Below, piece after piece: positions 1 through 64,000 of a DNA stretch of 64,000 nucleotides. The translations under genes were made by a program, and so were the position numbers. Each line of letters begins with the position of its first letter. The stretch's first letter is position 1. Origin of the DNA: an uncultured cyanobacterium (lineage in GTDB: Bacteria > Cyanobacteriota > Cyanobacteriia > Cyanobacteriales > CAWUOF01). The notes below the pieces were generated by a model. It did not search any database, was not told the DNA's origin, and worked only from the letters and a program-made list of their open reading frames with translations. The DNA lies in assembly GCA_963744145.1 (NCBI GenBank), contig CAVUSO010000001.1, positions 7,200,001 to 7,264,000 of the forward strand, read 5' to 3'.

Positions 1-907
1 TATTCAACCATCTTTTAACCGCCGCATTTTCACAATCTTGTTTTTGATGACCATCCAGGTTTTTAATAAATTCTGGCGCTAAACTAATCACTTGGTTTTG
101 ATTAGGAGAAACTACAATAGGTGTAACACAGCTATGAAAATAAGTGGTAGTTCCATTGCGATGATTACGACGGTTACAATGAGGACAATTTATTTTCTGT
201 GATGAAAAATATTCGGTGCCATCTAAAGCCATTAAAATTTCTTCATCTAAGTAGAGAAACTTTTTCAAAACTCCGTTTTTATTTAACCATTCATAGACTT
301 CTTGAAAAGCCATAAATATAGTAGCTGCTGGCACCGGATCTAACAAATTTCTGATTTGATTATCACAGGGAATTTTCTTAATTGAAAATAAACTTTCTGC
401 GTTATCTTTTCCTTTATTGCTTTTCATTAACCGCTGATGGTCTAAAAAAGATGCTGACTGAGTAAAAAAGATTGAAAATGCAGCCATCACTGCATCTTCT
501 ACCTGGTATTTCGTATTATTTCCAGGTTTCCTTTCATCAGGTAAGTCATGTAATTGTTGACGTAAAAATTCGATTAATTCAGGGATTTCTAGGGTCGCTG
601 CTTTTTGAGCCATGTTTGAGTAATTTAACGTGCTGTCAGATTTTTAACTCACCGATTATACCTCATCTGATCACAATTATAAATTTTTATTTTCCTTGAA
701 TTCCCTATTCTAAAAACCGAACTATCAAACTGGATTTCCCTCGTTCGTTGTCAGGCCATCCTCGATTCTATTGAGTATTTATACTTAGATATTGACCCAA
801 TTGTTTTTTAGCCATTGCCTCTGCCTGAAAAACTGGTTATTTTGTACTATATTTTCAATTCCCAAATCGGGATTAATACTCTATTTTTTTTAAAATGAGA
901 ATTGCTG
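1..907 (-). mobile_element. Partial copy (5' end) of the 1907-bp ISNCY-like insertion sequence; transposase starts at 613 and runs off the window
   Basis: Matches 60168-61074 by eye; ends in terminal IR AAAATGAGAATTGCTG at 907; interrupts the CHAT-domain gene. Confidence 0.95.
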
Positions 908-1782
908 ATATCAGGAAGCAACCTATTGGTTGGGGCATATGGTAACACATCGGGGGGATACTCCCAAGCAGGACAAGCCTTTTTGTTTAATACTAGTGGG
1001 ACGCTGTTGCACACTTTTGATAACCCCAATCCTCTAACAGGTGGCGAATTTGGCTATGCAGTAGCTATATCAGGAAGCAACCTACTGGTTGGGGCATCAA
1101 GTAACACATCGGGGGGAGTCTCACAAGCAGGACAAGCCTTTTTGTTTAATCCCAGTGGGACGCTGTTACAAACTTTTGATAACCCCAATCCAGTATCATC
1201 TGGCAACTTCGGCTTATCAGTAGCTATATCAGAAAATAACCTACTAGTTGGGGCACCATTCAACACATCGGGGGGAGCCACAACAGCAGGACAAGCCTTT
1301 TTGTTTAATATCAGTGGGACGCTATTGCAAACTTTTGATAACCCCAATCCAGTATCAGCTGGCAACTTCGGCTTATTAGTAGCTATATCAGGAAGCAACC
1401 TAATGGTTGGGGCACCACTGAACACATCGAAGGGAATCTCACAAGCAGGACAAGCCTTTTTGTTTAATACCAGTGGGACGCTGTTGCAAACTTTTGATAA
1501 CCCTAATCCTGTCCTAAATGGCAAGTTTGGCACTTCAGTAGCTATATCAGGAAGCAACCTAATGGTTGGAGCAAATCAAAACACATCGGGGGGAGTCTCA
1601 CAAGCAGGACAAGCCTTTTTGTTTAATACCAGTGGGACGCTGTTGCAAACTTTTGATAACCCTAATCCTGTCCTAAATGGCAACTTCGGCTATTCAGTAG
1701 CTATATCAGGAAGCAACCTCCTGGTTGCAGCATATAAAAACACATCGGGGGGAGTCTCACAAGCAGGACAAGTGTTTTTTGG
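908..1782 (+). repeat. ~5.5 tandem 159-bp (53-aa) FG-GAP/integrin-alpha-like coding repeats
   Basis: GCTATATCAG recurs at 1064, 1223, 1382, 1541, 1700 (period 159). Confidence 0.9.
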
Positions 1783-3659
1783 TAGTCCGACCTATCCAGG
1801 AGTATTGTCTTTTAGTGATAATCCCAGTGCTTCAGCTAATGTTAATCCTACTGATATTAATAATGTTACCAACACAGGTACTAATGTGGTACTCCAGGCA
1901 TACAATGATATTACGGTAAACAATAACGTTATTACCTCTGCGGGGGGAAATGGTGGCGCACTTACTCTGCAAGCAGGACGCAGTATTCTAGTTAATGCAA
2001 ACATCACCACTGATAACGGGAATTTAACTCTAGTAGCGAATGAAACTGCCGCTAATGGAGTGCAAAGTCAATATCGAGATCCTGGTTTTGCTAATATTAC
2101 TGTTACACCTGGAGTAACGCTTAACTCTGGTACGGGTGATACCACGATTCGGATTAATACGGGTACCGCTACAGGTAGTAGTGGGAATATTAGTTTGCAA
2201 AATATCACTGCCAAAAATTTGCTGGTAGAGAACTTAGGGTTTGGCAACAGTAGCATTATATTAAATACTGCTCTTACTCCCACCGGAAATGTTACCCTAA
2301 CTGCCAATGGTGATGTGACGACTCAGGCGATTACAACTCCGGGTAATAATATTAGTATTACGAGCAATTTAGGCCAAATCGATACTACTGGTGGCACCCT
2401 TGATACTAGCTCAACAGGTCAGGGTGGAAATGTGACTTTAACAGCATCTACTCTTGACGTGATGACAGGTAATATTAATAGTAATTCGACCGGGAGTGGT
2501 ACAGGAGGAAATATCACGATTACCAGTGGAGCTGCGATCGATACTACTTTAGGAACGCTAAATTCTAGTTCAGGGACAGGAAAAGGTGGAGATATTACCT
2601 TTAATGCGAATAGCAATATCGAGATTGCTAATCTGAGTACAAATAGCAATCTTAGTAGTGGAGCCGCAGGAAATATTACTCTCACTACTACTGACGGGTT
2701 AATTACGAATCCGGCTGGAAGAATTAATGCAACTTCAAATTCAGGTAATGGCGGAAATATCTCCCTAATGAGTACCAGCGATATTATTATCAATAATAAT
2801 ATCAATAGCAATTCTAATGGGATAGGAAAAGGAGGAGATATTTCTTTCACTAGCACTCAGGGTGCGGTCCAAATTAATTCTTTAAATTCAACTTCAGCAT
2901 TTGGGAATGGTGGTAATTTAACTATTAGTGCTGCTAACAATATTAAGGGATTACTGCTCTTTGCTGATGCGACTAAAGGTCAGGGAGGAAATATTAGTCT
3001 TAATAGCACTACTGGAGCGATTAACGTAAGTTTGCTCAGTGCTAATTCTAATAATTCTCAAGGTGGAACCTTATTTCTAAAAGCGAATGGTAATATCACT
3101 ACCGGAGATTTAAGTGCTAAAGGGATTACGGGGATAAGTCAAGGTGGTCAGACTTCTATTATCAGTAAAAATGCCGCGATCGCTGTAGGCAATATTACCA
3201 CAACTGGTGCGACAAGTGGGGGAAATATCTCCTTACAAGCTAGCACCCAAATTACTACTAAACAAATTGATTCTAGCAGTATTAATGGAGCAGGTGGTAA
3301 TGTACTAATTGACCCCACGGGAGATGTACAAGTGAGTAATATTAATACCTCTGGTGGTACAACTGGAGGTAATGTAGATATTACCGCAGGTAAAAATTTG
3401 CGAGTAAATGTACCCCTAACTACAGCTAATTGTGGCACGGTAAGTATTTGCACGATTGGTAATACTCAAGGAGGAAATATATTTCTTAGACATGGTGGGG
3501 ATGGGGTAACTCCTTTTACCGTGGGAGATGCAACTATCAATGGTACTGCTAGTGCAATAGATAAGGGAAATAGTCCGGAACAAACCATTACTAGCGGTTC
3601 ATTCTTTTCTACTCAATTACAAGATAATGGTACATTAGGAATTATTACTAATACTCCTT

Positions 3660-3870
3660 CCACACCCACACCCACACCCACACCAATACCCACACCCACA
3701 CCCACACCCACATTTACACCCATACCCATATCAACACCCACACCCACACCCACATTTACACCCATACCCATACCCATATCAACACCCACACCCACACCCA
3801 CATTTACACCCACACCCACACCCACATTTACACCCACCCCCATACCCATATCAACACCCATATCAACACC
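3660..3870 (+). repeat. Pro-Thr low-complexity linker repeat (CCCACA)n
   Basis: Hexamer tandem repeats encoding PTPTPT. Confidence 0.9.
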
Positions 3871-5321
3871 TATATCCTCCAATAGCGATCGCAGTAATTT
3901 AGTAATTAATCCAGTCGATTTAACCAAATTACAAAATCTCAAGTCTTCATCATTGCTAGACAGTGATACTTCTGAAAATCTCGCGATCGATAAATCGATC
4001 AGCCAAGATTATACTCAATATTTTGGTCTGACTAATTTTCCAGAAGTTAGTGTGAGCAAAGTTCAAGCATCTCTGGTCAATATTGAAAATAATACAGGGA
4101 TTAAACCAGCCATTATTTATGCTTTTTTTGTGCCTAGTACCATTACACCTATTCCCAGTAAAAATGGGATCAATCTAACTAATGAGCAATTAGATAATAA
4201 GTTAAGTTTATTACACCCTACCCAACCGGAGCAACAAGATCGCTTAGAGTTGATTTTAATTACCGCCACATCCAAACCAATTCGTAAATCAATTAATGTG
4301 ACTAGAGCGCAAGTGATCGAGACAGCAACTAAGTTTCAAAATGCAGTAACAAATAAAATCGTTATAGATGAATATCTTAGTCCGGCTCAACAAATGTATC
4401 AATGGTTAGTCGCACCTTTAAACAGCGAACTACAACAATTGAAAATTAAGAATTTGGTCTATATTATGGATGCTAAACTTCGCACTATTCCTTTAGCAGC
4501 TATGCACGATGGTAAAAGTTTTATCATTGAACACTATAGTGTGGGATTGATGCCAAGTTTTGCCCTGACTGACCCTAGTCACCAAGATATTCACCAGGCT
4601 AAATTACTGGCAATGGGTAGCACTAATTTCTCAGATATTTTCCATCTTAATACTTTACCATCAGTCAAAGAAGAAGTAGATTTGGCACATCAAATTTGGG
4701 GAGGTAAATCTTTTCTGAATGACGAATTTACCCTAGAAAACTTAAAATCCCAACGAGAACATACTCCCTTTAGAATCGTCCATTTAGCTACTCATGCTGA
4801 TTTTAATCCCGGTACAGCAACTGACTCTTATCTTTATTTTGCTAAAGAACGATTACCGTTACCTAATTTACGTTCAATTAAATGGAATAATCCCCCAGTG
4901 GAACTATTAGTTTTAAGTGCTTGTCGGACCGCGATAGGAGATGAAAACGCCGAATTAGGTTTTGCGGGATTAGCAGTTCAAACTGGGGTAAAATCAGCGT
5001 TAGCCTCCTTGTGGTATATTTCCGATGAAGGTACTCTGGGATTAATGACAGAGTTTTATCAGCAATTAAAAACGGCACCAATTAAAGCCGAAGCTTTACG
5101 TCGCGCTCAGTTAGCAATGATGCGAGGTGAAGTGCGTTTGGAATCCGGAAAGTTAGTCACTAGTCAGCAATCCTTTCCCTTACCTCCTGAGTTAGTGAAG
5201 TTGCATCACCAATTAAGTCATCCTTATTATTGGAGTGGGTTTACAATTATTGGTAATCCTTGGTAAATTCACCAACGCGATCGACCTTGGTCTTTAGACC
5301 GATTCTCCTGATGAGAGATGG

Positions 5322-5482
5322 GGCAATACGGTTCGGTTAAGTGTAGGGGCATAGCATTCGGGCGATAATTGAGCGCTTAAACTTTACCCTGAGCGGAGTC
5401 GAAGGGGAGTAATATTAGACCCGAATGCTTCGCCCTTCTTCGCCGATATCCCCCAAAATATTCTTAACTGAACTGTATTGCC
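5322..5482. mobile_element. MITE-like element with ~20-bp imperfect terminal IRs, an internal REP-like palindrome and a 24-nt micro-element
   Basis: GGCAATACGGTTCGGTTAAG ... CTTAACTGAACTGTATTGCC; inner GTAGGGGCATAGCATTCGGG...CCCGAATGCTTCGCCC; micro-element at 5383-5406. Confidence 0.65.
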
Positions 5483-5679
5483 ACAACCCGTAGGGGCGAA
5501 TGGTATTCGCCCCAATTCAAACCTGACTGAGAAGAGGGCAAATGGCCATTGGCCCCTACCTGGAAATCGGTAGAATAGCGATCGCCCACCACCAAAAATC
5601 AGATCAATACGCGATTACCTACGGTACACTACATGAACGCAATTATAATGAGAATGAGCGGAGCTAGTCAGTAAATGGG

Positions 5680-6267
5680 ATGGTGAGAAAGATGACCGCA
5701 GTAGCAACAAAACCAACAAGAAAGCAATTCACGGTAGAGGAATATTACAAGCTGGGTGAGTTGGGGATGCTTCGGGATGGTAGAACAGAACTAATTGATG
5801 GGGATATTATTTATATGGCACCGATGGGTACTCGTCATTTAAGCTGTGTTGGTCGTTTACTGAAAATGTTCTTTAATACTTTAGGCGATCGTGCCACAAT
5901 CTTGTCACAAACCCCGGTTAGACTAAACGGAAGATTAGAACCGGAACCCGATGTATCAATCTTGAAACCTCGTGCTGATTGTTACATAGATATACATCCC
6001 CAACCCCAAGATGTATACCTATTAATAGAAGTATCAGTTACTACAGTTGACCATGATCGTAATGTGAAATCAGTGCGTTATGGTAGAGCAGGAGTTATTG
6101 AACTTTGGATCATAGACATAGAAGCCCAATTAGTTGAAGTTTATCGCAATCCTAACGCTAATGGTTATGAAAGTATCCAACAATTTAGACCCGGTGAAAG
6201 TATCTCACCCCTAGCTTTTAGTGACATAGTAATCAGCGTTGACGAGATTTTATGGACTAATAGATAA
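5680..6267 (+). CDS. Uma2 family (PD-(D/E)XK) endonuclease-like protein
   Basis: FTVEEYY, RTELIDG, EPEPDVSIL, LLIEVS motifs typical of cyanobacterial Uma2. Confidence 0.9.
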   Translation: MVRKMTAVATKPTRKQFTVEEYYKLGELGMLRDGRTELIDGDIIYMAPMGTRHLSCVGRLLKMFFNTLGDRATILSQTPVRLNGRLEPEPDVSILKPRADCYIDIHPQPQDVYLLIEVSVTTVDHDRNVKSVRYGRAGVIELWIIDIEAQLVEVYRNPNANGYESIQQFRPGESISPLAFSDIVISVDEILWTNR

Positions 6268-7488
6268 AAAACTAATCAACCGGATTCAATTGCTACACAT
6301 AAAGCTAATTAAACTGTTAATCCAATCAAACTTTTAGCAACTTTTTGACGTTGACTTTTGCAGATAATTTGCAGACTGGCTGGAGGTGCTAAAGTTACCC
6401 CACGACGTACAGGATTGAGAGGACGTTGATGAGGTAATTCTAGGTCATAATTCAACATAATTGTTGCTAATGCTAACTTCATTTCAAACTGTGCTAGTGC
6501 CATTCCAATACAACGACGATTACCACCACCAAACGGGATATATTCATAATTAGAAAACTGACGTTCGAGAAAACGTTCCGGTTGAAAAAGATGAGGTTGG
6601 GGATATATATCTTCGCGATGATGGACTAAATAAATACAGCTCATAAAAATCGTTTCTGCATCATAATCACGATCCATGATCGTGATCGGAGATTTAGTCA
6701 TGCGTGGAAACGTGATCATTGCAACTGGATAAATTCTTAGTGTTTCTGAACAAACTGCACTTAAATATGGGAGTTTAGCGATCGCAGTTGGTTCGGGATT
6801 ATCCCCAAGAGTTTCTAATTCAGCTAGTAGCTTTTCTTTGACTTCTGGAATATAATGAACCCAATATAAAGCCCAGGCTAAAGCTGAAGCAGTAGTTTCG
6901 TGACCAGCAAATAATAAGGTGATTAATTCATCATGTAATTCCTCATCACTCATTGACTGACCAACTGCATCAACTGCTGACATCAGCAGAGTCAAAATAT
7001 CAGTACAGTTAGAATCAAGATTTTTCCGGCGATCGCTAATTTCAGCATACAGTAATTGATCTACTTGCTGCTGTCGGCGCAGAAAGCGTCCCCAAGGACT
7101 CCAAGGACCTAAATCTTTTTGCAGAGATGGCAGAAAAATCATACTAGCACTTAAGGGAGAACTTAGAGTATCAACTGTCTCAGTAAGGAGCTTTTGGAAC
7201 TGTTCATAGCGATCGCCTTCTTTCATCCCAAAAACTGCATCTAAAATTACTTTCAATGTGATCTGTTGGGTAGCTGCACGTACATAAAAAGGTTTACCAA
7301 TCTGGTTGCGACCAATTACTTGATTAGCTAAATTACAGATTAATTCACCATAGGAACGCATTCGATCGCCATGAAAGGGAGGAGTTAGTAATTGGCGTTG
7401 ACGTAAATGGCTAGTACCATCTAACATGAGCAGGGAATGTTCTCCCAATAAGAATTTTAAAATTCTATTCAATCGACCAATCTCAAAT

Positions 7489-8639
7489 AGACATCTCCAT
7501 AATATAATGAAAAACCAAAAATATGGTATAATGATCTAGAACATTAATGGAGTAATTACTAAAATGAGTAATTATACTTGGGAATACATCCAAAAAAACC
7601 AGAAGGAAACTAAACGATTATTGGGAATTAATTATAACCAATTAGAACAGTTGATAGAATATGCTTTAATTTTGCATGACCAAAAAGAACAAGAACAAGA
7701 AGAACAGAAAGTAAGAATAATTAAATCAGGAGGAGGGAGAGAATCAAAACTAGAAAAAAAAGAGCAAATCATTTTAACCTTAGTCTATCTTAGACATCAT
7801 CTAAATTTTCAATTATTAGGATTGATGTTTCAAGTAAGTGAATCAACTGCTCATAAGATTTTTCACTATTGGCAACAAATATTAAGAGAAGCTTTGCCAT
7901 GTTCTCTATTAGAACAAGTAAAAAAGTTTGAGGAAAATTCATCAGAAATCCTGGAAAAACTTACTGATTATGAACTAATAGTAGACAGCGAAGAACAGCC
8001 AATAGAAAGGGCTTTGTCTTATGAGGAGCAGAAAAAATATTACTCAGGTAAAAAGAAAAATCATACTTTTAAAAACCAAGTGATCAGTCTACCAAAAGCT
8101 AAAGATATTGTCGATGTAGTAGCAGGAGAACCAGGACCTACAAGTGACATAAAAATATGTAGAGAAACTTTAAGTAAATTTTCAAAAACCCAAAAATTTA
8201 GTGGAGATAAAGCTTACATAGGAGAAGAACAAATTAAAACACCAGCCAAAAAACCGAAAGGGGGTGAATTAACTCAATCACAAAAAGAAACAAATAAAGA
8301 GATCTCATCAGAGAGAATATTTGTCGAACATTTAATTAGAATTATCAAAATATTTAGGATAATGCAAGAGAGATTTAGATTAAGTAAAATCAAATATAAA
8401 TCAATATTTTTAACGATTTGCGGGTTAGTAAGATTAAGAATAAATGCTTTACTTATTAAAGTAGTTAATCCGTCAGAAATAGATAAAGAAATCGAGATCA
8501 TAGTGAGTCATAGTTTTAACCTGAAATTGGATCAATGAAGTAAAACTACGAAAAATATACGTTTCAGCGATGATAAATTTAAACAGGAAAAACGCTAAAA
8601 TGCTTACCATAACTAGCTTATAAGTTTTAGGAGATGTCT
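7489..8639 (+). mobile_element. IS5-family (ISL2/IS702-like) insertion sequence, 1151 bp
   Basis: Terminal IRs AGACATCTCC / GGAGATGTCT; 3-bp AAT duplication (7486-7488, 8640-8642). Confidence 0.9.
7564..8538 (+). CDS. DDE transposase (HTH_Tnp_4 + DDE_Tnp_4-like)
   Basis: IVDSEE, YYSGKKKNHTFK, GDKAYIG, RIFVEH motifs. Confidence 0.9.
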   Translation: MSNYTWEYIQKNQKETKRLLGINYNQLEQLIEYALILHDQKEQEQEEQKVRIIKSGGGRESKLEKKEQIILTLVYLRHHLNFQLLGLMFQVSESTAHKIFHYWQQILREALPCSLLEQVKKFEENSSEILEKLTDYELIVDSEEQPIERALSYEEQKKYYSGKKKNHTFKNQVISLPKAKDIVDVVAGEPGPTSDIKICRETLSKFSKTQKFSGDKAYIGEEQIKTPAKKPKGGELTQSQKETNKEISSERIFVEHLIRIIKIFRIMQERFRLSKIKYKSIFLTICGLVRLRINALLIKVVNPSEIDKEIEIIVSHSFNLKLDQ

Positions 8640-8720
8640 AATTGGTTCGCATCTGCTGTAAACAACTCCTGAATTGCTTGTGGATGACTTAAAAGTACCA
8701 GTGGTGGTGTACTTCCCCAA

Positions 8721-10627
8721 CAGCAATTCTCATTTTAAAAAAAATAGAGTATTAATCCCGATTTGGGAATTGAAAATATAGTACAAAATAACCAGTTTTT
8801 CAGGCAGAGGCAATGGCTAAAAAACAATTGGGTCAATATCTAAGTATAAATACTCAATAGAATCGAGGATGGCCTGACAACGAACGAGGGAAATCCAGTT
8901 TGATAGTTCGGTTTTTAGAATAGGGAATTCAAGGAAAATAAAAATTTATAATTGTGATCAGATGAGGTATAATCGGTGAGTTAAAAATCTGACAGCACGT
9001 TAAATTACTCAAACATGGCTCAAAAAGCAGCGACCCTAGAAATCCCTGAATTAATCGAATTTTTACGTCAACAATTACATGACTTACCTGATGAAAGGAA
9101 ACCTGGAAATAATACGAAATACCAGGTAGAAGATGCAGTGATGGCTGCATTTTCAATCTTTTTTACTCAGTCAGCATCTTTTTTAGACCATCAGCGGTTA
9201 ATGAAAAGCAATAAAGGAAAAGATAACGCAGAAAGTTTATTTTCAATTAAGAAAATTCCCTGTGATAATCAAATCAGAAATTTGTTAGATCCGGTGCCAG
9301 CAGCTACTATATTTATGGCTTTTCAAGAAGTCTATGAATGGTTAAATAAAAACGGAGTTTTGAAAAAGTTTCTCTACTTAGATGAAGAAATTTTAATGGC
9401 TTTAGATGGCACCGAATATTTTTCATCACAGAAAATAAATTGTCCTCATTGTAACCGTCGTAATCATCGCAATGGAACTACCACTTATTTTCATAGCTGT
9501 GTTACACCTATTGTAGTTTCTCCTAATCAAAACCAAGTGATTAGTTTAGCGCCAGAATTTATTAAAAACCTGGATGGTCATCAAAAACAAGATTGTGAAA
9601 ATGCGGCGGTTAAAAGATGGTTGAATAAGAATCATCAAAATAAATATGGTTATCCTGTAACCCTTTTAGGGGATGACTTATATGCCCACCAACCTATTTG
9701 TGAATTAGCTCTAAAACAAGGATATAATTTTATTTTTGTTGGTCGAGAAACTTCGCATAAAACTTTATATGAATGGCTAGAGTTTTTAGAAAAAAGTGGA
9801 GAAGTTACTACCATTAAAAAGCCCCAATGGGATGGGCGAAAAAATCTCCTGTATCGTTATCGCTATGCTAATAGAGTTCCCTTAAAAGATGAAGAATCAA
9901 GTCTCGAAGTTAATTGGTACGAAGTGACTGTTATTAATGAGGAAACACAGAAAATTATCTACCAAAATAATTGGATCACTAATCATAAAATCACTGAAAA
10001 TAATATTGAAGAAATTGTCAAAGCTGGGCGCAGCAGATGGAAAGTTGAGAATGAAAGTAATAACGTTCTTAAAAATCACGGTTATAATTTAGAGCATAAC
10101 TTTGGTCATGGTGAAAATCATTTGTGCGAGTTATTATTGTCTTTGAATTTACTAGCTTTTTTATTTCATACTGTTTTGGATTTAGTTAATTACATCTATC
10201 AAAAAGTTCGTGACCTATTAGTACGGGCGTATTGCCATACGCCCCTACTACTTTCTTTAAGGATATTCGGACCTTATTAAAATATTTATGGTTCAAAAAT
10301 TGGTCAGATTTATTCTCATTTATTCTCACCGAGAATGTCCCATTAAAAAAACTAAATTCTAGTTGAAAAATATCAATATATTGAAAGAGGAAGGGTAGGG
10401 GCGTATTGCAATACGCCCGTACTTTTTTATCAAAAAAAACCTAAAAAATGGGTGAGAATTTCATCTGGATGTATCAGTTGAAATCGATTTTTCATGGACA
10501 AATTTCTGAAAACTTGTCTATCTTCAGCGTCGGATGATAATTATCTGTCAAAAAATCATGCTTCGACACAAGTTCTCTATTTAAATAAGAGAATTTTCTC
10601 TGATTTTTTTCAAAATGAGAATTGCTG
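8721..10627 (+). mobile_element. ISNCY-like insertion sequence, 1907 bp, complete copy
   Basis: IRs CAGCAATTCTCATTTT at both ends; 9-bp TSD CTTCCCCAA (8712-8720, 10628-10636). Confidence 0.95.
9015..10280 (+). CDS. DDE transposase (ISNCY-like) with a frameshift-altered C-terminus
   Basis: ALDGT, CPHC, DCE, GDDLY, RSRWKVENE motifs; identical to the 59515-60780 protein. Confidence 0.9.
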   Translation: MAQKAATLEIPELIEFLRQQLHDLPDERKPGNNTKYQVEDAVMAAFSIFFTQSASFLDHQRLMKSNKGKDNAESLFSIKKIPCDNQIRNLLDPVPAATIFMAFQEVYEWLNKNGVLKKFLYLDEEILMALDGTEYFSSQKINCPHCNRRNHRNGTTTYFHSCVTPIVVSPNQNQVISLAPEFIKNLDGHQKQDCENAAVKRWLNKNHQNKYGYPVTLLGDDLYAHQPICELALKQGYNFIFVGRETSHKTLYEWLEFLEKSGEVTTIKKPQWDGRKNLLYRYRYANRVPLKDEESSLEVNWYEVTVINEETQKIIYQNNWITNHKITENNIEEIVKAGRSRWKVENESNNVLKNHGYNLEHNFGHGENHLCELLLSLNLLAFLFHTVLDLVNYIYQKVRDLLVRAYCHTPLLLSLRIFGPY

Positions 10628-10936
10628 CTTCCCCAACGGGTGGTAAAAACATCTCCATAAGTCTTGCTACAATCTTCCAGGTATTGTAAAGGGTTAAAAA
10701 TCCACTGAAATAGCTGAATAAATTTCGGTGCTTTTGGACCATCTGGCAGGCGCATTTGGTTTTCCTGGTAAAATTTTTCCGTGATTGGGTCAAATATTTT
10801 CAATTATAATCTCAAGTAACCCAACTACCTAGTCCCAATTCCCAGCCTCCTGGAAATATATCTTAAATTGTGGTGTGGTGGTTTCAATAAAGGTAACGCT
10901 TATGCGAAACTGTGTTTTGTCCCCTAGTCTGAATTT

Positions 10937-11524
10937 ATGCAACCTGCTGTGAAGTCCCCGGAAGGAAGTGCTAGATGGGAAGAACTTGCTCAACTTCAGC
11001 CAGAGCCAGTACAGTTAGATAACATCAAAGCTCAGTTAGATCTAGTCCTCTTAGCTCTAGAGTCATTGGCTGATATTGGTTCAGAAGCGATGCTAAAAGC
11101 AGCAGTAGAACTGAATTTAGAATCTATTGTCGCCGATCGCGTAGCCTTGTGGCGTTTGCGTCAGTCTAGTCCATTGCGAAAAAGTCAGGGAGGAAGAAAA
11201 AAACTGGATGTAGAAGAAGCTCGATCGCTAGTTTTGATTAGTTGTCTGATCGCTAAACAGCATCAAGAATTAATTCGTCGAGCGGTTTCCCTGCTCGAGC
11301 AAATGACAGAACAAAACCGTCCACCCCATCAAGCTGCTCTGTTAGGAGATTATCTTGATACTTTCTGCAACACTTATCAAGAACGGATGGAGGATGGAGA
11401 AAGTGTCCCAACGGAGGTGTTGACCAATTTAGCTTTAAAACTGCTGATTGATTTACTTTTTTATAGCGGACCGGGTGGACATCGACGGTTATGGTTAGCA
11501 CTAATAGATCGGTCAACTAAATAA
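10937..11524 (+). CDS. Conserved cyanobacterial protein (DUF3038-like)
   Basis: LDLVLLALESL, DRVALWRLR, LLFYSGPGGHRRLW motifs. Confidence 0.8.
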   Translation: MQPAVKSPEGSARWEELAQLQPEPVQLDNIKAQLDLVLLALESLADIGSEAMLKAAVELNLESIVADRVALWRLRQSSPLRKSQGGRKKLDVEEARSLVLISCLIAKQHQELIRRAVSLLEQMTEQNRPPHQAALLGDYLDTFCNTYQERMEDGESVPTEVLTNLALKLLIDLLFYSGPGGHRRLWLALIDRSTK

Positions 11525-11622
11525 ATTATTGATCAGGTAAAATCATCATCTAACCATCAAGCTGATTGTCGTCAATCAATCATCAACTATAAACTTTTAG
11601 TAATAGACAATTAAACTTAAAA

Positions 11623-13419
11623 ATGGTTTTGCGACGTTATACTCCTCCTACTTGCACACTAGAAATCAATGCGAATAACTCACCGCTTTCCCACTGGACG
11701 GGGAAACCTGTACTGAAAAATCTGCGCTTTCAGTTAAGTTTTGACGATCCCAAATTACCAGAAGAAAAACAGGTAACGATTAGTGGGAATCGGACTCAAC
11801 TAGAAACTCTTTGTCAAGTTGTGGAAACTTACGTTCAAAACTTTTTGGTGCAATCTCCAGAGCGATTAAATAGTGTCTTGTTACCAGAACAGACTAACAA
11901 AGCAGCAGCTTTTCGATCGGAATTGCCCGATCTAGAAGTAAAAGAAAGTCTTGATTCACCAGAATTAGCCCAGGTGAAAGAGCCAAGTTGGGAAGATTTA
12001 GGCAATATTAATGATCAATCTCTCACCAATAAATCTGAAATTTATCTCCAACCCAAAAGTTTATTATACCATACATTATTTTTAGGATCTCTGGCTAATC
12101 AAGAATCTGGAGCCATCCTGAATTTAAGCGTCCTGCAATTATTTGACCTCGCTAGTGCTTTAGATGGATACTCTACCGAAGTGGTAGCTATTCCTAACCT
12201 AAATCAGTCTAACTGGTTCAAAAAATTACCAGATTGGGCTCCAATGGCAGCGGTATTCTTATTAGGAGTAGGTTTAACATCTGTAATATTTGAATTTTCT
12301 CAATCTCCAGGTAAACAACAAGTTGCTACAACTACCAGTAATCAATCATCTAATCTTTTAGCTTCTCAACCAATCACTAATCCGATCGCACCAGTGGGAA
12401 CTCTCGCTCCAGTTCCCTTAGCAGGAGTACCTAAACCCCCAGGAAATTTAAACACAGCGATCGCTACACCACCACCGAATAATTTATCAGTATCTGCATC
12501 TAAAATACCACCTTTAGTTCAGCCACCACCTTTACCAGTCAATTCATCCTCAGTACCACCATCAACAGCTCAAAATCAACCAGCACCAGTTGCACCAGTT
12601 GCACCAGCACCACAGTCCTTATCGATCCCAGAATTATCAAACACACCAGTTGCACCACCAGCACCACCAGCACCACTAGCACCACAGTCCTTATCGATCC
12701 CAGAATTACCAGACACACCAGTCGCAGCACCAGCACCAAGGACTGTCAATCCAGCACCAGCACCAATCTTTTTTCCAGAAAAACCTAGATCATCTCCATC
12801 ATCAATAGGACAATCGTCACCAAGATTAGGGACAGATCCTAAACCTTTAAGACCAGCTCCTGTACCCAGCGATATAACTCTAGTTCCACCAGCGATTTTA
12901 CCTTTACCTAATTTAGAGCCTAATCTCACTCCAGACACCATCCAGGGGAAACCTAGCCAAACTATTGCTAGTAATCAGGGAGCTAATATCCAGCCCAATG
13001 GTAGTATAGTCCAAAAGAAATCCGTCGGAACAGTTGCTCAGGAACAAACACCAGAATCTGCTGCTCAGGAACAAACAACAGAATCTGCATCCAGTTCTAC
13101 AGGAGACAGGACATCTCAGGATAAATATAATGAAAGTATCGCTCAGGTAGTAGAAACGCAAGAATATTTTCAAAAACGTTGGCACCCACCTCAAGATTGG
13201 AGCCAAACTTTGGAATATAAGTTATTACTCAATGCGGATGGCTCAATTCAAGCTGTGAAACCCATGACCGAAGATTCGGCTAAACATATTGATTTAACTA
13301 ATATGCCTTTAGTTGGTAAACCTTTTGTGTCTAATCTAGAAAGTGGAAAAACTGCCACCATTCGGTTAGTATTACGTCCTGATGGCAAAGTGCAGACATT
13401 TTTAGAATCAAGAAACTGA
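11623..13419 (+). CDS. DUF4335-like membrane-anchored protein with Pro-rich linker
   Basis: RRYTPPTCTLEI N-terminus, QLFDLASALD, TM segment, C-terminal PDGKVQTFLE; usual neighbour of DUF3038. Confidence 0.75.
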   Translation: MVLRRYTPPTCTLEINANNSPLSHWTGKPVLKNLRFQLSFDDPKLPEEKQVTISGNRTQLETLCQVVETYVQNFLVQSPERLNSVLLPEQTNKAAAFRSELPDLEVKESLDSPELAQVKEPSWEDLGNINDQSLTNKSEIYLQPKSLLYHTLFLGSLANQESGAILNLSVLQLFDLASALDGYSTEVVAIPNLNQSNWFKKLPDWAPMAAVFLLGVGLTSVIFEFSQSPGKQQVATTTSNQSSNLLASQPITNPIAPVGTLAPVPLAGVPKPPGNLNTAIATPPPNNLSVSASKIPPLVQPPPLPVNSSSVPPSTAQNQPAPVAPVAPAPQSLSIPELSNTPVAPPAPPAPLAPQSLSIPELPDTPVAAPAPRTVNPAPAPIFFPEKPRSSPSSIGQSSPRLGTDPKPLRPAPVPSDITLVPPAILPLPNLEPNLTPDTIQGKPSQTIASNQGANIQPNGSIVQKKSVGTVAQEQTPESAAQEQTTESASSSTGDRTSQDKYNESIAQVVETQEYFQKRWHPPQDWSQTLEYKLLLNADGSIQAVKPMTEDSAKHIDLTNMPLVGKPFVSNLESGKTATIRLVLRPDGKVQTFLESRN

Positions 13420-13424
13420 TCTTT

Positions 13425-13919
13425 TTAGTGATGAATTTCTAAATTTAAGATATAGTGACCAAGCTGAACTTTTTCAGACCATAACTCGTATTCTAATTGC
13501 AGATGCCTAGGTAAAGGTTTACTATCGAGCTGAAGACTACGAGTGAAGTTACGTAACCGGATTTGTCCGCTGCTACGGAAACTTTGATTTTGCAACCAAT
13601 AACGGCTCAAACCATACATTCCTTTTTCCCACAAGTGTCGATAACTAAAGTTACCGTTTCCTTGCATGGTCATAATCACTCGCTCAGGAGAAATTTCTAA
13701 CCAGAGTAGTCGGGAAGTGCTTGCGGGTGGTAAAGTAGCTACTTCTTGATGGAGATCTGAATCAGCACTTTTTTCTTGGATCATCGGCTCGTTTAAAAGC
13801 AGATGAAAGCGATCGCGGTCTTTTTGATATAAAGTAGCGGCTGTTTCGACTACTGACCAAATCGGTAGATCGGTGGAAACTATGGATAGATATATGGGTT
13901 TACGTTTATGAGTCAACAT
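13425..13919 (-). CDS. Conserved hypothetical cyanobacterial protein
   Basis: 164-aa ORF filling the gap between genes; LWLEISP, RLRNFTRSL, LEYELW motifs. Confidence 0.7.
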   Translation of the reverse strand: MLTHKRKPIYLSIVSTDLPIWSVVETAATLYQKDRDRFHLLLNEPMIQEKSADSDLHQEVATLPPASTSRLLWLEISPERVIMTMQGNGNFSYRHLWEKGMYGLSRYWLQNQSFRSSGQIRLRNFTRSLQLDSKPLPRHLQLEYELWSEKVQLGHYILNLEIHH

Positions 13920-14066
13920 AAGACAACAGATCAGAGGGGTAAGGGTGGAATGACATTTGGCGATTAACTAAAGACTAAAAACTAAAAAGAGAGTTTAGTG
14001 TCCGGAAAAAAGATAGGATTTAATTTGATCGCCCCATCCTAGTTTATCCGAATCTTTGCTATCACA

Positions 14067-15395
14067 ATGACCAAAATCACCGTAAATCAGCAAAACTTGA
14101 TAATTGAAACCTCTCCTTCTGGTGGATCTCTTTCTGGTCGGATTAGAGTCCCTGGAGATAAGTCCATCTCTCATCGCGCTTTGATGTTGGGGAGTTTAGC
14201 AACTGGGGAAACTACTATTTCTGGGTTGCTTTTAGGTGAAGATCCAAGGAGCACAGCTAGTTGTTTTCAAGCATTAGGAGCAGAAATTTCTCCTCTGAAT
14301 TCAGACTTAGTGAAAGTAAAAGGGATTGGACTGGGAAACTTACAGGAACCTAATGGAATTTTGGATGCTGGTAACTCCGGTACTACTTTGCGATTAATGT
14401 TGGGGATTTTAGCTGCTCAACCAGACCGATTTTTTACGGTGACGGGAGATGATTCTCTCCGATCGCGTCCTATGTCTCGGGTGGTAAAACCTCTAGCGGA
14501 AATGGGGGCGAAAATTTGGGGACGTCAACAAGCATCTTTAGCTCCTCTGGCCATTCAAGGACAAAGACTACACTCTATTCATTATCACTCTCCCATTGCT
14601 TCGGCTCAAGTTAAGTCTTGTATACTTCTGGCTGGTTTAATGGCAACGGGAAAAACTACTGTAACTGAACCGATTTTATCACGGGATCATAGTGAAAGAA
14701 TGTTAAGTGCTTTTGGCGCAGAAGTGGCGATCGATCCCGATACTTCTAGTGTGACTATTACGGGACAGGCTCAATTAAAGGGACAATCCGTGATTGTGCC
14801 TGGAGATATTAGTTCTGCTGCTTTTTGGTTAGTTGCTGGTGCTATTATACCAGGATCGGAGTTATGGATTGAGAATGTGGGTGTGAATCCTACCCGGACT
14901 GGAATTTTAGAAGTTTTAGGGATGATGGGGGCTGAGATTGAATTGGTTAATCAGCGGATCGTGACTGGAGAACCTGTAGCTGATCTCCGAGTCCGTTATA
15001 GTGCTTTAAAAGCTTGTGAGATTGCCGGAGCGGTAATCCCCAGGTTAATTGATGAGATTCCCATTTTAGCAGTTGCAGCGATTTTTGCTCAAGGTACAAC
15101 AGTGATTCGTGATGCGGCTGAATTACGGGTGAAAGAAAGCGATCGCTTGGCTGTCATCGCTAGTGAATTAAATCGTTTAGGTGCGAAAATTACCGAATTG
15201 CCGGATGGATTGGAAATTACTGGTGGGACAACTTTAACTGGTACAGATGTAGATAGTCATACGGATCATCGAGTAGCGATGAGTTTAGCGATCGCGGCTC
15301 TGGCTAGTCAAGGTCAGACTACCATTCATCGGGCTGAAGCTGCCGCTATTTCTTATCCTGATTTTCTTACAACGCTGCCACAAATTTGTCATTAA
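14067..15395 (+). CDS. aroA: 3-phosphoshikimate 1-carboxyvinyltransferase (EPSP synthase)
   Basis: [35 protein letters not shown] motifs. Confidence 0.97.
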
Positions 15396-15501
15396 CTGCT
15401 GATTGCCTGATTTTTTTGTCATCATCCCCAATTCATGAAACATTTGTTAATGCGTGGGAATACTAGGAAAAACACCCTCCGAATGGGATTTCCCCAGACA
15501 G

Positions 15502-15921
15502 ATGTGGCAAAGACTTCTAGACATGATGCACTATGTCGGCACCGCTGCTGACCTTGGCCCGGATTTCCAAGTTCGACAACAGATTAGTCAGCTACTTCGC
15601 GATCGTCGTTCTCTGTCTCTCGATGAATGGTTTGATTCTTTTTGGCATCACCGAGGTATTTCTAAACCCTTAGTCACTTTTATTTATATCCATCTCGAAA
15701 AATATTCGGGGTTAAAAGTGGCTAAATTCCGCCCAAATGATCACCTAGAACATGATTTGAAATTAACTATGGTCTGTTGGTTTGATTGGCACTTAACTTT
15801 TTGTGAAGATTTCTGTCAATGCTTTGGTGTGGATCTGAGCGATCGCTTAGATCCACGAGATTTTTGCACCTTGGAAGAATTGGTAATTTTTCTGAATTGC
15901 CAGCTCTTAACTACCGTTTAA
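15502..15921 (+). CDS. Hypothetical protein
   Basis: ORF 15454-15921; ATG at 15502 is the more plausible start; C-terminus loosely acyl-carrier-like (TLEELVIFL). Confidence 0.6.
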   Translation: MWQRLLDMMHYVGTAADLGPDFQVRQQISQLLRDRRSLSLDEWFDSFWHHRGISKPLVTFIYIHLEKYSGLKVAKFRPNDHLEHDLKLTMVCWFDWHLTFCEDFCQCFGVDLSDRLDPRDFCTLEELVIFLNCQLLTTV

Positions 15922-16029
15922 TGAGGATAAAAAGGGGACTGAGGAGCCCCCTCCAGGTATGGTCACAGTCAGAAGACCAATTAGCGGTGAACCATGATCT
16001 TAGGACTGATGACCTAATCCTAGAATTTG

Positions 16030-16464
16030 TTAGTTTTTCGAGGTAATATTCCCTAAAACTTGATTTTTTAGAGATTGGACTTCTTTAGACAGCTCTTGAC
16101 GACTGCTAGCACGGAGCAAATAACGGTAAACAAACCAAATGCTATAAACAATCCCAATTAATTCAAAGGTTGGGGTGAGGAGTGGGACATCATTGAGTGC
16201 GTCAATTACGGCTAAGGTAACTTTCACAGAAATCAACGCAGCTATAATTAAACCAATGGTTACTAAGGGTTTTTGGTTTTTGTCCAAAAAATTACCTATA
16301 TAATCAGGTAATTGGCCTAAGTAGCCACGAATTTGATCCCAAACTTGAGTCCACTGTTCTCCATAGGGGTTGGAGCTAGCTACTTTGGTGAGGGAGCCAG
16401 GGGGATCAGCTTTAACTTCATCAAAGCCAGTAGATGAGGTAGAATCTGTTTTTGTTTCAGTCAT
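16030..16464 (-). CDS. CAAD-domain / CurT-like thylakoid curvature protein
   Basis: AVIDALNDVPLLTPTFELIGIVYSIWFVYRYLL...RQEL CAAD signature. Confidence 0.88.
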   Translation of the reverse strand: MTETKTDSTSSTGFDEVKADPPGSLTKVASSNPYGEQWTQVWDQIRGYLGQLPDYIGNFLDKNQKPLVTIGLIIAALISVKVTLAVIDALNDVPLLTPTFELIGIVYSIWFVYRYLLRASSRQELSKEVQSLKNQVLGNITSKN

Positions 16465-16747
16465 ATAGGTTTCTAGAAAATAACTATCTTGGTCAATGTT
16501 GGGGGAAATACTCCCACAATCAAACATTAAACAGTGATGTCGAACATTTTTTTGCCAGGTAACAAACTAACTTTACAGTAGAGCTGTAAGTTTTGCCAAA
16601 CTAAGGGCCATTACTTGCCTAGAGAATTGGGGCAAATCTGTTTTTGGCAATGTAGTTTCATCAGCATTTAAAATCTTAATCGTTTCCAAGTAAAAGATCC
16701 GCAATCAGGAAACAGAATTTATCAAAATCAAAAACTATCAAAATGGT

Positions 16748-17755
16748 TTATTTTTTGAGAGGTTCGCTCTTAACTTCGTTGGGAGAAGACCGTCGGGATT
16801 CAAATTCAGAAATATTTGCTAAGGTAGTTTCGGCAATATTTTTTAAAGCGTTGTCCGTAAAAAATCCCTGGTGTCCAGTAATGATGACATTGGGAAAAGT
16901 AAGTAATCGTTGAAAAACGTCATCTTGAATGACAATATTAGATAAATCTTCAAAAAATAAATCTGTCTCTTGTTCGTAAACATCTAAACCTAAATAGCCA
17001 ACTTGACCTGATTTTAAAGCTTTAGTCACTGCTTTGGTATCAATGAGTGCCCCACGACTGGTGTTAATCAGCATTACCCCTTTTTTCATCTGTTGGATTG
17101 CTTCAGTATTGATTAAATGATAGCTGTCTGGGGTGAGGGGACAGTGTAAGCTAATAATATTTGAGTTGGCTAATAAATCGCTCAGGGAAACATATTGCAC
17201 TCCGATCGCTGCACATTCAGGATTTATTCTCACATCATAAGCTAAAATATGACAACCAAATCCGGTGAGAATTTGGGCAACGATCGCACCGATTTTCCCT
17301 GTACCAATAATCCCGACTGTTTGCTCATGTAGATCGAAACCTAAAAGTCCATCAAGGGAAAAATTACCTTCCCTGACCCGAGCATAAGCCCGATGAAATT
17401 TACGATTTAAAGTGAGAATCATCCCAATTGTATGTTCGGCTACTGCATAAGGTGAATAGGCTGGTACTCTAACTACTGTGATTCCATATTTTTTGGCTGT
17501 TTCTAGATCAACCTGATTAAATCCAGCGCAGCGTAAAGCAATTAAACCTAATCCTTGACGCGCTAATTGAGTGATGGTAGGTTGATCTAAGATATCATTC
17601 ACAAAAGTACAAACTGCGGGACATTCAGCCGCGAGAATGCTAGTAGATAAATCTAAACGGGGTTGAAAAAAGATTAGTTCATGTCCATAGTTGAGATTAG
17701 CAGTTTCTAGAGATGAGCGATCGTAAGGTTTGGTACTGAAAACCGCAACTTTCAT
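16748..17755 (-). CDS. ldhA: D-lactate dehydrogenase (2-hydroxyacid dehydrogenase)
   Basis: MKVAVFS start, LRCAGFNQVD, VPAYSPYAVAEH, GTGKIG, NTSRG, TGHQGF. Confidence 0.92.
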   Translation of the reverse strand: MKVAVFSTKPYDRSSLETANLNYGHELIFFQPRLDLSTSILAAECPAVCTFVNDILDQPTITQLARQGLGLIALRCAGFNQVDLETAKKYGITVVRVPAYSPYAVAEHTIGMILTLNRKFHRAYARVREGNFSLDGLLGFDLHEQTVGIIGTGKIGAIVAQILTGFGCHILAYDVRINPECAAIGVQYVSLSDLLANSNIISLHCPLTPDSYHLINTEAIQQMKKGVMLINTSRGALIDTKAVTKALKSGQVGYLGLDVYEQETDLFFEDLSNIVIQDDVFQRLLTFPNVIITGHQGFFTDNALKNIAETTLANISEFESRRSSPNEVKSEPLKK

Positions 17756-17867
17756 CGTTCTGTTCCTGGGCTGAAAAATACTGTGATTATACCAATTAGG
17801 GATGATTGTTATTCCTAATAATTGGTGGCAATCATTAATAATTGCCACCAATCGCTAAAAGCTTTAC

Positions 17868-18521
17868 TTAAACTTTCAGAATCCAATCCTTACGAGTGTC
17901 CTTACTAACAAATGAGGCAGGAACAATTTCGATATTAACACCTAAAGATTTGAAAGTGGCACGAATCGCCGCAGCGTGAGCAGATTCAGTAGAACCAATA
18001 CTGGCACCTGCGGTAATGAATGCGGGATTTTTTAACTTAGCAATTTCAGTAGTGTAGGCGATCGCCGCATCAACTTCTAAAGCTAGTGCTAGTTTAGCAA
18101 TATTGACATCCGAATCTAAACCACCTTCACCGTTGTCTAAGTAAGTTTTAACCGTATACTCAGATTGAGAAGTAACAGGAGTTGCACCTAATTGTTGCAC
18201 TGCTGCGATTAAAGTATCCCGATGTTGCTTATGATCAGCTTGGTTGCGAAGTGCCAAGGCTAAAATAGCTGGACCAGGATCACTATTACTCAGCTTACTT
18301 GCGGCAACGCTATATGCCCAAATAGCTTGATGTTCATAAAATAGAGCATGATTAAGGATCTTCGCATCACTAGCTTTAGAATCATGAGAATCTGCTTCGT
18401 GAGCATCTGCTTTTAGTGTAGCAAGTCCCAATGCACCAGATACTCCGACCACAGCACTTGTGACAATAATTCCACGGCGGGAAAATTTTTTGCTAGTAAG
18501 CTGAAGATTAGCAAAATCCAT
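17868..18521 (-). CDS. Ferritin-like domain protein with possible Tat signal
   Basis: SRRGII + hydrophobic stretch; EHQAIWAY, HKQH, LEVDAAIAY, ESAHAA di-iron-type helices. Confidence 0.75.
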   Translation of the reverse strand: MDFANLQLTSKKFSRRGIIVTSAVVGVSGALGLATLKADAHEADSHDSKASDAKILNHALFYEHQAIWAYSVAASKLSNSDPGPAILALALRNQADHKQHRDTLIAAVQQLGATPVTSQSEYTVKTYLDNGEGGLDSDVNIAKLALALEVDAAIAYTTEIAKLKNPAFITAGASIGSTESAHAAAIRATFKSLGVNIEIVPASFVSKDTRKDWILKV

Positions 18522-18563
18522 TTTTATTCTCCATCTAGGTGTCTCGTAATATCATACCTTCAT

Positions 18564-20144
18564 TTAAGATAAAAAGGTTACTTCAACCATGCTATTTAAT
18601 AACCCAGGTAAATATAAATAATAGGTGATGGGCAAAATTAATAACCACCATCTAAATAGTTGTTTAATTATCGGGGTTAATCTAGTCCGATTATATTGTT
18701 CAGCTACTTTTTTAATTGCTTCAGTTTGGGTGGGATAAGGATGAATTACCGTAGCTAAGGTTTTTAATCCAATCTGACTAGCGATCGCGAGGGTAATTTC
18801 ACTAATCATTTCTCCCGCATGAGGTGCTACAATGGTGGCTCCTAATATTTTATCAGTATTTTTTTGAACGTGAATTTTGACAAATCCTTCTGTTTCTCCA
18901 TCGGCGATCGCTCGATCTACTTGGGTGAAAGGAATGACAAATGTATCTAACTCTATTCCTTGTTTATTTGCATCACTTTCGTTAATTCCCACATGAGCAA
19001 TTTCGGGAGTGGTATAAGTACACCATGACATTTTTAAAGCACTAAGTCGTTGTTTACCAAATCCCCCGATGCTAAAGAGAGAATTTTTAATGACAATGCG
19101 AGCAGCAGCATCAGCAGCATGGGTAAATTTCCAATCCATACAGATATCTCCAGCAGCATAAATCCGGGGATTATCTGTTTGCAAATAATCATTAACAATA
19201 ATTCCTTTCTTTTGATCAGATCGGACTCCGACTGCATCTAAATTTAGATTTTCTACATTCGGTGTTCTTCCGACACTAATTAAAATTTCATCGACGGTAA
19301 CAGTTTCTGCTTTACCATTAGCTTGATAATAAATAATCTTTTCTTGTTGATTATTTTCGACCAGAGTAATTTGAGATTGCAGAATTAATTGGATTCCTTC
19401 CCGGATAAAAACTTGCTGTAAAACTTCCACAGCATCAGGATCTTCGCGATCGAGAAGATGGGAATTTTTATGGAAGAGGATAACTTGGGAACCGAAACGA
19501 CGAAAAACTTGAGCTAATTCACATCCGATCGGACCACCACCAATCACTGCTAAACGTTGTGGTTGTTTAGTTAAAGAAAAGATAGTTTCATTAGTAAGAT
19601 AACCTGCTGTTTCTAAACCAGGGATATCTAACTGAGTTGGACGAGTTCCTGTCGCGATCGCTGCTTTTTTAAAGTGGAGTTTTTGATCACCAACTCCGAT
19701 GGTCTGATGATCAATAAATCTTCCTGAACCTAAAAAAACATCCACACCTAACTGTTGAAAACGTTGGGCTGAATCGTGAGAACTAATTTCGGCTCTAATG
19801 CGTCGCATTCTTGCCATTACTGCGGTAAAATCAACTGTAGGAGGATTGATTAACTGTACTCCCAGATTCTGACTAGCACAAATATCTGCAATCATCCGAG
19901 CGGACTTAATTAGAGATTTTGAAGGTACACAGCCAAAATTTAAACAATCTCCACCCATGAGATGTTTTTCGATTAAAGCTACTTTAGCACCCAATCCAGC
20001 AGCACCAGCAGCAATTACTAATCCAGCAGTTCCAGCACCAATCACAACCAGATGATAAATTGGTGCTGGTTCAGGATTAACCCAATCATTAGGGTGAACA
20101 TTAGCAACTAAAGTTTCATTAAATATATCTTTTGGTTCTAACAT
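18564..20144 (-). CDS. Pyridine nucleotide-disulfide oxidoreductase (mercuric-reductase/LpdA-like family)
   Basis: GAGTAG, GGDCLNFGCVPSK, GGGPIG, HPYPT; no C-terminal Cys pair. Confidence 0.88.
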   Translation of the reverse strand: MLEPKDIFNETLVANVHPNDWVNPEPAPIYHLVVIGAGTAGLVIAAGAAGLGAKVALIEKHLMGGDCLNFGCVPSKSLIKSARMIADICASQNLGVQLINPPTVDFTAVMARMRRIRAEISSHDSAQRFQQLGVDVFLGSGRFIDHQTIGVGDQKLHFKKAAIATGTRPTQLDIPGLETAGYLTNETIFSLTKQPQRLAVIGGGPIGCELAQVFRRFGSQVILFHKNSHLLDREDPDAVEVLQQVFIREGIQLILQSQITLVENNQQEKIIYYQANGKAETVTVDEILISVGRTPNVENLNLDAVGVRSDQKKGIIVNDYLQTDNPRIYAAGDICMDWKFTHAADAAARIVIKNSLFSIGGFGKQRLSALKMSWCTYTTPEIAHVGINESDANKQGIELDTFVIPFTQVDRAIADGETEGFVKIHVQKNTDKILGATIVAPHAGEMISEITLAIASQIGLKTLATVIHPYPTQTEAIKKVAEQYNRTRLTPIIKQLFRWWLLILPITYYLYLPGLLNSMVEVTFLS

Positions 20145-20180
20145 GAAAATCTACTCATTTTATGAAGCAAACAGATCAAC

Positions 20181-20598
20181 TATACAGCCTATTCCAGGTT
20201 TATGAAGTTCATCAAGGTGATCTGTGGGGCAGGGCGGGTTCATCAATACCTCGACTACCCTTCGACTACGCTCAGGGCAAGCGCTCGGCACAAGAGTTAT
20301 TTGTGTGTGGCAAATTCATCGGTGAACCCGCCCCTACAGGGATTCACCAAAAAATCTGACATTCAAGATCAAATTAGACCATAAAAATGTTTGGTCGATG
20401 AATTTGTGATCACAATCAACCAGGATTTGTAGGGGCAGGTTCACCAATCAATTCTGCTCCAAACAGATCACGGACAGGCAAGATGCCTGTCCCACTCATA
20501 AACCTGCCCAACCAACACAGATCAATCACAAGCGACTTTAACCGATCGCTATTCATGCCAAATCTTACTGTACTTCATCAACCACCGAATCCGCTATA
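20181..20598 (+). mobile_element. ~420-bp MITE-like element containing REP-like palindromes and two extra micro-insertions
   Basis: Ends TATACAGC...GCTATA with ATGAAGT(T/A)CA sub-terminal IR; reverse-complement homologue at 21972-22280. Confidence 0.7.
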
Positions 20599-20810
20599 TA
20601 TGATTGCTAGCAGGATGATGCAGTTTTAAATTATTGCGATCGCACGGAAATAATTAAGCTTGATCAAGCTCTAGTACCCTAGATGATTAAGACGATCGCG
20701 ATCGCCAAATTCCAACTTGATTTGAAGAGGGAAATAAATTTGGGAAAAAAGGAGTAATAAATGGTAACATTGCCCAAAAAAATTATCACCGAGAAGCAGT
20801 AGCAGAAAAC

Positions 20811-20951
20811 TCGTTGCTCTCATTTTTTGCATCATTTGTGCTAGAACTACCAGTAATACAGGAAATCATGAGGTGGGATATGGCAGTCTTAATGGAGTCT
20901 CCTTGGTATCAGCAAATTTTGCAAGAAGGTGAGGGCAAAGCATTTCGGTAA
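20811..20951 (+). pseudogene. C-terminal remnant of an Rpn/DUF4351-like protein
   Basis: Translates SFFASFVLELPVIQEIMRWDMAVLMESPWYQQILQEG; no N-terminal part present. Confidence 0.65.
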
Positions 20952-20962
20952 TGTTATTCTTT

Positions 20963-21136
20963 CCTTCGACTACGCCCCCTTCGACTACGCTCAGGGCAAG
21001 CTTCGACTCCGCTCAGGGCAAGCTTCGACTACGCTCAGGGCAAGCTTCGACTCCGCCCTTCGACTCCGCCCTTCGACTCCGCTCAGGGTAAACTCAGGGT
21101 AAACTCAGGGTAAACTCAGGGAACACTCAGGGTAAA
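20963..21136 (+). repeat. Nested/tandem cluster of 22-nt micro-elements CTTCGACT(A/C)CGCTCAGGG(C/T)AA(G/A)
   Basis: Four full units, three left halves and four right halves, inside palindromic arms 20933-20948 / 21158-21173. Confidence 0.9.
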
Positions 21137-21150
21137 CGTTTACTCATTAT

Positions 21151-21930
21151 TTATTCGCCGAAATGCTTTGCCCCTACGGTTAATTCATTGGTTGCTAAAG
21201 CTTTTTTAGTTATGTGGGTAATATAAATAGTCCCAGCTATAGTAAGGGCAATTCCTAGGATTTGCCAAATTAATTCGCTCTGGTTTTTCGGGGAAAATTG
21301 CAAGTCTAAGTTAGCTAGTTCTCCAGCTAGTGAGCCAAAATAAACATAGATGATATTACTAGGAATTAATCCCAGTAATGAGGCGAAAAAATAGTCTTTT
21401 AAGGAGATCCGACTAATACTAAAGATGTAATTTGCAACACTAAATGGGAAAAAGGGTGAAATTCGAGCTAAAAAGACGATTTTCCATCCTTCCCTTGCCA
21501 CCGCATGATTGATCATGTTAAAATGAAGATTGTTTTCGATTTTCTGTTCTACCCAATCCAGTGCTAAATATCTACCAATTGTAAAAGCTATGATCGCCGC
21601 GATCGCAGTAGCAATACAGACATAAACTGAACCTAAAGTTAGTCCAAATATAATTCCAGCTCCTACTGTTAATAAGGAAATTGGCACAAAGCAGAGACTA
21701 CAAATAATATAAAGTAGAATAAACGTCAGTGCGGCCCAATATCCCATAGTGTCGATCGCAGCTAAGATGGATTTGAAGATTTCTGGGAAATCAATATATG
21801 GAACTGTCCTGATCAGAACTAAGGAGATGATCGCGATCGCGAGTATTCCCCAAAAAATTAAAATAATTTTGAGAGATAATCGTTCAAGTAATCGGAGCGG
21901 GAAGATCAAAAAATTTTTTTGATTGTTCAT
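21151..21930 (-). CDS. TVP38/TMEM64 (DedA/SNARE-associated) membrane protein
   Basis: LLTVGAGIIFG, FTIGRY, RISPFFPF, YVYFGS. Confidence 0.9.
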   Translation of the reverse strand: MNNQKNFLIFPLRLLERLSLKIILIFWGILAIAIISLVLIRTVPYIDFPEIFKSILAAIDTMGYWAALTFILLYIICSLCFVPISLLTVGAGIIFGLTLGSVYVCIATAIAAIIAFTIGRYLALDWVEQKIENNLHFNMINHAVAREGWKIVFLARISPFFPFSVANYIFSISRISLKDYFFASLLGLIPSNIIYVYFGSLAGELANLDLQFSPKNQSELIWQILGIALTIAGTIYITHITKKALATNELTVGAKHFGE

Positions 21931-21971
21931 GATAAATAATTAATCAATAATTTCTAGAAAATTTTAGCTGA

Positions 21972-22280
21972 TACAGCGGATGACCTATTGATGAAGTACA
22001 GTAAGATTTTAGGTAAAATCGCGATAAGTTAAAGTCAATTGTGAGTGATCTGTGTTGGTTGGGCGGGTTTATGATGGTGATCTGTTTGGAGCAGAATTGA
22101 TTGGTGAACCCGCCCCTACAAATCCTGGTTGATTGTAATCACAAATTCATCAATAGCAGAAAATATTTTTAAACATCTGAAATTAGATCACCTGTAGGGG
22201 CGGGTTCACCGATGAATTTGCCACACACAAATAACCTGAATGAACCCGCCCAACCCCACAGATCACCTAGATGAACATAC
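21972..22280 (-). mobile_element. Inverted, shorter copy of the 20181-20598 MITE-like element
   Basis: Shares blocks such as GGTGAACCCGCCCCTACA and AATTTGCCACACACAAATAAC in reverse orientation. Confidence 0.7.
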
Positions 22281-22325
22281 CCATCTCCCATCACAGACGA
22301 AAATGTCTCAACTACGCTAAATTGA

Positions 22326-24095
22326 TTAGAAAGTAAACACAGTCCGCAAGGTTCCTACCCAAATATTACCATTAGCATTATTATCGTTGGGATCAATAAT
22401 CAGAAATGCACCGGGGGTGATGGAAATGTTATCCGATACTTGATAGCGATAAAAAGCTTCAATGTGGTAGGAGGTCGCTTTGCTATCATTACGGAAAGGT
22501 TTGGTTCCTAGTAAGGTATTACCCGCATATACATTCTGACCACGAAGAGGAGTGCTAGTAACTTTTGGGGGCATTCCAAATATAAACCCGAGGAGATTAC
22601 CTTTTTTACCAAAATCAGTAAAGCCTAACGTTAAAGCCCAGTTAACTATATCCGCAGTATCTCCACTCTTAATAGTTCTGGCTGACAGAGTACCTTTTTT
22701 CAGAAAAACATTAGATTCTGCTGTTGCTTGAGTGTATTCACCCCAACCAGAAATTACGAATTTGGGTAGGGGACGGAAACTAGCTTCTATCCCAAAGTTA
22801 TCTCCAGAAGTGGCTACATTCCCAAATGGTTGTGTAGCATAATCACTTCCAGTGCTTGCTGTCATATTCACAGAAGCTCCAGGATAGTAATTATGAGTGT
22901 AGGTAAAACCTAAATCAAGATTATTAACAGGTTTTAAACCTAACTGGGCTAACACCACATAAGCCCCATTAAATAAACCAGCTTTTTGGCTTGGGTCATT
23001 AGAACTAAAGCCTTGATAAGCTAAAGATAGGTCAGCTTGTTTGCTTAGCTTTTGAACAATCGTTAAACCTGCACCACCCGTGCTAATCCCATTAGTAGTC
23101 GCAGGTCCTGTTTGACGATAGATCGGGTTAAATCGACCAAACCGAGAGAGTGAACCAGTACCAGTAGGTGTAAATAACGGGTTGAAGGCATATACGTTAT
23201 CATCGGTAAAATCAGCGTTAACTGCATCAATGGTAACTTTAGTCGTCTTGCTCACAGGAAAAATATAGAAAAGCCGATCCAGGGTAAATTGGTTCTGGTT
23301 ATTTCCATCAAAGTTTAACCTGGTCATGCGAGTGCCTGATATGGCATTATCATACTGAACCGTATTTCTGGCTTGGAGACGGGTTCGGAGCAAATCTTGA
23401 CCTGTAAAGCTACTGTCAAAGTTTAATCGCAGCCGATTGGATTCAATTACATTATCTTGAACACTATTGAGTGGTGCTTTTGCTTGACCAGAAGATCTTA
23501 CCTGTCGATCTCCGAAGACATCCTCGATCGCAAAAATTGCTTCCGCATGGAGTTTGGTGGTGCTGCTGAATTGGTGAGCTTCTAACTCAGCAGTACGAGA
23601 TTCTAAAGAATCTACTCTTCCTCTTAGACTAGCTAGTTCTGTGGCAAATTGCTCTTGCAATTTTTGTAATACAGTTAGGTCGTTTTTAGTCACCGAGCTA
23701 GTTGAGCTAGAGATTAATTGATTGACCTTCTCCATACAAGCATTCAGTCCAGCCGCAAATTCATATCGGCTCATGGGTTTGTTACCACGATAGGTCCCAT
23801 CTGGATATCCAGCTATACATCCATAACGTTCCACTAAGGATTGGAGAGCTTGGAATGCCCAATCCGTGGGCTGGACATCTCGGAGTTGGGAAACTGAAGT
23901 GACTTGATCCATTGTGTCAGAGGGCTGACTAGAGGATTGGATCTCGTCGAAGGAACTAACTTGATCAGTTGGACCTTCTGCCGCGATCGCTGTGTTAGCT
24001 GCTAGTAATATAGCAGTTACTAATATTTGACGAGTTAAGAAAGAATAAGTTTTTTGCACAACTCTAAACCTCACACCTACATTTAAAGTTGGCAT
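22326..24095 (-). CDS. SLH-domain + OprB-type outer-membrane porin (SomA/iron-uptake porin family)
   Basis: DVQPTDWAFQALQSLVERYGCIAGYPD SLH motif, coiled coil, FSSTTKL, terminal Phe. Confidence 0.95.
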   Translation of the reverse strand: MPTLNVGVRFRVVQKTYSFLTRQILVTAILLAANTAIAAEGPTDQVSSFDEIQSSSQPSDTMDQVTSVSQLRDVQPTDWAFQALQSLVERYGCIAGYPDGTYRGNKPMSRYEFAAGLNACMEKVNQLISSSTSSVTKNDLTVLQKLQEQFATELASLRGRVDSLESRTAELEAHQFSSTTKLHAEAIFAIEDVFGDRQVRSSGQAKAPLNSVQDNVIESNRLRLNFDSSFTGQDLLRTRLQARNTVQYDNAISGTRMTRLNFDGNNQNQFTLDRLFYIFPVSKTTKVTIDAVNADFTDDNVYAFNPLFTPTGTGSLSRFGRFNPIYRQTGPATTNGISTGGAGLTIVQKLSKQADLSLAYQGFSSNDPSQKAGLFNGAYVVLAQLGLKPVNNLDLGFTYTHNYYPGASVNMTASTGSDYATQPFGNVATSGDNFGIEASFRPLPKFVISGWGEYTQATAESNVFLKKGTLSARTIKSGDTADIVNWALTLGFTDFGKKGNLLGFIFGMPPKVTSTPLRGQNVYAGNTLLGTKPFRNDSKATSYHIEAFYRYQVSDNISITPGAFLIIDPNDNNANGNIWVGTLRTVFTF

Positions 24096-24588
24096 ACTCT
24101 AGCATATTTCTAAAAAAATTAATAGGTTTAATAATTAATTAATCCAGTTCAGTTAACCTTGGGGGATGAGAGCATTTCGGCGTTTCAATGATGGCCCAAA
24201 TGCTTGCCCGCCAACCGATCAACTATATATATTACAATCCGGTTCAGTTAATACCAATTTACGATGAAGATAGATTAAATATAAGATGGAATTGTTGACA
24301 ATTGATCTGTGGGTGGGGGCGGGTTTTTGTAATTAGCTGGTAGAGCTGCGAGTTACTGGTGAACCCACCCCTCGTTTTCTTGTAATTCTTCCTCTCTGCT
24401 TTGCTTCGAGTTCTTGTTGTCTCTGTAATTCCCTTTTCTGAAACTCTTGTAATACCTGGTTACGCCATGCTTGACAATCTTGCCGAACCTTTCGCGATCG
24501 CTCTTAAGTACGGTTTATATGGATAATTTTCATCCTACAATAGTTATAATATTAGTGATCATGGGGAATATACCACAAATACTAGGTT

Positions 24589-25056
24589 ATGACTCAATCC
24601 TACGACCAGCAAGATGTCCAGCAAATCCTGCAATTGGCGATCGCTCGTCAAGATCGCGGAGAGACTTTGACCCGCGAACACCTCTTAGAAATGGCTGATG
24701 AATTGGGTATTTCCCCAGAATCTCTTTTAGCCGCAGAAAAAGATTGGTTAACTAAACAAAGTGAATTCCAACAAAAACAAGACTTTGATCTTTATCGTCG
24801 TCGGAAATTCCAAAAAAACACGGAAAGATTTTTGATCGTTAATACTTTTTTAGTTTTGTTAAACTTGGTCAACTCCCATGCTCTTTCTTGGTCTTTATAT
24901 ATAATTCTTGGCTGGGGCTTAGGACTAGCTTTAAATGCTTGGAAAATCTATAAAATCGATCAGGAAGATTATGAAAAAGCTTTTCAAGTTTGGCGTCGTA
25001 AACAACAGTTAGGACAATCAATTAATACTGTTTTAGATAAATTTCTCAAACCATAA
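24589..25056 (+). CDS. 2TM-domain protein
   Basis: VQQILQLAIARQ, MADELGIS, two TM helices with WGLGLAL. Confidence 0.85.
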   Translation: MTQSYDQQDVQQILQLAIARQDRGETLTREHLLEMADELGISPESLLAAEKDWLTKQSEFQQKQDFDLYRRRKFQKNTERFLIVNTFLVLLNLVNSHALSWSLYIILGWGLGLALNAWKIYKIDQEDYEKAFQVWRRKQQLGQSINTVLDKFLKP

Positions 25057-25178
25057 GACAAGAAAGCAAAAGTCCTTATTGATCAATTTATTGACAGGCA
25101 AGATGCCTGTCCCACCAGAAAAAATCACTTTTGTGGGACAGGCATCTTGCCTGTCCTATTTATTTTTGCAAGAACTCT
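25056..25178 (-). repeat. ~120-bp MITE-like element with paired GACAGGCAAGATGCCTGTC palindromes
   Basis: Reverse complement of 27009-27131. Confidence 0.75.
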
Positions 25179-25213
25179 ATAGTAAAATATTTACTACTTT
25201 TTTACGGAAAACC

Positions 25214-27001
25214 TTGAAAACTGCCACTGTTCCCACCCGTTCTAGTTACTGGAAACTTCTTCCTTATCTACTTCCTCAATGGCAAACTATTACTCAAGCC
25301 TTAGCTTGTACAATCGGTTTCACGGTATTCTGGCCAATTTTAGCTAAATTAGCTGGGGAAATGGCCAAATATGTTGGTGAAGGTAAGGTAGCTGCGATCG
25401 CTCAACTCAGTTGTTTAGCAGCAGTAATTTTTTTGGTCAGAGGGATAATTCAATATGGACAAGATGCTTTAATGGCTAAAGCTGCTTTACGGATTGCGTT
25501 AAATCTGCGTAAGCAAGTTTATAGTCATTTACAAAAACTCAGTCTTGGTTATTTTGCAACTGCTCAAACTGGAGATTTATCCTATCGTCTGACGGAAGAT
25601 ATTGACCGGATTGGTGAAATAGTTAATAAAATATTCCATCAATTTGTGCCCTGCATTTTACAATTGATTGTCGTGCTAGGATACATGATTTGGCTGAATT
25701 GGCAATTAACTTTAGCGGCTTTAATTCTAGCACCATTGATGGCTTTTTTAATTGGCTGGTTTGGTGAACAATTATTAAAGGTTTCCCGTCGGAGTCAAAC
25801 GCGCATCTCTAATTTATCTTCTTTTCTGACCGAAATATTTAGTGGAATTAGATTAGTTAAAGCTTTTGCTGCGGAAGAATATGCAATTCAAAAGTTTGCT
25901 TATGAATCAGAACAAAACCGTCGCGCTAAATACTTGACTGAACAGTTAAAAGCAGTTCAGTTTGTGGTGGTGGGTTTTTTAGAAGCAATGTGCATCTTAT
26001 TGTTGTTCTTTCTCGGTGGTTGGCAAATTGCTCAAAAAAATATTACTGGAAGTGACTTTATTAGTTATGTAACTGCGGTAGCCCTACTAATTGATCCGAT
26101 TTCTTTAACTACTAGTAATTATAGTGATTTTAAACAAAGTGAAGCATCTTGCGATCGGATTTTTGAATTGATGGCAATTCCCCCAACCATTACCGAAAAG
26201 AAATCAGCGATTGATTTACCTCATGTCACAGGTAAAGTTGAATATCGTCAGGTAAATTTTGCTTATGAACAGCGTCATGAACTAAAAAATTCAGATCAAC
26301 ATGGTGAAAATAATGTCCCTGTTAATTGGGTTCTCCATCAACTCAATTTATTAGCATTACCCGGAGAAATGATTGCTTTAGTAGGTGCTTCGGGTGCAGG
26401 AAAAACGACTTTAGTTAATTTGCTACCCCGTTTTTATGATCCGCAAGCAGGTCAAATTTTCATTGATGAGATTAATATTCAGGATGTAACTTTACCAAGT
26501 TTACGGCGACAAATAGGTATTGTTCCCCAAGAAACGATCTTGTTTTCAGGGACGATCGCTGAAAATATTGCCTTTGGACAAGTAAGCTTTGAGCTAGAAG
26601 CAGTTCAAGCAGCAGCAAAAATTGCTAACGCGCACCAATTTATTACGGAATTATCTGACGGTTATTATACTTGGGTGGGAGAACGGGGCGTAAATTTATC
26701 CGGAGGTCAAAAACAACGGATTGCGATCGCTAGAGCAGTATTACTTGATCCGCGAATTTTGATTTTAGATGAAGCGACTTCAGCTTTAGATTCCGAATCA
26801 GAAGCTTTAGTCCAGGAAGCTTTAGAAAGATTAATGCGCGATCGCACCGTTTTCATTATTGCCCATCGATTAGCGACAGTTCGTCGTGCTGATCGAATTT
26901 TGGTCATGGAAGGGGGAAGAATTGTTGAATCAGGAACCCATACGGAATTATTAGCGCAGGAGGGACGTTATGCTCGTTTTTATGCCCAACAATTTAATTA
27001 A
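25214..27001 (+). CDS. ABC transporter, fused permease/ATPase (MsbA-like exporter)
   Basis: TM domain, GASGAGKT, LSGGQKQR, ILDEATSALD; ORF-track start 25079 lies in a MITE, so TTG 25214 is preferred. Confidence 0.92.
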   Translation: MKTATVPTRSSYWKLLPYLLPQWQTITQALACTIGFTVFWPILAKLAGEMAKYVGEGKVAAIAQLSCLAAVIFLVRGIIQYGQDALMAKAALRIALNLRKQVYSHLQKLSLGYFATAQTGDLSYRLTEDIDRIGEIVNKIFHQFVPCILQLIVVLGYMIWLNWQLTLAALILAPLMAFLIGWFGEQLLKVSRRSQTRISNLSSFLTEIFSGIRLVKAFAAEEYAIQKFAYESEQNRRAKYLTEQLKAVQFVVVGFLEAMCILLLFFLGGWQIAQKNITGSDFISYVTAVALLIDPISLTTSNYSDFKQSEASCDRIFELMAIPPTITEKKSAIDLPHVTGKVEYRQVNFAYEQRHELKNSDQHGENNVPVNWVLHQLNLLALPGEMIALVGASGAGKTTLVNLLPRFYDPQAGQIFIDEINIQDVTLPSLRRQIGIVPQETILFSGTIAENIAFGQVSFELEAVQAAAKIANAHQFITELSDGYYTWVGERGVNLSGGQKQRIAIARAVLLDPRILILDEATSALDSESEALVQEALERLMRDRTVFIIAHRLATVRRADRILVMEGGRIVESGTHTELLAQEGRYARFYAQQFN

Positions 27002-27008
27002 AATCCTT

Positions 27009-27131
27009 AGACCTCTTGCAAAAATAAATAGGACGGGCAAGATGCCCGTCCCACAAAAATTATTTTTTCTGGTGGGACAGGCATCTTGCCTGTCAATAAA
27101 TTGATCAATAAGGACTTTTGCAAGAGGTTTC
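27009..27131 (+). repeat. ~120-bp MITE-like element
   Basis: IRs ACCTCTTGCAAAA / TTTTGCAAGAGGT around two inverted GAC(A/G)GGCAAGATGCC(T/C)GTCCCAC units. Confidence 0.8.
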
Positions 27132-27512
27132 TTATAAACTTTCCAGGTAACGGAGCAAATCAGCCATTTCTTGGGATGTCGGTTGGAATTGGGGCATCGG
27201 TGGAGTTTGACCACTAATCACTTGCTGAATGATCCCAAAGCGGGACTTACGTTTGGCTACACCATGAAGATTTGGTCCTACTTTCCCATTAGCAGATAAT
27301 CCGTGACATCCTGCACAGTTGATTTGAAAAATAGCATGACCTTGATCCCGATTTCCCCTCAGAGAGAAAACGCTTTTCACGAATGGATCAGACGCTTGGA
27401 TTTGGTAAAAACCCTGAATCAGCAAGAAACTTGCAACCAAAACAGCCAGAACCATCCAGAGGATGCGCTGGTTCCAAATTTCTTCTTCAGGTTTAGCAAG
27501 TGGCTTATCCAA
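27132..27512 (-). CDS. cytM: Cytochrome cM
   Basis: TM anchor, FQINCAGCHG heme motif, GQTPPMPQF; divergent from petG as usual. Confidence 0.88.
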   Translation of the reverse strand: MDKPLAKPEEEIWNQRILWMVLAVLVASFLLIQGFYQIQASDPFVKSVFSLRGNRDQGHAIFQINCAGCHGLSANGKVGPNLHGVAKRKSRFGIIQQVISGQTPPMPQFQPTSQEMADLLRYLESL

Positions 27513-27666
27513 AATGTTTCTGCCTAGACCAGGATCTACATAAAACTTTATTATAAAGAATTATGTGAAATATGAAAAGTCCAGGCTGCACTAATTGACG
27601 ATCAGAACTTGTAGGATAAAAAACAAGTAAAAAATATTTACTCGATTAGTTACTGAGGAGAAGAAA

Positions 27667-27780
27667 ATGGTAGAACCACTTATGTCAGGGATTGTGCTGG
27701 GTTTAGTGACCGTTACCCTAGCAGGACTATTTGTAGCTGCTTGGTTGCAATACAAACGGGGCAATCAGTTGGGACTGTAA
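27667..27780 (+). CDS. petG: Cytochrome b6f subunit V (below the ORF-track size cutoff)
   Basis: [37 protein letters not shown], preceded by GAGGAG. Confidence 0.95.
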
Positions 27781-27831
27781 TCAACTTCTAGTAATACCTT
27801 GTCAATCCCGACATTTTGACCAATCACCCTT

Positions 27832-28374
27832 TTATATGTGCCGATAGAAAGTTAAAGCAGTATTGCCATAAATTTTCTGTCGGCATATTTCTAAAGATAA
27901 GGGGGAAATGATAGTAGTTAGATGGGGACTATGTTCCATCGCTAGTTCACCCTCAGAATCGAGTAAATGATGCTGCGCGATCGCATCTAAGACTGGTTGG
28001 TAGAGATTGCTATTATATGGGGGATCAAAATAAATCCGATCGAAGGATTGACCAGCTAAGGTTTTTAAGCATCTGACTACTTCTCCGGACACAATTTGAA
28101 AAGTTTGCTCTTCCCTGGCGATTTGTTGCCAATTTTGACGGATAATTGCACAAGCGCGACTCGATTGTTCGATCCCAATGACCAAATTTGCGCCTCGACA
28201 GAGAGCTTCTGCACCCATTGAACCACTACCTGCACATAAATCCAGCCATCGACATCCCTCAATATTTCCTTGCCAAATATTAAATACGGCTGCACGTACC
28301 CGAGCTAGAGTTGGTCGAGTATCTAAACCGGGTAAGGTTTTTAATAGACGGTTGCCATAAATTCTCAAACTCAT
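27832..28374 (-). CDS. rsmD: 16S rRNA m2G966 methyltransferase
   Basis: TRPT, WLDLCAGSGSMGAEALCRGA, FDPPY, YGNTAL. Confidence 0.93.
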   Translation of the reverse strand: MSLRIYGNRLLKTLPGLDTRPTLARVRAAVFNIWQGNIEGCRWLDLCAGSGSMGAEALCRGANLVIGIEQSSRACAIIRQNWQQIAREEQTFQIVSGEVVRCLKTLAGQSFDRIYFDPPYNSNLYQPVLDAIAQHHLLDSEGELAMEHSPHLTTIISPLSLEICRQKIYGNTALTFYRHI

Positions 28375-29093
28375 TAAATATGATTGTCAGCATCAAGCTG
28401 TCTCATAATGTTTTCTAAATCAGCAGTTAAATAAGCTGCATCTTGTTTAGGCGATCGCTGACAATAATCAGCGACTAAGATGGGGGAACCAACGCGAATT
28501 TTGGCTTTTGATCTCCAACCGGGAACTAGTTGACTATATTTAATGGTAATCGGTACAATCTTAATCCCCAGACCAGGATGATTAGATTCGGCTTGGATGG
28601 CTAAACGAGCGAGTCCAGGTTTGAAGGGATGGACTTGACTATCTTGAAAAATACCACCTTCGGGAAAGATTGCTAACATTTGACCATCGACCAGTAGCTC
28701 AACCCCGTGACGGAGGGTAGCGATCGCAGGTCGTTTTAAATCTACCGGAAAACCACCTAAATGACGGATAAACCACCCTTGTATCCCTGTGACTTCTGTC
28801 GAAGTTACCATAAATCGGGGATCTCTACCAGTTTTAAATCGTCCGAGCTTATGTGCTAACAAAATTGGGTCCCAACGTGAGCGATGGGTGGGAGCCAGAA
28901 TTAGGGGACCGGTACTGGTAATATTTTCCTGTCCCTTAATTTTAATCTTACTGAAGTAAAACGGCAGAACCACATAAGCCGCCAATGGGTAAACTAGAGA
29001 TGCTACCCAGGGGGAAACATGAGAGGTGAAAGGCACCATCTGGTTAGGTGTCACAGTTAAAAGAGGATCTTTCAATGGATTGAGCTGCTTCAT
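28374..29093 (-). CDS. plsC: 1-acyl-sn-glycerol-3-phosphate acyltransferase
   Basis: HRSRWD (HX4D), FPEGG, FKPG. Confidence 0.88.
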   Translation of the reverse strand: MKQLNPLKDPLLTVTPNQMVPFTSHVSPWVASLVYPLAAYVVLPFYFSKIKIKGQENITSTGPLILAPTHRSRWDPILLAHKLGRFKTGRDPRFMVTSTEVTGIQGWFIRHLGGFPVDLKRPAIATLRHGVELLVDGQMLAIFPEGGIFQDSQVHPFKPGLARLAIQAESNHPGLGIKIVPITIKYSQLVPGWRSKAKIRVGSPILVADYCQRSPKQDAAYLTADLENIMRQLDADNHI

Positions 29094-29200
29094 TGCTTCA
29101 GTCGGAGACTGCTGAATAAGCTATCTATATTTACTTAGGAGTTTAAGGTAGAGATCATGTTAAGAGTCTACTAATAAAACTTTAGATCGAATTGGTAGAA

Positions 29201-29746
29201 TTAATCCTCTGCTCCAAGGACAGTTTTACCAGCGTCATGATTGCGCGATCGCCTCTGAATAAACCAAGATTGTAACAATTGACGACAATCAGATTCCATA
29301 ATGCCACCCAAAACTGATAATTGATGATAGGAGCAGGGACTGTCGGGAATATTCATCACGGTGCGAATTGCTCCAGTTTTGGGATCGTCGGCACCATAAA
29401 CTAACAACTTTAAACGGGATTGGGCGATCGCACCAGCGCACATCGGACAAGGTTCTAAGGTTACATAGAGGATACATTGGTCTAAATGCCAATTTTGGCG
29501 AGTCCTTCCTGCGACTCGGAGAGCGATAATTTCTGCATGGGCTGTCGGATCATCATCTCGTTCGCGTCTATTTTCACCTTGAGCAATTAAGTGATTCTCC
29601 CCATCAACAATCACAGCACCTACAGGTATTTCATGGGCATTTCCAGCTGAAACTGCGAGTTCTAAAGCTCTACTCATCCAGTAGCGATGTTGTAGATAGA
29701 CTGGATCATTAATTTTTTCGATCGGCAAATTACCTCTATTTTCCAC
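29201..29746 (-). CDS. tadA: tRNA adenosine(34) deaminase
   Basis: EIPVGAV, PTAHAE, TLEPCPMCAGA. Confidence 0.93.
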   Translation of the reverse strand: MENRGNLPIEKINDPVYLQHRYWMSRALELAVSAGNAHEIPVGAVIVDGENHLIAQGENRRERDDDPTAHAEIIALRVAGRTRQNWHLDQCILYVTLEPCPMCAGAIAQSRLKLLVYGADDPKTGAIRTVMNIPDSPCSYHQLSVLGGIMESDCRQLLQSWFIQRRSRNHDAGKTVLGAED

Positions 29747-29753
29747 CTGATCA

Positions 29754-30068
29754 TCAAACAGTGGGCACAGCTAACAAAGGATCTAACTGACCTGCTTGAT
29801 CAAGTTTATATAAATCATCACACCCACCAATATGTTGATCATTGATAAAAATTTGGGGCACAGTCAAGCGTCCATTAGCACGTTCCGCCATTTTTTTTCT
29901 AGCTGCCCCATTACCATCAATTTTATATTCTGTATAATTAACACCTTTCCACCACAACAACAATTTCGCCCGGATACAGTAGGGACAAGTTTGCCAAGTA
30001 TAAATTTCGACGTTAGCTTTAATTTGTTCTGGGTGACGTCCGAGCCAAGAATTGAAAAAGTCCAACAT
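29754..30068 (-). CDS. grxC: Glutaredoxin 3
   Basis: CPYC, TVPQIFI, GGCDDL. Confidence 0.93.
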   Translation of the reverse strand: MLDFFNSWLGRHPEQIKANVEIYTWQTCPYCIRAKLLLWWKGVNYTEYKIDGNGAARKKMAERANGRLTVPQIFINDQHIGGCDDLYKLDQAGQLDPLLAVPTV

Positions 30069-30131
30069 ATTTTTTAGAGCCTCATGATTAATTTTTTTAA
30101 GATTAATCTAACCATAGAGCATTTTATTTGG

Positions 30132-30923
30132 TTACTGCTGGGGTTGTAGGCGAAGAAACAAATCTAGGGAAAGGAAATGCTGACTTTCCTTTCCCTTTTG
30201 CACTAAGGAAAATTGACGAGGGAGGAAATTTTTACCACAATCAGCGAGTAATTTGCCACGACGGGTGGGATCGCGCATCACCACCTGTACCGTTGGATCT
30301 GCGGTTGCTGCAATGCGTTCGAGAACAAGATCCTTGGGAGACACCTGATTGGCAATGTAGACAAACCCCGCTTCTACATAGTCAAACTTAGAGCCATCTG
30401 CTTCCACTAAACAAATTTTCTCTATTCCCAACCAGGATATAGTTTCCTTGGCCTTAGCGATCGCGACAGAATCGATGTCGATGCCAATATACTCCAGCTT
30501 GGGATATCGGTCGTAGAGATAAAATAAGGTAGCTGGTAAAGCTCCGCACCCCACCATAACGCAGCGCTGGCAATGAGAAAAATCGACCATCTGACAGAGG
30601 TCTTGCACTCGTTCATAAGTGTTTATACCAAACCCTGACATCAGACGATCGCCGATCGATCTGTTTACTGTCTTGTTCTTTTCTAGAAGTGAGTTGACCT
30701 CCTGACGCTCTTTTGCTGCTAAGTAGCGTCTTTGACATGCGGTGAAGAACTCTTGGTGCTGGGCAAGATAATCCTGTTGCTCTAATTCCTTAATAGCAGA
30801 CTCTTCTAAATTGGCTAGCCATCTGATGAATTCTTCGTGCAGAGCTAAAAACTCATCGTCTTTGGCCGTGGCCAGACCTATGCGATAATCTCCCAAAATG
30901 GTTTTTCCTGACTGGTCTATCAT
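30132..30923 (-). CDS. Nicotianamine-synthase-like (class I SAM-dependent) protein
   Basis: VMVGCGALPATL resembles the NAS GSGPLPLT motif; GIDID, VYIANQVSPKDLVL...VVMR. Confidence 0.7.
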   Translation of the reverse strand: MIDQSGKTILGDYRIGLATAKDDEFLALHEEFIRWLANLEESAIKELEQQDYLAQHQEFFTACQRRYLAAKERQEVNSLLEKNKTVNRSIGDRLMSGFGINTYERVQDLCQMVDFSHCQRCVMVGCGALPATLFYLYDRYPKLEYIGIDIDSVAIAKAKETISWLGIEKICLVEADGSKFDYVEAGFVYIANQVSPKDLVLERIAATADPTVQVVMRDPTRRGKLLADCGKNFLPRQFSLVQKGKESQHFLSLDLFLRLQPQQ

Positions 30924-30953
30924 ATTTCTTCTAAAAAATTTTTTATCACCAAA

Positions 30954-30969
30954 TGTAACTTATAGTACA
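30954..30969. promoter_or_regulatory. NtcA-type binding site
   Basis: tGTA-ACTTATAG-TACa in the divergent NAS-like / nadC-like intergenic region. Confidence 0.6.
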
Positions 30970-31108
30970 ATACTGCGGACAGTTTTTAGGCTCTTGATAA
31001 TGATCGGCCAAAATTACAGGGTTCATTTTCTGTTGGAGAGACTTGAATCCGCAAGCGCTGTAAGATATAGTCACTGATGAGGAAAGTCGAAAAGGAAGCA
31101 ATAAAGCT

Positions 31109-31972
31109 GTGAATCATTTTGGTGTCCTGCCCCCAAAGCTTTTCCTAGATCCCCTGTTACGTGATTGGTTGTTGGAGGATATTGGTCGGGGTGATTGGAC
31201 AACCCAAGGATTGGCAAACAAAGGAGTAAGACAAGCGAAGTGGGTAGCAAAAACATCTGGGGTGATTGCAGGTCTACCAATAGGGGCAAGGATATTTCAA
31301 CTTTTAGATGAAAAAGTAAAGTTTTCGACTGTTGTGCTTGACGGTGGTTTTTGTCAACAGGGTGAAATAGTGGCCGAAATTGATGGTCCAGTCGATGCCC
31401 TACTTATGGGAGAACAAGTTGCTCTCAATATTGTGATGCGGATGAGTGGGATTGCCACACTGACTAGAAAATATGTAGAAAAAATTGCTGACTTACCTGC
31501 AAAGTTCGTGGATATGCGTAAAACCACACCTGGGGTAAGAATATTGGAAAGGTACGCAGCTGTTGTGGGTGGTGCAGTTAATCACCGGATCGGGTTGGAT
31601 GATGCGGTGATCATCAAGAAAAATCACATTGTTGCTGCTGGGGGAATTGACAAGGCAATTACCCAAATTCGCCAACGCATTCCTTATCCTTTAACAATAG
31701 AAGTAGAAACGGGAAGTTTAGACGAGATAAAAGAAGCTTTACAGCATAAAGCTGACAGTATTATGTTAGACAATATGCCTGTCAATTTGATCCGTCAAGC
31801 AGTGTATATGATTCGTCAACAAGACAGTCGCGTTAAAATCGAAGCTTCTTCCGGCAACATTAGTTTAGAAACTATTCGTGCTGTTGCTGAAACAGGAGTT
31901 GACTATGTTTCAAGTAGCGCACCCATGACTCTATCCCCATGGTTGGATTTAAGTATGGAATTGTATAAATAA
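31109..31972 (+). CDS. nadC: NadC (quinolinate phosphoribosyltransferase) family protein with altered active-site residues
   Basis: WLLEDIGRGD, RKTTPG, NHRIGLDD, EVET, MLDNM; but GEQ, DMRK and IKKNH replace GER, DTRK and IKDNH. Confidence 0.75.
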   Translation: MNHFGVLPPKLFLDPLLRDWLLEDIGRGDWTTQGLANKGVRQAKWVAKTSGVIAGLPIGARIFQLLDEKVKFSTVVLDGGFCQQGEIVAEIDGPVDALLMGEQVALNIVMRMSGIATLTRKYVEKIADLPAKFVDMRKTTPGVRILERYAAVVGGAVNHRIGLDDAVIIKKNHIVAAGGIDKAITQIRQRIPYPLTIEVETGSLDEIKEALQHKADSIMLDNMPVNLIRQAVYMIRQQDSRVKIEASSGNISLETIRAVAETGVDYVSSSAPMTLSPWLDLSMELYK

Positions 31973-31993
31973 GCACAATTTCCTTCATCAATG

Positions 31994-32986
31994 CTATAGT
32001 TGATTGGTAGATTCTGGAGACGACTCTTTTAACTCATTGGCTTGGTCGTCGGTTCTTTTCTCACTGATTACGGCTAGATAAATACCTAGTATGATAATAG
32101 CAAAAGCCACCAAGTTCAACCAATTTAATACCTCTGCAAAGATAATCCAAGCTAAAAAGCTACTCACAATCGGATCTAAAAGGTTAATCATTGCGATCAG
32201 GCTAGAAGATAAGTATTTGAGGCTGTATGTAAGCAACCCATGAGCGGAAATAAGAGTGAGAGCTAGAGCAATAACACTCAGCCACCCTCTCCCAGAGTCG
32301 GGAAACCATTGATCATGGGTGGTGAATAGGATTAGCACAAATAAAAGCGTCACAATCCGATAAACCCAACTCAGGATGGTTGTGACTGTTAATTCTGTCC
32401 GAAGTTTTTCAATTGCCAGAAAATAGGCAGCCCAGAATATGGCTGAGACAAAAGCAAGGAAGTCACCTTGAAGTTTAACAAAGGTAACTTCTAGGTCATC
32501 TAACCCAAGGACGATTGTTCCTATAGTTGCGATCGCCAGACCAATCAGGAATTTATGATCAAAACGTTGATTGAAGAGTAAGTATCCTCCCAGTGCAGTG
32601 AAAAATGGTGTCAAGCTATGGATCAATGCTGAGTTGGCGACACTAGTCTGAGTTAAAGACCAAGCCCAAAACAACTGAGTGACGCAGAAAAACACTGCTG
32701 TTACCAACAGCAACAGGATTTGTTGGTGATCGAATGACTCATTGATGATGGATTGTTTTCCTAACCAACGCTGACGCAGCAGCAAAAGCTCTTGCCACAG
32801 CCCAAAGATGACAGCCGCGATCCAACAGCGATTGAACATCGTGGCATTAGGACTGATTTCATTTTCGCTCCATCGAATTAAGATGGGCATCATACCAAAA
32901 ATCCATATAGCAACAAAAATAGCAATAATTGCCCCTGTGGTTTTGCGATCAGGCTGCTGGTTAGTTGTTTCAAGCTGGTCAGTCAT
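31994..32986 (-). CDS. DMT/EamA family transporter
   Basis: ~10 TM helices, TSVANSALIHSLTP, GDFLA, LLDPIVSSFLAWIIFAE. Confidence 0.9.
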   Translation of the reverse strand: MTDQLETTNQQPDRKTTGAIIAIFVAIWIFGMMPILIRWSENEISPNATMFNRCWIAAVIFGLWQELLLLRQRWLGKQSIINESFDHQQILLLLVTAVFFCVTQLFWAWSLTQTSVANSALIHSLTPFFTALGGYLLFNQRFDHKFLIGLAIATIGTIVLGLDDLEVTFVKLQGDFLAFVSAIFWAAYFLAIEKLRTELTVTTILSWVYRIVTLLFVLILFTTHDQWFPDSGRGWLSVIALALTLISAHGLLTYSLKYLSSSLIAMINLLDPIVSSFLAWIIFAEVLNWLNLVAFAIIILGIYLAVISEKRTDDQANELKESSPESTNQL

Positions 32987-33034
32987 ATAATTATTAGTAT
33001 TTTTATCTCTAACTACTGCACAAATCCGGGAACC

Positions 33035-33076
33035 GTAAGTAACTATACACAAACATTAAAAACCTTATGCTAACTT
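33035..33076 (+). promoter_or_regulatory. Canonical NtcA-activated promoter of the porin gene
   Basis: GTA-AGTAACTA-TAC (33035-33048), exactly 22 nt, then TAACTT -10 (33071-33076) preceded by TGn. Confidence 0.7.
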
Positions 33077-33157
33077 AGCTCGAAATTACTGATCTGTGAT
33101 TACACGGATAGTTTCTACACAACTGTTAACCCTGAATCAATTAGCAAGTCAAGACAA

Positions 33158-34852
33158 ATGCAGAAAATTTTCGGATGGATGCTAGTAGTTAGTCCAATCA
33201 TTTTTAGTTCTCAGCTCCTAGGTTTTGTCAGTCCAACAGTAGCCCAAGAGAATAACGATCTCTACAGTAGTTTAGATCAGGCTGATGATTTGCTTTCCAG
33301 AAGTGCAGATGGTAAAGTAACATCGGTTTCAGAACTATCTGATGTTCAACCTACCGATTGGGCATTTCAAGCTTTACAGTCTTTAGTTGAGCGTTATGGT
33401 TGTATTGCAGGTTATCCAGATAGAACATTTAAAGGAAATCGCGCACTCACTCGATATGAATTTGCAGCTGGTTTAAATGCTTGTATGGATAAAGTCGGTG
33501 AACTGATTACAGCAAATACAACTAATGGAATTCAGAAAAATGATTTAGTCACCTTAAAAAAACTACAGGAACAATTTGCGTCTGAATTGGCTACCTTACG
33601 GGGAAGAGTAGATGCTTTAGAAACCCGAACAGCTCAACTACAAGCCCAGCAATTTTCTCCTACTACTAAACTTAGTGGTTTTGTTGCTTTCAATTTTACT
33701 GGTGCTACAGCATCATCTAGTGTCCGACGCGAAACTGGAAGTCGGATTGCTGGTTTACCTCAAGTTCAGAGGGTAAACGATCCCAGTGTAACCGAAAGCG
33801 GTTTGGTATGGTTAACACTTTATAGTTCTTTTACTGGTAAAGATAGTTTAGTTACCCAATTAGCTGTTGGTAATGGTAACTCTCCGGTGAATCAATTTGC
33901 TTCAGCAGGTCAATTCAATACCACGGGTGTTCCTTATTTTGACCAAACCTCTGGAGTTGATACGAATCAGTTTACTCTGCGAACATTAGCATATACATTC
34001 CCAGTCAGCAAGACTGTTTCTGTAACAGTTGGTCCTCGGATTAATTGGTATGCTAATTTTGATGATAATGCTTTTACTTCCCCTTTCACTGGAGCTGGTA
34101 GTTTTAATTCGATTAATAGTACATTTTTGGCATCGACAAAACGTGGTGCTGGGGCGATCTTCCTCTGGAATCCCACTGAAAAAGTTCAAGTTCATGCGGG
34201 CTATTTAGCAGAAAGTTTGGAATTTAATTCAACTAATGCTGCTAGTGATCCATCCAAAGGGTTATTTAATGGCACAAATACTCTGACAGCAGAATTGACA
34301 TTTAAACCTACTGATAAGTCTAATCTGCGGTTTCTTTATCAACGTTCTAATCTCAATCGCAATTCGGCTGGACAAATTGATGTCCAACCGATTGTGGGTG
34401 TGGCTGATGATGGTTTTGGGGGAAGGGTACGCGATGCAAATTCTGATACTTATGCTTTCAACTTTGATTGGTTAGTTAATCGGAATTTTGGCTTATTTGG
34501 TCGGTATGCTTATAGTAGTACGGCGATCCGACCCGTAGTTAGCACATTATCTAAAGGGGATATTAATGCTCAAACTTTCCAAGCAGGGTTAGCTTTTCCC
34601 AATTTAGGTAAAACAGGCTCATTAGCTACTATATCTTTAGTGATGCCTTTTGATATTTTGGATGGACGTAAATTTCTAGCAGCTGGTGCTGGTAATGGTG
34701 GTACTCAATACGATCTAGAAGCTAGTTATTATTATCCGGTGACAGATCATATTTCCGTTGTTCCAGCTTTCTATTACATCAGGAATATCAACAATTTTAG
34801 TAATAATCCTGATGTCTATGTTGGGCATTTTAGAACGCAATTCACTTTTTAA
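33158..34852 (+). CDS. SLH-domain + OprB-type porin (second paralogue)
   Basis: Signal peptide, DVQPTDWAFQALQSLVERYGCIAGYPD, FSPTTKL, terminal FTF. Confidence 0.95.
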   Translation: MQKIFGWMLVVSPIIFSSQLLGFVSPTVAQENNDLYSSLDQADDLLSRSADGKVTSVSELSDVQPTDWAFQALQSLVERYGCIAGYPDRTFKGNRALTRYEFAAGLNACMDKVGELITANTTNGIQKNDLVTLKKLQEQFASELATLRGRVDALETRTAQLQAQQFSPTTKLSGFVAFNFTGATASSSVRRETGSRIAGLPQVQRVNDPSVTESGLVWLTLYSSFTGKDSLVTQLAVGNGNSPVNQFASAGQFNTTGVPYFDQTSGVDTNQFTLRTLAYTFPVSKTVSVTVGPRINWYANFDDNAFTSPFTGAGSFNSINSTFLASTKRGAGAIFLWNPTEKVQVHAGYLAESLEFNSTNAASDPSKGLFNGTNTLTAELTFKPTDKSNLRFLYQRSNLNRNSAGQIDVQPIVGVADDGFGGRVRDANSDTYAFNFDWLVNRNFGLFGRYAYSSTAIRPVVSTLSKGDINAQTFQAGLAFPNLGKTGSLATISLVMPFDILDGRKFLAAGAGNGGTQYDLEASYYYPVTDHISVVPAFYYIRNINNFSNNPDVYVGHFRTQFTF

Positions 34853-34980
34853 GTAACTGGGTATTTTTCGATTGATATGATCGGATCAAGACTAACTGTA
34901 AAGTGGCAGAATTAACGATTACCAATCTGATATTTTTTAGTTGAGACGATCCGATCGTAAACAAAATTTAGTCAAATTAG

Positions 34981-35582
34981 ATGCTGAACCGATCGCACCA
35001 TGTCCCGAAACAGTTAATCATTAACTGTTCAATCAGTATCTTGTCAGTAGGAGCATTAGAACCCATTTTCAACAAGCTGATAGATTTATTTGGCACAAGT
35101 TTAACATTTATGTTGGGAGCTATTATCCTAGCGATCGCGACTACAATTATGCAAAAGCTTACTCCAAAAAATACCTTTACTCCGCCATCTAATCATCAAC
35201 AATCTTTTACTCCTTTCCCCCTATTAATTTTAACTTTTATGGTTGGCTTTAGTGTGGGATGGGAATTTAATTTAATTTTTGCAGTTTTCTCTGGAATTTT
35301 AGCAAATCAAATTACTATGCTTGAAGTTGGCTCAGTTATAGCAGTGCTTTCAGCTTAGTTGCCAATAGCGGTTTTCCTTTTGCCATGTCTATGGTTTTAC
35401 CTCAACAAGCAGGATTAGGTACTGGTTTATATTTTGGTGGTGGTGGATTGCCAATGGCTTTATTTGCAATTATAAATAAACAGTTAGGAGTAATAACAGG
35501 GAATGAGGGAATAATCAGTGCTGTAATAGCTTTTTTAGTTGCTTTAGCTTGCTTAACTATCAGTGAACGGATTAGGTATTGA
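34981..35582 (+). pseudogene. Fragmented MFS-like membrane transporter
   Basis: Two short hydrophobic ORFs (34981-35358, 35385-35582), GLGTGLYFGGGG; no N-terminal half. Confidence 0.55.
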
Positions 35583-35606
35583 TCGATCTGACTTTTTCCG
35601 CTAGTT

Positions 35607-37905
35607 CTACTGCCATTCCCGCTGTTCAAGTTCTTTCTGGGGCAACAGTAAGGCAGCTTCTATTTCTTGTCGCACGGCAACTGTTACTTCACAATTGCTG
35701 TTGAGACAGTCAATTAGTAATTGGTTGGCGTCGTAATATTGTTGCAATATTTTCTGTTGTTCAGGGCTGAAGTGCCATTGTTGTTGGATGTTTCGATGTA
35801 GGGCGATCGCTGTTCTCAATCGTTCAGTCCAAACTCCATGATTTGTTTGCCACCATACCTGAAATCTTTCTAGATCCTGTTTGTGGTCAGGGAGTTGGTC
35901 TTTGAGTTGTTGTAGGGATTGATGTAACCCTAGATCCAGAACTATAGCGAGCGCGTTGTTAAGAGCATCAGCACAGGTATAAGCATGGGCAAAATCAGAG
36001 CTGGAATCAAGGGCGCTCTCTAAGACTAGGTGATCTAGTGCTGCATCCAGAAATATTCCTTGGTCAAGGGTGCAGGCGAGGGCAAATTGAGGGGCAAGGT
36101 GCGGTGTTCGGGCCATGGCAAAGTAAAAAGCGCGAATTGCTGATGGTTGGGGCGGATCAGATTGAGACTTTTGATTCCCCCAGGCTAAAAATTCTTGGAG
36201 ATAGGGGTCTTGGGAGACTAACCCATCAATATGTTGTTTCATCAACTGCATCAGGGAGTCGGCACTCCTTAACATGGCTGTTGTTAATAAAAAGATTTCT
36301 CGCCAACGGGGTTCGGTAACGTGACTAACTAGATGTTCCAGGGATTTCTCTAATGCTTGTAAGTTATGACTAGCCACAATTTTTCTGGCTGTGAAGTATT
36401 CTTGAAATGCTAAATATGAAAATGAGAAAATTCCCCGCACTCTTTCTACTAATAATCCATGTTGTAATTCGATCGCATGAAGCACTCCTTCGCTATCTAG
36501 TTGTAATTCTTCTGGCTCGGTTGGAGCATTGGGTAGTTGGCGGATATAATCACCAATATGTTCTTCAATTGCGCGTTGCTCAAAGAAGTAGTGCCCTTGC
36601 TCAAAGGATACTGCGGCAACTTGACTCAGTAGTCTTAGCTTTTGTGGCAATAAAAATCCTCGGTAAATTTCATCTCGCTCTATTCCCCTGGTTTCATCCC
36701 ATTTGACTAGGAGAAGATTCTAGGCATTGTTTATAAAATTCGCTTTTTTTGGTTGGGAATTTTTCCTGGCGACGGAATACCCAGCAAGCTAGATGTAAAA
36801 ATAATGGTGTGACTGCGAGTCGCCGAAATTGAAAGTTTTCGGGTAAGTCTAATTTCTCAATAAACTGAACGGCTGGTTCTTGTTCATTTTCGGGATCGTT
36901 TGGCGTGAATATGGCGAACCACTTTTGAGCAAATGCGACGATTTGCTCTTGGGTAAATGTGGCAATTTCCACATCGGTGAAGCGTTTGAGGGTGAAGTTT
37001 TTTGCGGCTGTTCGACAGGTAACTATAAATAGATTCTTTTGATAGTTTTCGGAGAATCTCCGAATTTCTTTAACTATGGCTTTGCTATCTTGATTGAGGA
37101 CTTCATCCAATCCATCGAGCAACAGCAACATTTTACCTTCACGCAACAGGGTTTCAATCAGGTCGGGATCAGAAATTCCTGATGTCAAAAATTCAGCTTG
37201 GATGTAGTTCAATAAGCTACTATGCTCTTCCTTTCTAGTCTCGTCGGCAAAATCTCTTAAGGTAATAAAGATGGGAATCCGGTTTACTGCAAATTTGCCT
37301 TGATTACACTCGATCGCCAGATGTTGCAAAAAGGTGGTTTTACCAGACCCCGGTTTACCTAATACTCTCAGCTTAGAGTAGGTTTCCACTGCTCTCATCC
37401 CTGATATTTGTTTCTGGGAAATTTCCCCCACACCAAAGTGATCAAATTCTTCTGGGTTCAGGGTTTGGAGATCAGGGATCTCTAACCATTGTTGGCTGGC
37501 GATTTCTTCTAAAATATTGACATCGATGTAAATGTCTTCTATCCCAATGGGACGGCTGATGTCTAATAGCTGTAAGGTGCCACATTGGTTTTGAATTTTG
37601 TCAAAACGTTGCGATCGCACCTGTTGGACTAAGTTCTCCAGCTCTAAAAGTGGCTGTTCTCTGGGTTGGGAGTTTTTTCCTGGAGCATTTTTGGCAATTT
37701 CGCGCCAATCCAGTTCCAATATAGTGCAAATTTCTCTAAAGGTATGTTGCTCAATTGGACGACCTGTGAAAAATCTCCAAATGGGCTGACGGGTCTTTAG
37801 GTTTACTTCTTCTGCTAGATTTTCTTGGGTCCAACCTTTTTGCACAAATGCTTTTTTTGCTTGTTGAATCCCTGTTTCTGATGCGTGGAGTGATCGACTA
37901 ACCAT
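35607..37905 (-). pseudogene. NACHT NTPase with N-terminal HTH-like domain, split by a +1 frameshift (real or sequencing error)
   Basis: GKPGSGKT, LLLDGLDE, VTCR, TPLFL, FQEYFTA; removing one base at 36718-36719 joins both ORFs (QCLDLLLVKWDETRGIERD). Confidence 0.85.
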
Positions 37906-38061
37906 AATACAATTATACTCCGGACAAAATGCTATATTGATATATTAGAAAATATTTAAACTGCTATGCCCCCATGTTTTGAAATACTTGACAAAAAGCA
38001 GAAAAGAGACAGACAAGATGTCTGTCCCACAAATCAAATTGTTAGGGGTTTAGAGGGATGA

Positions 38062-39273
38062 TTATTGGCAATATTTCTCTACACAACGTACAAACATTTC
38101 TACTCCCATCCCTAAAACAGTTTCATCAAAATCAAATCGGGGATGATGATGGGGATAAGTTAAATTGCGATCGGGATTAGCCGATCCCAAGAAAAAATAA
38201 CAACCAGGAAGAGCTTCGAGGAAGAAAGACATATCCTCACCACCCATGGTTTGACATTCCGGTACTATCCCGATCGGAGTTTCAATCACTTCTGTTGCTA
38301 CCGATCGCACTAATTCGGCTATTTGCTGATCGTTAATTACTGGTGGATATAAGGGGCGATAATCTAGTTGATAGGTAGCACCATGACTAGCACAAATTCC
38401 GGCGATTACCTGCTCAATTCTTGATGGTAAGAATTTGGCTAATTCGCGATTAAAATAGCGTACTGTCCCACCGATGCTAGCTGTATCAGCAATTACATTT
38501 AAGGCTGTACCTGCATGGAATTTGCCCACTGTGATTACTGCTGCTTCTAAAGGATTGACATTACGAGCAACTATGGTTTGCAAAACATTGATGATTTGGG
38601 CTGTCACGACAATAGAATCAATAGTCTGATGGGGCATGGCACCATGTCCACCTTTACCGGAAATGGTACAGTTAAAAGATTCGGTTGCAGCCATTAAGGG
38701 ACCGGGACGGACTCCGACTGTGCCTAATGGTAAATTATTCCAGATGTGTAACCCAATAATGGCATCCATATCGGGATTTTTTAATACACCTGCTTCGATC
38801 ATGGGTTTGGCCCCACCAGGACCTTCTTCGGCTGGTTGGAAGATGATTTTGACTGTACCAGCAAATAATTGGGGATGATTAGCTAGATAATAAGCTGTTC
38901 CTAGGGCGATCGCTGTATGTCCGTCATGTCCACAAGCGTGCATGATCCCATCATGCTGAGAACAATAGGGGACATCATTTTCTTCTTGGATTGGTAAAGC
39001 ATCGATATCGGCTCGAATTGCTAATCCTGGACCTGATTTGTGTCCCTTGATGGTAGCCACAATACCCGTTTTGGCAATCCCGGTTTGATGCTCTATTCCC
39101 CATTCTGTCAGCTTTTGAGTGATTAAGCTACTGGTCAAATATTCTTGAAAACCTAATTCTGGTTTTTGATGTAAACAACGTCGTAATTCCACTAGATGTG
39201 GTTGTAATCCTTGAATCTCAAGACGTAAGCTTGATAAATCAGGTTTGGTGGGGCTAGGAACTGTAGAAACCAT
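38062..39273 (-). CDS. M20 family amidohydrolase (N-acyl-L-amino acid amidohydrolase-like)
   Basis: HQKPELGFQE, RADIDALP, MHACGHDGH, FQPAEEG, GGEDM, HHPRFD. Confidence 0.93.
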   Translation of the reverse strand: MVSTVPSPTKPDLSSLRLEIQGLQPHLVELRRCLHQKPELGFQEYLTSSLITQKLTEWGIEHQTGIAKTGIVATIKGHKSGPGLAIRADIDALPIQEENDVPYCSQHDGIMHACGHDGHTAIALGTAYYLANHPQLFAGTVKIIFQPAEEGPGGAKPMIEAGVLKNPDMDAIIGLHIWNNLPLGTVGVRPGPLMAATESFNCTISGKGGHGAMPHQTIDSIVVTAQIINVLQTIVARNVNPLEAAVITVGKFHAGTALNVIADTASIGGTVRYFNRELAKFLPSRIEQVIAGICASHGATYQLDYRPLYPPVINDQQIAELVRSVATEVIETPIGIVPECQTMGGEDMSFFLEALPGCYFFLGSANPDRNLTYPHHHPRFDFDETVLGMGVEMFVRCVEKYCQ

Positions 39274-39423
39274 TTGTTTTACTATTATCTCAGCTAGAAA
39301 AATGTTTTTATCCTGTCATATTAATTTGTCGATCGCTACTCTGATTAGATCTAGTCTACAAACATCCATTGACAGGCTAGGTCGTTGTCTAGAACCGCCA
39401 AAAATTACAAGGATAAATAGCTC

Positions 39424-40032
39424 ATGATCGCTCACCCCCAACCCCAACTCATGACACCCCAGGAATACCTGGACTGGGAATCACAACAACCCGTTAAGTA
39501 TGAATACATGAATGGGCAAGTCTTTGTCATGACCGGAGGAACCCTCCCCCACAACTCCATTGCTTTGAATCTCGCTTCTGCGCTCAAAAATCACCTGCGC
39601 GGTAAGGGGTGTAAAGTCTTCATGGCAGATGCCAAAGTTGGCGTTTCACGAAATGGTCCCTTTCACTATCCCGATGTTATGGTCACTTGTGACAGTCGCG
39701 ATCAAACGGCTCGTCAGGTTGTCTATTATCCTTGCCTGATTGTAGAAGTCTTGTCACCCGGAACACAGGAGATTGACCAGGGCAAAAAATTTAGGAATTA
39801 TCGCCGCATTGATACCTTACAGGAATATGTGCTGATTGAAGCAGAAACGATGAATGTTGATTGTTACCGACTCAATGAGATAGGGAAATGGGAACTGACT
39901 GCCTATTCCCTAGATGAACCTAATGCTAAGGTCGAAAATCTAGAAGTTTATTTAACCAGCGTTGATTTCCATTGTCCTATTTCTTTGCTCTACGAAGATG
40001 TTGTTTTTCCTCAAGATAATCCGGAGGAATAA
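39424..40032 (+). CDS. Uma2 family endonuclease-like protein
   Basis: EYMNGQV, YPDVMV, LIVEVLSP, LQEYVLI. Confidence 0.9.
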   Translation: MIAHPQPQLMTPQEYLDWESQQPVKYEYMNGQVFVMTGGTLPHNSIALNLASALKNHLRGKGCKVFMADAKVGVSRNGPFHYPDVMVTCDSRDQTARQVVYYPCLIVEVLSPGTQEIDQGKKFRNYRRIDTLQEYVLIEAETMNVDCYRLNEIGKWELTAYSLDEPNAKVENLEVYLTSVDFHCPISLLYEDVVFPQDNPEE

Positions 40033-40723
40033 AATTACCACTACCCACTTTCCATAATTGTTCTAAGTTTAAATCAGCAGCAATTTTTGCTAGTTTGGCT
40101 AAGTCAGTAGGGTCATCTAAATAAGGTAAAATGCCTAATATTGGTGTTTGGGTAAGAGATGCAATTAAATTCGGTGGACTCCAATCAGCAATTTCTGCTT
40201 TTGTTCTTGGTTGAACACAATTTAGAATTATTCCTTTAAGTTGAATATTTTTTTGTTTTGCTAAAGCAACATTGGCAACAGCTTGGGAGATTGCACCTAA
40301 TCTTATTGGTACTATTAATACTGTTGGTAATCGCCAATCTCTGGCTAAATCTGCGACGGTTAACTCGTTAGTAATTGGTGATCCCAATCCTCCCAAAGTT
40401 TCTACAAACAACCAATCTAAGCGATCGCGTAATCCAGTAAAAGTCTGCCAAATTTTCGCTAAATCTATCTCTTTTCCTTCTCGTTGAGCAGCGATGGGTG
40501 GTGCTAGTGGGGCTGAAAAATATTCAGGATTTATTTCACTGACAGATTGGGGTAAAGAAAATAATCTGAGGTAGAGTTCGCGATCGCCAATTCCGGTTTG
40601 AATTGGTTTCATTATCCCAAATGTCAGATGGGGATAATATTTTTGCCAGTATGCAGCTAGAGCAGTTGTCAAAACTGTTTTTCCTGTATCTGTATCGGTT
40701 CCGGTAATGATTAGTGCTTTCAA
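39977..40723 (-). CDS. bioD: Dethiobiotin synthase
   Basis: TGTDTDTGKT, KPIQTG, PLAPPIAA, VETLGGLGSP. Confidence 0.95.
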   Translation of the reverse strand: MKALIITGTDTDTGKTVLTTALAAYWQKYYPHLTFGIMKPIQTGIGDRELYLRLFSLPQSVSEINPEYFSAPLAPPIAAQREGKEIDLAKIWQTFTGLRDRLDWLFVETLGGLGSPITNELTVADLARDWRLPTVLIVPIRLGAISQAVANVALAKQKNIQLKGIILNCVQPRTKAEIADWSPPNLIASLTQTPILGILPYLDDPTDLAKLAKIAADLNLEQLWKVGSGNFIPPDYLEEKQHLRRAKK

Positions 40724-40798
40724 AGGTTTATTTTTTCAAGAATCGAGTTATTGCTAGGAGTCTTTGCCATCAACATACCTCAAAGACTCCTAACCAAA

Positions 40799-42710
40799 TC
40801 AAGGGATTTTTGGTGCAGGTATAGTTGGGATGGGAGTGAGTGTGGGAGGTTTAGTGGGAGGTGTAGTTGGGATGGGAGTGAGTGTGGGAGGTGTGGTGGG
40901 AGGTGTGGTTGGGATGGGAGTCGTGGGAGGTGTGGTTGGGATGGGAGTCGTGGGAGGTGTGGTTGGGATGGGAGGTGTAGTTGGGATGGGAGTCGTTGGA
41001 GGTGTAGTTGGGATGGGAGGTGTGGTTGGGATGGGAGTTGTTGGAGGTGTAGTTGGGATTGGGGTTGGTTTTTTCGTTGGGTTGGGTTCTGGGGTTGGGT
41101 TGGGTTCTGGGGTTGGGTTGGGTTCTGGGGTTGGATTGGGTTCTGGGGTTGGGTTGGGTTCTGGGGTTGGGATTGGTGGTGGAAGGGGTTCAGGTTGAGG
41201 AGGATTGTTCAGCGTCACACCAAGAGTGAAATTTGTCTCTTTCTGAGAGATTAAATCAATTAGATAATTGCCATTTTGATCTATTTGACCTTGCCAAAGA
41301 TCAAGATTAGAAGCTTCTTTGATAATTTCACCATTAGGATAACGAATATTAAAAGTAGCTGCTCCCCTAATAATTTCTACTTTTAAGATTTGTCCTTTTT
41401 GAGCAACGATTTGATAACGTTTGATTTCCTGGGGGCTTGTCCGATCCTTCGCTTCTACATATACCTGACCAGGTGGAAAAGCGAGTTTTTCTACAATAAA
41501 TTGACTCGGAGATGAGGTCGGTGGAGTGATTGGAGATGGTGATGGAGTCTGAGTCGGGGAAACTGTCGGAGTTGGAGTTGTTTGAGCTGTTTGACGATTG
41601 AGAATTGAACTGATAATTGCCCAAGTACCGATCCCCACCAAGAGAACAACGGAAACCATCACTGCAATCATAGCTCCAGTGTTATTCCAGAAAGAGTTTT
41701 GATTGGGATCAGGAATAACGGGATCAGGTTGATGCGGACGACGGTTATGGGGAGCGATCGGTTGGGGACGACGTTCCGACTGCTACAGTTTGGACTTGAG
41801 AAATATTAGCTCCTGGAAGTTGAGGATTGGGGGGTTGAGCGATCGGTTGTTGGGGATAATTAGATCCGGGATTAGGTAAAGTCTGAAGAGCTTGCGCGAC
41901 TTCACTGACTGATTGATAGCGATCGCTAGGTCGGTAACTCAACATCCGATTTAAAATATTAGCAAATCCAGGGCTGACGCTGGTCCACCGTTGCCAATTC
42001 CAAGTGAGTTGAGTATCATCAAATAGCTCTTGTGGTTCGCGACTGGTGAGGAGAACTATCGATGTAACTGCTAAAGAATAAAGATCACTACTGGGATAAG
42101 CTCTCCCAGTTTGGATTTGTTCCGTGGGTGCATAACCAGCTTTACCTACTGTAGTAGAGGATTCGGGCTGATCAGGAGCTTGAATTCGGGTCGCGATTTC
42201 TTTGACCACACCAAAATCAATCAGCACAGGGAGGCGATCGCTAGTGCGAAGGATAATGTTATCTGGGGAAATATCCCGATGAATAATATTTTTAGCGTGA
42301 ATATGCGCTAATACGGGCAATAATTGCCGCAATAATTGTAAAACTTCTAGTTCTGTAAAACTCTGACCTAAATTTTTTCGTTCTTGCATTAGGGCCAAAT
42401 AGCTTGGACCTTCTACATAGTCTTGGATTAAAAAAAAACGTCCATCTTGCTGAAAGGTAGCACGAAATTGGGGAATTTGGGGATGTTGGATTTGATAGAG
42501 GATCGCTGCTTCCCGTTGAAATAGTTCCTGTGCTTTTTCTAAACTGTAAGCACTTGTTTGAGCTGGAAAGAACTCTTTAATAGCACAGCGTTCATTAAAG
42601 CGTCCCCGATCTTCCGCTAGATAAGTACGACCGAATCCCCCTTGACCCAAAATATTGAGGAGGTGATAGCGGTTTTGGAGGATGGTGCCAATGGGAATCG
42701 GTGGTTGCAT
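40799..42710 (-). pseudogene. Membrane Ser/Thr protein kinase (Pkn2-type) split by a +1 frameshift (real or sequencing error)
   Basis: GQGGFG, AIKE, HRDISPDN, DFG, APTE; removing one base at 41774-41775 joins the kinase to the TM + extracellular + PT-repeat part. Confidence 0.85.
40815..41190 (-). repeat. Coding tandem repeats (PEPNPT)n and (PTTPIPTTP)n
   Basis: 18-bp and 27-bp tandem units. Confidence 0.9.
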
Positions 42711-42900
42711 GGGTTTGTTACTTGTCTGACGCTTAAGTTACAAAATTATCTTATTTTCTGATTTAATTCAAGCAATACCAACAGTCAATGTTTACTATTG
42801 AAGATTATTTCCTAGTAATTTTACTGAGTGCTGACCCATATTCACCCCGATCAGCTAGTCAAACCCAGATCCTTAGACTCAAAAGTGAACAGAATGGTTT

Positions 42901-43048
42901 ATACCAATTTTTTATGAGGTTGCATAGAATTAGATCCCCCCTAACCCCCCTTAATAAGGGGGGAATCAGAAAATACCGATCAAAGTCCCCCTTAAAAAGG
43001 GGGATTTAGGGGGATCAATATCTGTGCAACTTCACATTAAATTGGTAT
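42901..43048. mobile_element. 148-bp MITE-like element
   Basis: 24-bp imperfect IRs ATACCAATTTTTTATGAGGTTGCA / TGCAACTTCACATTAAATTGGTAT around CCCCCTTAA..AAGGGGG palindromes. Confidence 0.75.
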
Positions 43049-43158
43049 TACTACTTGACAAAAGTTTAATTTTTTTCAACAATTAATTTACAAAGTTATT
43101 ATTAAATCTGTCAAATCAAAAGATAACTTTTGGGATTGGGATGATATATTTCCAATGA

Positions 43159-44175
43159 ATGAACTTGCTTCGAGAGGCTAAAGTGATTCGTTCTGCAACT
43201 TTAACAATTCAGCATTCTTTCCCACCGCTTACAGAAGACAACCGTCTCCGGCTGTTTTCAGGTTCAGCAAATCCTGGTCTTGCTCAGGAAGTTGCTCGCT
43301 ATCTAGGGATGGACTTAGGTCCAATGATTTGTAAGCGGTTTGCTGATGGAGAAATCTATATCCAAATTCAGGAATCAATTCGTGGCTGTGATGTTTATCT
43401 GATTCAACCCACTTGTCATCCAGTCAATGATCACCTGATGGAATTACTGATTATGATTGACGCTTGTCGTCGGGCGTCCGCTCGGCAGATTACCGCAGTA
43501 ATTCCCTATTATGGTTATGCAAGAGCAGACCGGAAGACTGCTGGACGTGAATCAATTACCGCTAAGTTAGTCGCTAACCTGATTACTAAATCAGGAGCTA
43601 GTCGGATCTTAGCCATGGATTTACATTCAGCCCAAATCCAAGGGTATTTTGATATTCCCTTTGATCATGTCTACGGTTCTCCCGTGGTCTTAGATTACTT
43701 AACCAGTAAACAATTACCCGATTTAGTAGTCGTTTCTCCAGATGTGGGGGGTGTAGCTAGAGCGAGAGCTTTTGCTAAAAAATTAAATGATGCTCCTTTA
43801 GCAATTATTGATAAGCGCCGACAAGCTCACAATGTGGCTGAAGTAATGAATCTGATTGGTGATGTTAAGGGCAAAACGGCGGTACTGGTAGATGATATGA
43901 TTGATACAGGTGGTACGATTTCCGAAGGAGGTCGATTATTACGTCAAGAAGGCGCTCGTCAAGTTTATGCTTGTGCTACCCATGCGGTTTTTTCTCCTCC
44001 AGCGATCGAACGTCTTTCGAGTGGAATATTTGAAGAAGTGATCGTAACTAATACTATTCCAGTGGTGGAGAGCGATCGCTTTAAACAATTAACTGTTTTG
44101 TCTGTAGCTAATTTACTGGGAGAAACCATCTGGAGAGTTCACGAGGATAGTTCAGTGAGCAGTATGTTTCGTTAA
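43159..44175 (+). CDS. prs: Ribose-phosphate pyrophosphokinase
   Basis: FADGE, PYYGYARADRK, DLHSAQIQG, SPDVGG, VDDMIDTGGT. Confidence 0.97.
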   Translation: MNLLREAKVIRSATLTIQHSFPPLTEDNRLRLFSGSANPGLAQEVARYLGMDLGPMICKRFADGEIYIQIQESIRGCDVYLIQPTCHPVNDHLMELLIMIDACRRASARQITAVIPYYGYARADRKTAGRESITAKLVANLITKSGASRILAMDLHSAQIQGYFDIPFDHVYGSPVVLDYLTSKQLPDLVVVSPDVGGVARARAFAKKLNDAPLAIIDKRRQAHNVAEVMNLIGDVKGKTAVLVDDMIDTGGTISEGGRLLRQEGARQVYACATHAVFSPPAIERLSSGIFEEVIVTNTIPVVESDRFKQLTVLSVANLLGETIWRVHEDSSVSSMFR

Positions 44176-44202
44176 AAAATTTTTAAGTCCAAAAAAGAAA
44201 TT

Positions 44203-44226
44203 CCGTCCAATGTTAAATTTGGACGG
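44203..44226. terminator. Probable bidirectional terminator between convergent genes
   Basis: CCGTCCAA-N8-TTGGACGG hairpin with A/T-rich flanks. Confidence 0.5.
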
Positions 44227-44263
44227 TTTAATTATGAGATTAACATTTATAAAAAATGAGCCG

Positions 44264-44587
44264 TTATTCTACTGATACTGCTTTCACATCGACGGATGCT
44301 TGATCGGTTGTTCCATTGTCATCAAATTTGCTTTCATTGGGGATCGACTTCTCCACCTGACGAGATTTCATCCATTCCAGGAATACCTGAGATAACTCAG
44401 AAATCAGTAAGGTGACAAGAGCGATGTCATCAATCTCCCCAATAATGGGGATAAAATCTGGAGCTAGATCAAAGGGACTCACTAAATAAACCAAAGTGCC
44501 CAGAATCACCCACCAACGATACTGAGGATGACGGATGACTCGACGATACCAGTTGTAAAGAGCTTGCATAGAATTTTTTCCTCTCAT
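44264..44587 (-). CDS. YkvA / DUF1232 family membrane protein
   Basis: YLVSPFDLAPDFIPIIGEIDD. Confidence 0.9.
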   Translation of the reverse strand: MRGKNSMQALYNWYRRVIRHPQYRWWVILGTLVYLVSPFDLAPDFIPIIGEIDDIALVTLLISELSQVFLEWMKSRQVEKSIPNESKFDDNGTTDQASVDVKAVSVE

Positions 44588-44777
44588 TGCTTAGATTGTG
44601 ACAAATTTCTCAATTGATCGTAAGTATGGATATCTCGCCTTAATCTGTCCAGAAAATGCTATTCTTAGTCTTCTGTAATATTTAGATGGTTTGTTTATCT
44701 GTTTAAATGGAGATGATCTATGTGTTGTTGATTGTTTATATACCACAAAAGAGAAAAATGTCAAGAGGAAAGAGTTA

Positions 44778-45512
44778 GTGAATATTACAGAAATTGCGGA
44801 ATTTTGGAAATATTTGTTTGATAAGGGGGGTATAACCATGTGGTTTATCCTAGCCCTATCAATTGTTTCAGTGGCCACAATTGTCGAGCGTTTATGGTTC
44901 TGGGCAACAATTCTCACTAAGGAAAAAATTATTGTCCATCAGGTGCTAGAAGCATCTCGTCGAGATTGGAATGTGGCAACAGAAATTGCCAGACAAGCAA
45001 GTATCCAACCAATTGGACGATTTCTATATTCACCATTACGACTACAAAACCCTGAACCGGAAGTATTTCGGTTAGCGTTAGAGTCCTCAGCCGATGATGA
45101 ATTAGCCAATATGCGCCGAGGGGATAAGATTTTAGAAGCAGTTATTTCTCTAGCACCTTTACTCGGATTGCTTGGTACAGTTTTAGGTTTAATTAAATCA
45201 CTGAGTTCAATTCAATTGAGTGATTTAGGAACATCTTCCACCGCAGGAGTTACTTTAGGGATTAGTGAAGCTTTGATTTGTACTGCTAGTGGATTAGCGG
45301 TGGCTATTACTACCTTAGTATTTTATCGTCTGTTTCAACTTTTTTTGTTTAACGAAGTGAAAATTTTCCGCAAAGCCGGTAGTGATTTAGAATTACTTTA
45401 TCGGCAGTTTTGGTCTGGCCAGAAGAATTTTAATTCTCATGGGATGGGACGACCTAGTGAAACTCAACGTCTACCAGAAGCGAAGGTAGATAGTTCTGAA
45501 GATGCTGAATAA
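44778..45512 (+). CDS. exbB: MotA/TolQ/ExbB proton channel protein
   Basis: APLLGLLGTVLG, GISEALICTASGL; GTG start at 44778 preferred. Confidence 0.88.
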   Translation: MNITEIAEFWKYLFDKGGITMWFILALSIVSVATIVERLWFWATILTKEKIIVHQVLEASRRDWNVATEIARQASIQPIGRFLYSPLRLQNPEPEVFRLALESSADDELANMRRGDKILEAVISLAPLLGLLGTVLGLIKSLSSIQLSDLGTSSTAGVTLGISEALICTASGLAVAITTLVFYRLFQLFLFNEVKIFRKAGSDLELLYRQFWSGQKNFNSHGMGRPSETQRLPEAKVDSSEDAE

Positions 45513-45549
45513 TTAAAAACAGTTTGATGTTGTTGTAGTCAGTGTATTT

Positions 45550-46332
45550 ATGAAAATTCATTTAGATTCCCCAGCCGAAGATATTCGGATTGAAATCATT
45601 CCGTTAATGGATGTGATTTTCTGTATTTTAACCTTTTTTATTTTGGGTGCAGTTGGGTTAACTCGTCAGCAAGCGATTAATATGGATCTACCTAAAGCTA
45701 GCACGAGTAAACCGCAAATGCGAGAGATGTTAGTGGTAAGTCTGTTTCCAGGAGGAAGAACATTTGTTAATCAAGATCCGGTAACCCGTGACCAACTAGA
45801 AGATACCTTGCGGACTTATCATCAAGCTAAACCAGAAGGATTGATGGTTTTATCTGCTTCTAAAGCATCTAGTTATAATGAGGTAGTAGAAATTTTAGAT
45901 TTATTGCGAAAAATTGGGGGCGATCGGGTTGCTTTAGCGACATTACCAGGAGAATCTAATCAGCAACCGAACCCTATTCCCACTTTTCCTGTAAATCCGA
46001 CAGCTCCTGGTGTACCACTACCACCGACTAATATTCCCAATCCTGGAATATCTCCTCTTCCGAACAATATTCCTAATAATTTGCCCAATTCTTCCGGGAT
46101 TCCTAATCCAGCAAATCCATCTGATCAGTTACCGTTACCCACCAATATTCCTAATAATCCTAGCATTTCTAATCCGCTCAATTCCCCAGTTCCTAATCCA
46201 TTACCACCACCAACCAATCCATTACCACAACAACCTATTCCTAATAATACTTCTCCCACTATTCCCACAGCACCTGCTAGTCCGACCACGGTCAATCCTG
46301 GTGCTTCTCCCAATAGTAAGAATCCCCGATAA
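45550..46332 (+). CDS. exbD: ExbD/TolR protein with long Pro/Asn-rich tail
   Basis: IIPLMDVIFCILTFF, DLPKAS. Confidence 0.88.
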   Translation: MKIHLDSPAEDIRIEIIPLMDVIFCILTFFILGAVGLTRQQAINMDLPKASTSKPQMREMLVVSLFPGGRTFVNQDPVTRDQLEDTLRTYHQAKPEGLMVLSASKASSYNEVVEILDLLRKIGGDRVALATLPGESNQQPNPIPTFPVNPTAPGVPLPPTNIPNPGISPLPNNIPNNLPNSSGIPNPANPSDQLPLPTNIPNNPSISNPLNSPVPNPLPPPTNPLPQQPIPNNTSPTIPTAPASPTTVNPGASPNSKNPR

Positions 46333-46356
46333 TCATTGTTGAAATTTGAGATTTTT

Positions 46357-47577
46357 ATGAAAAGACGTACTGCACTGATCTCTGGTTTATCCTTTACCTT
46401 TACGATGCTGTTAGTTGCTTGTAGTGGTAATCAGAATACTAATGTAGCACCGACTAATCCTACGGGAAATAATACTCCTGCTAATGCTATTTCCATTGGA
46501 GTTGCTTTAGCCCAAACTAGCAAAGTAGCTTTACTTGGTCAAGATGGTATTACGGGAGTAAAACTTGCGGAAAAGTATTTTAATGACAAGGGAGGTATTG
46601 ATGGAAATCCCATTAAATTGGTAATTCAAGATACTGGGGGAGATGAAGCTGGAGCGATTAATGCTTTTCAAACTCTTATATCTAAAGATAAAGTAGTAGG
46701 AATTGTTGGTCCAACTCTTTCTCAGCAAGCTTTTAGTGCTGATCCAATTGCGGACAGAGCGAAAGTACCAGTCTTTGGAGCATCGAATACAGCAAAAGGA
46801 ATTCCTGAAATCGGTGAATATATTTCCCGGGTTTCTGCTGGGATTGATGTTGTTGCTCCCTTATCTGTAAAAGCAGCAATAAAAATTAATCCTGCGCTGA
46901 AGAAAGTTGCGGTTTTCTATGCTCAAGATGATGCTTATAGTAAGTCAGAAACAGGTATATTTCAGAAAACAGTTAAGGAACAGAATTTAGATTTAATTAC
47001 TGTCCAAAAGTTTCAAACTCAAGATACTGATTTTCAAACTCAAAGTACAACAGCAATCAATCTCAAACCAGATTTAATTATTATTTCTGGATTAACTGCG
47101 GATGGTGGTAATTTAATTCGACAATTACGAGAATTAGGATATACAGGTTTAATTATTGGTGGGAATGGATTAAATAGTTACAATATATTTCCCGTTTGTC
47201 AAGCTAAGTGTGATGGAGTTTTAGTTGCTCAAGCTTATAGTCCAGAGCATCCGAATGAGATTAATAAGCAATTTCGGACTGCTTATCTAAATCAATACAA
47301 AAAAGAACCACCTCAAATTACCGCTCAAGCTTTTACCGCAGTTCAGGTATTTACTGAATCTTTACAAGCTTTGAATAAGAAGACAAAAATTAATACCATG
47401 TCTTTAGAACAGCTACGTACTGAGCTAAATCAGCAGCGTTTAAGTGGAAAATATGATACTCCTTTAGGAGAGATTGCTTTCACTCCTGGGCGTGATATTA
47501 TTCAAAAAACTTTCTACGTGGCTCGGTTAACCGTGGATAAAGATGGAAATAATGGCAAATTTGAGTATGTGAAATAA
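46357..47577 (+). CDS. Branched-chain amino-acid ABC transporter substrate-binding lipoprotein (LivJ/K-like)
   Basis: Lipobox LLVAC, GGIDGNPIKLVIQD, VGPTLS. Confidence 0.9.
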   Translation: MKRRTALISGLSFTFTMLLVACSGNQNTNVAPTNPTGNNTPANAISIGVALAQTSKVALLGQDGITGVKLAEKYFNDKGGIDGNPIKLVIQDTGGDEAGAINAFQTLISKDKVVGIVGPTLSQQAFSADPIADRAKVPVFGASNTAKGIPEIGEYISRVSAGIDVVAPLSVKAAIKINPALKKVAVFYAQDDAYSKSETGIFQKTVKEQNLDLITVQKFQTQDTDFQTQSTTAINLKPDLIIISGLTADGGNLIRQLRELGYTGLIIGGNGLNSYNIFPVCQAKCDGVLVAQAYSPEHPNEINKQFRTAYLNQYKKEPPQITAQAFTAVQVFTESLQALNKKTKINTMSLEQLRTELNQQRLSGKYDTPLGEIAFTPGRDIIQKTFYVARLTVDKDGNNGKFEYVK

Positions 47578-47608
47578 GTTGTTTATTTTGAATTTACTCT
47601 TGATATTA

Positions 47609-48436
47609 CTAGATACAGAACCAAATACCAAACTTTTGGATTGTGAATTTTGAGCGTTTGACAGTGATACCAGGAACCCAGCAGGGATCACCAAATTGTT
47701 CTATATGCTGTCCTGCTTGGTGAGGTGATTTCCATTCTCGTCCCACCAAAGGTTCCATCTCACCAGTTGCTGAAAAGTTTGTTGATGAGGTATGGGCTAA
47801 TAGTCGTTCTGTCTGGATCACAAATCTATCTTCACTATTGATCAAGACTGCTTGTCCATCAAATAAATCTTTGTTTTTATATGGTGCATCATCAACCAAT
47901 TCGACCATACCCCACCCATAACTACGCTCACCACCCAGGTGTAATCTGCGGATTGCTTGTTTCCAAGCAAGTTGACAGTTATTCTTCTCAAACACATAAC
48001 CAACTAGATAGACTTGTTCACCTGTGTCCAACCTGCGGGGTGAGAGAAATTCTACTTCATGCAGTAACCCCTCAGCAGCAGTTTGCTGGGGATAAAGCAG
48101 AGCTGTACTAACATAGCTGCTCAGAAAACGGTGACGAAAATTGTTATTCCACGACCAATTGATCTGATAGTCTCCATCTTTGTTAATGGCTGGATAAAAG
48201 TAGGTGTATGCTAAGGAATCATGAACTTTTTCTCCAATTTTCTGATAATCTGCTGAATTGATTGCTGGTTTATGTTCTTTCTCACACTCATCGCGTGTCA
48301 ATCTCATGGTGAGTGCGCCCCAAAACATTCGTCCTGTGATATATGGGCGAGTCCGTTGCAAGTTGCCCACTTTGCCACAGCCAATATGGATAGGCGATCG
48401 CAGCTTAAATATAACTCGATAAACCTGCCAGATCAC
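47609..48436 (-). CDS. cmr3: Type III-C RAMP, Cmr3/Cas5-group
   Basis: LRSPIHIG, GRMFWGALT, LHEVEF, LGGERSYGWG G-loop; last gene of the III-C order. Confidence 0.7.
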   Translation of the reverse strand: MIWQVYRVIFKLRSPIHIGCGKVGNLQRTRPYITGRMFWGALTMRLTRDECEKEHKPAINSADYQKIGEKVHDSLAYTYFYPAINKDGDYQINWSWNNNFRHRFLSSYVSTALLYPQQTAAEGLLHEVEFLSPRRLDTGEQVYLVGYVFEKNNCQLAWKQAIRRLHLGGERSYGWGMVELVDDAPYKNKDLFDGQAVLINSEDRFVIQTERLLAHTSSTNFSATGEMEPLVGREWKSPHQAGQHIEQFGDPCWVPGITVKRSKFTIQKFGIWFCI

Positions 48437-48864
48437 TAGGCTTCCTCCTGATCTGGTTGATGATGATTTAATTCTTCGTTTTGCCGCGCTTTTGCTCCAT
48501 AACGAGCGTAGATTAACATTTGTTCGAGCGTTTCTTTTGTAAGTAACAGTCGTTCTAAATTAACTGTTACCTTCTCAGTAATGTAGGAAAGTACATCGTC
48601 AGCCTTATTAATGTCTGGTTTGCCCCAATTAAATCCCAAAGCATTGAGGAGTTCAAACATTTCTTGAGCGATCGCCCTACCATTTTCCTTCTCTTTTGCT
48701 AGCAAGTAAAGAAAACAGGCATAGACACCATTTTCTTGTAATACCCCTAATGTTTTAGTCACACTATTATCTATATCACTAGCCTTTTTGTCGTGAGTCT
48801 TCTTAATAATTTCTTGTGCGTATTTTGCGGCTAGTCGCTCAAGATTAGTAACTACACTACTCAC
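48436..48864 (-). CDS. cmr5: Type III small subunit Cmr5 (Cas11)
   Basis: GTG start overlapping the cmr4 stop; helical protein, LGVLQENGVYACFLYL, YARYGAKA. Confidence 0.75.
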   Translation of the reverse strand: MSSVVTNLERLAAKYAQEIIKKTHDKKASDIDNSVTKTLGVLQENGVYACFLYLLAKEKENGRAIAQEMFELLNALGFNWGKPDINKADDVLSYITEKVTVNLERLLLTKETLEQMLIYARYGAKARQNEELNHHQPDQEEA

Positions 48865-49828
48865 CGTCTTGCTCCTTACCAAAAGTTTCTTTCCAGGGTT
48901 TTCCGACGATCGCCATGCGCCCAAAACCGCGTGTACCCATACCGCCAACTCCTAGCCATTCAATCATGCGAAAGCCAGATTTCACTACATCTAGTGAATT
49001 ATTCCAGGAATCACCTCCTGGTAGTGGATTATTTTGTCCGGTTTTGTTCAGTGTTTTTTTAGGAAAATTCTGACGATAATCATCAAGTACAACTTCTGCG
49101 GTGAGAAATGCAGCACGGGGAATAGCTTCGTAGGTAAACAGAGCCCCTTCTGCTGCTGCACCAGTCTCCGGATCGATCGCTACCGATGTACGCACTTCTA
49201 GATTACTATTCACTACTTGGCTAAAAAGTGCATCTTGTACCAAAACAATTTTATTTCTAATCGCTTGCCAACGTTCTTGATTTTCCCAATTCTGGGGTGC
49301 TATCACGGTTACTGTGTTTTCAATCCGAAGCATTAACCATCCTAAGTTGAGCGGATCTTTACGATCCCAAGTCAACACAACTGAGTCATTACTCCAATTT
49401 AATGATGGATTTATGGTAAAACCTGCATCTTTTAGCCGTTCCATCGTACTGACCCATACAGGTCCTACCATTGAATTTACAGGAAAAAGTAGCAGATGGG
49501 CATCGAATATGTTAACTACACCCGAATAGGTAGTTGAATCATCTTTGTTAGCATTCTGGGACTTTTTGAGATAGCCAAAGGTATAACAGACTGGATTTTG
49601 ATCGGGGTCTTCAATTGTGTCATGGGCTTGTCCTGCTGCTCCTGGTGTTTCATATAATTGAGCTGCGTAGAATCGAGCTGCACCATGCAAGCTAGTTCCA
49701 GGAATTTTAGGAATTTTGGTTCCTGGTTCTCGCACAATACTATTATCTACCCGTCCCAAACGATAGCCTCCAGTGCCAATATGTACCGGGTCAAGCGTCA
49801 TAAACAGATAGCGTTGCCGCTTATACAT
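48857..49828 (-). CDS. cmr4: Type III backbone RAMP Cmr4 (Cas7)
   Basis: DPVHIGTG, VDNSIVRE (catalytic Asp position), IPGTSLHG, GALFTYEAIP, GVGGMGTRGFG. Confidence 0.92.
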   Translation of the reverse strand: MYKRQRYLFMTLDPVHIGTGGYRLGRVDNSIVREPGTKIPKIPGTSLHGAARFYAAQLYETPGAAGQAHDTIEDPDQNPVCYTFGYLKKSQNANKDDSTTYSGVVNIFDAHLLLFPVNSMVGPVWVSTMERLKDAGFTINPSLNWSNDSVVLTWDRKDPLNLGWLMLRIENTVTVIAPQNWENQERWQAIRNKIVLVQDALFSQVVNSNLEVRTSVAIDPETGAAAEGALFTYEAIPRAAFLTAEVVLDDYRQNFPKKTLNKTGQNNPLPGGDSWNNSLDVVKSGFRMIEWLGVGGMGTRGFGRMAIVGKPWKETFGKEQDGE

Positions 49829-49832
49829 TATT

Positions 49833-52604
49833 TTACTGCTCCTTTAAAATTTCAATATGCAGTTCTGCCAAGTCAGCTAATTCACCTCTTACTCCAGCCT
49901 CAATCATCTTCTGACGTTGTTCTGAGGAAATTGATGACCATAAATGGCTCTTAGGCCAATTTGCATTCGCTAGGGTGTCGGTAACAAACTGTTGAAATAT
50001 TTGATCTTGTGTTGACTGATTTCCCTCGTCTTGCCCATACCAAGTTTCGCGGGTTGCTTCAATGGTATAGATGATCTGATGACATTGGGAGGTCTCCAGG
50101 TTTTTCAGAATATTCCAGATTTGGTCTAGACGATCTAAGTCTTCAAGGTAAAATGGGCGAGTGTGACCTGGACGGCGACCATTTTCGTCATAGTAAATAT
50201 CAAAGCGACGGGCGCTGCTATCGAGAAATTCAAAATCGAAGGTGGATGGTGTGAAATAAATGCGATCGCCCTCTTGCAAATCATCAGTATGAACTAACCA
50301 ACAAGGTGTTGTTTCACCAGGTCGCTGACTTTTGATTGCTCTTTTACGTCCACTCACCTTGCTATCATCACCATGAGTTTCTAGAAAAACGTAGGGATAC
50401 CAAACATCATCTGTTGTGCCATCTCCCATTTTGGCGGGAATATGCCAAGTAATAGTATGGTTATCTTGGATCAGATTTAGAGTAATGGTTTCTTCAAATT
50501 GTTGAGTACCATTTGCTAGCTCTTTCTTATTTTTTGGCAATTCTCCTCTAGATATTGACTGTACCTGCCAGTCTTTTTGATGATTAGGCGATTTGTAACT
50601 TAACATCTGCCGCCCAGCATCCAGAGCAGATCGAAGGGGAGTGCGACGATGGAAATACACTATACCTAAGTGTAGAGGGAGACGATTACGAACTTTTCCC
50701 ATCTCTCGTTCATATTTCGTTTGAATTGTTTTGATTACTTCAAGAGATTTGTCCGCTGGGACAAGAGCCATGAAAGTACGTGGTTCAGCCAGAATCTGAA
50801 TAATAGGGCTATACTCTGTTGAATCAAATTGCACGTTGCTGATGGTCAAACTACCGCGCAATTGATTAGGTTTTCCATATCCAGTAGGTTCTTCTATAAA
50901 TACCTGCTGATTAAGCAATTTTTGATCAACAAATGTGACCGCTAATTCACTATTTGAATATTGCTGATACTCTGCACCTAATTGTTTAGCAACATAGCAA
51001 AGATTATCTGTTGTGATTAATTTTTCGTTATAATATAAAATACTAAGCTTGGTTGTTCCGAATACCAAGTCATAATTTCCAAGATCAGCTAACGGCTTGT
51101 CAAAATTATAAAAGTCAATCGTAAAATTGAGGCGACCTTTTACCATTGGTAGTTGTGCATCTACAAATGACTCTTGCCAAAACCTTTGAGTAGTGCGCCA
51201 GACACGCTGTATCCGTGCAAAGGATGGTTCTTTACTAAAGGAATAATTTTTGTTTGTGTTATTGCTAGGATTGCATACAACAATAAGTGTTTTGATCATG
51301 TCACCATTGAGCCAGTCATTCAGATTAAATCTACCGACAACTAACGCGAGATGACCATTTTTATCAGCCACTTCGTCTATCCAGATAGTATTTCTGGAAA
51401 ATGTATTATCGTGATCTTTACTCTGCAAGTCTTTTAACCATGCTTGTGCCCGTTTACCTCGTCGTTTCAGACAAACATGACAAACATTCTGTAAGAACGC
51501 TTCAAGTTTTTGCTCTTTATTATCCTCTCCCCAGCCCTGTGGACGCATACCACAGACTGTGCATATATCAGTCACTTTTCCCTGCCACCAACGCTTTGAA
51601 TAATCTTCAAAAGGTGTAATTGGTGGCAAAGACAGTGCTAGAGCTTTGTGGATGACAATGCCTTTTTCATGAGCTGCTGTAATATGAATTTGAGGTTTTA
51701 ACTCTCCGCTTAACTCACTTCTCCACCCAGTATTTAAGATTAGGTTTTCAAGCAGGTTACGCAATTGGCTACCCTCAATATCATCGCCCTCCAACTCTGG
51801 CATTAAAAAAGCACTACCATTTTCATCTCGGTAGACTTCGTTGCCCAATGGATAGGTTTCTTCTAAAAGTGTATGGACAAGGTTTAACGATGCTTGTAAC
51901 GATGTTTGCCGACCCAGTAAATCACCAATTGTCAGTGAGCGTTCTAAAAAACTTATGCCATCAAAACTAATAGATAGAATTCGCCACTTCAAATCATGTT
52001 CAATAACTTTATTTTCTATAATATATCGAGCAGCGATTGCTTTCCAGAATGCGGCTGTAGCTGCTCCCCATTCCCAAAGTCTGACTTCATTCAGAGGTCG
52101 TCTTGTATCTCCTACAGCATGGTTGAATACTTGTTCTAATTCTTTGAGAAAACTATTACGCTGATTGATATTGTTGACTGCTTTCAGCAGTTCTGATGAT
52201 TTTTCGTTGAGTAAAGTCTCAAACCCAAATACAGACGCAATTAAACAAGTTGGCTTTCCTAGTCCTCGCTCTTGTGGCTGATCTACTTGTGGCTTATCTA
52301 TATGGGCAATATTATGGCAAATGCCTAACAGTTTAATACGCCAGTCTGAAGAATGTTTTGCTTTAGAAGGATCTTTACCTTCTTCTATTAACTGCTTAAG
52401 TGAAGAATTCTCAGTATATGTAAGCGATGTGAGAATGTCTTGTGGTTTAAAGCTATCCAAGACAGATGAAATATCAGCAGGATTAAATTGCGCCCCTAAT
52501 TTTTTCCACTGACCAATACACTTTTGCCAATCATGTAAAAACGCTGCTACTTCTGTTAAGAGCAGATCATCACTTTTATTAGCTAAATCTGTCAAGTCAT
52601 ACAT
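49833..52604 (-). CDS. cas10: Type III-C large subunit Cas10 (Csx11) with degenerate Palm domain
   Basis: N-terminal LHDWQK, GDTRRPLNEV, GNEVYRDENG, CTVC..CHVC, PSFARIQRVW, AEPRTF; no GGDD. Confidence 0.88.
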   Translation of the reverse strand: MYDLTDLANKSDDLLLTEVAAFLHDWQKCIGQWKKLGAQFNPADISSVLDSFKPQDILTSLTYTENSSLKQLIEEGKDPSKAKHSSDWRIKLLGICHNIAHIDKPQVDQPQERGLGKPTCLIASVFGFETLLNEKSSELLKAVNNINQRNSFLKELEQVFNHAVGDTRRPLNEVRLWEWGAATAAFWKAIAARYIIENKVIEHDLKWRILSISFDGISFLERSLTIGDLLGRQTSLQASLNLVHTLLEETYPLGNEVYRDENGSAFLMPELEGDDIEGSQLRNLLENLILNTGWRSELSGELKPQIHITAAHEKGIVIHKALALSLPPITPFEDYSKRWWQGKVTDICTVCGMRPQGWGEDNKEQKLEAFLQNVCHVCLKRRGKRAQAWLKDLQSKDHDNTFSRNTIWIDEVADKNGHLALVVGRFNLNDWLNGDMIKTLIVVCNPSNNTNKNYSFSKEPSFARIQRVWRTTQRFWQESFVDAQLPMVKGRLNFTIDFYNFDKPLADLGNYDLVFGTTKLSILYYNEKLITTDNLCYVAKQLGAEYQQYSNSELAVTFVDQKLLNQQVFIEEPTGYGKPNQLRGSLTISNVQFDSTEYSPIIQILAEPRTFMALVPADKSLEVIKTIQTKYEREMGKVRNRLPLHLGIVYFHRRTPLRSALDAGRQMLSYKSPNHQKDWQVQSISRGELPKNKKELANGTQQFEETITLNLIQDNHTITWHIPAKMGDGTTDDVWYPYVFLETHGDDSKVSGRKRAIKSQRPGETTPCWLVHTDDLQEGDRIYFTPSTFDFEFLDSSARRFDIYYDENGRRPGHTRPFYLEDLDRLDQIWNILKNLETSQCHQIIYTIEATRETWYGQDEGNQSTQDQIFQQFVTDTLANANWPKSHLWSSISSEQRQKMIEAGVRGELADLAELHIEILKEQ

Positions 52605-53787
52605 GGTTTATTTTCGTTCCTTTCGGTTCTCTACACAATCCTTCTCCTATCTGCTTTGCCCGATCGCACAACTCATTCAAGCTAGCAAAAGATACTTTAG
52701 TTATAGATAATGTTGGTGGTGATGGTTCCGGTTCGGGTGCTGATTCTAATGTGACTGTTTGTTTTAATGCTTTACCTTCCCGTTCCCACCATTTTTTGGC
52801 TTTTTCATAACGCTGCTTTTCTTTCTTGCTAGATTTTTTATTTAGATATTCTGCTTCAGACTTAAGATTACCATCAGAATTTTGCAAGTCCGGATGTAGT
52901 TTTCCGGGTGCGATTAGATAGGATGGTAGCTCAGGTTCAGTAGATATTACTTTCGGTTCAGGTGGCTGTAAATCTGGTAGATCTGTTGCGATCGCTAATT
53001 CTCCTATACCATTAACTTCTGCAATCCCAAAACCACTACTTGTTTTTGCTCCAAAGCCATAAACCGTCAACATTTTCTCGACTCCCTCCGCAACCATCTG
53101 TAAGTCTCTAGCAACCTCAGTCAGTTTTACTAAACCAAAGGGAACGTATAACAAGACAAATTCTCCAATTGCATCTACGGGAACACACTCAATCAAAATT
53201 GGATTTTTACCAGTGCCCTTTTTGCGATCGTGCGGGTTGATCACCTCTAATCCAATCTGATCAAAGAACGTTGGATAAAAATAAAGACAACCTTGTTCAA
53301 TTTTTTTATCATCTATTTGAATATCTTTCTTAGTTCCAAAGAGATGCTCAATTCTAATTTGCCTTGCTACAAATTCTTTCTTATAGATGCAATCATTCCT
53401 TATACTTTCATTCAGGTTATCCGACCATTCAGATAACTGTTGTATCATTGCTATACGCAATACCCCTTTCCAGCTCGTTGAGGCAACCATTGGGTTTTGA
53501 AAAATCTTTTCCTTACGAACCGGATGATCAAGTAGGTGAAAGGAGCGATCGTCTTTGCTCAAATAAGGCTTAGACAACTTTAAGGAAAACCGCAGCATAA
53601 AACTAAACGATGGTAAATAGTTAAGATCGGAAAGTTTGGGGAGAAAACCAAACTGGTTCAAATTAATAGCAGAGTCAACTTTCTCATAACGAATTTGCCA
53701 TTCATTCAGATGCTTGGCTTTGTCTTTTGTAGCGATCGCTTGACGCAACCAAGAGTCGTGAGTTGCTGAATAATCGTATTGCATCAT
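52597..53787 (-). CDS. cmr6: Type III-C RAMP Cmr6
   Basis: KPYLSKDD, STSWKGVLR, EVINPHDR, PILIECVP, GFGAKTSSGFG. Confidence 0.85.
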   Translation of the reverse strand: MMQYDYSATHDSWLRQAIATKDKAKHLNEWQIRYEKVDSAINLNQFGFLPKLSDLNYLPSFSFMLRFSLKLSKPYLSKDDRSFHLLDHPVRKEKIFQNPMVASTSWKGVLRIAMIQQLSEWSDNLNESIRNDCIYKKEFVARQIRIEHLFGTKKDIQIDDKKIEQGCLYFYPTFFDQIGLEVINPHDRKKGTGKNPILIECVPVDAIGEFVLLYVPFGLVKLTEVARDLQMVAEGVEKMLTVYGFGAKTSSGFGIAEVNGIGELAIATDLPDLQPPEPKVISTEPELPSYLIAPGKLHPDLQNSDGNLKSEAEYLNKKSSKKEKQRYEKAKKWWEREGKALKQTVTLESAPEPEPSPPTLSITKVSFASLNELCDRAKQIGEGLCREPKGTKINHV

Positions 53788-54509
53788 TCACTCCCTACAA
53801 ATTCAAATGCTGCAAGTAAAGGCTGAAAAATTTCACAAATATCAGCCTCGTCAGCATTCGCCATTATTTTTTCGGCAAATACTGGAGGAGAAGTGTGTAA
53901 TTTCGTGATTGCCGCATAGATCCGCACATAATCTTTTGCTTCGACTAAAGTAATACCATTTCTAGCCAGCAAATCCGGCATTTCATCAGTAATCTTGGCA
54001 GCCAAATTGTTAGGTGTAATCCGAATTTGTTCCGCCAATCTATTAACAGTATTCTCTCTTAACGCAAGCTCCAAAACATAATCATCAATGGTGGACTTAA
54101 TAAAGCTGTTATTCCATCGCCTAATTGCAATATGTAAAGCTAAACGAAAATTCAGGTCTGGGAGCGACAATGTATAAACATTAGATTGAGTTGAATGTGT
54201 GGTTAACTGTGGCATAGTAATTTGAATATCAATTCTATTTAACTCTCTTTGCAAAGCACCAGAAATACTTTGGCAAATCCTTGCTTCAGTCTCATCTGTA
54301 TGACTATCCAAATCACGTAAAATTACACAGTCAACTGGCTCTTTTTCTTCGAGTAGGGGTCTGATGCGATTCATCACTGTATTGTTCAATTTATCTTTGC
54401 CTTCAGCAGGTATATAAGTTGCGTAGTCCTTGTGATAACCAAGAAGCGTAAACATTTTCTTACATACCTTCTCTTCTGTAGAGCCTTCACCAAAGACCAA
54501 AATAGTCAT
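53784..54509 (-). CDS. Putative TOPRIM-fold nuclease partner of the ATPase, 241 aa
   Basis: ILVFGEGSTEE (EG motif), VILRDLD (DxD), STIDDY; ATG 2 nt after the ATPase stop with AAGGAAG RBS. Confidence 0.6.
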   Translation of the reverse strand: MTILVFGEGSTEEKVCKKMFTLLGYHKDYATYIPAEGKDKLNNTVMNRIRPLLEEKEPVDCVILRDLDSHTDETEARICQSISGALQRELNRIDIQITMPQLTTHSTQSNVYTLSLPDLNFRLALHIAIRRWNNSFIKSTIDDYVLELALRENTVNRLAEQIRITPNNLAAKITDEMPDLLARNGITLVEAKDYVRIYAAITKLHTSPPVFAEKIMANADEADICEIFQPLLAAFEFVGSE

Positions 54510-54511
54510 AG

Positions 54512-55798
54512 TTACTCTTCCTTTAGATGAAACTGCAATGGCGGCACAAAATCCTTCCAAGCCCGTGGGTCAAGACCAGAATCTAACCAGGTTACTAATG
54601 TGTCTTGATCAAACCAGGATGACTTTAATTGTCCATTGGATAAACTCAAGTGAAAGATTAGGGTGTCTTCTGAATGAAGATTTTTGTTTCGCAACATCTG
54701 GGTTATGTAGGCGACAAACTCAAGGTTATGGGTGGAAATAAAAACTTGGATCGGTTTGTCGCGAATAATTTTGACCACTTCCTCAATAAGTCTCCCTAGT
54801 GTTCTTGGATTTTGGAATGATTCTGGCTCTTCCCAGATCAACAAACCGGGTGCATCGGAAGTAACTCTTTCTGCCATCACTACTAACGGAGTTAATAATT
54901 TAAAAGCAGCCCTTGCACCATCACCAAAAGCATCAATAGACAAAGCAGGTCGATCTTTTGGAGCAATCCATCCTTGTAATTTTTGCTCATCTCCTCGCAG
55001 AGGTACAAACTGGACTATACAATCAGAACCGATTTCGTAAATCGCATCAAAATGCTGGGCAATACGCTGTGTCCACCCGGACACAGTGCTAATAGTGCGA
55101 CGATAAAACTCGCTCGGTACATAATCTTTCACCATTGATGTGTCGCAAAATAGAGTGTGTTGAGCTACAGGGGGTTTCCCCTCAATCATCCAGCTTGCAC
55201 TTCCCTTCGTGTAATAGGTTAAACCTGGATGCCAGCAAAACACTGTTCGATTTGGGTAAGCTAGATCAACAGATGCACTCATCAACTCCTTAACTAAATC
55301 AGCTCTTTTGATAAATTCATCCTTCTCCCTTTCGTCTAGTGCTTCTGGTATGAGAAGAGAATCTAAGGCAAATAGAGCAATACTGTCTGGTTCTGCGATC
55401 GAAAATCTGAGGTTATTCACATCATCTTGTAGTTCAAATTCTTGCAGAAGCTTAGGAGCAGATCGATCAGCTACTGAAACATTGAAACTACGACCGTCTA
55501 CTCTTCCTAAAGTAAATGATTCAACAGTGTCGCTATGTTTATTAGCAACTAGATTGAGCGGATTATAACCTAATATATCTGGCTCTGAAAGCAGTACATC
55601 ATAGGTTATGCTTTCTTTGTCTTTCTGGGAAATCAAACCTACTGCTGTCTGATTAATCGTACCTGCCAGATATAAAGCTTCCATTACCGCCGATTTTCCC
55701 GCATTGTTAGGACCAACAAACACATTGAATTTAGTCAAATTACGAATTTGACCGGACTCAATACCGCGAAATCCTTTAATAGTAATGCTGCTAATCAT
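54512..55798 (-). CDS. ABC-type AAA ATPase (AAA_15/AAA_21-like)
   Basis: ITIKGFRGI, Walker A GPNNAGKS, signature-like FGDG, Walker B LIWEEPE, H-loop STH. Confidence 0.88.
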   Translation of the reverse strand: MISSITIKGFRGIESGQIRNLTKFNVFVGPNNAGKSAVMEALYLAGTINQTAVGLISQKDKESITYDVLLSEPDILGYNPLNLVANKHSDTVESFTLGRVDGRSFNVSVADRSAPKLLQEFELQDDVNNLRFSIAEPDSIALFALDSLLIPEALDEREKDEFIKRADLVKELMSASVDLAYPNRTVFCWHPGLTYYTKGSASWMIEGKPPVAQHTLFCDTSMVKDYVPSEFYRRTISTVSGWTQRIAQHFDAIYEIGSDCIVQFVPLRGDEQKLQGWIAPKDRPALSIDAFGDGARAAFKLLTPLVVMAERVTSDAPGLLIWEEPESFQNPRTLGRLIEEVVKIIRDKPIQVFISTHNLEFVAYITQMLRNKNLHSEDTLIFHLSLSNGQLKSSWFDQDTLVTWLDSGLDPRAWKDFVPPLQFHLKEE

Positions 55799-57006
55799 AC
55801 TTGCTCTCTTGCCAAGGTAGTTTGTAAAAAAGTCTGAATCTCTGGAATTTTATGAATTGGCCAGGGTGTTTCAGTTGGTAAGAAAATGAGTTTGGCAGTA
55901 CGATAGTCAGTTGCTCTCAATCCAAGAGCTGTCAGCCAATGCTGCGGTTGAGCCAACTGATCTTTAAATACACTAAAAACTTCATCCTTAAACCTTCGCC
56001 CATCATGATCTTGAGGTAAATACATCCAACCCCGAAATTCCCATTGATTAGAATTATCCAGACAATATGCCCAACTAAAGGCAACTTTGCTCCGCACACG
56101 CTCATCCCCGCGTCCAATTGTACCAAATAACCAGTGAGGTAATGCTGGTGATGACCATTGGTGATGAAAGCGAAGGTGATTTTTAAGTGCAGGTGTAATG
56201 GGAACCATACCTTGCTTGGCTAACTGGTCAAGTTCTGTCCAACTATCTCGTCTTGTGCGTAGTTCTTTGATGCCAGGAATATTGTGCCACCAGTTTGAAG
56301 TTGTCGGTGTGAAGCGTAGCTTAAAGAAGGTAAAAGTCCGTAAATCTGGCTGCTCGCTCACGGATTGCTCCCCATATTTTTGCCAAGAGAACGATGATAA
56401 AGCATTTTTAACATGATCATTTTCAAGATCCACATTGATGATCCGAAAAATTCCGTAACCAAGCTGAGGACGCGCCCCCAAACTACCCCATGTTTCTATA
56501 AACCGCAGCAAAGCATGAACTATTGCTAAGATTTTCGGATCTCCTTGAATTGTAATTTTAAGTGTACCTAGCCAGCCCGGATTGATATACCATCCGCGGG
56601 TGCGATCTGGGGGAGTGACTTTTAATGGAACACTGGGTTGCCATACAGGTTGATTTTGCGGCTCATCTACACATACACTTAACCGAAACTGCCGTTTCCA
56701 GCCCGTGGCACCAAAAATCTGGGAAACATCACATAATCCAGACTCACTTAAATACTGACGACGTTCAACTTCATTTTTTTGGCGATATTTCTCAGCACTA
56801 AAAGTCGGCTTTAATCCACTGCGATCGCTAGATGTTGGATCTTTTACCTGTCCTCCTAATCCCCGCACTAACACTTCCATCCACCAACGTAAGCTACCCA
56901 GGATACCAGTTTCATGGATGCGATCTACCTTACCAGTCTCAACACCGCCAGTCCATAAGGGAGTCAATGTGTTGATTTTTACTTCCATTTTTCCCAAGTA
57001 ATACAT
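55795..57006 (-). CDS. cmr1: Type III RAMP Cmr1
   Basis: TLTPLWTGG, GILGSLRWW, IFGATGW, GSLGARPQLGYG; alternative start at 56988. Confidence 0.9.
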   Translation of the reverse strand: MYYLGKMEVKINTLTPLWTGGVETGKVDRIHETGILGSLRWWMEVLVRGLGGQVKDPTSSDRSGLKPTFSAEKYRQKNEVERRQYLSESGLCDVSQIFGATGWKRQFRLSVCVDEPQNQPVWQPSVPLKVTPPDRTRGWYINPGWLGTLKITIQGDPKILAIVHALLRFIETWGSLGARPQLGYGIFRIINVDLENDHVKNALSSFSWQKYGEQSVSEQPDLRTFTFFKLRFTPTTSNWWHNIPGIKELRTRRDSWTELDQLAKQGMVPITPALKNHLRFHHQWSSPALPHWLFGTIGRGDERVRSKVAFSWAYCLDNSNQWEFRGWMYLPQDHDGRRFKDEVFSVFKDQLAQPQHWLTALGLRATDYRTAKLIFLPTETPWPIHKIPEIQTFLQTTLAREQV

Positions 57007-57166
57007 TTACCCAAATATACCCTTTCGTTCTTTGACAATGCAATCCGCATTCAAACCGACAATACCTGCTTTACAGTCGGCGCTAACTTTGGGAAGATAT
57101 GCAGTCAGTCTTTTCGTTTAAGTTGCGGCGTGCTGATCATAAAATGGTACAACTGCCACCCGATTT

Positions 57167-57217
57167 ATACCAATTTTTGATGAGGGTGCATAGAATTAAT
57201 CCCCCCAACCCCCTTAA
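57167..57217 (+). repeat. Truncated left part of the 42901-43048 MITE family
   Basis: ATACCAATTTTTGATGAGGGTGCATAGAATTAATCCCCCCAACCCCCTTAA, then similarity stops. Confidence 0.75.
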
Positions 57218-57419
57218 CATTACTAGCAGCAGTTCCATCTTTAGTCGGCTCTACTGCGATCGCGACCTGATGCAGCAGCAATTTTAGCCTTATACTAGAT
57301 GGTGAGGACTTGCTGAATTGAGCTAGTGAGAGATTCTTAGACCATTTGATCACTCGTTAGAACAGCATATTTAGATGATCTGTCAAATTTTGTCAGTCAA
57401 ACTTGGGGTAAGCAAAAAT

Positions 57420-58826
57420 ATGCCTCGTTATATTAAATATCTTGAAGCTGAAGGAGTTCTTGGGCGCTTTGATATTTATCAAGAGTTTCAAGAAGGTGTA
57501 AACGTACTTTTTGGGAAAAATGGGACAGGAAAAACGACCCTACTTCATATATTAGCTAATTTACTTAATGGTGATTACAAGCGATTTGCTTTTCTTGAGT
57601 TTAGCAAAATAAAAGTTCAACTTGATGATGAAACAAATATTGTTATTTCCAAGAATACAAAGGAAAAAGATATTTACATTAATGTCACTAGCGATGGTGA
57701 TTATCTTACAGAAAATCTTTCGACTAAAGAGATTTTAGAGCAGGAGCCATCAAGAGAAGAAATATTTTCTTCTTCTGCTAAAATAAGCTCTTTTTGGCAG
57801 CAAATTTTCAGCCGAAAAAGAAATGAAGAAGACATAACCCCTATTCTACCAGTAGCTTACTTTCCTGCTTTTAGAACAATGATCGAGGCGTGGGCATCAT
57901 CAGTACAATATACAGAAAATCCTGAAGATACACAGGTTTTAAGTACAAATTTTGCACGTAAATTGTTTGGTTATTTTGTGCCGAATCTTAATTATCCTTC
58001 TCTGATTGAAATAGAACACAAATTAACTATAGAGATTAAAGAAGCGTTATTTAAAATAGCAGTTGCTGACCGAGAAAATTTTAGCAATTTAGTTCCAAGC
58101 ATCTTTCAAGTTTTGTCTAAAAATTTTCATTCATTAGAAAATACTGTTTCATTAGAAGAAGAATATGAAGAATATGAGAATATGCTTGAGGAAATAAACT
58201 CCTTAGTTAGAAAACTTGAAGACTATCCTCTCAAAGAAACTCCTACAATTACGCAAATTCGTACTTCTGTTGCAGATTTTCAAGTCGATGATCAATATAA
58301 AAGAATTGCCCATAAGGTACTGAAAATCTACCGGGAAGCTCTTGAAAAAGTGATTACAGTTCAAGAAGATTCTTTCAGAGGAATTGAGAAATATCTAAAT
58401 TCTGTAAACTCCTTTTTAGAAGGGAAAAAGATTGAGAGTTTGCCAGAAAATACATTAGAACGTAAATTACCAGTAGGAATAAAATTTGACGAAGGAACTC
58501 CAAAAACGATTTCTGGGATTAGTCATGCTTTATCTTCTGGGGAACGCGAAATTGTCACTTTGATTTATGCGGCAACTTATATGAGTAAACAGCAGATAGT
58601 TCTAATCGATGAACCAGAGATTTCTCTCCATGTGGTTTGGCAAAGACATCTGCTCCAAAAGATGTCAGAACAGCTTGGAGATAGACAAATTATAGTTTGC
58701 ACTCACTCTCCTGTAATTGGAGCGGATTATGAAGAGAGAGTAATTATTTTTGAGCCAAAGATTACCTGCTCATCTAAAACTACGATAGAGCATCAGTTGG
58801 TTGATGAAGATAATGAGGTATTCTAA
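57420..58826 (+). CDS. ABC-type ATPase (AAA_21-like; PARIS AriA-like)
   Basis: GKNGTGKT, FPAFR, LSSGE, VLIDEPEISLH, CTHSP; TAATG overlap with the next gene. Confidence 0.88.
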   Translation: MPRYIKYLEAEGVLGRFDIYQEFQEGVNVLFGKNGTGKTTLLHILANLLNGDYKRFAFLEFSKIKVQLDDETNIVISKNTKEKDIYINVTSDGDYLTENLSTKEILEQEPSREEIFSSSAKISSFWQQIFSRKRNEEDITPILPVAYFPAFRTMIEAWASSVQYTENPEDTQVLSTNFARKLFGYFVPNLNYPSLIEIEHKLTIEIKEALFKIAVADRENFSNLVPSIFQVLSKNFHSLENTVSLEEEYEEYENMLEEINSLVRKLEDYPLKETPTITQIRTSVADFQVDDQYKRIAHKVLKIYREALEKVITVQEDSFRGIEKYLNSVNSFLEGKKIESLPENTLERKLPVGIKFDEGTPKTISGISHALSSGEREIVTLIYAATYMSKQQIVLIDEPEISLHVVWQRHLLQKMSEQLGDRQIIVCTHSPVIGADYEERVIIFEPKITCSSKTTIEHQLVDEDNEVF

Positions 58827-59167
58827 TGGCTTACGATCCAGCATCTTACCGTCTATATTTAATGAATAGTATTAATAGCGGCAAAAATAAGCATATTCTT
58901 GTTGAAGGTAAAGATGATAAATATTTAATTGAAAAATTATGTCAGGATTTTTTACTTAAAACTAATCAACATACCACTAATAAAATCCTTGTAGATTCTG
59001 CTGAAAATCTTATTAAGGGAGATGAATCAATTCCATTTACCAACAATAGAGATAAAGTTGAATTTATAGCTAAGAGTGTTAATGGGAAACAATATGCTGA
59101 TGGTTTTATCGGTTTTGTTGATCGGGAGTTACATAAATTTGAATGGGACTATGATTGTATTTCAGAG

Positions 59168-61074
59168 CAGCAATTCTCATTTTGAAAAAAATCAGAGAAA
59201 ATTCTCTTATTTAAATAGAGAACTTGTGTCGAAGCATGATTTTTTGACAGATAATTATCATCCGACGCTGAAGATAGACAAGTTTTCAGAAATTTGTCCA
59301 TGAAAAATCGATTTCAACTGATACATCCAGATGAAATTCTCACCCATTTTTTAGGTTTTTTTTGATAAAAAAGTACGGGCGTATTGCAATACGCCCCTAC
59401 CCTTCCTCTTTCAATATATTGATATTTTTCAACTAGAATTTAGTTTTTTTAATGGGACATTCTCGGTGAGAATAAATGAGAATAAATCTGACCAATTTTT
59501 GAACCATAAATATTTTAATAAGGTCCGAATATCCTTAAAGAAAGTAGTAGGGGCGTATGGCAATACGCCCGTACTAATAGGTCACGAACTTTTTGATAGA
59601 TGTAATTAACTAAATCCAAAACAGTATGAAATAAAAAAGCTAGTAAATTCAAAGACAATAATAACTCGCACAAATGATTTTCACCATGACCAAAGTTATG
59701 CTCTAAATTATAACCGTGATTTTTAAGAACGTTATTACTTTCATTCTCAACTTTCCATCTGCTGCGCCCAGCTTTGACAATTTCTTCAATATTATTTTCA
59801 GTGATTTTATGATTAGTGATCCAATTATTTTGGTAGATAATTTTCTGTGTTTCCTCATTAATAACAGTCACTTCGTACCAATTAACTTCGAGACTTGATT
59901 CTTCATCTTTTAAGGGAACTCTATTAGCATAGCGATAACGATACAGGAGATTTTTTCGCCCATCCCATTGGGGCTTTTTAATGGTAGTAACTTCTCCACT
60001 TTTTTCTAAAAACTCTAGCCATTCATATAAAGTTTTATGCGAAGTTTCTCGACCAACAAAAATAAAATTATATCCTTGTTTTAGAGCTAATTCACAAATA
60101 GGTTGGTGGGCATATAAGTCATCCCCTAAAAGGGTTACAGGATAACCATATTTATTTTGATGATTCTTATTCAACCATCTTTTAACCGCCGCATTTTCAC
60201 AATCTTGTTTTTGATGACCATCCAGGTTTTTAATAAATTCTGGCGCTAAACTAATCACTTGGTTTTGATTAGGAGAAACTACAATAGGTGTAACACAGCT
60301 ATGAAAATAAGTGGTAGTTCCATTGCGATGATTACGACGGTTACAATGAGGACAATTTATTTTCTGTGATGAAAAATATTCGGTGCCATCTAAAGCCATT
60401 AAAATTTCTTCATCTAAGTAGAGAAACTTTTTCAAAACTCCGTTTTTATTTAACCATTCATAGACTTCTTGAAAAGCCATAAATATAGTAGCTGCTGGCA
60501 CCGGATCTAACAAATTTCTGATTTGATTATCACAGGGAATTTTCTTAATTGAAAATAAACTTTCTGCGTTATCTTTTCCTTTATTGCTTTTCATTAACCG
60601 CTGATGGTCTAAAAAAGATGCTGACTGAGTAAAAAAGATTGAAAATGCAGCCATCACTGCATCTTCTACCTGGTATTTCGTATTATTTCCAGGTTTCCTT
60701 TCATCAGGTAAGTCATGTAATTGTTGACGTAAAAATTCGATTAATTCAGGGATTTCTAGGGTCGCTGCTTTTTGAGCCATGTTTGAGTAATTTAACGTGC
60801 TGTCAGATTTTTAACTCACCGATTATACCTCATCTGATCACAATTATAAATTTTTATTTTCCTTGAATTCCCTATTCTAAAAACCGAACTATCAAACTGG
60901 ATTTCCCTCGTTCGTTGTCAGGCCATCCTCGATTCTATTGAGTATTTATACTTAGATATTGACCCAATTGTTTTTTAGCCATTGCCTCTGCCTGAAAAAC
61001 TGGTTATTTTGTACTATATTTTCAATTCCCAAATCGGGATTAATACTCTATTTTTTTTAAAATGAGAATTGCTG
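59168..61074 (-). mobile_element. ISNCY-like insertion sequence, 1907 bp, complete copy
   Basis: Same IRs as 8721-10627; 9-bp TSD ATTTCAGAG (59159-59167, 61075-61083). Confidence 0.95.
59515..60780 (-). CDS. DDE transposase (ISNCY-like)
   Basis: Identical 421-aa protein to 9015-10280. Confidence 0.9.
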   Translation of the reverse strand: MAQKAATLEIPELIEFLRQQLHDLPDERKPGNNTKYQVEDAVMAAFSIFFTQSASFLDHQRLMKSNKGKDNAESLFSIKKIPCDNQIRNLLDPVPAATIFMAFQEVYEWLNKNGVLKKFLYLDEEILMALDGTEYFSSQKINCPHCNRRNHRNGTTTYFHSCVTPIVVSPNQNQVISLAPEFIKNLDGHQKQDCENAAVKRWLNKNHQNKYGYPVTLLGDDLYAHQPICELALKQGYNFIFVGRETSHKTLYEWLEFLEKSGEVTTIKKPQWDGRKNLLYRYRYANRVPLKDEESSLEVNWYEVTVINEETQKIIYQNNWITNHKITENNIEEIVKAGRSRWKVENESNNVLKNHGYNLEHNFGHGENHLCELLLSLNLLAFLFHTVLDLVNYIYQKVRDLLVRAYCHTPLLLSLRIFGPY

Positions 61075-61806
61075 ATTTCAGAGCTTCAGGATATACTTAA
61101 CTCTCATGATGTAATCCAGCGCCTTATTTTATCAAGAGGTCACTCTATAGAAAACTATATTTTTGATTTTGCTATATTTTGTGAAGTCTTAGAGTATCTT
61201 TCAACAACAGTATATACAAGTCAATCTATAGCTTTGTTTAAAAAAACTTTTGAATCCACCCTTCGCCTTGCTTGTGCAATTGGGTTAGCAGCAACAAAGG
61301 CAAAAGTTCTATCCAAAGTTAATTCAACCATCGACTATAAGCTCCTAGATATCATTTCCTCCACAGACGTAGGTTTTAAATTTGATGACTGGGTACAAAA
61401 ATTAGTTTCTAGGGGGATATCCAATGTTCAAGCACAAGACTTAAAATTGCATTACGTTATTTATAAAGAACAGGTTACTAAGGCTTCAATTTCTCTAATC
61501 AGATGGATATGTCATGGTCATATTGGTTATGACTTTTTGAAAGCTTTGTATGAGAGATGTATAATTGAACTATGTCCCAATACACAAGACAAAGCTAAAG
61601 AATTAAGCGGAATAACCTGGCTTAAAAAGGAACAACTGTTTTATTCCTTCATTAATTCTTGGGTCAAAAAGTCCTTGGAAGAGCAGTGCGACTATCCTAA
61701 AGCTATCTTTGAATTGTTAGGGATAATATGATAGATATTCATCTTTTCTTCTTGCCAATCCATTTGGTAATTTGTAAAGTCAAACTGACGTTAACTTGAA
61801 AAAATC

Positions 61807-62769
61807 GTGGAAATAACTGTGGACTTAACTATCTTTTTCCAGCAATTTCTCAATGGTTTATCCATTGGTAGTGTTTATGCAATTTTTGCTTTAGGATATA
61901 CGCTCATTTTCTCCATCTTGGGGATTATTAATTTTGCTCACGGGGCGATTTTTACGCTCGGTGCTTATTTTACTTATGCTTTCATGGGAGAGTCATTTGG
62001 TTTTAATGGATTATTAGCAAATGCTGCTTTACCAATTAAGCTTCCCTTTGGATTTGCTTTGATTTTGGGAAGTTTATTAGCTGGATTGGTAGGAGTTATG
62101 GTGGAACGGATTGCTTTTAAACCTCTGCGCGATCGCCAAGCTGATTCCTTATTGACGATTGTATCTAGTTTAGGTGTTGCCTTGATAATTGTCAATTTCA
62201 TCCAGTATTTTGTCGGTGCAGAAAATTATACCTTTCCCGCAAATACTTATGGGAATTTACCAACAGCGATTAATTTTGGCACTAGCGAAAACCCAATTCC
62301 CATTCGGACTGTGCAAATAGTAATCTTTATTGTATCAGTATTTATTTTAGGAATACTAACTTATTTGATCAATGGGACTAAATTTGGCAAAGCGATGAAA
62401 GCAGTAGCTGAAGATCCAATTACTGCTAGTTTATTAGGAATCAATCCGGATTTTTTTATTGTCATGACATTTTTTATTAGCAGTTTTGTCGCTGGGTTAG
62501 CAGGTACTTTAGTGAGTACCAGTGTGAGTATTTCCGGACCATATTTTGGGATTGCGTTTGGTTTGAAAGGTTTAGCTGTAATTGTTTTGGGAGGTTTGGG
62601 AAGTATCCCTGGTGCTGTCTTAGGTGGTTTGGTAATTGGGATTATTGAAGCATTTGTCCCTGGAGATTTGTCTGCTTATAAGGATGCAGTTGCTTTTGGG
62701 ATATTATTTTTTATGCTATTAGTTCGACCTCAAGGTTTGTTAGGTCGTCGATTGATCCAAAAAGTTTAA
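61807..62769 (+). CDS. Branched-chain amino-acid ABC transporter permease (LivH-like)
   Basis: NGLSIGSVYAIFALGYTL, NFAHG, GKAMKAVAED, VLGGLGSIPGA, RPQGLLG. Confidence 0.93.
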   Translation: MEITVDLTIFFQQFLNGLSIGSVYAIFALGYTLIFSILGIINFAHGAIFTLGAYFTYAFMGESFGFNGLLANAALPIKLPFGFALILGSLLAGLVGVMVERIAFKPLRDRQADSLLTIVSSLGVALIIVNFIQYFVGAENYTFPANTYGNLPTAINFGTSENPIPIRTVQIVIFIVSVFILGILTYLINGTKFGKAMKAVAEDPITASLLGINPDFFIVMTFFISSFVAGLAGTLVSTSVSISGPYFGIAFGLKGLAVIVLGGLGSIPGAVLGGLVIGIIEAFVPGDLSAYKDAVAFGILFFMLLVRPQGLLGRRLIQKV

Positions 62770-62773
62770 GTAA

Positions 62774-64000
62774 TCAGGTGGTAGAGTTTTCTATCATCAT
62801 CCAAGCACGGAGAATTTCTGCTACACTCCAAGCTTGAGCAATACATCCCCTTGGGTGCATTGGTGCATCCCCATCAAAGATTTCACTAATTGTACCAATT
62901 CCAGCCGTATGCAGGTGATGGGCGATCGGTTGTAAGATTAATTGTGCTTGTTTCTGGTCATGGTAAACTCGAAAATGGGCTAAAGCAAACGCTCCTAGTA
63001 ACCAAGTCCAAACTGTTCCTTGATGATAAGCACCATCTCGTTGTAATCGATCGCCACCATAATGACCCCGATATTCACGAGAATGAGGAGCTAGAGTCCT
63101 TAAACCATGGGATGTGAGGAGCGATCGCTCACAAATTTCCACGATGGAGCGTTGTTGGGATCGAGTTAAAGGACTACGTGGTAAGGAGACAGCTAAGATT
63201 TGATTAGGTCGTAAAGAGGAATCGTTACCATCGGGAGTATCTAACACATCATAACAATAGCCAAGTCCTTCTTGCCAAAAACGCGCAAATCCAACAGTAG
63301 CTAGAGTAATTAGTTCTTCGTAATCTTCGACCGGTTTACCCAATAAACGGGCAAAATTGGCCATTGTATGTAAAGCATTATACCAGAGAGCATTGATTTC
63401 TACTGGTTTGCCAATCCTGGGAGTGACTACCCAATGGTCAATTTTTGCGTCCATCCAGGTTAGTTGTACTCCTGGTTGTCCAGCATAAATCAATCCATCA
63501 TCAGGATCGAGATGAATATTGTAGCGAGTTCCTTGTTGATGCCATTGGATTATATCTACTAAGATTAACCAAAGTTCTTCTACCAGTGCTAAATCTCCTG
63601 TTGCTTCGTAGTAACTGTGTAGTGCTTCAAAATACCACAGAGTTGCATCAACAGTATTATATTCAGGAGTTTCCCCCTCATCGGGAAAACGATTAGGTAG
63701 CATTCCTTGATTGACGTAACGAGCAAAAGTTTGCAAAATTGCTTTTGCTATTTGGGGTTGTCCTGTGCAAAGGGTAAGTCCTGGTAAGCTAATCATGGTA
63801 TCCCGTCCCCAGTCGCTAAACCAAGGATAACCAGCAATAATTGTTTTTCCCTCTGGTGCTTCGGGAATAGGACGATTGACGATAAACTGATCAGCAGCTA
63901 GAACTAATTGCTTGATCCAATCAGGGGAACTAGCAGGTAAGCTGTATTGTTTTTGCTTTAGACCTTGAATTTGATTTGCTTGGGAATTTTCAAGTAATTT
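62774..64000 (-). CDS. Amylo-alpha-1,6-glucosidase (glycogen debranching enzyme), 5' part outside the window
   Basis: Frame continues upstream of 63796 (AGYPWFSDWGRDT); TWMDAK, GKPVEINALW, RPNQ, YHQGTVW, AQAWS. Confidence 0.92.
   Translation of the reverse strand, partial: KLLENSQANQIQGLKQKQYSLPASSPDWIKQLVLAADQFIVNRPIPEAPEGKTIIAGYPWFSDWGRDTMISLPGLTLCTGQPQIAKAILQTFARYVNQGMLPNRFPDEGETPEYNTVDATLWYFEALHSYYEATGDLALVEELWLILVDIIQWHQQGTRYNIHLDPDDGLIYAGQPGVQLTWMDAKIDHWVVTPRIGKPVEINALWYNALHTMANFARLLGKPVEDYEELITLATVGFARFWQEGLGYCYDVLDTPDGNDSSLRPNQILAVSLPRSPLTRSQQRSIVEICERSLLTSHGLRTLAPHSREYRGHYGGDRLQRDGAYHQGTVWTWLLGAFALAHFRVYHDQKQAQLILQPIAHHLHTAGIGTISEIFDGDAPMHPRGCIAQAWSVAEILRAWMMIENSTT

Follow-up and report, generated by a model that had tools for sequence, protein, structure and literature searches.

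The III-C operon and its two additional genes

The window analysed here is a 64-kb stretch of DNA from an uncultured cyanobacterium, and positions 47609-57006 on its reverse strand hold eight tightly packed, co-directional open reading frames (ORFs), as given by the ORF list. They encode, in order, Cmr1, an ABC ATPase, a 241-aa TOPRIM-like protein, Cmr6, Csx11, Cmr4, Cmr5 and Cmr3 (Table 1). This order, first proposed from the letters of the DNA (hereafter the sequence-only reading), is borne out by family profiles. Cmr1 is matched by TIGR01894 (4.1e-16) and by the PADLOC Cmr1 model (1.1e-23), Cmr4 by TIGR02580 (7.4e-31), and Cmr6, Cmr5 and Cmr3 by PADLOC models (2.5e-71, 2.1e-47 and 3e-88, respectively), while Csx11 matches TIGR02682 (4.2e-136, 455.6 bits against a cut-off of 248.95) and the PADLOC Cas10c model (1.2e-198).

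Table 1. Genes of the operon in their order of transcription
Feature	Positions	Strand	Basis
cmr1, variant of pair-bearing loci, 403 aa	55795..57006	-	Family profiles, alignments
ABC ATPase of the SMC/Rad50/OLD kind, 428 aa	54512..55798	-	Pfam, PADLOC, alignment, model, Foldseek
TOPRIM-like small protein, 241 aa, unnamed family	53784..54509	-	Alignment, model, Foldseek
cmr6, 396 aa	52597..53787	-	Family profiles; start overlaps small-gene stop by 4 nt
csx11 (Cas10 of subtype III-C), 923 aa	49833..52604	-	Family profiles; HD dyad, ILAEP replacing GGDD
cmr4, backbone RAMP, 323 aa	48857..49828	-	Family profiles; Asp28 in GRVDNS
cmr5, small subunit	48436..48948 (longest ORF)	-	PADLOC
cmr3, 275 aa	47609..48436	-	Family profiles

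The tight coupling of the additional pair was likewise confirmed when the junctions were read directly. The stop of cmr1 and the start of the ATPase gene share an ATGA (55798-55795), the ATPase gene is separated from the small gene by 2 nt (TAA, ct, ATG), and a second ATGA joins the small gene to cmr6 (53787-53784). The ORF of the small protein spans 53784-54560, with the ATG start at 54509. From the ORF coordinates, the largest gap at any junction of the operon is at most 4 nt. The true start of cmr5 is probably further downstream than that of the longest ORF, as its profile match starts at residue 34.

The sequence-only reading had described a Cas10 with an N-terminal HD motif and no GGDD, and this description holds. 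The HD dyad of Csx11 lies in FLHDWQKC, GGDD is absent from the whole translation, and ILAEP occupies the corresponding site of the window protein and of all 12 aligned Csx11 proteins. Among the nine pair-bearing Csx11 proteins having an N-terminus, the dyad is changed to HM or HN in four, so that no effector nuclease other than the pair is predicted for those complexes. Cmr4 carries GRVD28NS, whose Asp28 is, going by Cmr4/Csm3 motifs, the putative catalytic Asp. A Cas10 of the Csx11 family, an inactivated cyclase and the subunit order cmr1, cmr6, cas10, cmr4, cmr5, cmr3, into which two genes are set after cmr1, identify the locus as a Cmr effector operon of subtype III-C (Csx11).

No CRISPR array occurs within the 64-kb window, and no Rfam family is matched there; crRNAs would therefore need a source elsewhere in the genome. 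Only one of the 10 related III-C loci checked has an array, and the available part of PMC12669027 describes III-C loci as usually lacking their own arrays and cas6. The available part of PMC11229360 describes III-C as lacking both cyclase sites and known effectors.

Next door to the operon, and divergent from it, lie a PARIS-like ariA and an ariB split by an IS; the gene fragment at 61069-61731 matches AriB, in contrast to the small protein of the operon. The window lies in a defence-rich stretch.

The ATPase and the TOPRIM-like protein

The ATPase is matched in Pfam by AAA_15 (6e-16) and AAA_21 (5.7e-15). Its best PADLOC model is AbiLi (1.3e-23), followed by AriA (1.6e-18); the AriA models (1.6e-18 and 4.6e-18) score below AbiLi and cover two short terminal segments of the protein. 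As expected for the ATPase domain of the OLD family, Walker A (GPNNAGKS, with G34 and K35), a signature-like GDGAR (292-296) and Walker B (WEEPE, 322-326) are present, and all three are conserved in 23 of 23 aligned ATPases. The predicted structure (pLDDT 86.8) retrieves the SMC head, Rad50, PtuA and the retron Eco8 OLD protein with Foldseek (E 1e-10 to 3e-8), and the best match in a PDB profile search is TsOLD (6p74, 2.7e-4), over the Walker A region only.

The small protein is more divergent from described families. Pfam gives DUF3226 (PF11536) at E 0.0074 and 16.5 bits, below the gathering threshold of 27; the best PADLOC model is HEC-01B (1.9e-5); and a PDB profile search returned no significant sequence match. 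In Pfam it matches neither PF20469 (OLD-like_TOPRIM) nor PF01751, the former being matched (E 0.0014) in one distant relative only, and no match to AriB or DUF4435 was obtained in Pfam or PADLOC at E <= 0.01. Its predicted structure (pLDDT 95.8) has PH0156 as the top PDB match in Foldseek (2p62, E 1.6e-4, TM 0.57), which we take to be a representative of DUF3226, a family that is found in 17-18% of the members of Atlas neighbours. The C-terminal regions of OLD proteins (6njx, 6njw, 6nk8) follow with E 7e-4 to 5e-3 and TM 0.38-0.51. Over 43 homologues of 38-65% identity, 16 residues are invariant; those in alignment A1 include E8, G9, D66, D68, H126, D142, D143 and K172, and the motifs are kept in 22 of 23 family-1 sequences. 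The invariant E8 and D66xD68 would correspond to the TOPRIM-type Glu and DxD. The TOPRIM-like character claimed in the sequence-only reading is thus upheld by fold and motifs, and the small protein is predicted to be a metal-dependent nuclease with a TOPRIM-like fold, an assignment that rests on these motifs and on fold matches of TM 0.38-0.57. A single chain of 607 aa (P0243), the only one among the 150 relatives listed, fuses the ATPase to the small domain, which supports the two proteins working as one unit.

Comparison with known systems

The locus resembles III-C (the Csx11 or MTH326-like Cmr module) in a Csx11 above the curated cut-off, the lost GGDD, the same subunit order and the lack of an adjacent array, and differs from plain III-C by the two additional genes between cmr1 and cmr6 and by a Cmr1 variant with a conserved insertion. 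The pair itself had been assigned to the architecture shared by PARIS and OLD-type nucleases. The OLD part of this assignment has support in folds and motifs: the OLD family (P2 Old, TsOLD, BpOLD/XccOLD, GajA, the retron Eco8 effector) combines an ABC ATPase with a TOPRIM nuclease, its C-terminal catalytic regions are among the top fold matches of the small protein, and the PDB sequence search with the ATPase profile has TsOLD as its top match. Unlike OLD classes 1-3, in which both parts form one polypeptide, the window has two genes; its small protein has no PF20469 match, and the TM-scores with OLD are modest.

Membership of PARIS does not stand, since the AriB-type DUF4435 partner is not found in the small protein. 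As in PARIS, an AAA_15/AAA_21 ABC ATPase is followed by a separate small protein with the TOPRIM-type Glu and DxD, but AriA matches at the ATPase ends only, and the pair and its relatives are set in a CRISPR operon or among chromosomal housekeeping genes rather than in a phage satellite. AbiL and HEC-01 supply the best PADLOC models for the ATPase and the small protein, but these matches are partial; AbiLii has no PADLOC match at the pair, and as no text describing HEC-01 was found in the literature, this label carries no mechanism. The type III-E Craspase, in which gRAMP binds the protease Csx29, uses no cyclic-oligoadenylate signalling, and its accessory enzyme is switched on by target-RNA binding. 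The likeness to it may be one of system logic only, that is, a type III-derived effector with a complex-bound accessory enzyme; the proteins are unrelated (the Csx29 protease versus an ATPase and a putative nuclease).

Recurrence of the pair

We surveyed 24 fetched genome loci encoding a relative of the small protein. The pair adjoins Cmr genes at 14 of them, in Cyanobacteriota, Chloroflexota, Bacteroidota and Thermodesulfobacteriota, so the condition named in the sequence-only reading as refuting it, a pair that occurs in no other III-C locus, does not apply. At 13 loci it occupies the slot between cmr1 and cmr6, in ten complete operons (L001, L002, L003, L006, L007, L008, L010, L012, L014, L024) and on three cut contigs (L004, L009, L016), while at L005 it lies immediately upstream of cmr1. 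The 4-nt overlap between the small gene and cmr6 is kept in nine of the 12 related loci holding both genes. The recurrence of the same slot in other genomes indicates that the insertion is more than chance. The sequence-only reading had not recognised the arrangement, and we found no description of a pair inside a III-C operon in the literature searched either; the available portions of the III-C papers mention no such genes between cmr1 and cmr6.

That the homologues might be standalone had also been considered, and this applies to part of them. At 10 of the 24 loci, mostly from Acidobacteriota, no cas genes occur in the available flanks, whereas the other 14 are Cmr-linked. The Acidobacteriota pairs lie in conserved housekeeping synteny, beside hisS or between uvrA and larC. 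Such pairs imply that the two proteins can work without Cmr, and as the ATPase tree joins the standalone clade and the III-C group of the window as sisters (support of the union, 100/100), the pair moves between contexts. No relative was found in phage and plasmid collections.

Related III-C operons also vary in other ways. Two cyanobacterial plasmid loci (L025 and L026) are plain six-gene operons without the pair. HEPN/MNT, XisI, Uma2 and transposase genes occur inside others, the HEPN/MNT genes, unrelated to the pair, sitting at another junction. At L002 and L004 the ATPase is in two ORFs, and L024 and L016 have a shortened or divergent small protein, which suggests either that the pair is dispensable in some lineages or that the metagenome-assembled genomes contain errors.

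Cmr1 varies with the pair

The Cmr1 proteins of pair-bearing loci share an insertion at about residues 232-285, in which W239, W240, G245, P269, P272, N276 and R279 are invariant in 13 of 13 sequences, and which is missing from the aligned pair-less Cmr1 of L025 and L026. These two plasmid loci are nearly identical, so that the comparison with pair-less operons effectively concerns one event. They show 53-68% identity to the window in Cmr6, Csx11, Cmr4, Cmr5 and Cmr3 but 35% in Cmr1, while the window Cmr1 is 41-66% identical to pair-bearing Cmr1. Between L003 and L025, the tree path measures 4.71 in Cmr1 versus 0.40-0.77 in Cmr6, Cmr4 and Cmr3.

The pair-less loci are nested within the cyanobacterial pair-bearing clade in the trees of Cmr6, Cmr4 and Cmr3. 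With groups that were chosen after the E-values or trees were known, as in all the tests given here, AU tests reject their exclusion from this clade for Cmr4 (p 0.006) but not for Cmr6 (p 0.30) or Cmr3 (p 0.23). The pair-less Cmr1 attaches beside the clade with a support of 63% only, and its difference is compatible with replacement as well as with fast divergence. The sequence-only reading had proposed a comparison of phylogenies, and when this was made, Cmr1 followed the ATPase: a deep split of the ATPase tree is also present in the Cmr1 tree (99) and is rejected by Cmr4 (p 7.5e-77), Cmr3 (3e-5) and Csx11 (2e-4). Cmr1 thus co-varies with the ATPase and with the presence of the pair. From the insertion, the divergence confined to Cmr1 and the common split, the nuclease and ATPase genes behave like a single cassette together with the variant cmr1. 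The genes for Cmr1 and the ATPase are neighbours, and physical linkage alone could give them a common history.

What the pair may do

Our tentative reading, to which we would give slightly less than an even chance, is that the pair is a nuclease arm docked on Cmr1 and working without cyclic oligoadenylate. The sequence-only reading had likewise put forward an effector activated by contact and independent of cyclic oligoadenylate, or a guard, and these functions are still inferred. The 5' end of the operon would then be a translationally coupled three-gene cassette of a variant Cmr1, an ABC ATPase of the SMC/Rad50/OLD type and a TOPRIM-like nuclease. The latter two would form an ATPase-nuclease complex like those of OLD or PARIS and dock on the Cmr complex via the Cmr1-specific insertion. 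Target-RNA binding by the crRNA-guided complex would be relayed through contact between proteins, and the binding or hydrolysis of ATP would be the switch that licenses or releases the nuclease. The latter might cut DNA, like OLD and GajA, or tRNA/RNA, like AriB. In this way, a type III system with a dead cyclase would gain an effector arm independent of cyclic oligoadenylate. The working model of hold and release is borrowed from PARIS, where, according to the available part of PMC11464382, the nuclease stays bound to the ATPase and is set free by a trigger. Several observations argue for the docked arm: the conserved slot (13 of 24 loci), the conserved overlap with cmr6 (9 of 12), a Cmr1 that tracks the pair in divergence, insertion and tree split, the catalytic motifs kept in both proteins, and the need for an effector where Csx11 has no GGDD and has lost the HD dyad in 4 of 9 cases. 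The ten standalone pairs count against it, as do the other foreign genes in III-C operons, which keep alive the idea of an independent hitch-hiker.

Such a hitch-hiker would be an autonomous abortive-infection module of the OLD, PARIS or AbiL type that shares the transcription of the operon; its ATPase would sense a phage cue and its TOPRIM protein would be the toxin. The module might serve as a guard or back-up triggered by inhibition of the Cmr complex, but target-RNA recognition would not activate it. We regard this, the main alternative, as rather unlikely, although AbiLi and AriA are the top defence models for the ATPase, the standalone pairs and their sister position show that the pair changes contexts, III-C operons acquire other small toxin-antitoxin-like genes, the window stretch is rich in defence genes with PARIS-like ariA and split ariB next door, and near III-C relatives lacking the pair are functional or have at least stayed intact. 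A hitch-hiker is not expected in one exact slot, overlapping on both sides, over four phyla, nor should a specific Cmr1 variant be gained and lost along with it. The small protein lacks an AriB or DUF4435 match. PARIS-like systems usually travel on phages and plasmids, yet no relative was found in such collections, and the standalone copies are embedded in stable synteny with housekeeping genes, not in defence islands.

It is quite improbable that the pair is no weapon but a factor for biogenesis or turnover of the complex, in which the TOPRIM protein trims the crRNA 3' end or clears cleaved target, and the ABC ATPase drives assembly or product release at the Cmr1-Cmr6 end. In published Cmr structures, the crRNA 3' end is capped by Cmr1 and Cmr6, between whose genes the pair is encoded, and RNase M5, a TOPRIM enzyme, matures 5S rRNA; the co-variation of Cmr1 would fit, and borrowed crRNAs might need special handling in III-C loci that mostly have no arrays or cas6. 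The available part of PMC6546367 also speculates that type III-linked ATPases could drive turnover. Near relatives manage without the pair, however, standalone pairs without cas neighbours have no crRNA to process, and the matched ATPase relatives of known role (OLD, PtuA, AriA, the retron Eco8 effector) are all defence effectors or sensors. A decaying or neutral insertion without present function is scarcely credible: the split ATPases, the shortened or divergent small proteins and the absence of the pair from close relatives would agree with it, but both window ORFs are intact, the 16 residues of the small protein and the three ATPase motifs are invariant, both structure models are confident, and the pair is conserved across phyla.

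Returning to the docked arm, a fuller version, possible but rather doubtful, is that in III-C systems with the cassette the signal passes from target-RNA binding through the specialised Cmr1 and the bound ABC ATPase to the TOPRIM nuclease, the standalone pairs of Acidobacteriota being escaped or ancestral. If this is true, it would be a novel output route of CRISPR immunity, protein-coupled and ATP-gated, that replaces cyclic-oligoadenylate signalling, and the Acidobacteriota pairs would be the escaped or ancestral free-living form of that switch. The pair may be the missing weapon of a III-C cluster without its usual signalling enzyme.

Gene content of the operon

Type III-C is the branch of type III CRISPR systems that lacks a cyclase. 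According to the accessible part of PMC11229360, III-C has no known effectors and the HD nuclease is kept in only half of its members.

In the ORF listing of the window, a run of eight minus-strand ORFs spans 47609-57006; profile searches gave their identities (see the table). They form a III-C operon with an ABC ATPase gene and the gene of a 241-aa protein, hereafter the pair, built in between cmr1 and cmr6, as the sequence-only reading had observed. Reading of the DNA bore out its two ATGA overlaps and its 2-nt gap, and no junction gap in the operon exceeds 4 nt by the ORF coordinates. The pair is translationally coupled into the operon. Scanned for promoters and terminators, the operon gave fewer sites than shuffled sequence did. 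Neither a CRISPR array nor an Rfam match was found in the 64 kb window; the former is consistent with the accessible part of PMC12669027, where most III-C loci are without arrays. Among the ten related loci checked, only L008 has cas4-cas1-cas2 and a CRISPR array adjoining the III-C operon; the array consists of five repeats, each about 37 nt long and ending in ATTGAAAC.

Coordinates of the features discussed in the window and in related loci (L numbers)
Sequence	Feature	Coordinates	Strand	Basis
Window	Cmr1	55795-57006	-	profile search
Window	ABC ATPase, AAA_15/AAA_21 kind	54512-55798	-	profile search
Window	241-aa protein	53784-54509	-	weak matches only: DUF3226, PADLOC HEC-01B
Window	Cmr6	52597-53787	-	profile search
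Window	Csx11	49833-52604	-	TIGR02682, 455.6 bits (cut-off 248.95)
Window	Cmr4, Cmr5, Cmr3	after Csx11, within 47609-57006	-	profile searches
Window	PARIS-like system	57375-61731 (with 59515-60780)	+ (-)	
Window	AriA-like ATPase	57375-58826	+	PADLOC AriA 3.6e-25
Window	TOPRIM-like N-terminal fragment, 119 aa	58826-59185	+	
Window	AriB C-terminal part	61069-61731	+	AriB model 1.1e-8, profile positions 65-227
Window	NACHT NTPase domain ORF	36694-37905	-	PADLOC PDC-S60 6.1e-11
Window	NACHT C-terminal helical domain 2 ORF	35607-36650	-	
Window	strongly G-rich stretch	40751-41671		
Window	9/18-nt tandem repeats	40823-41197		
Window	12-nt tandem repeats	3618-3901		
L001	inserted gene(s)	12078-13246		
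L003	inserted gene(s)	10845-11797; 13050-13840		
L009	inserted gene(s)	5615-6550		
L024	inserted gene(s)	11801-13510		
L002	ATPase gene in two overlapping ORFs	5434-6673		
L004	ATPase gene in two overlapping ORFs	8982-10023		
L005	second, divergent ATPase	3429-4661		
L008	cas4-cas1-cas2 and CRISPR array	17403-20704		
L014	second, divergent ATPase/small-protein pair, in tandem	6636-8674		

The sequence-only reading had also described a Csx11 (the Cas10 of III-C) with an HD-like motif and no GGDD. Indeed, the N-terminal HD dyad is present, and ILAEP occupies the position of the GGDD cyclase motif, as in all 12 aligned Csx11 proteins. The idea that the HD motif is lost in all pair-bearing loci was rejected, because it is kept in 5 of the 9 pair-bearing Csx11 proteins having an N-terminus, with HM or HN in its place in the remaining 4. 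Judged by sequence, complexes with an HM or HN Csx11 would have no predicted effector nuclease apart from the pair.

Recurrence of the pair

A scan of one genome per species yielded 24 loci encoding a relative of the small protein (L001-L024), and the ORFs of these loci were then searched with the proteins of the window. The complete eight-gene operon occurs in the same order in 10 of them (L001, L002, L003, L006, L007, L008, L010, L012, L014 and L024), while L004, L009 and L016 are cut contigs consistent with that order. In L005 the pair lies directly upstream of cmr1, which is followed by a second, divergent ATPase gene. These 14 Cmr-linked loci come from Cyanobacteriota, Chloroflexota, Bacteroidota (Saprospiraceae), Thermodesulfobacteriota and one unplaced MAG. 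The slot is conserved, and in 9 of 12 loci the small gene also overlaps cmr6 by 4 nt. In Chloroflexus sp. MS-G (L014), two pairs stand in tandem between cmr1 and cmr6, and the first small protein is a divergent homologue (hhalign probability 98.5%). The ATPase genes of two MAG loci, L002 and L004, are each divided over two overlapping ORFs, by either a frameshift or an assembly error.

The sequence-only reading had been staked on the pair not being confined to this locus with only standalone homologues elsewhere. Since other III-C loci carry the pair, this objection does not hold, although standalone homologues also exist. No Cmr gene is present in the flanks examined of 10 of the 24 loci (L013, L015, L018-L023, and the short L011 and L017). 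In Acidobacteriota/Blastocatellia, the standalone pairs occupy two conserved housekeeping neighbourhoods without cas genes: one directly downstream of, and co-directional with, the histidyl-tRNA synthetase gene hisS (L015, L020, L023), and one with uvrA upstream (L019, L022) and/or larC downstream (L011, L013, L018, L022).

Csx11 comprises at least 513 clusters at E <= 1e-10, compared with 107 clusters of the small protein, part of which are standalone. Consequently, only a minority of III-C loci can carry the pair. Among the matches listed, compared roughly by the length of the longest contig, three genome-sized contigs appear for both proteins and four for Csx11 only, a proxy for gene context rather than an analysis of it.

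Features of the two proteins

The ATPase retains Walker A (G34, K35), a signature-like GDGAR and the Walker B sequence WEEPE, all invariant over 23 relatives. Its predicted model (pLDDT 86.8) matches the folds of SMC heads, Rad50, PtuA and the retron Eco8 OLD effector (E 1e-10 to 3e-8, TM 0.32-0.58), and its profile has the Thermus OLD nuclease as top PDB match, confined to the Walker A region.

For the 241-aa protein, which had been called TOPRIM-like, the fold and motifs agree with the name, but sequence-level support is weak. It scores 16.5 bits against DUF3226, below the cut-off of 27, and 1.9e-5 against PADLOC HEC-01B; its PDB profile search gave no match; distant family members have only sub-threshold matches to OLD-like_TOPRIM, Toprim and DUF3226; and DUF3226 is found in a minority of the members of its Atlas neighbours. 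The family is small: of 1.84 billion representatives, 197 match at E <= 0.001, and the 107 clusters counted above are at 90% identity. Among 43 members of 38-65% identity, 16 residues are invariant, including E8-G9, D66, D68, H126, D142-D143 and K172; Glu and DxD make up the TOPRIM pattern. The predicted model is confident (pLDDT 95.8), and its sole PDB fold matches at E <= 0.001 are PH0156 (2p62, TM 0.57) and the catalytic C-terminal region of Xanthomonas OLD (6njx, 6njw), followed by Burkholderia OLD (6nk8, E 2e-3 to 5e-3); TM is 0.38-0.51 for the OLD matches. Because of this fold and these motifs, the small protein is predicted to be TOPRIM-like, of OLD type.

A first search of longer proteins found no fused form, which is weak evidence. 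The exhaustive search of representatives recovered P0243 (607 aa), the only fusion among the matches listed, in which an AAA_21/AAA_15 ATPase part and the small-protein domain (residues 374-602) share one polypeptide, as in single-chain OLD proteins. Searches with the small protein gave no match by tblastn in the plasmid and phage collections, and none by Foldseek at E <= 0.001 among viral structures.

Operons without the pair and the history of Cmr1

A tblastn search of plasmids with Csx11 recovered a decayed Thermus locus and two near-identical cyanobacterial loci, L025 and L026, each a plain six-gene operon with nothing between cmr1 and cmr6. The pair is an optional part of III-C operons. 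The two cyanobacterial loci are close to the window in Cmr6 (55% identity), Csx11 (63-64%), Cmr4 (68%), Cmr5 (62-66%) and Cmr3 (53-54%), and in the Cmr6, Cmr4 and Cmr3 trees they fall within the clade of pair-bearing cyanobacterial loci, next to L003 as their sister (SH-aLRT 93-99). In AU tests, their exclusion from this clade is rejected by Cmr4 (p 0.006) and is not rejected by Cmr6 (p 0.30) or Cmr3 (p 0.23).

Their Cmr1, however, has only 35% identity to that of the window, compared with 41-66% for every pair-bearing Cmr1. Its branch is 3.24 changes per site long and only weakly placed beside the cyanobacterial clade (63%), and the path from L003 to L025 is 4.71 in Cmr1 versus 0.40-0.77 in Cmr6, Cmr4 and Cmr3. 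Thus Cmr1 co-varies with the pair. Moreover, pair-bearing Cmr1 proteins contain an insertion (about residues 232-285 in the Cmr1 of the window) in which 7 residues are invariant in all 13 sequences; this insertion is missing from the pair-less Cmr1 in the alignment. Length alone, of Cmr1 or of Cmr6, was discarded as a marker of pair-bearing loci, because both vary widely. The distant pair-less Cmr1 reflects either a joint replacement of cmr1 and the pair or very rapid divergence of cmr1 after the pair had been lost.

The ATPase tree has a deep split (branch 1.02), with the window, L001, L003, L005, L008, L012, L024 and a standalone clade on one side, and L006, L007, L009, L010, L014, L016 and two second-copy ATPases on the other. 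The latter group is also one side of a branch of the Cmr1 tree (99*). Holding it together is rejected by Cmr4 (p 7.5e-77), Cmr3 (3e-5) and Csx11 (2e-4), with Cmr6 borderline (0.071), in 'quick' tree searches with groups named after E-values or trees had been seen. From this common split and these rejections, Cmr1 appears to have the history of the ATPase rather than that of the operon's 3' half; it should be noted that linkage alone gives adjacent genes such as cmr1 and the ATPase gene a common history.

Other inserts and defence surroundings

Related III-C operons have other inserted genes, mostly at the cmr6/csx11 junction, including HEPN/HepT and MNT nucleotidyltransferase genes and, in L024, a DDE transposase; in L003, XisI and Uma2 lie between the small gene and cmr6. 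Small toxin-antitoxin-like modules seem to insert preferentially at the cmr6/csx11 junction.

Upstream of cmr1 in the window, a PARIS-like system is transcribed divergently. The 119-aa fragment is followed by a low-GC insert of about 1.9 kb with a 421-aa ORF weakly like IS4 transposase (E 0.0012), and TTTCAGAGC occurs at both insert edges (about 59160 and 61076), as expected of a target-site duplication. An insertion element thus seems to have interrupted the ariB-like gene. The neighbouring ATPase and small ORF (57375-59185) were rejected as paralogues of the embedded pair (BLASTP E > 0.1, hhalign probability 3%). Farther away, the two adjoining NACHT ORFs are possibly one STAND NTPase in two genes. 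The G-rich stretch (GC skew 0.318 over 40001-42000), which includes tandem repeats, lies inside a 290-aa minus-strand ORF without Pfam match, and other repeats lie within a 1454-aa ORF (902-5266).

Possible modes of action

What could the pair do in a III-C operon? We tentatively favour a model in which the ATPase and the TOPRIM-like protein would form an OLD/PARIS-like unit, which may dock on the Cmr complex via the Cmr1 insertion and be licensed by target-RNA binding. The docked unit would provide an effector nuclease, which Csx11 without a working cyclase is unable to recruit by way of cyclic oligoadenylate (cOA). The sequence-only reading had suggested that the pair may be a cOA-independent effector or a guard; its interpretation is borne out in part and gains weight from the link of Cmr1 with the pair, but the function is putative and the standalone homologues are real. 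The main rival, an autonomous PARIS/AbiL-type module or guard merely riding in the III-C operon, seems less likely to us, although the standalone pairs, the HEPN/MNT, XisI, Uma2 and transposase genes at other junctions and the defence-island setting of the window all speak for it. That the pair acts in crRNA 3' processing or turnover is improbable, and that it is a product of decay is very hard to credit.

Full-text searches gave no description of an ABC ATPase and TOPRIM pair in III-C operons; subscription papers or figures may hold a mention. None is given in the accessible parts of PMC6546367 with its Tables S1/S2, PMC11464382, PMC10568477, 10.1101/2024.10.26.620412 and PMC9252829, or in those of 10.1101/270033, PMC11229360 and PMC12669027, the supplements of which may list such genes. 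C3a152, one 'type III-C specific' accessory cluster in Tables S1/S2 of PMC6546367, was dismissed as a prior description, since it is a 143-aa RRM-like protein in the accessible supplement.

As an answer to how III-C protects, an ATPase-nuclease cassette that is conserved and accompanied by a Cmr1 variant of its own is concrete and can be tested. Such a cassette would connect type III CRISPR with the OLD/PARIS-type ABC-TOPRIM systems, both of them large families of defence systems, and natural controls exist in the sister operons without the cassette and in the pairs that stand alone, away from CRISPR. Should the coupling prove real, the cassette would be a compact RNA-guided nuclease switch.
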